NCBI GenBank assembly: GCA_032718475.1
Contig: JAUCBJ010005023.1
Span: 1-32,185, forward strand
Length of the DNA stretch: 32,185 nucleotides
Origin: Nemertoderma westbladi
Taxonomy: Eukaryota; Animalia; Xenacoelomorpha
Reading direction: 5' to 3'
Shown: one piece after another, positions 1 through 32,185 of the stretch
Position numbering within the stretch: the first letter of the stretch is position 1
How the letters are laid out: each line of letters begins with the position of its first letter
Notes under the pieces: model-generated
The model's database searches: none
What the model saw: only the letters and a program-made list of their open reading frames with translations
What the model was told of the DNA's origin: nothing
Translations under genes and position numbers: made by a program

Positions 1-258
1 CCACATCTTTTGCAAAAAACGACGTTGCAATTGGATTTCTACTTTTCGATGTGGGTGCCACCTCAAAATTTGGTCTCCAGCACCAAATTTTTTGAAATTT
101 TCAAATTTTACAAAGTCATTCGTGATTTAGTAATTATTTATGTTTGGGCTATTTTTATTTATTTTTATAGGTTTGGATCACTCTAATGCTCTATACAAGT
201 ATGTAAGTGTAGTGGCACGTCATTTTTGGAGAACCAAAATTAGGGCGTGGCACTTTAA

Positions 259-1820
259 CCCTATTAGTACCGGGCTATAAAATGTTGTACAAATACCGGG
301 GGGGGGGGGGGGGTCATATTGACCCCTCCCTCTAAAATCTACAAATATTTACGAAAACGTCTGATTTTTTGTTTGTACGTAGGTATCACTTGCCTGGATC
401 CGACCGAAAAAAAAAAATTTCGAAAAAATGTACTGGGGTGGTTATATTGCAGCACCAAAATTACAAGTAGTGCACAATTTTCACAAAATTTGAAAGTTAC
501 ATTTTCGGCTAATTATTTTTCAATACAGGTTTTCTGGGGTGCAAAATACATTGGAAAATATTTAAAAATGATATGATTACTATAAATGGCTGTTTAGACC
601 TCTCTGCGTAGGAAAAAAATGAAAAAAACAAGTAACCAGCACTTTTCAGTTAGAACACAAAATTTTTAATTCACTTATACGATGCTATAAATTCACATTT
701 TCAGGTTTTCGAGGGCGCTGATTCTAATGGAATACATTTCAAATATGCCAGATCATTGCTACTTGTATTTTTCGGCGTAATTTGGCAAATTTTGGTGCTA
801 GCACCAAATTTCGTACCCATCACCAAAAAGTACAAGTTTGCGATGTCCAGTGCTGTTTTTATTGATTCCATCGGATTCAGGACCCTCATAAACCCGTATA
901 ACGCAAGAAACAAGGTGAAACTATCTACTGATCAATTTGCATATTTTCCAAAATTTGGTGCTGGCACAACAATTTTCACCCAACGGCGAAAAATACAAGT
1001 TTGAGAACTCCTATGAAATTTTTACTGCTTCCATTGAATTCAGAACCATCACAAACCCGCATAACGCAAGAAACAAGGTGACACAATCAATTGATATATT
1101 TGATGGTTTTCAAAATTTGGTGCTGGCACCACATTTTGCACCCACATCCGAAAAATACAAGTTTGAGATGTCTAGTTCGATAATTATATATTCCATTGAA
1201 TTCAGAACAGCCATAAACCTCTAAAACGCAAGAAATAAATTGTCACAAGCAATTTTATCTATTGAATGGATTTTCAAAATTTCGTGCTAGCACCAAAATT
1301 TGCACACAGCACCGAAAAATACAAGTTTGATACGCTTAGTGCAATTCGTATATATTTCATCGAATCCAGAACCCCAAAAAACCCCAATTGCGTAAAAAAC
1401 AAGTTTCAAATAATCAATTTACAAAATTGACATATTTCAAAATTTGGTGCTGGCACCAAAATTTGGCACCCACCGAAAAAAACAAGTTTGAAATTTCTAA
1501 ATCAATTTATATGAATTCCATCCAATTTCTAACACCAAAAAACCGGTGTAAATCAAAAATAGAGATGTTACAATTCATATTTAATGAAATGTAATTTTCA
1601 AAAAACGTCTCAAAAAAAGTGCCAAAAGTAGGGTTAAAAAATGGTGCTATAACTCGAAAAGTACGCAATATTTTTGAAAACGGTTTTCACTACTAGGAAG
1701 ATAATAGATTTTTAGGAAAAGTCAGAAAGTTTCAGATTCCCAACTGCGTTTGTTTCAGAATTATAATAAAAAAACCACGGGGGGGGTCATATTGACCCCC
1801 CCCCCCCGGGTTTAATAGGG
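259..1820. mobile_element. Non-autonomous piggyBac-like DNA transposon
   Basis: Flanked by TTAA at 255-258 and 1821-1824. Termini are CCCTATTA...TAATAGGG, and both ends carry CCGGG, a G/C run and the palindrome GGGGTCATATTGACCCC. No transposase ORF. Confidence 0.7.
786..1560. repeat. Degenerate ~163-bp tandem repeat (about 5 units) inside the piggyBac-like element
   Basis: CAAAATTTGGTGCTRGCACC...GAAAAATACAAGTTTG...TTCCATYGAATTCAGAACC recurs near 786, 949, 1111, 1276 and 1438. Inverted partial units lie upstream (~500-790). Confidence 0.85.
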
Positions 1821-1842
1821 TTAAAATTTCAAAAGTCTGAAA

Positions 1843-2279
1843 GTGAAGTCTGGCACAAGTCTACATTACCGTCTTGATGTGATATGGATAAATACAGTAA
1901 AAATGATACTTTGAAATATCTCAAGGAATCAAGAATATACACATCACAGAAATGATCGATGTAGTGGGTGTATACACCTTCAAAATAAGGGTAGAGTCAT
2001 TAGTTTGTTCTTGAGTTATTTTACAAAATGTCAAGATTAAATCCACCAATTAATATTTGATATTGAGTTGACGCATTCCACACATTTTGTACAAAAACTA
2101 TAGTGAATTAATGATTTTGATCATAATCTCTTTATTTTTGAAGGTGTCTGTATACACTAAATCAATTTGTTGCAGTGATGTGTCTATTCTTGATTCCTTG
2201 AGATAATTCAAAATAATTTTTTTTGGGGATTTGTTCATATCACATCAAGGTGGTAATGTAGACTTGTGCTGGACTTCAC
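1843..2279. mobile_element. Foldback/MITE-like element with ~150-bp imperfect inverted arms
   Basis: GTGAAGTCTGGCACAAGTCTACATTACC...TCTCAAGGAATCAAGAATA...CACCTTCAAAA (1843-1990) is mirrored by TTTTGAAGGTG...TATTCTTGATTCCTTGAGA...GGTAATGTAGACTTGTGCTGGACTTCAC (2131-2279). Confidence 0.65.
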
Positions 2280-2670
2280 ATTTTCTGCGATATCTCAAGA
2301 ATTATTCGCTTTTTGTTTTGAAGTTGTCTACCCCCACTAAATCGGCCATTGCGGTTCTAATGATCATAATATTAATGCAGTAGGAGAACTCAAAGTTGGC
2401 CATCGCGAAAATTTAGAAATATCATCACTTGTGCCAAATGGTAGGTTCTGTCCATGATGGATTATTTCACTATAAGGTAGCATTTGTAGCTTAACGTAAA
2501 AACATTCTAAAATCCGACGCATTTTGATTAAATTACAGTAGTGTAATATGCCTATTCATATTGGTACACATAAATCCGTAGGTAATTCTATTGGCGCAGT
2601 GGTCAGATGGTTAAGGCGTTGGTTACATTACAGATCTGGAAGGTTCTAGCGGATTCTATGTCCCAGATTT

Positions 2671-2710
2671 GCTATATAAGGGCCGGTTTGCCCTCGGTTA
2701 TCACTCTATT
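2671..2710 (+). promoter_or_regulatory. Putative LTR Pol II core promoter (TATA + Inr-like)
   Basis: CTATATAAGGG is followed ~25 nt later by TCACTC. The same arrangement is at ~19163 and in the solo LTR (GTATAAAAAGGG ~4372). GCCAAT boxes lie upstream in the 3' LTR (19033-19080) and solo LTR (4136-4300). Confidence 0.5.
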
Positions 2711-3874
2711 CACATTATGTTATCCACACACTTACTTTTCTTGTTATATATCTTTAGATTTAATTTGTTTGATAAATCTTTGTAAATTACACAAATATAC
2801 TGTAAACTTTGAATATGATATTTTGTCTCGTCCACCTTTGGGACTGCCAAACATTTGGGAGATGGCTGCCTAAACCGTTAGGCCGTCAGCAACGCAGGGA
2901 AAGATGTCCACAACGCGCTAAGCGCCCACATTAGATTTGCCCGCGCACCCGTTCGAAGCATGCCCCCTTGCTATACAGCGCCCACTTCAGAGGAAGTTAA
3001 GACTTTGTTTGACGCCCTTGCCCGCAGTAAGACCTATAGATCAGGGTAAGCGTGATGCCGTCCTGGGACACCGTAAAATTTAGGATCGAATATTTAGACT
3101 TAGACAGGAGCAAATAGGCAAAATCCCCGGATTAACCTGTATCTCCTACAGGTGTGAACTATTGCTGTTTGTCAGTATGCGCAAGTACACTTTTGGTGCA
3201 GACAGCACAAGTTCCATAATTTGGTGACTTGCAGTACTGACAGCTCTGTACCGGTTCACTTTGTAGTTTATACATTTGATTGCCCCTGTCTGAGCCCGAA
3301 ATATTTGATCAGACAAGGAGCAGCTTTCTGCTACCGGCACTTTGCTTGGCCTAGGGAGGTTTACTAATATCCTACCGCGCCTTGCCACATACTGATAGGT
3401 ATTGCTGCTAACCACCGCGGCAACACAATTCTAGAATCAAATTGTATACCAGATCAGCTAACGTACGGTAGCAATTAACACCTATTTCTTATCTTACAAC
3501 CAGAATCTGGTATTTGTGCCGATCACGGGTGTAGTTACTAACACCGTAATTGCCCGGTTGAGTTGTGGATAGGAAGGAGAGAGCTTTGATGTCATTTTGT
3601 AAGTATAAAGCCCTACAGAGCGTGATTAGCTTATTTTAGTAGCTATTGTTTTTGGTCAGAAATCACCGAAACCTAGTACGACGGCGATACACCAAAATTG
3701 TTTTATTTGTAACACACACACACGTCCTAAAACATATATACCCCCATCGAGACCTGCTAGCTACTAGCTTACTTTAGGTTACTTTCAATAGGATTTATTC
3801 TGCAGTTCTACCATTCTTATTTGTAATTTTAGGAGATATTTAGTATTTAGTTTTACGGCAAGTATTTTAGATGG

Positions 3875-6165
3875 TGATGAATTATTTCACTATAAGGTAG
3901 CATTTGTAGTTTAACTTTAACGTAAAAACTTTCGAAAATCCGACGTATTTTGATTAAGTTACAGTAATGTAATATGCCTATTCATATTTGTACACATAAA
4001 ACCCTTAGGCACTCTCGTGGCGTAGTGGTCAGATGGTTAAGGCGTTGGTTACATTACATAGGTTACGAGTTCGAATCCCAGTCGGGAAATTTGTATTTTG
4101 GGGCCATTTATTTTCGTTTGGTGCTAATTGGTAGGCCAATGAGAAGCGTACAACGTAGCGAATGATGAGCCAGGCCAATCATAGGGCATAAATTATCTTA
4201 TTGCTCAAATGTGAGGCAGTGGAAAATTCTGTTAGGATTCCATGTCCCAGATTAGTGTAAGGGCCGGACTGCGTTGAACGATGAGCTGGGCCAATCATAG
4301 GGCACGAAGCACTTCATTGCTCAATTGTGAAGCTGTGGAAAATTCTGTTTAGTTTCCATGTGCAATTTCTAGTATAAAAAGGGCGGTTTGCCTTCGGTTA
4401 TCACTTCTATCACACTTCTTAGAACCCTTATGTTACACTCTCTTATTCTTGTAAAAATTAGTTAATTCGGTTTCTTGTTGAAACTTCGTTTTGATAAATC
4501 CTTTGTAAAACTGTAAATATACTGCAAATTCCTGAACATGTTTTTCCTTTGGTCCAACTTCGGGACAGCCGAACATCAGGGAGATGGCAGCCTAGACCGT
4601 TAGGCCGTAAGCAACGCAGGGAAGGGATGTCCACAACACGCTAGCGCCCACATTGGATCGACCGCGCACCCCCTTTGCCCCTTCGAAATGCTCAACTTGC
4701 CATGCAGCGCCCGCTTTGTGAGAAAGGTAAGACTTTGTTCGACGCCCTTGCCCGCCGTAAGACCTATAGATCAGGGTAAGCGTGACACCGTACTGGACGC
4801 CACAAATTTAGGATCAAATAATTATATCCAGACAACCCCCCCCCCCCCCCCCCTTTGTCAAGTCCTACGAATCCCTGGGTTAACCTGTACTTCCTACAGG
4901 TGCGAACTATTGCCATTCGTCAGTACGCGAGTACATATTAGGTACGGACAGCATATGTTCCATAATTTAGTGAGTCGTAGCACTGACTCTTTGGTACCGG
5001 TTCGCTTTGTAGAACGTACATTAGTACCCCCCCCCCCCCCCCCCCTGTCTGGAGTTAGCTATTTGATCAGGCAAGGAGCATTTCTGCTACCGGCACACTG
5101 CTTGGCCTAGGGAGGTTTATTAATATCCTATCGCGCCTTGCCACGTACTGATAGGTATTGCTGCTAACTACCGCAGCAACAAAGTTCTAGAATTAAATTA
5201 GTATACCAGATCAGCTAACGTACGGTAGCGATTAACCCCTATTCTTATCTTACAACCAGAATCTGGTATTAGTGCCGATCACGGGTGTAGTTACTAACAC
5301 TGTGGTTGCCCATTGGGTTGTGGATAGGAAGGAGAGAGCTTTGACGTCATTTGTGAGTATAAAGTTCTACAAAACGCGACTAGTTTATTTTAGTAGCTAG
5401 CGCACGGTATCATTTAGTCAGAAAATCACTAAAACCTAGTAAAAGGAATTACACGAAATAGTTTTATTTGTAACACACCCACACACACACGCCCTAAAAC
5501 ATATTGCCCTTAAAGTTCTACTAGCTATAGCGCACTATACATTACTTTAGGTGGAAATTGTCTGTATTTGTAAAATTAGGATCCGATTTAGTTGCGGCAA
5601 AATAAGGAGTATTTCACTTTCGTTATTAAACTGTTGATTTCTATCCAGCAGTTATTGTTACATTTAGGCCTGACCCTTTAGACTGATTTCGTACAGGGGG
5701 ATCAGTTATCGTTACATTAGGTACGACCCCTTTCGACTGATTTTAGGACTGAATCAGTGTTGTTACGCTAGGTCTGTTAACCCACTAGCTCGTATATAAA
5801 CCATATAAATCACACCGCGGCAAGTTACTGTATTTAGGACTGTCAGTGATAGTTAGGATTCGCTGCGCGGGGATTGTTTTCCCGTGAGTTTGGTCTGTTA
5901 CTGTAACTGTACATCTGCCTCACCGGTTAGAGGACAGGTATCCTTCTGTCTAGTACGTAGGCATTAGACCCGCTCACGTACATAGAATAGATACTAGGCT
6001 CTGTTCCTCGCCAGTAGTCGTTTGTGTACTGTATCTGTTTGTTTAGATATCCTGGACTGGGATTTGTTGTCAGATACTGTACGAGCCCGTATACATTACT
6101 AGAGTCTCATAGTAAGATACATCGTTACTAGGATCTGGTAAGCGGTATACTACTGGACCCTTACA
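3875..6165 (+). mobile_element. Solo LTR of a related BEL subfamily inserted in the 5' LTR
   Basis: TGATGAATTATTTCAC...GGACCCTTACA is homologous along its length to the host LTR but diverged. TSD GATGG at 3870-3874 and 6166-6170. The empty site TTTTAGATGGCATGCACC is seen in the 3' LTR (~20065-20082). Confidence 0.93.
4012..4099 (+). ncRNA. tRNA-derived Pol III-like unit in the solo LTR
   Basis: A box TGGCGTAGTGG (4018-4028), B box GTTCGAATCC (4069-4078), T4 at 4096-4099. No intact anticodon arm. Confidence 0.6.
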
Positions 6166-6670
6166 GATGGCATGCACCCTTTTGACTGCTTTGCCCCTGT
6201 CAGCAGTATTGTTACTTTAGGTACTACCCCCTTTTTGACTGCTACCGCTTGTTAGTAGTATTGTTATGCTAGTCTGGTAATCCACTAGCTCGTATATAAA
6301 CCATATAAATCACACCGCGGCAAGTTTACGGTATTTAGGTCCGTTAGCGATAGTTAGGATTCGCTGCGCGGGGATTGTTTTCCTGTGAGTTTGGTCTGTC
6401 ACTGTAGACTGTACATCTGCCTCACCGGTTAGAGGCCGGGTATCCTGTTTTGTCTAGTTCGCCCGGGCATTTGACACGCCCACGTATTAGAATAGACACC
6501 AGGCTCCATTCCTCGTCAGTAGTAGTTCGCGTATTTAGTATCTGTTTATTTAGACACCCTGGACTGGGATTTATTGTCAGATACTGTACGAGCCCGTATA
6601 CACTACTAGATCTTACAGTAAGGTACATCATTACTAGGATCCGGTAGGCGGTATACTACTGGACTTTTCA

Positions 6671-6681
6671 GTAGGAGATAT
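6671..6681 (+). other. Non-canonical primer-binding-site position of element 1
   Basis: GTAGGAGATAT follows the LTR CA directly, with no TGG. The first 10 nt are complementary to TATCTCCTAC at 3140-3149 and 19630-19639. Confidence 0.55.
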
Positions 6682-7494
6682 ATATATAAATATATATTAT
6701 TAGCTATTGTAAAGGTGGGAAGATATTTTACAATTTAAAAATTTAATAAAGTTAGTAATTTGTAGAACGTCCCCTGCCAGTAGGCCTTTAGGGTAGTTTT
6801 ATTCATATTTAGCTAGCTATAAATAGTTAGTTAGTTTGTAATTATTTGTTGTACGCCGTGTGTGTGCGGTGTTACTTTTCGGTACTTGAAAAGGTACATA
6901 GGGTTTAAAGACCAAGTTGTATCGGTACCTAGGAAGAATTTTCGTAGAGTAGAAGTAAAACTCTCACCTTCGACTTTTCAGGACTCAAGGATTCCTTTCT
7001 GGACCGCTTCGAGGGATTAGACCGCTTTTCGCAAAGTTTGGGAGACACAAAATTCGTCCGCGATGCCGAAAACGGAACGACCCACGTCCGGTTTGTATTT
7101 GGGAATTTGCACGACTGGAAAATCAAAGGAGCGTAAGTTTTACGACTCTTGTCGTTCAAACTTAAGAGCACAGTAGTACTCAAAATTTGTGGGTTCCACT
7201 GTCTAATTAGTAGTATTGTTGGTACTTATTTTCCCATTAGACGTTGCTGTTTTGCCTATTGTTTGTACTTGTTGATCTACATTTTGGTAACGTATACCGT
7301 TATCTCACTTATTCGTACAAATTTAGCCGGTAGGCTAGATTATTACATATTTTATTATATACTTTGATTTTATTTGTACCGGTTAGGGTATATATATGGT
7401 ATATATATATACTAAGGTAAGTTTGACATTTTGACATTTCGACATTCTGATACTTTGACATTTTATTACCCGTACTTGACGTATATAATAAGAC

Positions 7495-10400
7495 ATGAGT
7501 GATACACCACATTCACTCGATACCCACCTACCGACTATGACTCGTGCGACCCAGACAGATCGACAGTAGACGAACCGAGAAGGAGAACCCAAGATTCCAC
7601 CGATGTCACACCGCATATTACTCGAAACTTCGGAGAAGGTTTTCGCGTTTTACGCGAGTTAACCGCCCCGATGTCGAGATACGAGTTCTACACCTTACAG
7701 GTAAGGATAGAAAGTAGGGTACATGCTTCTGTAGATAAACTTAAAGGTTTACACGAACTTGCAGAGTTGCGTGGCGACAACTTTACTCAGGTAAAGATAA
7801 TAGATAAGTTGGTAAGTGCGAGGGAAAGCCTCATCCAGTTTAAGTCGGTTGTAGGATCGACTCAGCAAGAACAACTCGACCAACTGTTATGTGAGTCAGT
7901 TTCGGACGCATTGTTACAACCCGAAGACTATACTGCCTGGATGGGAGGTTAGAGACGCTCACCAATTTTCTTCGTAGATGTGGCGTCGTACCGATCGAAG
8001 AACCGGAAGTCGAACCGCGAGGGATGACGGAAGTTCTAACTACGGAAGGCTCGCGAGCCTACCAAATTCCACAACTGGATAGATCGTTCGTTAGTGTGCG
8101 GAGCGACGTTGGCGATGTTAGTAGGACAGCATCTGTAATTACTCGACAACAACAGGAGGTCGCACGCCGAAAACAAGTCGCCGAGGAAGAAACGCAACGA
8201 CAATTGGCGCAGATTGCGGCGGAAGGAGAAAGACAGCGCAGAGAAGATGTAGCGAAATTTGCGAAACTCCAGGCTCAAGCCGAATTTGAAGCATCGGAGA
8301 TGCGGAGATTAGAGGAGGATTTAGCGCGAGAAGCGGCGGCAGCAGCCGACCAGTTAGCACGACAGGCGGCAGCTGACGAGTTAGCACGACAGGCGGCAGC
8401 TGACGAGTTAGCACGACAGGCGGCAGCTGACGAGTTAGCACAACAGGTGGCAGCTGACGAGTTAACACGGAAGAAAGCAGCATCCGATGCTCGTGCCAAG
8501 TTGGAGGCGCGACAAATAAACGCTCGTTTAGCTATACAGGAAGCGGAGTTAGCAGCACAACAACAGGTGGCCGATCGCTGCGAAAGGGAGATGCAGCTCC
8601 AGTTCAAACTAAATCGCAGATCGCGCGAGGTGGCGAACGCGCAAGAGGACCTCGAACTCGATGCGAGAGATAGATCTATAAGGTCTCGAGCTGGACATGA
8701 CTTGTCTGCCCTGGATCGCATGGAGACTCGATATCGCGGAATTCAGAAGCGAATCAAGGAAGGAAGTGTGGGAGCGATAGATCGAGGAGAGGAGTTTGTC
8801 GAGGATTACTGTCAACGTTTTCCACAAGTTATTCCTATGCTCAAACCCACGACTCCAGTAAAACCGGTCATAGTTGCAAAACCGAAGAAAATATCACCCA
8901 TGCAAGGTAATAGGTTTGTTATGTCGGAATCAATTCCGCAGCCACGAGCGACTTCATCGCGATTCTCGCAGGTAAGATAAGTAGTCCACCTACTGTAAGC
9001 CGTAGTTTACTTGTAGAGAGAGACGAACCTGCATTTATGAATGTAAAACAGGTGAGTAAACCATTACAAGTTAAACCTGTGCCGTGCTGCGCAAACCCAG
9101 TCATTTATAAACCTACAGTAGCACTTAACTCTGATGTTTTTACTAGACCCCTCACCCAATGTTTATCGAGACCTACAACTTCGTGGAAGGCTTGCAAGCC
9201 TACCGAACAACGAAGGACTAACCTTGTGGGTAGTACCCACACTATCGAACCAAGTTTAACAAGACCTACGACTTCGTGGAAGGCTTGCGAGCCTACCGAA
9301 CAATGGAGAGCCGTAGATCCCAGACCACAACGAACGCGACAAAGAGTAATATGCCGTATGCGAACCCACCAACCACCTTATCTGGATGACAGCGACTCAT
9401 CCAGTGACTCGGAGTCGACAGAATGGGAAATATTCCGTACTGGAGCGGCAGCGGCAGCGGATTACAAATGGGAGGAGAGATCGACAAATCCATACATCGA
9501 CAATCCTCCACGAGAAACACCTTTGCAGAAACCCACGTTGCAACCAACGGAAGCGATTAGCGCCAAACAGTTCACCGAGATGATGGACTGACTAGCTCAA
9601 CTCGAAGAGCGACTCGAAGCGCAACTGTCGGATCGATCATGAACCAGCATGGAGTTGGAACAACCTAGACAACATCGACCACTAAGGAGAGAACAGGAGA
9701 CTAGACAGACGCCGAACCATCGAGAAGAAGATCCTGTTAATATTTCCTACCGACGGACAACGCGCAGAAGGGAACGACGCAACCGAACAAGGACACGGAC
9801 AGTTGGATTTGGTTAGCGAGATTGCGAAGTTTGCGGCTAGACACGGATTACCGGCACAACAACCGCCGAAGTTCTCTGGCAACGCAAAACACTGGCGTAC
9901 GCTGGTAGACTACGTAGAGTCCCAGATCGCTAAGTGTGCTTTCACCTCGATGGAGAAGTTTAATTACTTGCTCCAGGTTCTGTCTGGTGAGCCGAAACGA
10001 TTAGCGGAAACCTTCATTGGTGTTCCAGATGCCTTTGAGTTGGCGTATGACCGTTTGTATTCGATTTACGGCGGCAACGTAGCCATGGCTAAATCTATAT
10101 CGAAGACCTCTGTAGAGGAGGAAGTATTTCGAAACCGATCAATCTTTTACGACTCGCGGACAAAATCAAGAATGCTATACGGACTTTATGGTCCATTGGA
10201 CAACTCGAATACGCTAACGCACCGACAGTTCTCATTATGATAATCGGTCGAATTCATCATCGATTACGACGAGAATGGCGACGCATCGAGTATCAGCGTG
10301 AAGAGGCCGGTGGGCTATTAAAACTTACCGACGTCTACCAACTGATTTCGCGGGAGGCCGTAGTGGAGATTTGATCAAACTATACTGATCACCATATAGC

Positions 10401-10943
10401 GGCAGAAGGAATAGCTATTGCTCCGCCGACTCGGACCAAACCATTTCCGACGAACGCAAAAGCCGTGACTTATGCCACCCGACCGAAACTTCTAAAGTTC
10501 TGACGCCTATTGGCACCAAGCAGCCACGACAACAGTTGCCGGCGGACTTTGTGGGATGCTCATAGTGCGAGCGGAACGGCAGAAACCACAGCGGACATAA
10601 ACTACGTGGATGTCGCGCTTTTAGAGAGTTGGGAGTTAAAGAAAGGAGACTTCAAATTCGATCTTTGGATTCTTGTTGGAGATGTACCAAGCCTGGACAC
10701 GTCCGGAAGGATTGCCCGAGCGACAATACATGTCCTCTATGTGGACGTAACCACGACTCGTTACTTCACACAAACAGTCATACTCTGACCAGACGCTTTC
10801 GACGAGAGCATCCAGATAAAGCGGCTAGATGCGACGCACTTTATAAAGAGCGTGCGCCACGCGAGACTCATACATTCTATACGGACTGTATGGATCAATC
10901 AGGCTCATCGGACAAGGATGAGGAGGAAGACAACACCTTTTAA
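7495..10943 (+). pseudogene. gag: BEL/Pao Gag (fragmented by stops and frameshifts)
   Basis: Long coiled-coil N-terminal part (8024-8980). DUF1759-like PPKFSGNAKHW...EKFNYLLQVLSGEP (9803-10240). Cys/His knuckles CWRCTKPGHVRKDC and CPLCGRNHDSLLH (10629-10943), plus a first knuckle near 10555-10615. The start at ATG 7495 is tentative. Confidence 0.9.
8340..8465 (+). repeat. 27-bp coding tandem repeat (AADELARQA)n, ~5 units
   Basis: GCAGCTGACGAGTTAGCACGACAGGCG repeated in frame within the gag coiled coil. Confidence 0.9.
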
Positions 10944-11576
10944 GTGCATGCAGGGGAGGAACAACCATCGATAACACTCCTCACACAGAACCAATTGAAA
11001 GGGTTTAGCGTGATTCCTATAAAGATTACCGGAACCCGAGGGAGCAAGCGTATATACGCTATCTTAGACTCTGCGTCATCGCATAGTTACGTCAACGAAC
11101 AAGTAGCTGACGTAGTTACGGACATGAGTAAAGGTAAGACTGCTCAGTATACTGTAAGCAGCATGCATGGTAAGAGAGCAATCCCAGTGACGAGAGTAAA
11201 ACTTACCTTAGACACTCTTCTTTCCAAAACGGAATACAGCAAGGAGGAGCGCTCATTACTTCCAGTAAGAAATTTGACCATTGCATCTACGAAGGACTTT
11301 AGTAACTTGCTCGGCCCTGTGCCAGAGCTATCACCGGAAGATTGTAAGTATTTCCGATACCTTAGAATACCGGAATGTCCTGTTAATTATCGCTCAATCG
11401 TGATGTTGATTGGGACAGACCAGTTTAACTTACATCAGGTATGGGAGACACGCCCCTCTGTTATTACAGCGGGCAACCCCTACGCATGTAGAACTCCCAT
11501 AGGTTGGTATACTAGAGCACCAGTGCATTCAGTAGAGGTAAGTGATCAGGAGGATGACGTTTTTGAGTACGTGTAG
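10944..11576 (+). pseudogene. pol: BEL/Pao aspartic protease domain
   Basis: IYAILDSASSHSYV active-site motif, MLIGTD, and PYACRTPIGW. Confidence 0.9.
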
Positions 11577-12099
11577 TTTACTGACTACCACGATAGATAA
11601 TTCTCCTTCACACTCCTGTGGTCCAATTGTACAGACTGCACTACAACAGACTTGCGTCGCTAATGCTGACGTAACTGATACTGACATAACTGATCTGGAT
11701 ACGACCACACGGACCTCTGACTTACAACTACTTGCAGTAAACCAGGTTGTATTGACTACTGAAGACCAAAGGGTTGTTGCTGTGGATGACTCGATGAATG
11801 AGGGTTTTGGAAGGCTTGCGAGCCTACCGAAAAATCCGAAGGTCATTGACCCCACCCACCAGTCTTCGACACCGGTCATTGATCTTGGAAGGCTTGCGAG
11901 CCTACCGACAGATCAGAAGGTTGTCAAACCGCCACACGACGATTCGACGCCGACTAGTGACACCGGAAAGCTTGCGAGCCTACCAGACACATTGACACTA
12001 GCCACCGCAACGGACAAAGACGTGGACGAGGACCATGGCGCAGTGCAAGCAGCGCTTGACCGACTGCTGACTGAACGGACCATTAACTGGTTAGAACAG

Positions 12100-13130
12100 G
12101 ACTCAGCAGAACCCGGTAGTTACGAGACCGCTATGTCAGAACAGGAAAAACGGTCATTAAATATTATGAGAGATACCATTCGCCAGACCGCGAATGGACA
12201 CTACGCAGTAGGCATGTTGTGGCGCAATGGACAACATAAGCTCGTTAACAACTACCCGCTTGCTTTGAGGCGACTCAACTCAATAAGGCAGCGATTGTTG
12301 CATGATGAGACGACCCATATGCAATACAATGCGCAACTTCAGACGTATCTCCAAAAGGGATACGCCATTAGGATGTTAAATCCCAAGGTAACCACAGATC
12401 AGACATATTACCTGCCACATCATTTTGTTTGACACCCGGACAAACCTGGCAAGGTGCGTGTTGTCAACGACTGCGCTGCGCTTTACCAAGGGATGTCTAT
12501 GAACAGCGAACTGATGGACGGGCCGAATATGAATAATTACCTCATGGGAGTCATAATGCATTTTAGACAACGCAAAATGGCTTTCACCTGTGACGTAGAG
12601 GCCATGTTTCACCAGGTTAAGGCTTTGGAGCGGGACAGGGACAGTTTAATGTTTCTTTGGTATCCGGACGGAAATTTAGAACTTCCGCCAGAAACTTACC
12701 AAATGCAGGTAAGAGTTTTCGGAGCAAGGGACAGCCCAACTGCACCATGTATTCCTTAAAGCAGACTGCATCGGACAGACAAGACCAATTTGACCCAGAA
12801 GTAGTTTGGACAGTGGAACGAGACTTCTACGTGGATGATAGCCTCAAGAATTGTGACACTCTGGAGTGCGCTACGACCGTAGCACACCAACTCCAAGATT
12901 GTCTCGCTGAGGGCGGATTTCGACTCACGAAGTTAATTTCCAACGAACCCGAATTAGTGAACTCATTCGACCCGAAGGATCGCAGTGGAGGAGACTTGGA
13001 CTTAGACCAAGAACCTCTACCTATGACCAAGGTATTATGACTTAGGTGGGACCTGAACACCGACAATTTTAGTGTACGTGTAAGGTCCAACGACCAGACT
13101 AGACCTCTCACTAAGAGGACTTGCTTATCG
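12100..13130 (+). pseudogene. pol: BEL/Pao reverse transcriptase (stops and frameshifts)
   Basis: YYLPHHFV*HPDKPGKVRVVNDCAA, LMDGPN, DVEAMFHQV, FGARDSP, FYVDD, GGFRLTK. Confidence 0.95.
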
Positions 13131-13133
13131 ACC

Positions 13134-13850
13134 ATGAGTCGATTGTATGACCCATTGTGTTTCATTAGTCGAGTGATCCTACATGCTAGGATCATACTCC
13201 GCAGCATTTGGCAAGGCGGACTGGAATGGGACGATCCCATCCCAGAAAAGTTAGCTGAGCAATGGAGGGACTGGGAAGCCCAACTGACGTTCTTACAAGA
13301 CTATACCATACCAAGGGTATACTTTCCTTTGCAGACCACCTTTCCTGCCGATTTAGGGCTTCACAGCTTCAATGACGCTAGTAAGGATGGACTGGGGGTT
13401 ACTTTATACCTTAGACGACAAGTGACATCGGACAGCTACGAAGTGTCTCTCGTTACTTCAAGGGCTAGAACAATGCCGTTGAAGTATATGACTGTACCTC
13501 GTGGAGAGCTGCAAGCCGGGACGATATCCACCGATATTGTAAGTTTAGTTCAACGCGAGCTGGAGGCTAACTTGAAGGTCACATATTGGACGGATGCGAT
13601 GTTGGTACTTTGGTACATAAACAACGAAACATTCAAGTTCAAGACTTTCATAGCCAAAAGACGGGCTGAAATATTAGACCGGTCGCTCAAACAAGATTGG
13701 CGTCACTGTCCAGGGAAGCTGAACCCAGCTGACATCGCGTCACGGGGGATGCTACCGATCGACTTTTGTAAACCGGACAATAAATCCTTTTGGTTTAGAG
13801 GACCCGATTTCCTACAACGACCATCAGACGAATGGCCACCGTTATTAGAT
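13134..13850 (+). pseudogene. pol: BEL/Pao connection and RNase H domain
   Basis: LYDPL, WDDPIP, FNDASKDGLG, VPRGELQA, YWTDAMLVL, WRHCPGKLNPADIASRG, WFRGPDFL. Confidence 0.95.
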
Positions 13851-13969
13851 GCGACAACTAATACCATACCGGAGGGTGCCGAGATAAAAATCGACACAGT
13901 TGTCAAATCTAAAGTGAAAGCCAAGGTCAAGAGGAAACAAGGACGGACGAAATCTGATGACCTGGACGC

Positions 13970-14390
13970 TAGACCCGACATTACGCCAGACGTCTCACCA
14001 GACTCTTGACCAGACGCTCGTATGAATCTTTCACCGGAGTTCCGCGGGAGATTTCACCAGAAGTTTCGCCGGATTGTTCACCAGATGACTCGCCAGATTA
14101 TTCACCAGAAGCGACACCAGATTGTTCTCTGGATTGTCCGCCAGATTGTTTTATGGAACTCTCGACAGATTGTCTACCGGATGTTTCACCAGACTTTCCA
14201 CCAGACATCTCGACAGACTGTCCATTAGACTTTAGACCAGACATTCTGATAGAAGCTACGCCAGACTTTCTTTGGGACTGATGACAGAACATTTCGCCAG
14301 AAGTTCCGCGCTATGTCTCACCAGACGTCTTACCAGACTATTCACCGGACACCTCACCAGACTGTCTACTAGACTTTCCACTAGACGACT
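13970..14390 (+). repeat. Degenerate 12-bp tandem repeat encoding (P-D/E-x-S/P)n between RNase H and integrase
   Basis: CCAGAC/CCGGAT/CCAGAA recur with 12-nt spacing. Translation: SPEVSPDCSPDDSPDYSPEATPDCSLDCPPDC... Confidence 0.85.
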
Positions 14391-14799
14391 CGATGGAAAG
14401 AAAAGACGTGTATTATAAGGACGCAATGAATTCATTGGAGCGGACTAGTACACACCCATTAGGTATTAACAACTTACCGAATTTGACTTCTTTGGACGAT
14501 GAAGGTGTGGCCACAGCGATCACACTCCCCTCAAGGAAAATACTTGACTTACTGTCTACAGGTAAACGTGTGACTAAGGTTAGGAAGCTTATGAGTTGAA
14601 ACCGTTACTGCCAGTCAATTCACTAGGTGCGGACGGTAAAGGTAAGACCGTGGAGATTGATATACTTGAGGACTCAGACAAACATATTGTACAAAGGGAG
14701 ACACCTACCAGAAGGCCCGTGGGCCTACCAAGTCCAAACAAGTATCCACATTTTGACTATACCTTACCTGATGACGTCACCAACACTTACGTTGACAGG

Positions 14800-16340
14800 A
14801 TAGTAAACCTAACTAGATCATGGACTGAAGCGTGCCGCAAGCTAGCATGGCTCAAACGTTTGAGACAATATGCCAGAGGCAAACGCGACTTTCCTAGAAG
14901 ACTTACCTTAGAGGAAGTTGGTCTTTATGAACTTGATATTATTAGACATTATCAATTGCGATATTTTGCACGAGAGTTCACAGCGATCAATCAGGGTAAA
15001 CAGATCAAGTCTTCACCGATTTTGAGTTGGAGTCCGATAATCTATAGGGGCTTACTTTGTCACAAGTCCAGACTCCAGAACATTGACTTTGCACTTGACT
15101 TTAGGTATCCTATCATCATACCGCAACACCATGAGTTACAGCGCGCTATGATACTGGACGCACATGTACGACTCAAACACGTAGGTAGACATCACTGTCT
15201 ATCACACTCATGATCGAGATTTGTACTGATTAGGCCTAGTAAGGCACTGAATTCGGTAACAATGAACTGTATGATTTGTAAGAAGGTGCACGCGAGGATA
15301 GGACACCAAGAGATGAGTGAACTACCACTAGCGAGATTACAGGCTTTTAGACCCCCTTTCACTGAGACAGGGATAGACTGTTTTGGACCCATAATCGCGA
15401 AACGCAGAAGGGTACAGGTAAAACGTTGTGGATTGATCTTCACTTGCATGGCCAGCAGAGCTATCCATATAGAGCGTGTGACAGACTTGACCACCAACGC
15501 CTTTATCCTAGCCTTACGGCGATTTATCTCTAGACATGGATTGTTCAAATCCATTTATTGCGACCAAGGGACTAACTTTGTGGGTGCACGGAATGAAATT
15601 ACCAGAGCTTTAAGGAAGTTGGACCAAAACCAGATTTCCGAGGAATTACGTCCTCACCGTATTGTTTGGAGCTTTAACACTCCTGACAGTCCGTGGAGAG
15701 GCGGCGTTTGGGAAAGGCTGATTGGGTCAATAAAGACGGATATGGCAAAAGTAATACCGACGCAACACATACTAACAGACGACCAACTGACGACGTTGTT
15801 AATAGAAATCGAAGCGGTTTTGAATACTCGACCGATCGCTTTGATCCCAGACAATAACGACTCACAGTTTGCCTTGACACTCAGCGCACCTGCTTATGCA
15901 GGCGCTGACGACATTGTTGCCCACTTCGGTACCTGTCGATAGCGATGGATACGGCAACAAAGCTTGGAAAATCACTCAGTTGTTAGCCAACAAATTCTGG
16001 GAAATATGGCAGAAGCACTATTTGCCCTCTATTTCAACCAGAACCTCTTGGTACCCGATGTTTGAGACGAGGTGACCACGTTTTATTGGCTGAAACCAAT
16101 CTGAAAAGACGGTTTTGGCTGACTGGAGTCATTTTGATCAAGCACCCTACATCTGGTATAGTAAGGACAGTTACTGTACGGACTATTGGCAGACGTACCG
16201 TAGGCCTGTACAACGTCTCGTGCTCCTTGAGGAGACTAGAAACGAGACAGGAGACTACAAATCTCCACCCAATCTTAGTAAATAGAGATGTGGGAGCCTT
16301 GATGGCCGCCACATCGACTTACCGTATTTTAGTAATTTAG
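14800..16340 (+). pseudogene. pol: BEL/Pao integrase (HHCC zinc finger, DDE core, C-terminal DUF5641-like region)
   Basis: HVRLKHVG...CMICKK, GIDCFGP, IYCDQGTNFVGA, PWRGGVWERLIGSIK, IEAVLNTRP, FWEIWQKHYLP, GDHVLL...WLTGVI...GIVRTVTVRT. Confidence 0.95.
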
Positions 16341-16914
16341 TATTTTGTATTACTGTATGTGCATTTGTATTCCTCTTCACTGTAGATAGAGTCAGCGGTG
16401 GAATTCCATTGTCTTTATATGTGAACATGGAGGGTAGTACCCTTATGTATCACATAGGAGCGGGATTGTGTGTACAGTAGGAATGGAATTCCACTTGGAA
16501 CCCACAAGTGAGACAATTTTTCAAAAATTATTAGACAAATCCATTTAGTTGGATTTAAATTTAAGAAAAATGATTCTCCAGTGAATGCGAATTCTAGATT
16601 ACAGCTAGATAAAAATTAAAATTGGGGAGGACAAGAGCGGATGGAAGGCTTGTGAGCCTACCGATAAATTTTTTTTGGAAAAGAAAATCGGCCTTGTTCT
16701 ACATAATCGTGTCTACTATTATTTTGGACCAAATTAATTCTCGACTGCACTATTTTCTTTGGGAGGTAGTTTGGGAAAATAAGGAGCCAGTGCGAAATCA
16801 CGCGAAACCCGAAGTCTTTAGGCAAATGGGTAGGGGTTTTAGACCGAAGTTGAGCCAAAGGCTGACAAAACTCTAAGTCTCCTCACATCTAACCTCTGTT
16901 TGTGCTTCCTCTAG

Positions 16915-17289
16915 TAGAAACACTATATACAGGGATTCACGCAGGAATAGGAGCACCAGGCGCCGTTCAACCTATATGGGGCCAAAAACTTTAACATGTT
17001 TGGAGTGGAGAGTATGGCTAGGAGTACAGCCAAGCTCGCTAAATCCAAGGCGGACCCGAATGTTACGCGACAACGATTGGTCGCTTATAACAAAAGAGCG
17101 GATGAGTTACGCGTGGAATTCAATGCGCTATACCCCTACGATGCATTATGCGACGCCAGTGACATTTGCGAGGATCCAGACATGGAGATACGCCGATTAT
17201 ATCATACGCTGCAATATTTGATGGCGAGCGAACCCTTGCCTGCAGCCAGGGCCGGATTAACCAGTAGGCTAATAAGGCTGAAGCCTTAG
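16915..17289 (+). CDS. Unknown accessory ORF A downstream of pol (probably a spliced exon, one frameshift)
   Basis: 97-aa ORF at 16996-17289 extends to a strong 3' splice site (CTAAC 16889-16893, pyrimidine tract, AG 16913-16914) if one A is removed from the A5 run at 16984-16988. No recognisable domain. Confidence 0.45.
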
Positions 17290-17422
17290 GGCCATTGAAA
17301 AAAGCGGTCACACTTTCCTACAAAAATGTTGAATTGTAATGAGTTGAATGTAATGAGAGTTAATAGGAAGCCTATAAAATAGTCTGTAAAAGGGGCACTT
17401 TACATCATTAGTTTCTTAGTAT

Positions 17423-18274
17423 ATGGACCCGTCCGTGTTCAGGCTAGCCGGGAACCATTTCATTAAACTGAGTAGATACACCGTTGGTTATGTACTATGT
17501 ATTATTTGTATATTCCATACATGCCAGCCTAGCCAAGGCCTCTACAAAATCTCAGTTTGCTACCAGCCTACTACAATAGATCAGCTGATTGGGTAACCCC
17601 CCTGTGACTCTAAAGATTGTTGGCCAACCGGCCATCTCTTTATTTGTTGCATTAGGGACGAATTAGGGACGAATTCAATGGAATGCATCTTTATAGATGC
17701 GCTCGAGGAGCGGATCCAGAGACAAAGGACGTGTTCTCCATTTATAAACTGTTCTATAAATGTGGAGGATGTATGTGTGCGCAAGACAACTCGATTCCTA
17801 TGCGCTTGAACCCGGAGAACCCCGAGCCGATATTAGCGCAATGTTCATACCACCAAAGTCTGCGTTACCAAGAAGGCGGATACCCTTTGACGAATCCGTA
17901 CCATTCGTTTAAGATGAGTGGACCGAATGCGGGCGAGATTGTCATTTATGAACCCAAATTAGTCGAACCAGACTTCTATAGTATGATAGCGGGATGAGTC
18001 TAATAAGTCGACACAAGAGAAACGGGAAGCTTTGAGCCTCTATAGGGCATACAAAGCGCACGAGAAAGGCGAGATCGAGGAGTTCGGCGGAAGGCTTGCG
18101 ATCCTACCATTTTATTGGATATCCTATGATCAAACCGAACCCAAGGAGATGACGGTCGTTTCATTTCCCGGTATTCTAGAACCGCAGGCAACTCGACGTA
18201 GGAGCCCAAGCCCAGCTAGACCGAAGTCACCGATTAATCGTATAAAAGGGCAAAGGCAAAGGACACAAGCGTAG
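17423..18274 (+). pseudogene. Unknown Cys-rich accessory ORF B (~280 codons reconstructed)
   Basis: ATG 17423 follows TATAAAA (17373-17379). One TAA (17594), an 11-bp tandem duplication ATTAGGGACGA (17651-17672) and one frameshift near 17990 join three ORF pieces. Confidence 0.55.
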
Positions 18275-18740
18275 AGAGCGAGATGATTGAGAAAGGAAGG
18301 CTTGCGAGCCTACCGTTAGCGATTAGCGCTCAGGAGAAGATATCCAGACCAGTAAGTAGGACGAACTATTGAGCTCGTCAGGAGAACACTTTAAGACTTA
18401 TTTGGAAGTTATTAGCATATTATGTTTGTTTACATTTGAACTGATTTAATTTGGAAAGTTTATTATGTATATTTGTAATATATGAGAGATTATTGAGATG
18501 TTTGAAATTATTTGTTCTAATTTGTTTAATTTGTTCATTTTGATAACCGAAAGCCATCTTTTTTTTGTATTTTATGCACTAAAGTTAATTGGTAAATTTG
18601 TATTTTGTATGTATGATAGAATGTATTTACGCTGTACCTGCAATGATAAGTATGTAATAATTAGGTAGTGATTATTTTATATTTTAGGCCCCACCATTAG
18701 ACCTAAGAGATATTTTGTAAATAGTTTATATTTCGATTGG

Positions 18741-18775
18741 TGAAAACAGTCTTACTTACTGTTTTCATGGAGCGG
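18741..18775 (+). other. Hairpin plus short atypical polypurine tract of element 1
   Basis: TGAAAACAGT-CTTACTT-ACTGTTTTCA, then TGGAGCGG immediately before the 3' LTR TG. Confidence 0.65.
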
Positions 18776-20569
18776 TGATGGATTATTTCACTATATGGTA
18801 GCATTTGTAGCTTAACGTAAAAACTTTCTAAAATCCGACGCATTTTGATTAAATTACAGTAGTGTAATATGCCTATTCATATTGGTACACATAAATCCGT
18901 AGGTAATTCTATTGGCGCAGTGGTCAGATGGTTAAGGCGTTGGTTACATTACAGATAGGTTACGAGTTCGAATCCCAGTCGGGAAATTTGCATTTTTGGG
19001 CAATTTATTTTCACTTTGATCTAATTAGATAAGCCAATGAGGTGCATACAACGTATGGAACGATGAGTTGGGCCAATCATAGGGCATAGCACATCTTATT
19101 GCTCCAATGTGAGGCCATGGAATGCTCTGGAAGGTTCTAGCGGATTCTATGTCCCAGATTTGCTATATAAGGGCCGGTTTGCCCTCGGTTATCACTCTAT
19201 TCACATTATGTTATCCGTACACTTACTTTTCTTGTTATATCTTTAGATTTAATTTGTTTGATAAATCTTTGTAAATTACACAAATATACTGTAAACTTTG
19301 AACATGTATATTTTGTCTCGTCCACCTTTGGGACAGCCAAACATATGGGAGATGGCTGCCTAAACCGTTAGGCCGTCAGCAACGCAGGGAAAGATGTCCA
19401 CAACACGCTAAGCGCCCACATTAGATTTGCCCACACGCCCGTTCGAAGCATGCCCCCTTGCCATACAGCGCCCACTTCAGAGGAAGGTAAGACTTTGTTT
19501 GACGCCCTTGCCCGCATTAAGACCTACAGATCAGGGTAAGCGTGACGCCGTCCTGGGACGCCGTAAAATTTAGGATCGAATATTTAGACTTAGACAGGAG
19601 CAAACAAGCAAAATCCCCGGATTAACCTGTATCTCCTACAGGTGTGAACTATTGCTGTTCATCAGTACGCGCAAGTACACTTTAGGTGCAGACAGCACAA
19701 GTTCCATAATTTGGTGATTTGCAGTACTGACAGCTCTGTACCGGTTCACTTTGTAGTTTATACATTTGCCCGCCCCTGTCTGAGCCCGAAATATTTGATC
19801 AGGCAAGAAGCTTATTTTAGTAGCTAGCGCGCGGTATTGTTTTTGGTCAGAAATCACCGAAACCTAGTACGACGGCGATACACCGAAAATGTTTTATTTG
19901 TAACACACACACACACACACACGTTATAAAACATATATACCCCCTTCGAGACCTGCTAGCTACTAGCTTACTTTAGGTTACTTTCAATAGGATTTATTCT
20001 GCAGTTCTACCATTCGTATTTGTAATTTTACGAGATATTTAGTATTTAGTTTTACGGCAAGTATTTTAGATGGCATGCACCCTTTTGACTGCTTTGCCCC
20101 TGTCAGCAGTATTGTTACTTTAGGTACTACCCCCTTTTTGACTGCTACCGCTTGTTAGTAGTATTGTTACGCTAGTCTGTTAATCCACTAGCTCGTATAT
20201 AAACCATATAAATCACACCGCGGCAAGTTTACGGTATTTAGGTCCATTAGCGATAGTTAGGATTCGCTGCGCGGGAATTGTTTTCCCGTGAGTTTGGTCT
20301 GTCACCGTAGACTATCTGCCTCACCGGTTAGAGGCCGGGCATCCTGTTTGTCTAGTTAGCCCCGGGCATTTGACTCGCCCACGTATTAGAATAGACGCCA
20401 GGCTCCGTTCCTCGCCAGTAGTAGTTCGCGTATTTAGTATCTGTTTATTTAGACACCCTGGACTGGGATTTGTTGTCAGATACTGTACGAGCCCGTATAC
20501 ACTACTAGATCTTACAGTAAGGTACATCGTTACTAGGATCCGGTAGGCGGTATACTACTGGACTTTTCA
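18776..20569 (+). repeat. 3' LTR of element 1 (1794 bp)
   Basis: TGATGG...CTTTTCA followed by TSD GTCCA; matches the 5' LTR. Confidence 0.96.
18906..18997 (+). ncRNA. tRNA-derived Pol III-like unit in the 3' LTR U3
   Basis: A box TGGCGCAGTGG (18913-18923), B box GTTCGAATCC (18966-18975), T5 at 18993-18997. The 5' LTR copy (~2590-2635) has lost the B box by deletion. Confidence 0.6.
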
Positions 20570-21602
20570 GTCCATGTGCCTGTGGCACTAGTTCCCTTGA
20601 TCCAAAAATTAAAATTTTGGTATCTAACTAAGTTTGGACCCATTTGATGACATTTGATGCATGCAGGAAGTTATTTCTTGAGTCATTGATCTTTCATTAA
20701 TGTGTTATATTGCTATAAATTTCATTATGGTGCATCGCGATGGCTCAAAATTTCAACCCTCTTGGGATCCGTGAAGATATAGACGAAATTTAAATAATTT
20801 TTTTTTCCTTATTTTTTTACCATTTGGCAACTTTTGTGCACCGGTAGAACAATGAAATCGAAAAAAAAAGTAAAAACGCACCGCCCTAATGGACAGCCCT
20901 AATTATCCCTCACCTCTATATTTCCTTGCATCTTCATAATTTTTTGTTTATGTTATGTCATTAAAGTTAAGTTAAATTTACTAAATTTATTTTTTAGGAT
21001 GGTGTAATTCTATTCTGGACCAACTCGTTTTTTGACCTATCAGTTTCTCTGCGAACTTCTGTGCCAAGATTGTCGAGCCTTGGCATAGATAACGAAGTTG
21101 GTTCACTCATCATCTCAACTGGTCAATGGGAATTATTTAGGTATATATAAAATTTACGTAAATAAAAAGTAGGTGTAAATATTTTTTAATTTCATAAAGA
21201 AGGATTTATAGAGAAAATATGTAATAAATATAAAAATAAATAATATAAAAACTGCGGGTGAGAATCCTTTAACATCTAAATGGCACACAGTATATATGAG
21301 TTAGGTTTCAGATTGACCCCATGTTTTCAGGGGCGGGGGTGGGGGGGGGGGGGGGGTGGTTCTAGCTTGGAAGTCAACATTTTGAAAAGCTTACAGCACC
21401 AAAAGGCGAATAAGTATAAAAAATGAAAAAAATGTGTAAGATACATACATTTTGGGTGGACTATATTGAATTGAATAATTATAAAAAAAAATTAACTTTT
21501 GACGCCCAGAACCAAAGACCTATTAAATTTTTAATTAAAATTATACTCCTTTGTTATACTTTAATTTCAGAAGCTTTAAAATGGTTTTTTTCCAAAATTG
21601 TA

Positions 21603-21758
21603 ACATTACTCAACGCCGTTAGTTAGTATTAACAGCGAGTTGTTATTTAGCACTTTACAACTTTAGAGGACATTACAGCATTGTATTGGCCTGTACATTT
21701 AGTATTGTATTTGGTGTTATTGTTTACGTGGTAGCCCATGACGGCGTTAAGTAATGTC
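21603..21758. repeat. Short MITE-like element with 19-bp imperfect inverted ends
   Basis: ACATTACTCAACGCCGTTA versus TGACGGCGTTAAGTAATGT (17/19 complementary). Confidence 0.4.
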
Positions 21759-21971
21759 CACTATAGGTATATTATTATACCTATATAGCTATATTAGCTA
21801 TATTATTATAACAGGGCTCTCCAAGCGCCACCAGAAATATAAGCTAACGTTATAACAAAATTTATGTCATGTTTACATTTATTTATACAGCAACTAATAT
21901 AATTTGTGCAGTTTCTATCACTTATAATATATATACAATAATTTCGTAATGTTAAAATTTTAGAATAAAAC

Positions 21972-22111
21972 TACATACATTTGTTGCAAAGTACTTTACA
22001 GTGTTCTGATCCTCAAGGCTTTATTTTCACTCACTCACTAACGTTCGTTCGTGTAACAAAGCCACTCGGATCATCACACTGTAACTGTGGTACTTTACAC
22101 ACAAGTATGTA
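21972..22111. repeat. Long imperfect palindrome (MITE-like hairpin element)
   Basis: Nested pairs TACATAC/GTATGTA, AAAGTAC/GTACTTT, TTACAGTGT/ACACTGTAA, TGATCC/GGATCA and GGCTTT/AAAGCC. Confidence 0.6.
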
Positions 22112-22540
22112 AATACTTTTTACGGAATCGGCATGGCCGATTAGGTGAATAAAAAAATTCGAGCAGAATTTTTATTTCGTACTTTTCAACGAAAATACCG
22201 ATATTTTTAAAAAAATTCAAAAATTGTCAGTTAATATGTGTGAATTGTCTGTCAATTATAGCAACACGAAACCATAAAATCATGCTAAGATTTTTGCTAT
22301 GGGGTTTGCTTTGTCGCTGATTTTATTTCTAGTGTCGGATTTCACTTTTAATGAAATCTAGTTGTTAGTCTGTTTGTCGGTCTTTCTGATTATCCGACAA
22401 TCAAGGTAAAAGTTTAGTTATAGGGGTTTTCCTGGTGGCAGAATTCATTTTGAGTGTCAGATTTAACATTTAATGACTTCCAAAACTAATTTTTGGCTGT
22501 CAGTTTTGACGGACAGACTGATTGTCATACAGACAGAAAA

Positions 22541-22656
22541 AGCAAGTAAAAGCAAGCAAACAGTCGGCCGAAGCCGGAGGCGACCCGAAGGCTCCTCTTT
22601 CGATAGCTGCTACCCGAGGGTAGGGGTGGGCGCTACTCCTATCCCAAGATTTGCTC
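22541..22656 (-). mobile_element. 5'-truncated SINE copy (RTE-type 3' tail)
   Basis: 12-bp TSD ACAGACAGAAAA (22529-22540, 22657-22668). The reverse strand reads GAGCAAATCTTGGGATAGGAGTAGCGCCC...GCTATCGAAAGAGGAGCCTTCGGGTCGCC...(TTGC)-like tail, shared with 23050-23098 and resembling RTE LINE 3' ends. Confidence 0.75.
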
Positions 22657-22923
22657 ACAGACAGAAAAGGCGATGCCAAATTTGTATAATGACATCACAA
22701 ATGAACTCACCGACTACAAAAACATATAATATAGGGAATTTTTTAGGCATCGATTATGTTTTCTATTGATTAATAGTAAAACAGTAACACGAACAGACAG
22801 CAATTTCTCAAGAAGTAAGACAGATCTTGCTAAAACGTTTTCATACCCCCCCCCCTCCCCCCCCCTTGATAATTTTAGATTTTTTTTTATTGTTTATTTG
22901 GCTCATGTAATATAGGAAGCGTC

Positions 22924-23199
22924 GGTGGGGTAGCTCAGTTGGTTGAGCGCCGGGCCTGTAATATAGTGGTTGTAGGTTCAGCCCCGCCAGGGTCCACTCA
23001 GCCTTTCATCCACTGGGGTCGACAAAATGAGTACCAGTTAAATAACTGGGAGCAAATCTTGGGATAGGAGTAGCGCCCAGCCCTACCCTCGGGTAGCAGA
23101 TAGGAGTAGCGCCCACCCTTACCTTCGGGTAGCAAATAGGAGTAGCGCCCACCCCTACCTTCGGGTAGCAGATAGGAGTAGCGCCCACCCCTACCCTCA
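22924..23199 (+). mobile_element. tRNA-headed SINE, 5' part (split by element 2; remainder at 31464-31493)
   Basis: A box TAGCTCAGTTGG (22931-22942) and degenerate B box GGTTCAGCCC (~22975). Central ACTCAGCCTTTCATCC...GGGGTCGACAAAATGAGTACC block resembles the one in RTE-partnered SINEs such as Sauria SINE. Confidence 0.75.
23063..23199 (+). repeat. 36-bp tandem repeat derived from the SINE tail
   Basis: GATAGGAGTAGCGCCCACCCCTACCCTCGGGTAGCA x3, plus a fourth unit cut by element 2 and continued at 31464-31493. Confidence 0.9.
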
Positions 23200-23820
23200 T
23201 GTGACGGGATCGAAGATCCCAACCGGGTTGATGTTTCACGCGTCACCGTTCTACTGTCAGGGATGGTGCTAGTAGCCTGGCCGAGGCCGTTATAGGAAAA
23301 CAATGAGAGTCCGGTGTTGTCTCTTTGATAATAGCACAATAATGTTATGGTAGAACCACAGATTTAATGATACCGGTATGTGTCTGATTGATCAGTACGG
23401 TAAACAACTGATACCGGTCTGCACTAACTGAGTAATTAACTAAACTGAATGACACACCGGTAACAGGAGATAATATATGATTGATATAGCAATATTGCTT
23501 CACTCCTACGTTACCTTGGCCTGCTACCTAGTGGATGCTCTCCTTTGCCCTTATTGGCTAATAACCTACTTCTCACCCTTTCACTCTCTGGGAGTGTTTC
23601 CCCTCTGTTACTAGCCTCTGCTAGCTGTGTCCCCTCCGAGGTGGTTTGACCTCTAACCTTCCTTTGTGTGTGGCTTCGGGGTTTGTGTTGCCCCCCCCCC
23701 CCCAAAATGGTGGTTGTGATACGAGATTAATATTGCTAATCTCGTATCTCCAACATATTGCCGAAAATGCCACTGTCCCATTTATTGGTGGGTAATGAGG
23801 CGGAATTGAATGCGCTTACA
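23200..23820 (-). repeat. 3' LTR of element 2 (621 bp)
   Basis: Near-identical to 30850-31463; preceded on the sense strand by the PPT GGGGGGGGTAG. Confidence 0.95.
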
Positions 23821-23860
23821 CTACCCCCCCCATGCTATCTTCCCGGTGAGAAGATAGCAT
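23821..23860 (-). other. Polypurine tract and adjacent hairpin of element 2
   Basis: Sense strand reads ATGCTATCTTC-TCACCGG-GAAGATAGCAT-GGGGGGGGTAG|TGTAAG. Confidence 0.8.
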
Positions 23861-24240
23861 CAACTACAAGTGCGCTTCAATTCCGCTGGAACCCGATCTA
23901 CTATCGGGTGTGGGGAGGAGTTCTTTTCTCGGAGCCGGCTTTCCAGGCCGCTCCCTCTGGGTATGATATTGCTACCCCTTCTTGGTGCAACCGCAACCTA
24001 TGTTGCACCAAGACATCTGACGTCTCTGTTCGAGACAATTGTGGACTCTTCACACAATTTTAAAAACTTCCTCTCTCTGAACTCACTCTAACTTCACTCT
24101 GAACTCACTCTAACTCCACTCTGAACTCACTCTAACTCCACTCTGCTCACTCCCCACATTTGAATTACACCCGTCTACATTCTCACGCGCCAACACCTCC
24201 TCTCCATACTTCCCTCGTACTGCTCTCATACTCCTCTCGG

Positions 24241-24422
24241 GACTTACCCCAGTCCATCGGCTTGTGGAAAACAAGCCTCATGAGCTGGCCCCATCGCCAC
24301 TGCTTCGCAATGTCCCGTGCCCGCTCCGTGCTCCCCCCAGAACTTGCCCCAGTCCATCGGCTTGTGGCAGACAAGGCCCATGAGCTGGCCCATCCCCACT
24401 GCTTCACAATGTCCTGTGTCTC
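24241..24422. repeat. Two diverged ~100-bp direct repeats in the element 2 3' region
   Basis: CCCCAGTCCATCGGCTTGTGG...CATGAGCTGGCCC...CCACTGCTTC.CAATGTCC at ~24247 and ~24347. Confidence 0.85.
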
Positions 24423-24748
24423 TACCACTCCCTAAAGTGCCAATTTTTCTTATGCTACCCCTCTCTGTGCTATCATTCTATCTACCTTGCTACTTACTTC
24501 TTACTTACTACTTACTATTAACTGCTACTACCTACATAACTGCTACTACTCAATACCTACACTACCACTACCTCTCTCACTCTCTCTCCTACGTGGCGCT
24601 TTCGGTGCCCACTAACCCCTCTACTCTTTCTATGTGGCGCTTTCGGTGCCCACAACCCCTCTGCTACTACTTCTCATGGTATATCTACATACCACACTCC
24701 CTCTCTTTCTACGTGGCGCTTTCGGTGCCCACAACCTCTAACTCTCTC

Positions 24749-25147
24749 GGTACTATGTACCCTGCTACTCCGGTACTATGTACCCTGCTACTACTCGTGG
24801 TATGTCAATATACCACACTCCCTATCTTCTGCCTACTTCTAACTCTAACGGTACTATGTACCCTCCTACTCCCGTGGTATGTTTATATACCACACTCCCT
24901 AATTTCTGCCTACTTCTAACTCTAACGGTACTATGTACCCTCCTACTCCCGTGGTATGTTTATATACCACACTCCCTAATTTCTGCCTACTTCTAACTCT
25001 AACGGTACTATGTACCCTCCTACTCCCGTGGTATGTTTATATACCACACTCCCTATACCTGCCTACTTCTAACTCTAACGGTACTATGTACCCTCCTACT
25101 CCCGTGGTATGTTTATATACCACATCCCTTTTCTGCCTACTTCTAAC
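24749..25147. repeat. 77-bp tandem array (4 near-identical plus partial units)
   Basis: GGTACTATGTACCC recurs at 24850, 24927, 25004 and 25080, with partial units at 24749 and 24772. Confidence 0.9.
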
Positions 25148-25433
25148 TTCTCTACTCTTACTTCTTACTAACTTCTACTAACTTTCTTACTTCTTACTAA
25201 CTTCTACTAACTTTCTAACTACTACTTACTATCTAACTATCTACTACTATTACTTTCTAACTTTCTACTTATTTTATTATTTTCTTATTATTTTATTTTA
25301 TTTATATTTCTGTGTGGGAAGGGCGTCTCGCCCTCATTCCCACCCCCCTCAGTCCAACATATTGGACGACTAAACTCTCAAGGTGCCCTCTTCTTCCAGG
25401 AGGCACTCTCCCACTGCCCCCCTGTAGGTCCTC

Positions 25434-26620
25434 TTATTCTTCGTCCACACTCTCCTCTGCCAATTCCAACTCTCTAGGAATTGATTCTCCCTCCTCCACC
25501 ACCCTAAAATCGGGTCTTTCGGCCGCCTTCTTGATTTCCTCATGGTCCCCTGGCAGCAAAATGCCACACTTCATCTTGTCGTCACCTGGCGGTAGAATGA
25601 AAAGAAATCGAAAGAATAGATAGAACAGAATGGATAATACTAATCCTATCCCTTTCCACCCTGTCTTCTTATTTGACCTCCCCCTTTTCGGTATGCCTCT
25701 CAACCGGACCGGCGTCTCCTCCGGACACTGCTCCGGACATCTCGCCGTCCACTCTTCTCCATCCTCATACCGATACTTTCCGGGAACATCCTTGTTCCAT
25801 CCCATCGTCTCTAAGTCTTCCGCGTCGAATCCATTCTCCTCCGCCCACTCTCTTGCTGTTACTTCCCCTCCTAACTTATCTACCGACGGTATTTCTCTGG
25901 AACTATCCTCTATCCTTTCACCACGCTCCACTATGCGTGGTTCCAGATCCATACCCAACTCCTGGTATCCTTCCCCGGGCCGCTTCTCACATGGGACCTC
26001 CCCATCGCCCGTCTCTGGTTTCTTCTCTGCGTCCTTAACGGTGCCTGATAGCATGCACCCTGATGTCTCCGACACCCTGGATGGAATCTTGGTTTTAATT
26101 GGGCCGCTAAGCGTCCATCCGCACGGCGTGAGAATCGCCGTCGGATCCCCTGCTTATTCTCTCCGAATATGGTCCTTACTCTCTCGTGGGCCGTCGGACA
26201 ATCCATTCCGACTATGATGGATACCTTCGAGACGTCCACTTTCGGTATTGAGAAATCGATATCATCCAGGAACCGGTATTGCTCGACCTCGATCTTAGTT
26301 GGTCTCCTGGCATTTATATTAATCGATTCTATTATCTGTATGGGGTCGATGGTCGCCCCATAATCACATCCCGGTGCTATTGCTGATATCTCGCACCGTC
26401 CCGTCCTCATCTCCAGGACCTCATCCTTACTCGAGATAGTAGTTACCGCCATCCTACTCGGCCTCGTCTGTAACCCTATCTCCTCGGCCACCCAATTCTC
26501 CACCAGCGTGAAGGCTGCTCCGCTGTCGACCAGCATCAATGTTGTGACTGATCGGCCGCCCTCTTCCTGTTATCCTCACTGGTACTACCCCGAGTAGTAC
26601 TTTCCTCTTTCTTCTTGCTC
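25434..26620 (-). pseudogene. BEL/Pao aspartic protease plus unknown C-terminal extension with hydrophobic segment
   Basis: VLLGVVPVRI, LVDSGAAFTLV, IIVGMDCP and (frameshift) AILTPCGWTLSGP, then ~210 acidic residues containing KKTGWK-GIGLVLSILFYLFFRFLFIL. Confidence 0.8.
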
Positions 26621-29600
26621 CTGTCGTGCTCGTAGCCATTGTTTGGCCTCCAGTCTCATCGTCTCCTATCGGTGTTTCTCTACACTCTCCGGATCTGTGT
26701 CCTTCTACCACGCATCGATGACATAGTCCGTTTGCATCCTGTAGGCTACACGATCTTGTTTAGGCAACGCTTGCCAATGCTTACAACTCATGGTCTTATG
26801 GGTTCCATCCCTATGCAATTGACATTCGAATCCTGGATTGTAGCGTTCCCTGTATAGTCCTTCACGTATCGCGCGTAGATTTATATCTACCGGTTTAGTG
26901 TTTTGGTTATTTGGACTCGGCCTACTGGGTGTGTTGGGATTATATTTGTTCGTGGTGTTATTTTGTTTCTGTCCCTGCCACGGTGTGGCCCTACTCCCAG
27001 CTAACTGTGGGCTTGTAGCCCCCTGTGTGGCCCTGTGGTAGCGACTGTCTCACTCTCGGGAATGGATCTGCTGGATTATGTTCGGGTTTAGGCCTGTTGT
27101 ATTCGGTCTTCGGCGCCTTCCCCAAACTATCCTCACTGTAGACTGGGTCTGTAATCAACTCTGCTTCGTAGTTGAGGAAGTTCGACATTTCCTCTAGGCC
27201 CGGTTCCGCACCTTTCTTCTCCCGGGTGGAGAAGGCGATCTTCCTCCACTTGTTCCGTAGCCAGATCGGCAGTGCCTGCGCTATCGTGGTGATGTTATTT
27301 GATGCGTTGAGTTCGTATGGCGCGTCTAGCGTCTTCAGCACGATTAACGCCTTATCAACCTTATTCGCAAAGGTCTTTATGCTAACAGGGTTATCCTGTA
27401 GGCCACCCGATGTTATTCCCCTCAGGGTCTGCCGGATGATCTTGGCTGGGTGTCCGTATTCCCTGTCTAGGGCCCGCCATGCAGTCGTGAAGCCACCCTC
27501 GATGCCCTGATACTGCCTCACGATGTCGTACGCTGGGCCTCCTGTATGTATACCTGTAAATATTTTAGGCACTCCGCCTGCGTCAGGTTCTTAGTTAATA
27601 TTTCGTTGCTGTACATGCGTCGGAATTGCAGGTATTCTTCTGGTCTGCTTCCGTCGAATTTAAATGGCTCAACTGGTGGTAGCTCTTCTGATCCAGGGGG
27701 TTCGATGTTCTTATTCCCGGTTGAGTGTATTGTCGATACTGTAATGGGGGAATGTCACCCTGTCCCCCCCCCCCACCGGTGTTATGTTTGGTACTGGGGT
27801 TGATGTTAATATATTGGGACCCACACATCTATCAGCAATAACCCCCCCCCCCCTCCCCTGGGTATATGTTATGTCCCTGCATATTATAGTCATACCGGTG
27901 TGCTGGTACCGGTATAGGCCTATCCACTTCTTGCCTACCTGCCGGTATGTACGCCGCGACTTCTGGATCTAATCCCGTTGTTCGCGCTACCCTATCGCCT
28001 ACACTATCTCTTCCAGCATGGCCTATAGTATGTGCAGTAAGGCCTACAGTATGTCCTGCAGTCTGCCTGTGCCCTTCCGGACCGAAGTTTAATCTTCTCG
28101 AATATTCCAAGAAGTCCTCCCTGCGACTACCGTACTCTCGATCGGCAGCTATATCCCGTCGGGAAATTTCTCTTCGATCCCCTCTCCTGTTCTCGTCCTT
28201 GTATCGGTACGTCCTGTACCCTTCTCCTGGTGTGTGGTGCGTCTCTCCGGGGCGACGGCAATCTCCCGGAGTTCGACCCCACTGACTCCCTAATCCATCT
28301 CTACTCCCATCTCTACTACCGACGGTTCACTGTCCGTCCTTGCTCTCTGGTTGCTCATAGCAACGCTTCTTCTATTCTCTCCACGCTTTTGTGATCTCTC
28401 TTCGACCTCCCGGTTAAACTCCACTGTTCTTCTTCCCTCTTCCGACTGACGTCTTCTCGCTCGCCCGCTCCCGGCGTCAACATTTCTCTCTCTGCCCGGG
28501 TGGATGCTCCTGGGGGTACTCGCAATCCCCCTACTATTCTCCGTCGTCGGGTGCCGCGGTTCATCTAACTCGCCCAGCGCATTATCCGCCAAAACCTGTG
28601 GGACATTCTCTGCCCCCCCCCCCCCTCTCGCCACTAATCTCTCGCGGTTGGGTGCCCGTAGCCCCCCCCCCCCCCCCCCACTCGCCACTTCACGACCTCT
28701 TACTTCGCTTCTACGCCCCTCTTGTGGGACATTCTCTGCCCCCCCCCCCTCTCGCCACTAATCTCCCATGGTGGGGCGCCCGTAGCCCCCCCCCCCACCC
28801 CCCACTTCTTACTTCACTACCTCTCACTTCGCTTCTACGCCTTTCTCTAGTCGACGCACTATCTCTACTGCGGCTGGGTCTATTCACCCCCGCCTCTCCC
28901 TCTACCACTACATGGCCTTGCAGGCTCCGTCGGCTTGACTCACCCCCGCTGCTCCCTGCCTAACTCCGTGGCCTTGCAGGCTCCCGTTGGCCGGACCACC
29001 TATGTCTCCTATATTAGTATTAACAACAGTACTATACTATATACAATACTATATACAATACTATAACAGTATTAATAGCACCGTTATCAATATTATTATT
29101 TTCTATATTATATAAATCATTTGAATTATTTTGTACATTTAAATTTAAATTAGGATTATTTTGTTTGTTTGTTTGTTTTGTTACAGTTTTGTTTGATTGA
29201 ATTAAAATTATTATTTAGATTATTTTGTATATTTGAATTTAAATTATTTGAATTATTTATATTAGAATTATTGTTTGGATTATTTGTATTTAAATTAGAA
29301 TTATTTTTTGGATTATTTGTATTTAAATTAATATTACTGGGTAAAATATTATTTCCTGCAATGAAAGTTTGATTAGGGTTGTCCACTACGGTACTATTAA
29401 TATTAATTCCCTCTAACGTATTATTATTACCCCCCCCCCCCCCACCCCCTGCCTGTACGGTTACACGAGTTCTGGGTCAGTCGTCCGGAGCCTGTAAGTG
29501 GGGTATTAACGAACATTTCCATTACTTCGGGCTCCTCGTAAATATTACCCGAGCCAGGCTCACTCTCGGATAGTCCCAACTGCGCCAATTCTAATCGGCG

Positions 29601-30775
29601 CTTTTGCTTAGCCTGATATTGCATAAGCCCCCTCAACCAGGCATGCATGTCATCCCGCATGCGCTTTCCCGCTCTCTCTCTCTATCTGTCCTCTCGCAAA
29701 CTCTGGTTCGCTAACTCTGTTTCTCTCGCCACCCGCTCTCTATGCTCGCTCTCTACTCTCGCCTCCCGCTCTCTATGCTCGTTCTCTACTCTTGCCTCTC
29801 GCTCTTTACATTCCTCTGTCTCTCTCTCTTCTTGCTCTCTACAGTTCTTCGCCACCCTATCGGCCCTCTCTCTACATTCCCTCACCAACTCTCTCCCTTT
29901 CTCTAACAACGCAGTACCCTCGTCCAACTGCCTCCCTAGTTATTTCTGGTCTAGCGCCACCATGTCCAGTTGACATGCCAGATCTATCTCTAACACCCTT
30001 CTTGCTTTTGCGGAGGATGTAGCGTACTTATCGGTCGCGACGGACTCCCGTCGCCTCTCTGTCCTACTAACTTTCCCCCGCTTTCTGGGGTTCTCGCTAA
30101 CCAACGAGACCGAATCCTCAGGGTTAACCTCGGGTTTGCCCTCGTGCAGATCCGCCCAACTCACTAACTTAATTCCTCTAGCATCCACTAAGTACGGCCC
30201 TACGTACACTACTTCAGGCTCCATAACCCTGGATCGCCACAGTTCGAATAGTTCGGTGGCGACCCCCCTCGCTCTCTCACTCGCCAGTTCTCCCTGTCCA
30301 AAATGGAACAAATACCGAAAGTGTTTGTTCGACTCACCTAGCCGTTGGTGTAACTTAGGCTGGTTTACCTTTCCTCCCTCTCTGGCCTCCTTTAATAGTT
30401 TCTTCGTGGCGTTGTAGGCCGTCATAGCCGATCGCTCGTCCCGACGTCCTCTTCGCCGACATCTCCTCCTCCTCTCCTCATTCGGCGTCGTACCAGCGGC
30501 CCCACCATCGCCGTTCCGGTGGGCCATCCGTCGCCCTCGGCCTGTGGCTGGCCGGCGACTTCGGTACACCGACCGCTGTCGTGCGTCAACTCGTCCCTCC
30601 CTCGTGGTTGACGGCCGCCCTCCGCTTGGGGTACCGGATCGTCCCTCATCGGCGAATCCGGCATCGCAGGTCGATACCGTCGCGTCGCGGCCTCACGGAT
30701 CGTTTGGTTGGTGTCGTCCGGGGTCCGCGGCAGCGTTCTCTCTCCCTCTGATTCTCGGGGCTCTCCTTGGCTCAT
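26620..30775 (-). pseudogene. gag: BEL/Pao Gag of element 2 (fragmented)
   Basis: ATG at 30775; coiled coil (29682-29927); DUF1759-like PFKFDGSRPEEY...GGPAYDIV...AWRALDREYGHP...LPIWLRNKW (26991-27680); knuckles CQLH..H..C and CHRCVVEGHRSGEC (~26680-26830). Confidence 0.88.
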
Positions 30776-30838
30776 CTTTACTTTACTTTTACTGTCTCTA
30801 GCTGTCTGGTGTCTGGCAGTCACAGTTATAGCAGTTGG

Positions 30839-30849
30839 CAGTTGTTTAC
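30839..30849 (-). other. Non-canonical primer-binding-site position of element 2
   Basis: Sense GTAAACAACTG directly after the 5' LTR, with no TGG. It is the exact reverse complement of the LTR segment at 31048-31058 (also 23400-23410). Confidence 0.65.
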
Positions 30850-31463
30850 TGTTTACGGGATTGAAGATCCCGACCGGGTTGATGTTTCATGCGTCACCGT
30901 TCTACTGTCAGGGATGGTGCTAGTAGCCTGGCCAAGGCCATTATAGGAAAACAATGAGAGTCCGGTGTTGTCTCTTTGCTAATAGCACAATAATGTTATG
31001 GTAGAACCACAGATATAATGACACCGGTATGTGTCTGATTGATGATGGTAAACAACTGATACCGGTCTGCACTAACTGAGTAATTAACTAAACTGAATCA
31101 CAAACCGGTAACAGGAGATAATATATGATTGATATAGCAATATTGCTTCGATTGCTACCTAGTCGATGCTCTCCTTTGCCCTTATTGGCTAATAACCTAC
31201 TTCTCACCCTTTCACTCTCTGGGAGTGTTTCCCCTCTGTTACTAGCCTCTGCTAGCTGTGTCCCCTCCGAGGTGGTTTAACCTCTAACCTTCCTTTGTGT
31301 GTGGCTTCGGGGCTTGTGTTGCCCCCCCCCCCCCCCCCAAAAAAAAAAAATGTTGGTTGTGATACGAGATTAATATTGCTAATCTCGTATCTCCAACATA
31401 TTGCCGAAAATGCCACTGTCCCATTTATTGGTGGGTAATGAGGCGGAATTGAATCCGCTTACA
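30850..31463 (-). repeat. 5' LTR of element 2 (~614 bp)
   Basis: Matches 23200-23820. The inner boundary is uncertain by about 1 nt (sense ...CCCGTAAACA versus ...CCCGTCACA). Confidence 0.93.
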
Positions 31464-31493
31464 CCTCAGGTAGCAGATAGGAGCAGCGCCCAC

Positions 31494-31600
31494 TAGGGAT
31501 GCGACAGAGCTAAAATTTCATCCGGAGCCGGAGCCCGCAGGATTCTCCGGGTTACAATATGAGCTCCGGCCGGAGACTGACCCGGAGCCGGAGGTTTGGT
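31494..31600. mobile_element. Possible end of a hAT-like non-autonomous DNA transposon truncating the SINE
   Basis: Abrupt start TAGGGATGC followed by repeated CCGGAG/GGAGCC subterminal-like motifs. The other end was not found. Confidence 0.35.
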
Positions 31601-32185
31601 GATTGATAATTCAAGTGTATTATTATAGTAGACATAGACAGATATGCGTTCATGAAACAGGGGGGGGGGGATTTGATGCAAATTCTTACTCAATTATCAA
31701 TTAAGGGAAATGAGCAGTTTGCAGTCGCATGCTATTCTATTCTAATCAAAACAATAAACTATATTCATTAGAACAGGTTACAATTTTATTTTTGGGAGTA
31801 ATCAGCAGTTATTTTCGTCGATTTTCTCCTGGAGAGGGATGCATTTTTATTGCGTCCATAGACTCCCTTATCTCATCTGGTGTTCAATCGGCTAAAATAT
31901 ACTGTATTGTTTTAGACTTTTCAGTTCACACTCATTACACAAACTCTGTTATTTTTATTTCTTACGACTAGACTATCAGTAACTTAGGTTTGTTGTCAAC
32001 TTATCATCGACATTATTGTTATGGAACATTGTGTAATTAATTTCGAGAAATTGGTGCAGTATTCATTATATTGTCATTGATAAACGTTTAAACATGTACC
32101 ACATACGTTACGTACGTACGTACGCTGGCATAAACCGATATCTAAAATAATATTAGAAATTTGGATATATCACAACTGTCCTCGG

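Follow-up and report, generated by a model that had tools for sequence, protein, structure and literature searches.

The window analysed here, the whole 32,185-nucleotide stretch of Nemertoderma westbladi DNA, holds two LTR elements, whose features are collected in Table 1. On its domain content and termini, element 1 is a degenerate BEL/Pao LTR retrotransposon. Its internal region follows the BEL/Pao domain order, with gag (DUF1759 and a CCHC knuckle) ahead of PR-RT-RH-IN, Peptidase_A17 (Pfam E value 5e-38) and DUF5641. The gag-pol region is interrupted by numerous stops and frameshifts, and full-length BEL/Pao polyproteins align to it in collinear tblastn blocks at about 22–45% identity. The element ends in TG...CA LTRs flanked by a 5-bp TSD (GTCCA at 2450–2454, with its partner at 20570–20574), the typical length in BEL/Pao, and the LTR pair is 91–99% identical over the aligned blocks. 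In a quick tree built without named clade references, the branch leading to element 1 is long (2.11), and P0001 and L002 fall in the same open group. A PBS that starts with TGG and is complementary to a tRNA is usual in BEL/Pao, though not defining; element 1 lacks this usual type of site.

Table 1 Coordinates of the features of the two elements and of the nested solo LTR
Feature	Position	Strand	Basis
Element 1 5' LTR, TG...CA, split by the nested solo LTR	2455..6670	+	self-comparison, boundary reading
TATA box (2673) and Inr-like site (2698-2705), presumed transcription start	2673..2705	+	consensus match only
Predicted 106-nt intron: donor GTAAGC 3046, branch-like TTAAC 3132-3136, acceptor AG 3150-3151	3046..3151	+	sequence, three-copy LTR alignment
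Predicted 7-bp hairpin, 5-nt loop 3142-3146, -8.4 kcal/mol	3135..3153	+	folding prediction
Candidate self-primer	3138..3149, copy 19628-19639	+	complementarity to PBS
Nested solo LTR of sister subfamily, 2291 nt, TSD GATGG (5 bp)	3875..6165	+	self-comparison, boundary reading
Variant primer segment of the solo LTR, 4890-4891 changed, AG 4898-4899 next	4888..4897	+	
Predicted 8-bp hairpin spanning the U5 end and PBS nt 1-4	6656..6674	+	folding prediction
Element 1 PBS, spacer-free, without TGG; 10 bp (12 with one G-U) to LTR segment	6671..6682	+	
Broken BEL/Pao-type gag-pol: DUF1759, zf-CCHC, RT, Peptidase_A17, integrase, DUF5641	9686..16337	+	Pfam, tblastn
Element 1 3' LTR, TG...CA, 1794 nt	18776..20569	+	self-comparison, boundary reading
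Element 2 LTRs	30850-31463 (5') and 23200-23820	-	
Element 2 PBS, 11 nt, directly after 5' LTR	30839..30849	-	
Element 2 complementary LTR segment	31048..31058, copy 23400-23410	-	overlaps TCAGTT Inr-like motif; predicted hairpin loop

Several further features of element 1 and its surroundings were recorded. The 3' LTR lacks about 300 nt (3321–3628) that the 5' LTR and the solo LTR both contain. The U3 of both subfamilies contains a well-conserved tRNA-like unit (18908–18999 and 4011–4100) that combines A-box and B-box-like motifs with a run of T; the 3' half of this unit is deleted from the 5' LTR of element 1. The unit drew no ARAGORN or Rfam call, nor did these programs return a match anywhere in the window; it could represent the head of an old SINE, or a Pol III promoter. 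In the interior, a motif of about 30 nt with a short inverted-repeat core occurs in eight scattered copies between 8035 and 18315, in coding and noncoding parts, and might act as a signal for packaging or structure. Within pol, the stretch between the RNase H and integrase regions contains a degenerate 12-nt tandem array (13962–14386). Upstream of gag, long ORFs at 7503–9591, with a 27-nt tandem repeat at 8311–8481, code for a stretch that is charged and coiled-coil-like and found no match in Pfam. Protein searches for matches near query length, run also with the gag of element 2, found nothing. Outside both elements, a degenerate 163-nt tandem array within inverted repeats (780–1544) and a separate inverted pair (1840–2282) are probably non-autonomous DNA transposons.

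The ten nucleotides at 6671–6680 begin at the first position after the CA (6669–6670) that ends the 5' LTR, and the closest downstream TGG is 46 nt off, at 6716. They are perfectly complementary to 3140–3149 in the same LTR and to its copy at 19630–19639, and the 10-bp pairing extends to 12 bp with one G-U pair. An earlier note on this DNA had described these sites, the lack of TGG after the 5' LTR and the pairing, and each was borne out on the sequence. The note had also taken the pairing for a real feature, as the controls confirm: when the 3' LTR was shuffled by dinucleotides, 16 of 20,000 shuffles contained a complement to the PBS, and a perfect LTR complement exists for 14 of 12,096 internal 10-mers. 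When a spacer of 0–6 nt was permitted, an equal score was reached from 6 of 400 random starts. The duplex between PBS and segment is predicted at -17.8 kcal/mol, against -7.7 at the second-best LTR site.

Element 2, on the opposite strand, has an 11-nt pairing of the same kind, found in 8 of 20,000 LTR shuffles and at 3 of 7,019 internal positions. Its pair is unrelated to that of element 1, and PBS and LTR combined across the two elements form only 4–6 perfect pairs. The element 2 gag matches BEL/Pao proteins (E value 2e-14). As only gag-like and protease pieces were detected with Pfam, element 2 looks non-autonomous. It carries 77-nt tandem repeats (24664–25148), and its host site is a 36-nt repeat of another element. 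In the 3' LTR of element 2 alone, a GC donor gives one 12-nt splice joint, which we treated as a chance match.

The solo LTR nested in element 1 provides an independent view of the pairing, as the earlier note had predicted from its variant segment which PBS full-length members of that subfamily should carry. We compared the solo LTR end with public contigs from three DNA runs (X1, X2 and X3) of two samples. Three contigs in X1 match through 6166 and then give the complete predicted decamer (10 of 10 letters, agreement 1), followed by a T as 11th letter, so that the G-U pair is retained. Compared with element 1, positions 7 and 8 of the PBS have changed in step with LTR positions 4891 and 4890, which makes two compensatory pairs: one G-C pair becomes A-U and one A-U pair becomes G-C. 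Crossed pairs of PBS and segment between the subfamilies are 5.9–6.9 kcal/mol weaker. The prediction thus came out exactly in X1. It did not in the other runs: a group of two contigs at 6166 in X2 (agreement 0.88) has 2 mismatches to it within the first 10 positions and could be flanking DNA or a copy that has decayed, and X3 has nothing at 6166 among the 18 of 28 loose ends listed. Neither the element 1 decamer nor a TGG, the outcomes that would have spoken against the prediction, follows a solo-type end among the 18 of 28 listed. With the prediction passed in one of three runs, the self-pairing interpretation advanced in the note gains support.

These contigs join a solo-type LTR end to a PBS, and the segment about 1270 nt upstream is linked to them through one solo copy. 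Among the pieces listed, two from X1 that end at 6166 have depths of 20 and 27. The summed depth at 6166 is at most 46% (X1), 46% (X2) and 32% (X3) of that at the LTR end, compared with about 25% for random flanks, which is a rough hint. One X3 contig has a variant LTR end at 6159, after which the next letters are the first three of the PBS and then differ; it may represent a third subfamily with another primer.

Contigs from four runs cover the LTR end of element 1 itself. Six contigs each in X2 and X3 match through 6681 and then continue into unlike sequence, and joints starting from 6680–6681 occur in X1 and X3. No variant of 6671–6680 appeared among the 40 of 160 matches listed for this end in the four runs. 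X6, presumed to be an RNA run, gave 3 contigs of low depth, which we gave no weight. The PBS is kept among relatives, as the earlier note required: 6671–6681 is shared and divergence sets in immediately beyond, so that the pairing ends where the relatives part. Further downstream, contig depth at 6850–7065 is about ten- to fiftyfold above that at 6688–6849; a much more abundant family therefore shares this part of the leader and not the part next to the PBS. Matching the LTR-end pattern against metagenome contigs gave 0 matches, and no relatives were found among viral contigs.

We then considered the setting of the LTR segment. The 3' end of the candidate primer lies directly before the AG of a predicted splice acceptor, whose donor, branch-like site and AG are conserved across both subfamilies in an alignment of the three LTR copies. 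All three retain the predicted intron, and the 3' LTR and solo copies have a second donor about 50 nt upstream of GTAAGC. By a crude score that was devised once the site had been seen, the acceptor AG comes top in the 3' LTR, among 79 YAG sites, and again in the solo LTR, among 98. The segment is also predicted to fold. In the solo LTR, the predicted stem is identical and both differences between the subfamilies fall inside the 5-nt loop, at positions that remain pyrimidines. The changes thus preserve pyrimidine tract and stem and are compensated in the PBS. We describe the segment, for the first time, as the predicted pyrimidine tract of a 3' splice site that would also form a 7-bp hairpin. 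The acceptor AG may simply follow from the stem of this hairpin. At the other partner, the U5 hairpin is predicted to have 8 bp plus a weak, G-U-rich extension; the duplex of PBS and segment is favoured over both hairpins together by a margin of only 2.4 kcal/mol (-19.1 versus -16.7). The TATA/Inr region is conserved in both subfamilies. The caution in the earlier note that the segment lies about 440 nt downstream of this region stands, and a likely explanation for the gap is that the segment sits, within the LTR, at a predicted 3' splice site.

To place these observations within the superfamily, we used 71 metagenome BEL/Pao loci, the best 71 of 629 when ranked by similarity to an alignment led by P0001, and therefore a non-random sample. 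Pairing was tested in 18, the other 53 being mostly without a definable LTR pair or LTR start. Fifteen of the 18 were self-complementary, mostly across a predicted splice joint; this count includes the same-family pairs L004/L007 and L036/L038. Where the LTR end was fixed by repeat or family likeness, six of eight loci had an 11–13 nt complement across a GT-AG joint after a 2–5 nt spacer (0 of 400 random starts for each). L040 had 10 nt in unspliced form (also 0 of 400), and L038 had 10 nt across a joint once the acceptor rule was relaxed. When the LTR end was left free, we found joints of 10–11 nt in L028, L032, L036, L068 and L069 and unspliced complements of 12 and 14 nt in L065 and L068, subject to a shuffle control that is lenient because shuffling destroys splice sites. 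L002, which the quick tree puts among the closest loci to element 1, had 13 nt after a 6-nt spacer, a match that carries no random control. L024 had a TGG site, and L023 and L042 showed no self-complementarity when tested. In the quick tree, the label for priming at a joint was equally clustered in 107 of 500 shuffles, and the tree gives the priming types no order. A PBS complement spanning an exon–exon joint inside the LTR was noted in L004, L007, L009, L010, L015, L016, L028, L032, L036, L038, L068 and L069, and several loci of this type have a common 11-nt core with spacers of 3–5 nt.

Element 1 differs from both kinds of relative. Splice-joint elements (L004, L007, L009, L010, L015, L016 and L038) likewise have a self-complementary PBS and a segment beside the acceptor of an LTR intron. 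In these, however, the complement exists only after splicing, whereas in element 1 it exists only before, so that the predicted logic is reversed. A splice-joint primer for element 1 was itself rejected, its LTR offering no GT/GC-AG joint of at least 9 nt (the best has 5 nt, with a spacer). Conversely, a segment ending just before an AG occurs in 0 of the 15 positive distant loci. The tRNA-primed loci L024 and L030 have the domain order, TG...CA LTRs and 5-bp TSD of element 1, but a TGG-type site after a 5-nt spacer, where element 1 has neither spacer nor TGG.

The closest known parallel is in Ty3/gypsy. According to the available text of PMC7175516, the first 11 bases of Tf1 RNA pair with the PBS and are removed by RNase H, and that of PMC4600332 proposes that Tj1 self-primes, as do elements of hosts ranging from fungi to vertebrates. 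Tf1 and Tf2 of S. pombe, Tj1 of S. japonicus and the Tf1/sushi elements resemble element 1 in having no tRNA site and in a PBS that can pair, along about 11 nt, with LTR RNA of the same element; a stem-loop at the U5 end of element 1 is predicted from folding. The differences are that element 1 has a BEL/Pao pol rather than the Ty3/gypsy (chromovirus) pol of Tf1/sushi, and that the Tf1 primer is the RNA 5' end whereas the element 1 segment would lie about 440 nt inside, at a predicted 3' splice site and hairpin. Element 1 thus appears to resemble Tf1 in its working while standing outside the Tf1/sushi group. We found no published report of BEL/Pao self-priming in a literature search that drew largely on sources other than subscription journals, Repbase reports and supplements. 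The available parts of PMC3601003, PMC13524379 and PMC8220671 make no mention of it, and a term search of the accessible text of PMC554778 and PMC3118150 gave zero occurrences of PBS, tRNA or priming. Published self-priming, as far as found in these partial texts, is confined to the one Ty3/gypsy lineage, Tf1/sushi, and the BEL/Pao surveys are silent on priming.

Taken together, we put the probability at roughly 0.8 that in element 1 the LTR segment with which the PBS pairs and co-varies serves as the RT primer in place of a tRNA. That this segment is the primer by one route or another is very probable on the sequence evidence; for the particular route set out here, an RNase H cut in unspliced RNA, the chances are about even. 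Genomic RNA would begin near 2702 and retain the predicted intron. The 5-nt hairpin loop would then touch PBS nucleotides 4–8, and strand exchange would open both hairpins to form an 11–12 bp duplex. The RNase H of the element would cut between 3149 and 3150, as in Tf1, leaving a 3'-OH that abuts the terminal CA, from which RT would copy about 930 nt of LTR; the upstream part would come from the 3' LTR transcript. We infer the start site, the splicing and the cleavage from features of the DNA. Because the duplex covers the pyrimidine tract, splicing and priming would be mutually exclusive, and spliced RNA would be unable to prime. Its use as mRNA only would explain why the intron is kept in copies. 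The route would require no extra enzyme and would account for the intron in all three copies. Plus-strand synthesis copies the primer and so rebuilds the PBS, which means that an LTR-derived primer would itself drive the covariation. More tentatively, the 12-nt stretch may combine the roles of pyrimidine tract, hairpin loop and RT primer; spliceosome and element RT would then compete for it, and splicing would sort mRNA from genomic RNA.

The segment could also act as primer by other routes. It is unlikely that the excised intron itself primes, (trans-)splicing having freed an RNA that ends in ...CUACAG and whose tail stays on the PBS and is trimmed by 2 nt. The segment does occupy nearly all of the 16-nt tail from the branch-like A (3135) to the AG, donor, branch and acceptor are kept in both subfamilies, and distant relatives apparently form their primer at an LTR splice joint. 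However, the trimming would have to be exact, because the tail, if left untrimmed, would meet the PBS with an A-A mismatch and presumably give no CA end. A spliced template should also sometimes yield intron-less LTRs, whereas all three copies here retain the intron.

About equally unlikely is a layout as in Tf1, in which a second start at about 3138–3140 would put the segment at the RNA 5' end and the splice signals would be incidental. This mechanism is known (PMC7175516 and PMC4600332, in the parts available), the accessible text of PMC5341516 describes control of Tf2 priming by alternative start sites, and an Inr-like motif overlaps the segment of element 2. Against it, a motif scan gave no TATA match at LTR positions 389–1150 and no Inr-like match at 417–887, and it is the upstream TATA/Inr region that is conserved in both subfamilies.

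A more doubtful alternative accepts the pairing but makes it regulatory, a switch for splicing or packaging, with some other primer such as a tRNA fragment. Covariation indeed demonstrates pairing rather than priming. Yet in two unrelated families the pairing begins right at +1 behind the CA, no TGG site lies nearby, and sister subfamilies have different sites, a difference that a fixed host primer would not promote. Chance complementarity is very improbable and already largely refuted: ten nucleotides are few and the finding was selected from many windows, but the frequencies for elements 1 and 2 are about 1e-3 and 4e-4, respectively, and a prediction was confirmed in independent data.

A self-primer in BEL/Pao would mean that priming without a tRNA arose in, or was retained by, a second superfamily, and would explain elements in which no PBS can be annotated. 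Its position at a splice acceptor would offer a testable way for an LTR element to separate mRNA from genomic RNA and to retain an intron in its LTR. If this is true, element 1 and the exon-joint relatives together would give BEL/Pao a widespread family of tRNA-free priming modes that are coupled to splicing.

Follow-up and report, generated by a model that had tools for sequence, protein, structure and literature searches.

Little is known about how LTR retrotransposons outside yeast recognize their own RNA or DNA, and replication of BEL/Pao elements is called poorly understood in the ICTV profile (PMC8742986). In a 32,185-nt stretch of Nemertoderma westbladi DNA (GCA_032718475.1 JAUCBJ010005023.1:1-32185; hereafter the window), a 20-nt imperfect palindrome occurred ten times inside one such element, always on the sense strand, raising the question of what keeps the motif there and whether it is read as RNA or as DNA. 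A near-invariant 20-nt motif in ten copies constitutes a defined ligand with natural variants, reducing both the identity of the reader protein and the choice between RNA and DNA to a simple binding question. If true, either answer would be new for BEL/Pao elements: dispersed packaging or transport signals on the one hand, or an animal parallel to VANC anti-silencing on the other.

Host element

The motif was hosted by a decayed BEL/Pao-type LTR retrotransposon of ~15.8 kb (element 1; Table 1). Its LTRs were 96.7% identical over 1614 aligned bases (3.3% difference), with TG...CA ends and a 5-bp target-site duplication. The gag region comprised a long unassigned N-terminal part, a DUF1759 capsid domain and a zinc knuckle (in frame 10566-10943), and pol comprised protease, RT, RNase H (Peptidase_A17), integrase and DUF5641, with long linkers at ~11520-12060 and 13880-14715. 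Pfam matches to DUF1759, zf-CCHC and Peptidase_A17 were above cut-off and that to DUF5641 below it, and by tblastn the order of Gag capsid/nucleocapsid followed by PR-RT-RH-IN was colinear with P0001, P0003 and P0005. Judged by sequence, element 1 is of BEL/Pao (Belpaoviridae) type, having an LTR pair with duplication, and gag with PR-RT-RH-IN carrying Pao-type domains.

Element 1 shares LTRs, gag, the PR-RT-RH-IN order of pol and Pao-type Pfam domains with the Belpaoviridae as profiled (PMC8742986), but at ~15.8 kb, with LTRs of 1.8-1.9 kb, it exceeds the 4.2-10 kb and 0.2-1.2 kb given there for elements and LTRs, respectively. It also differs in its long hairpin-bearing linkers, missing from aligned relatives, and in its primer site: directly after the 5' LTR of this decayed copy no tRNA-type (TGG-type) site was seen. 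Just a short purine run occupied the polypurine tract position ahead of the 3' LTR. Protein searches returned 1435 relatives at E <= 0.001, of which 150 representatives were listed; among the matches listed, the best relative was 45% identical in RNase H, and the best stretch never began before query residue 147, leaving the hairpin linker unmatched. The 3' accessory ORF A had no Atlas match and no homolog at near lengths, and its low-confidence structural model (pTM 0.37) had no PDB match and yielded no DNA-binding fold; no Pfam family was matched by the pieces of putative ORF B.

Table 1. Positions of element 1, its parts and the ten motif copies in the window.
Feature	Position	Strand	Description
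Target-site duplication, 5' side of element 1	2450-2454		5 bp
5' LTR, element 1	2455..6670	+	Split by nested solo LTR; self-BLAST and boundaries
Nested solo LTR, related family	3875..6165	+	Self-BLAST and boundaries
Target-site duplication of nested solo LTR	3870-3874 and 6166-6170		5 bp
gag region	7494..10943	+	Broken by stops and frame changes; Pfam, tblastn, translation
Copy 1	8044..8063	+	EGSRAYQ phase, N-terminal part of gag; CGCG loop
Copy 2	9185..9204	+	WKACKPT phase, linker in gag; TGCA loop; forms a duplicated pair with copy 3
Copy 3	9278..9297	+	gag linker; phase WKACEPT
pol region	10944..16240 (3' end approximate)	+	Broken; Pfam, translation, tblastn
Copy 4	11809..11828	+	GRLASLP phase, protease-RT linker; opens a row of three spaced by 78 bp
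Copy 5	11887..11906	+	Protease-RT linker
Copy 6	11965..11984	+	One stem pair broken here but intact in almost every other copy of the family
Copy 7	14710..14729	+	Most divergent; two-sided change of the loop-closing pair, and one outer pair broken; at the edge of the integrase region
Copy 8	16643..16662	+	TGTG loop; downstream of pol and upstream of accessory ORF A
Accessory ORF A, 97 aa	16996..17289	+	All-helical prediction, low confidence
Putative accessory ORF B, in pieces	17656..18372	+	Cys-rich part and Arg/Ser/Pro-rich part; putative gene
Copy 9	18089..18108	+	In the putative ORF B region, within a 94-aa open frame; one pair of the stem broken
Copy 10	18295..18314	+	44-aa open frame near end of putative ORF B region
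3' LTR, 1794 bp	18776..20569	+	Self-BLAST and boundaries
Target-site duplication, 3' side of element 1	20570-20574		

The motif and its confinement to the element interior

The initial annotation had described a 21-nt hairpin, dispersed in one orientation and absent from the LTRs. All ten of its start positions and the shared plus orientation proved right, as did the constant A.A mismatch and the YGYR loop (each 10/10), though the conserved core was 20 nt, position 21 being G in six copies and A in four. The number of copies expected by chance was 0.00 (100 shuffles). An unfiltered covariance-model scan of the whole window recovered the ten copies at E <= 1.5e-7, a match by construction, together with their own reverse-strand shadows, and no further copy at E < 1 in the LTRs, the nested solo LTR, element 2 or the flanks, bearing out absence from the LTRs; no copy lay in the ~20 kb of the window beyond the element interior. 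There were four loop types (TGCG, CGCG, TGCA/TGTG and CGTG), with a CpG in 7 of 10 loops. The motif doubles as a degenerate perfect DNA palindrome, its two 11-bp half-sites (YGGWAGGCTYG, head to head) agreeing at 8 of 11 positions, and extra half-sites were not enriched in the element interior.

Seven of the ten copies were in gag-pol frames, two in putative ORF B pieces and one between genes, and conserved enzyme blocks were avoided, nine copies lying wholly outside them and one at an edge. Even spacing of the copies was not significant (p = 0.08). Two clusters are tandem duplications, at intervals of 93 bp (9185/9278) and 78 bp (11809/11887/11965), so the ten copies amount to about seven independent sites.

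Rfam 15, which includes the histone 3' stem-loop, gave six window matches at E <= 10, none on a hairpin copy, ruling out a likeness to that stem-loop. A likeness to REP palindromes was rejected, as 596 Gb of prokaryotic sequence held eight single exact matches against 8.7 expected, each of the eight lacking another copy within 1.5 kb, and a likeness to the p53 half-site was dropped. The exact pattern had no match in viral contigs and 26 single matches in metagenomes, 19 of the 26 sharing one common flank; none of the 26 was accompanied by another copy when <= 4 mismatches were allowed, and six ORF pieces of the element were unmatched there by tblastn. Among viral contigs, 35 pattern matches were found in the search for relatives, none of them confirmed. 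The four peptide readings of the motif were absent from all 170 related proteins fetched, a comparison that a hairpin of other sequence would escape. Four spellings of the motif core were not found in literature text, nor did listings and abstracts found by topic describe a BEL/Pao element that carries one, most subscription papers being outside both searches. The main text of one survey (PMC3118150) used "hairpin" or "stem" 0 times, its supplements (2.0 million characters, excluding the file of all element DNA sequences) contained neither motif nor peptides, and the Belpaoviridae profile does not mention an internal repeated hairpin (PMC8742986).

Conservation at the nucleotide level

The motif was read in three codon phases, as had been claimed: EGSRAYQ in a 361-aa frame (7895-8980), WKACKPT/WKACEPT in a 225-aa frame (8914-9591) and GRLASLP in a 296-aa frame (11542-12432), the coding frames at 8044, 9185 and 9278 of this decayed copy having been assigned from open-frame length. 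Its reported occurrence in non-coding DNA was less certain: 16643 was outside open frames of at least 100 aa, but an 87-aa open stretch spans it. Within the 78-bp units, cores were identical at 39 of 40 positions versus 34 of 58 (59%) in the spacers (Fisher p = 4e-6), and a single core pair alone gave 20/20 against 34/58 (p = 2e-4). As 11 of 19 spacer codons changed amino acid while the cores stayed constant, the constraint acts on nucleotides. We conclude that the motif is held constant at the nucleotide level, which, together with the three phases, supports the earlier view that it is not a protein motif.

One inner-stem pair was broken in each of the copies at 11965 and 18089, and one outer pair in that at 14710. 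These pair-breaking changes had gone unmentioned in the initial annotation. Elsewhere in the family the pair broken at 11965 was intact in 42399 of 42424 depth units (run X1), in 19785/19785 (X2) and in the sole contig of X5; this stem-breaking change is private to the present genomic copy. X5 is perhaps an RNA run and is given no weight here as a sign of expression, and run X4 yielded nothing. The LTR difference of 3.3% predicts ~3 private changes among 200 hairpin bases, and transitions were enriched at CpG (17/36, p = 2e-4), so the three broken pairs and the TGCA/TGTG loops fit decay after insertion. Across the family, three hairpins making up 66 of 251 bases contained 0 of 5 segregating sites; this lack of common variants is not significant alone (p = 0.21) and may be biased by contigs from other copies piling onto hairpins. 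Some family contigs go back 58-61 bases within the 78-bp region, which suggests extra units. Certain deleted derivatives have their junction on or next to a hairpin (11877 joined to 12463; one loose end, at 11899).

Folding and covariation

A hairpin was predicted in all ten copies, with a 5-bp stem, the A.A mismatch, a 2-bp stem and a 4-nt loop that may resemble the UNCG/YNMG type. In 60-nt context the inner-stem pairing probability was >= 0.9 in 8 of 10 copies, versus just 4 of 10 local stems in 150-nt context, where neighboring copies cross-paired. Plus and minus strands were equal in folding energy (-9.1 kcal/mol for six copies), and minus-strand stems also folded in context in 7/10. Two copies cofolded at -33.7 kcal/mol versus -18.2 kcal/mol for two separate hairpins, all four loop types being self-complementary with G.U allowed.

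The copy at 14710 had been put forward as a compensatory variant, and its loop-closing pair was indeed altered on both sides, but there was no covariation signal above shuffles: the observed score was reached by 374 of 500 shuffles and the share paired by 489 of 500, with one compensatory event and too little variation to give the comparison power. The bases flanking the stem were T..G in five and C..A in four of the nine pyrimidine-starting copies and never Watson-Crick (Fisher p = 0.008, or 0.029 after duplicates were collapsed; post hoc, with 18295, A..G, left out). U.G and C.A wobbles are isosteric, so this coupling points to a folded strand, though it could instead reflect two ancestral types.

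A proposed multivalent RNA signal and its alternatives

The reading that we favor, at about even odds (roughly 0.5), is that the motif works multivalently as an RNA hairpin to which protein binds, so that full-length element RNA is singled out for particle assembly or for transport. It is favored by the constancy of cores relative to spacers, the pair kept in the family, the two-sided change at 14710 and the flank coupling, and the A.A mismatch left uncorrected in 10/10 copies also speaks for it, as do the inner stems predicted in 60-nt context and the precedents of viral packaging signals, ASH1 zip-codes and the I-factor stem-loop. It is weakened by covariation no better than shuffles, equal strand energies, copy-copy pairing at 150 nt and a fixity of sequence that known dispersed packaging signals and zip-codes lack. 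Shared orientation is expected from duplication within one element and also occurs among the DNA-binding VANC motifs (PMC5735166). Of the RNA signal proposed initially, the nucleotide constancy, confinement to the element interior within the window and non-protein nature stood, and RNA function is tentative. Also against an RNA signal, the 5' leader carried no copy. Retroviral packaging signals sit in the 5' leader. Those of Ty1 are likewise placed there in the excerpted text of PMC5454406.

Under an RNA signal, the copies would have arisen through duplication during reverse transcription and survived, in any codon phase, solely where linkers or untranslated DNA tolerated them. Selection may then have kept them because many sites, one every 0.2-2.8 kb, would give avidity along the ~15.8-kb element. 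A candidate protein (the Gag zinc knuckle, an accessory ORF A or B product, or a host transport adaptor) would bind each hairpin on the full-length transcript, thereby marking that RNA for particle assembly or transport.

More tentatively, we propose that a giant BEL/Pao lineage evolved a multivalent recognition code for itself. A 20-nt hairpin of almost constant sequence would have been duplicated, in three frames, into each linker of gag, pol and the accessory region that tolerates it, and a protein encoded by the element, either Gag or the product of an orphan 3' ORF, would read it. If true, an animal LTR retrotransposon would for the first time be described as carrying a dispersed packaging or export signal of fixed sequence, or else a VANC-like system of self-recognition.

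Alternatively, the motif might be a palindromic double-stranded DNA site for a protein dimer; the likeliest candidate is an accessory factor that the element itself encodes, with an anti-silencing or activating role, as VANC has for VANDAL. We consider this main alternative, which the initial annotation named in passing, less probable, and it merits about half the weight given to the RNA signal. The agreement of the half-sites is in its favor, as are the co-oriented copies in tandem units, with apparent extra units in the family, which VANC motifs share in the excerpted text of PMC5735166. CpG-biased decay of the LTRs suggests host methylation of the element, CpG being common in the loops, and orphan 3' ORFs are present in the element. 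However, VANC motifs are short and mainly non-coding, a placement not seen here, and the LTR promoter has no copy; dimer binding leaves the two-sided change at 14710 and the T..G/C..A coupling unexplained, and the low-confidence model of ORF A offers no DNA-binding fold.

It is unlikely that the motif has no receptor and was spread and homogenized by template switching at the fold-back during reverse transcription, being tolerated in linkers. Two tandem clusters with a hairpin at or near the unit end, an apparently variable unit number in the family, and deleted derivatives that join at or beside a hairpin would fit such an origin, and conserved enzyme blocks free of copies are as expected for neutral insertions. 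Yet spacers of shared tandem units drifted to 59% identity while cores stayed unchanged, self-correction of the palindrome would erase an A.A mismatch that all copies kept, and conversion would have to copy 20-nt tracts over kilobases without their flanks. Still less likely is mutual pairing of the palindromes with no protein, as a genome-RNA dimer or a compacted single RNA in which kissing loops extend into 20-bp duplexes: the self-complementary loops, the cofolding energy, cross-pairing of neighbors in 300-nt folds and the involvement of palindromes in Ty1 dimerization (excerpt of PMC5454406) are consistent with it, but the energy gain is common to any palindrome and hence non-specific, pairing would favor removal of the A.A mismatch and need no fixed sequence at every stem position, and ten interchangeable sites would permit out-of-register pairing.

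Comparison with known systems

Like the MS2 TR-like packaging signals scattered through RNA virus genomes, as described in an excerpt of PMC6281560, the motif consists of many stem-loops that share a sequence along a genomic RNA and lie within coding sequence. The viral signals vary around a small recognition motif according to that excerpt, whereas those of element 1 are near-invariant over 20 nt, palindromic, tandem-amplified and situated in an LTR retrotransposon, and are known here from sequence and predicted folds. Mismatched stem-loops inside coding sequence are also found in the I-factor, G2 and jockey (excerpt of PMC6719617) and in the ASH1 zip-codes (excerpt of PMC4615550). The stem-loop of the I-factor lies in ORF2 and is described in the first of these excerpts as a single one; ASH1, by the second, has four redundant zip-codes (E1, E2A, E2B and E3), three of them in the ORF and without an obvious common sequence, in contrast to the nearly invariant motif of element 1. 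VANDAL/VANC anti-silencing in Arabidopsis resembles element 1 in its family-specific motif with many co-oriented copies and in the accessory ORFs within the element (excerpts of PMC5735166 and PMC6719617), as well as in tandem-repeat amplification with gain and loss of units (PMC5735166, same excerpt). The VANC motif described there spans 8-9 nt, mainly in non-coding sequence of a plant DNA transposon, whereas that of element 1 is a 20-nt fold-back mostly within the gag-pol of a retrotransposon.

Host element and its family

With the nested solo LTR set aside, element 1, a BEL/Pao-type LTR retrotransposon, was about 15.8 kb long with LTRs of 1.8-1.9 kb, far exceeding both size ranges in the ICTV profile of Belpaoviridae (elements of 4.2-10 kb, LTRs of 0.2-1.2 kb; PMC8742986). 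Pfam matches comprised DUF1759, a zinc knuckle and the Pao Peptidase_A17, with DUF5641 only below the cut-off, and the protease, RT, RNase H and integrase aligned colinearly with three related polyproteins. The genes were interrupted by stops and frame changes, and the LTR pair differed at 53 of 1614 aligned bases. The closest protein found was 45% identical, so that element 1 stands as a lineage of its own among the collections searched. Its family is abundant in its host: contigs matching 6600-19000 numbered 13039, 6690 and 7748 in sequencing runs X1, X2 and X3, of which X1 and X3 represent one sample. The nested solo LTR belongs to a related family, with an identity of roughly 78-88% in blocks.

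The 10 bases straight after the 5' LTR (6671-6680), the expected tRNA primer site, were the exact complement of 3140-3149 and 19630-19639, inside both LTRs; such a complement was present in 15 of 5000 shuffled LTRs in a post hoc test. This arrangement resembles self-priming of the Tf1 type, which would be unusual for BEL/Pao. Since the same LTR bases resemble a 3' splice acceptor as well, the match may be due to chance. Words similar to an A-box and a B-box occurred in a tRNA-like stretch that was present in the 3' LTR (about 18913-18985) and the nested solo LTR (about 4017-4090), and absent from the 5' LTR of element 1 (junction at 2635). ARAGORN and Rfam made no call on it, and it gave no cloverleaf fold.

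Features of the contig other than the hairpin copies
Feature	Position	Description
Left-flank repeats	761-1544 and 1840-2283	Tandem repeat of 162-164 bp in about five units, and imperfect inverted repeat of roughly 440 bp; probably non-autonomous DNA elements or repeats of other kinds
Element 1, decayed LTR retrotransposon	2455-20569	5-bp target-site duplication
Solo LTR of related family, nested in 5' LTR of element 1	3875-6165	2.3 kb, own 5-bp duplication
27-bp tandem repeat, gag N-terminal part	8311-8481	Encodes alanine-rich coiled-coil-like segment; parts skipped by family contigs
Degenerate 12-bp tandem array, RNase H-integrase linker	13961-14386	One frame reads D/P/S/C-rich tetrapeptides
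Orphan 3' ORFs	16996-18372	Occupy env gene position
ORF A	16996-17289	97-aa orphan, predicted helical at low confidence
Part of 3' ORF region	17364-17777	Lower family depth; skipped or replaced in some contigs
ORF B, putative broken frame	17656-18372	In pieces, no Pfam match
36-bp tandem unit with inverted copy about 400 bp off	22604-22660 and 23046-23198	Just outside element 2
tRNA-like, SINE-head-looking stretch	about 22925-23000	Adjoins 36-bp unit copies outside element 2
Element 2, LTR element	23204-31464	Minus strand; repeat pair 92% identical; DUF1759 and aspartyl-protease matches
77-bp tandem array in element 2	24664-25148	

Copies of the hairpin and their conservation

All ten copies of the 20-nt hairpin placed by the initial annotation (starting at 8044, 9185, 9278, 11809, 11887, 11965, 14710, 16643, 18089 and 18295) were correct and on the sense strand, with 0.00 expected in shuffles, and translation confirmed that they are read in three codon phases. 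Run without filters, a covariance model yielded no further copy at E below 1 anywhere in the window, and element 2 contained none. Twelve of the 20 core columns were invariant, including both A's of the A.A mismatch. Nine copies fell outside the blocks aligning to relatives and one overlapped a block edge; the hairpin-bearing protease-RT linker was matched by none of the 150 relatives listed. Two clusters were tandem duplications, of 93 bp (9185 and 9278) and 78 bp (11809, 11887 and 11965), leaving about seven independent sites.

Comparison of the 78-bp units indicates that the hairpin is conserved at the nucleotide level. Cores were identical at 39 of 40 positions against 34 of 58 in the homologous spacers (Fisher p = 4e-6); 11 of 19 spacer codons had a changed amino acid, and third codon positions of the cores were unchanged. 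The sole core difference breaks a stem pair of copy 11965 and is specific to the genomic copy analyzed here, as the pair is intact in practically all other contigs of the family (X1, 42399 of 42424 depth units; X2, 19785 of 19785; a further run, X5, 1 of 1 contig). Post-insertion decay could account for the remaining broken pairs and for two loop variants, since about 3 private changes were expected in 200 hairpin bases and transitions were enriched at CpG in the LTRs (17 of 36, p = 2e-4); the family comparison covered three hairpins. Common variants were lacking in these three, a deficit not significant by itself (none of 5 segregating sites; p = 0.21), and contigs from other copies may dilute variants at hairpins because family contig depth doubles over a hairpin. 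Conversion between copies may have contributed, but would require 20-nt tracts without their flanks.

Folded RNA or duplex DNA

Sequence alone leaves undecided whether the motif takes RNA or DNA form. Shared orientation, the main argument first offered for RNA, would arise anyway through duplication inside one element. Other observations favored a folded strand. In copy 14710 the loop-closing pair was altered on both sides, and the A.A mismatch was never corrected in any copy. Of nine copies (18295 left out), five had T..G and four had C..A as the bases flanking the stem, never a Watson-Crick pair; this coupling was noticed post hoc (p = 0.008, rising to 0.029 when duplicates were merged). T..G (U.G) and C..A wobbles are isosteric. 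When 60 nt of context was included, predicted stem probability was at least 0.9 for 8 of the 10 copies. Against a folded strand, stem covariation was not above shuffles (374 of 500 reached the observed score), plus and minus strands folded alike, and with a context of 150 nt neighboring copies cross-paired, so that local stems kept at least 0.9 in only 4 of 10. Read as duplex DNA, the motif comprised two head-to-head 11-bp half-sites agreeing at 8 positions.

Proposed role and alternatives

We postulate, with a probability of about 0.5, that the motif is a multivalent, protein-bound RNA hairpin signal through which full-length RNA is marked for transport or for assembly into particles. Starting from the observed copies, positions, tandem amplification and nucleotide-level conservation, and from a predicted hairpin, copies would arise by duplication during reverse transcription, and selection for avidity along the long element would keep many of them. 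A protein partner would bind each hairpin and so mark the full-length RNA. Candidates for the protein that reads the motif are the products of ORF A and ORF B. From their composition, the Cys-rich and Arg/Ser/Pro-rich parts of ORF B could be nucleic-acid binders.

The main alternative, less probable, is that the motif serves as a DNA site to which a regulator encoded by the element binds. In plant VANDAL transposons, VANC targets DNA motifs that share one orientation and are amplified in tandem repeats, units being gained and lost (PMC5735166), and the hairpin would be analogous in its orientation and amplification. Some family contigs go back 58-61 bases in the 78-bp region, suggesting extra units. 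The CpG bias of the decay hints at methylation by the host. However, VANC motifs are short and mainly non-coding, whereas 7 of 10 hairpins lay in gag-pol frames and none in LTRs. Receptor-free spread of the motif by template switching is improbable. RNA-RNA zipping of palindromes is less probable still: two copies cofolded at -33.7 versus -18.2 kcal/mol, but the same gain is expected of any palindrome.

Comparison with known systems

The ten-copy cis-motif of this giant BEL/Pao-type element is real and conserved, and apparently undescribed; a single lineage, represented by a single assembled copy, is so far known to carry it. No Rfam family matched the hairpin, viral contigs lacked the motif, and four spellings of its core were found in none of the papers searched. 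Topic searches of the literature, which took in the main text of the principal BEL/Pao survey, returned no such motif in BEL/Pao elements. A bacterial repeat was rejected (8 single matches versus 8.7 expected by chance), as were metagenome matches, which were single copies unrelated to element 1. The hairpin differs from VANC targets (PMC5735166) in not lying mainly in non-coding DNA. If the RNA signal reading holds, the motif would operate in the manner of dispersed viral packaging signals (PMC6281560) or multi-element zip-codes (PMC4615550; PMC6719617), its likeness to either group being one of analogy.

Follow-up and report, generated by a model that had tools for sequence, protein, structure and literature searches.

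A putative LTR-derived self-primer in a non-autonomous BEL/Pao retrotransposon of Nemertoderma westbladi

In the retrotransposon Tf1, the RNA's initial 11 bases pair with the primer site, and a cut by RNase H follows base 11, as described in the accessible part of PMC7175516. Beyond Tf1, for which self-priming has been shown, it has been predicted for Tj1, sushi, Tcn1 and the TAR lineage of copia elements, according to the accessible parts of PMC4600332, PMC6317226 and PMC5341516. The BEL/Pao elements, which the accessible text of PMC3118150 gives as the second most abundant LTR class in animal genomes, are listed as tRNA-primed, and their replication is poorly understood (PMC8742986). The ICTV description of the Belpaoviridae specifies priming by a host tRNA at an 18-nt site for tRNA-Arg or tRNA-Gly (PMC8742986).

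We analysed a stretch of 32,185 nucleotides from Nemertoderma westbladi (contig JAUCBJ010005023.1 of assembly GCA_032718475.1), called here the window, which carries two LTR retrotransposons, element 1 on the plus strand and element 2 on the minus strand. An earlier note on this DNA had proposed self-priming for element 2. Its sequence, the predicted folds and the analogy with Tf1 make it likely that element 2 uses a stretch of its own LTR, not a tRNA, to start reverse transcription.

Boundaries and protein content of element 2

Element 2 (31463-23200, minus strand) is an LTR retrotransposon delimited by an LTR pair and a 5-bp TSD, TGAGG, located at 31464..31468 with its partner at 23195-23199. 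The 5' LTR (30850..31463, 614 nt) and the 3' LTR (23200..23820, 621 nt), both on the minus strand and both of the TG...CA type, differ at 20 of 601 aligned positions, and a polypurine tract (23821..23831, minus strand) precedes the 3' LTR. The final 5 nt differ between the two LTRs (30850-30856 versus 23200-23205), and those of the 5' LTR repeat the start of the primer site. The element is embedded in a 36-bp tandem array (23064-23199 and 31464-31495) and adjoins a 57-nt inverted repeat (22604-22660 and 23046-23102). A 45-nt near-palindrome is present in the U3 of both LTRs (23711-23755 and 31354-31398), and the region where pol is missing, 23830-25430, is purine-rich with 77-bp and 100-bp tandem repeats.

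Three coding pieces, all broken and all on the minus strand, were found inside element 2: a Gag capsid piece with DUF1759 (26991..27590, E 5.5e-5, below the curated cut-off), a weak zinc-knuckle piece (26454..26759) and an aspartic protease piece with a DSG motif (25931..26569, E 9e-6). The gag matched BEL polyproteins at E 7e-13 and was itself matched by 42 of the 78 BEL loci that were kept, from 506 confirmed stretches, in a metagenome scan with six BEL polyproteins. No match to RT, RNase H or integrase was obtained in element 2, including the region 3' of the protease piece; it therefore requires a partner and, having neither RT nor RNase H, has no place in a tree of these domains. Element 2 is thus a non-autonomous BEL/Pao retrotransposon with gag and protease only. 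The BEL/Pao affinity claimed in the earlier note is borne out by the gag and protease domains and by the matches to BEL polyproteins: the TG...CA LTRs, the TSD, the purine tract and the BEL-type gag and protease of this superfamily are present, and its RT, RNase H/peptidase A17 and integrase are absent. Membership in the Tf1/sushi chromoviruses was rejected, since no Ty3/gypsy-type proteins were found and the domains are BEL-type.

The primer-site region and its complement in the LTR

The 11 nt that directly follow the 5' LTR, GTAAACAACTG (30839..30849, minus strand), occupy the position of the primer site. As had been claimed, TGG is missing from them, and they are the exact complement of CAGTTGTTTAC, which is found in both LTRs, at 31048..31058 in the 5' LTR, 198 nt before the LTR end, and at 23400..23410 in the 3' LTR (both minus strand). 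The copy in the 5' LTR is the predicted 3' part of a self-primer. Pairing is perfect and begins with the very first base beyond the LTR. In the whole window, the 11-mer and its complement occur at these three places only. Element 2 thus shows at least 10 nt of complementarity to its own LTR within 0-5 nt of the LTR end. TGG was absent within 5 nt of the LTR end in both window elements, neither of which carried an 18-nt site for the 3' end of tRNA-Arg or tRNA-Gly, and ARAGORN and Rfam gave no matches within the window. A pairing dependent on splicing was rejected for element 2, the best junction giving 10 nt versus 11 nt for the contiguous match.

We compared this match with resampled LTRs. With the match required to begin at the first post-LTR base and the LTR resampled 5000 times per order, Markov models of orders 1 to 4 gave an 11-nt match at frequencies of 0.0002, 0/5000, 0.0018 and 0.028, respectively, and 256 of 63082 window positions (0.004) gave such a match to their upstream 614 nt. 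A chance match, aided by the repeated CAGTT/AACTG units of which three lie in each of the two regions, would draw on the order-4 value. However, element 1 repeats the layout with other letters, as do 12 of 15 families (see below), and we give chance a negligible probability; the pairing of element 2 is real and belongs to a wide pattern.

The element-2 family has many copies, as DNA contigs from three runs (two samples) showed. Variant rows in the aligned contigs numbered 36 in 30862-31040 and none in 31041-31075, a count biased in this conserved block by the failure of divergent contigs to align and by the dropping of rows near piece ends. Among the primer-site variants listed, G30841A and T30847C would leave G-U pairs in place, and one more distant contig in X3 carries C30839T and G30844T, which would break two pairs when judged against the LTR site of the window, the LTR site of that contig not being covered. 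No compensatory double change was seen in the element-2 family, in contigs that did not link both sites on one molecule.

The same layout in element 1 and in related families

Element 1 has its 5' LTR at 2455-6670 and its 3' LTR at 18776-20569 (plus strand), a TSD, GTCCA, recognised by eye, and RT, RNase H/peptidase A17 and integrase of the BEL/Pao type; the Pao peptidase A17/RNase H region (13041..14009, plus strand, E 5e-38) is a piece of a broken pol. The primer-site position after its 5' LTR (6671..6682, plus strand) has no TGG, and its complement, of 10 Watson-Crick pairs or 12 pairs with one G-U, is located at 3138..3149 in the 5' LTR and at 19628..19639 in the 3' LTR (both plus strand), 930 nt before the LTR end. 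Swapping the primer sites and LTRs between elements 1 and 2 gave matches of only 4 and 6 nt. The gag and protease pieces of the two elements do not align with each other, so that element 1 is an independent case; judging by its sequence, it is probably not the partner of element 2. Pairing dependent on splicing was rejected for element 1 as well (7 nt at the junction versus 10 nt contiguous).

Several other features of element 1 were observed. Its 5' LTR, 4.2 kb long, combines two related LTR variants, the second starting at 3875, with an internal duplication, and the second variant carries a different site (4886-4897) whose matching primer site is absent from the window. The element 1 site lies within a 7-bp hairpin and is followed by AG, with strong donor-like motifs before it (19487-19641 and 3046-3151), and it may be the 3' end of an LTR intron, in which case splicing would remove the primer, the reverse of the junction type described below. 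A tRNA-like stretch with A- and B-box-like motifs is located near the start of the LTR (4010-4092, 18905-18985 and, in part, 2592-2635); it is present in both LTR variants, was not called by ARAGORN or Rfam, and shows no complementarity to the primer site. A tRNA-like primer of its own is reported for Cer7 of C. elegans. The roughly 2.7 kb after the integrase (16070-18770) contain broken extra ORFs (16951-17289 and 17656-17997), with no Pfam match, which could possibly be env-like or a captured gene.

In scoring the metagenome loci, we took contiguous matches as well as GT-AG junction matches into account, defined the LTR ends from both copies, and kept a single row for each family. Of the 15 families with a set LTR end, 12 showed cognate pairing of 10-15 nt that begins 0-4 nt downstream of the LTR; in 10 of these 12 it exists only across a GT-AG junction in the LTR, and in two it is contiguous, as in element 2. 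Only 1 of 272 non-cognate combinations of site and LTR reached 10 nt. For L027 and L077 the LTR ends, and for L071 the 5' copy (the 3' copy scores 7), had been picked after the match was seen; a stricter splice-site test, made without these post hoc choices, was positive for 10 of 13 rows (11 families and the two window elements) and for 0 of 156 non-cognate combinations. The earlier note had suggested a self-priming lineage and a test of whether primer site and LTR segment change together, and such co-variation is what we found: the pairing is lineage-wide, and its letters change from family to family.

Pairing with the LTR was lacking in three of the 15 families, L063, L013 and L072. The first of these has a TGG site, the only one among the 15, while L072:8957 and L013:92 have neither a recognised TGG site nor LTR pairing; their LTR end may have been wrongly set, or their priming may differ. 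A TGG alone can mislead, because the TGG that follows the LTR of L027 (L027:82-84) overlaps a 14-nt splice-junction pairing and is not a tRNA site. When the 65 loci with at least 400 nt upstream were scanned blind, matches were found at 40 of 2471 upstream sites, in 38 loci, compared with 7 of 2696 control sites in coding regions; many of the loci that gave no match end early at a contig edge, and the matches in L028, L047, L063 and L078 are probably not at LTR ends. Two scans of viral contigs revealed no relatives, and a second protein search at near lengths gave no matches.

A quick tree of 71 of 79 rows, used for intermixing only and with element 1 on a long unsure branch, showed junction rows and contiguous rows mixed with each other. 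One supported clade, made up of L024, L040, L049 and L054, is contiguous throughout and has four different site pairs, and the contiguous L001 is placed among junction families, which would fit the loss of an intron.

In L044, a 117-nt GT-AG intron is exactly missing from the upstream LTR copy and present in the downstream copy, the arrangement that would be expected of an RNA. This bears on self-priming from the 3' R copy of the site, or from a second genomic RNA in trans. The site does sit in both LTRs of element 2, and R is undefined there since the poly(A) signal was not located: the ATTAAA pointed out in the earlier note is present at 23368-23363, but it was rejected as evidence for a poly(A) signal, as it is found in the 3' LTR only (the 5' LTR reads ATTATA); aligned contigs vary at two of its six positions. 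Against such priming, it is the upstream copy of L044 that is spliced and the downstream copy that is not. Moreover, the junction families would keep their intron only if the 3' copy stays unspliced, so that this copy presumably cannot pair. We consider priming from the 3' copy or in trans very unlikely.

Folding, transcript start and proposed priming

Folding of the element 2 leader predicted a second helix next to the 11-bp helix, with an upstream arm (31059..31078, minus strand) pairing with a downstream arm (30823..30838, minus strand) through 2+4+6 bp. The folding energy was -28.5 kcal/mol with the second helix versus -12.8 kcal/mol for the 11-mer alone. Pair probabilities were 0.9-1.0 for 10 of the 11 pairs when the leader started at 31125, 31094 or 31077, and 0.89-0.93 when it started at 31058, while the 11-bp helix folded at only ~0.4 in a leader from 31057. 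A TATA-like motif, TATATTAT (31118..31125, minus strand), is a candidate promoter; it is located 31 nt before the A (31094) of the first TCAGTT, is the sole motif of its kind in element 2, and fits a start near 31094.

The second helix was then compared across families by pairing the 14 nt that precede the main helix with the 12 nt following the primer site in 27 rows (19 junction rows, 6 contiguous rows and the two window elements), leaving out family duplicates, the truncated L032 and four doubtful matches. The mean energy was -6.0 kcal/mol versus -2.5 to -3.0 kcal/mol for windows 7-70 nt further upstream (Fisher p 4e-7, the rows not being independent). The helix was significant singly in 8 of the 27 rows; element 2, with p 0.24 on the short window, was not among them, and in element 1 the second helix is absent. 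Between the sequence 3' of the predicted cut and the LTR end, pairing did not exceed the non-cognate level (-4.2 versus -3.9). Position -13 from the predicted primer end, in the loop between both helices, is A in 21 of the 27 rows and never T.

Because the second helix lies 5' of the 11-mer, these predictions indicate that the RNA of element 2 likely starts upstream of the 11-mer and hence of 31058. The earlier note had suggested that the 11-mer could be the very 5' end of the RNA; this is not supported, given the second helix that directly precedes it both in element 2 and in the comparison of families, and the TATA-like motif that fits 31094. A start at about 31058, with the first 11 nt as the primer as in Tf1, is a special case of the explanation that we prefer and shares about a quarter of its confidence. 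The initiator-like TCAGTT named in the earlier note is indeed present at 31059, although it is one of three in the 5' LTR (31096, 31079 and 31059). The main helix is 11 or 12 long in 18 of the 27 rows, which were preselected at 10 or more, and it folds well from 31058; in L002, a TATA motif precedes the splice donor by 34-36 nt, and no common TATA spacing was found among the families. The co-varying second helix, however, needs upstream bases in the RNA and, with the TATA-like motif fitting 31094, makes a start at 31058 doubtful.

The pairing starts with GT in 12 of the 14 positive rows and with AG and AT in the other two; these 12 of 14 give the unbiased count for the terminal AC of the LTR stretch, which is constant across the 27 rows by construction, GT having been required. 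Another possible primer is half of a tRNA that has been cleaved in its anticodon loop, a mode used by Ty5, copia and fungal Helenus; the terminal NAC could then stand for a valine anticodon. Anticodon-loop priming is described in the accessible part of PMC10886601, and the stretch of element 2 ends in UU-UAC. Matches across splice junctions are not explained by such a primer. If NAC were an anticodon, the base preceding it would be the invariant U33. This base is U in only 14 of the 27 rows and the letters upstream vary freely, and on this pattern across families we hold a tRNA half to be extremely unlikely.

The pairing might instead form a structural or regulatory leader stem, acting in site masking, in a packaging or translation switch or in a splicing check, while an outside RNA primes. 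The stem exceeds 11 bp and lies inside the leader, in element 1 the site is remote from a probable start, some 465 nt beyond the TATA/initiator-like pair 19164/19192, and the cut and the primer of the self-priming explanation are deduced rather than observed. On the other hand, an outside primer needs a conserved site, yet the primer site differs in every family; this varied site always matches its own LTR, and the pairing begins 0-4 nt from the LTR end and finishes on the same AC. A stem with an outside primer therefore appears unlikely to us. Self-priming is favoured by the pairing beginning 0-4 nt after the LTR end, which is where priming must start.

In the self-priming mechanism proposed here, transcription would start some 20-40 nt before the 11-mer, near 31094, and the 11-nt LTR stretch of the element 2 RNA would pair with the primer site, as predicted by the fold and its second helix. 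A cut 3' of the terminal AC, analogous to that made by the RNase H of Tf1, would free a 3'-OH on a 5' fragment of ~30-50 nt, and minus-strand DNA would begin at, or at most 5 nt from, the CA end of the LTR; an autonomous partner would provide both RNase H and RT in trans. For most relatives, the LTR intron would have to be spliced out before the paired stretch exists, elements 1 and 2 representing the intron-free form. We judge it quite probable that the RNA folds with a 5' part lying on the primer site, that this part is cut off 3' of the terminal AC, and that an RT acting in trans extends it. We place somewhat better than even confidence in the wider proposal that a large, aquatic-type branch of BEL/Pao exchanged tRNA priming for a self-primer, as a third independent origin after gypsy and copia, that in most families the spliceosome joins this primer from two LTR exons so that only spliced RNA is copied, and that element 2 carries the intron-free form, kept even by a passenger without RT.

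No report of self-priming in BEL/Pao was found in the literature searched, the scope of which left out most subscription papers and Repbase notes. The words primer, PBS and tRNA do not occur in the main text of the BEL/Pao survey PMC3118150, in its accessible part, nor do PBS and tRNA in the Sinbad paper (PMC554778), and BEL self-priming is absent from the accessible parts of PMC13524379, PMC3601003, PMC8220671, PMC9094657 and PMC10886601. What appears to be new here, at the level of sequence, is a signature of self-priming in a superfamily not known for it, and a splice-built form of this signature in relatives. If our explanation is true, the description of BEL/Pao as tRNA-primed would be wrong for much of the superfamily, each of the three LTR superfamilies would have given rise to self-priming, and the making of a reverse-transcription primer would include splicing. 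Such elements would presumably be beyond the reach of silencing by tRNA fragments, and they would be missed by the tRNA-site filters of annotation tools.

Comparison with the Belpaoviridae showed that element 2 shares their TG...CA LTRs, purine tract, DUF1759 gag, zinc knuckle and protease, and that the likeness extends in element 1 to peptidase A17, RT, RNase H and integrase, whereas their tRNA site (PMC8742986) is missing from both and element 2 also lacks RT, RNase H and integrase. The Helenus TRIMs resemble element 1 only, in having a tRNA-like LTR sequence that is not complementary to the primer site; they are short, non-coding and tRNA-primed, while element 1 is a coding BEL element (accessible part of PMC10886601). 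In the TAR lineage of plant Ty1/copia elements (Houba, Osr-1), self-priming was predicted from sequence alone, by at least 10 nt of complementarity 0-5 nt after the LTR, which element 2 fits, but these are copia elements of plants and no splice-junction form is described for them in the accessible part of PMC6317226. The closest likeness in layout is to Tf1/Tf2 of Schizosaccharomyces pombe, Tj1 of S. japonicus, the Tf1/sushi group and Tcn1, in which, as in element 2, about 11 nt of the element's own LTR pair with an adjoining site and there is no tRNA site (accessible parts of PMC7175516, PMC4600332 and PMC5341516). The Tf1 group belongs to another superfamily, Ty3/gypsy, and the cut and the priming that have been shown for Tf1 are those that we propose, by analogy, for element 2.
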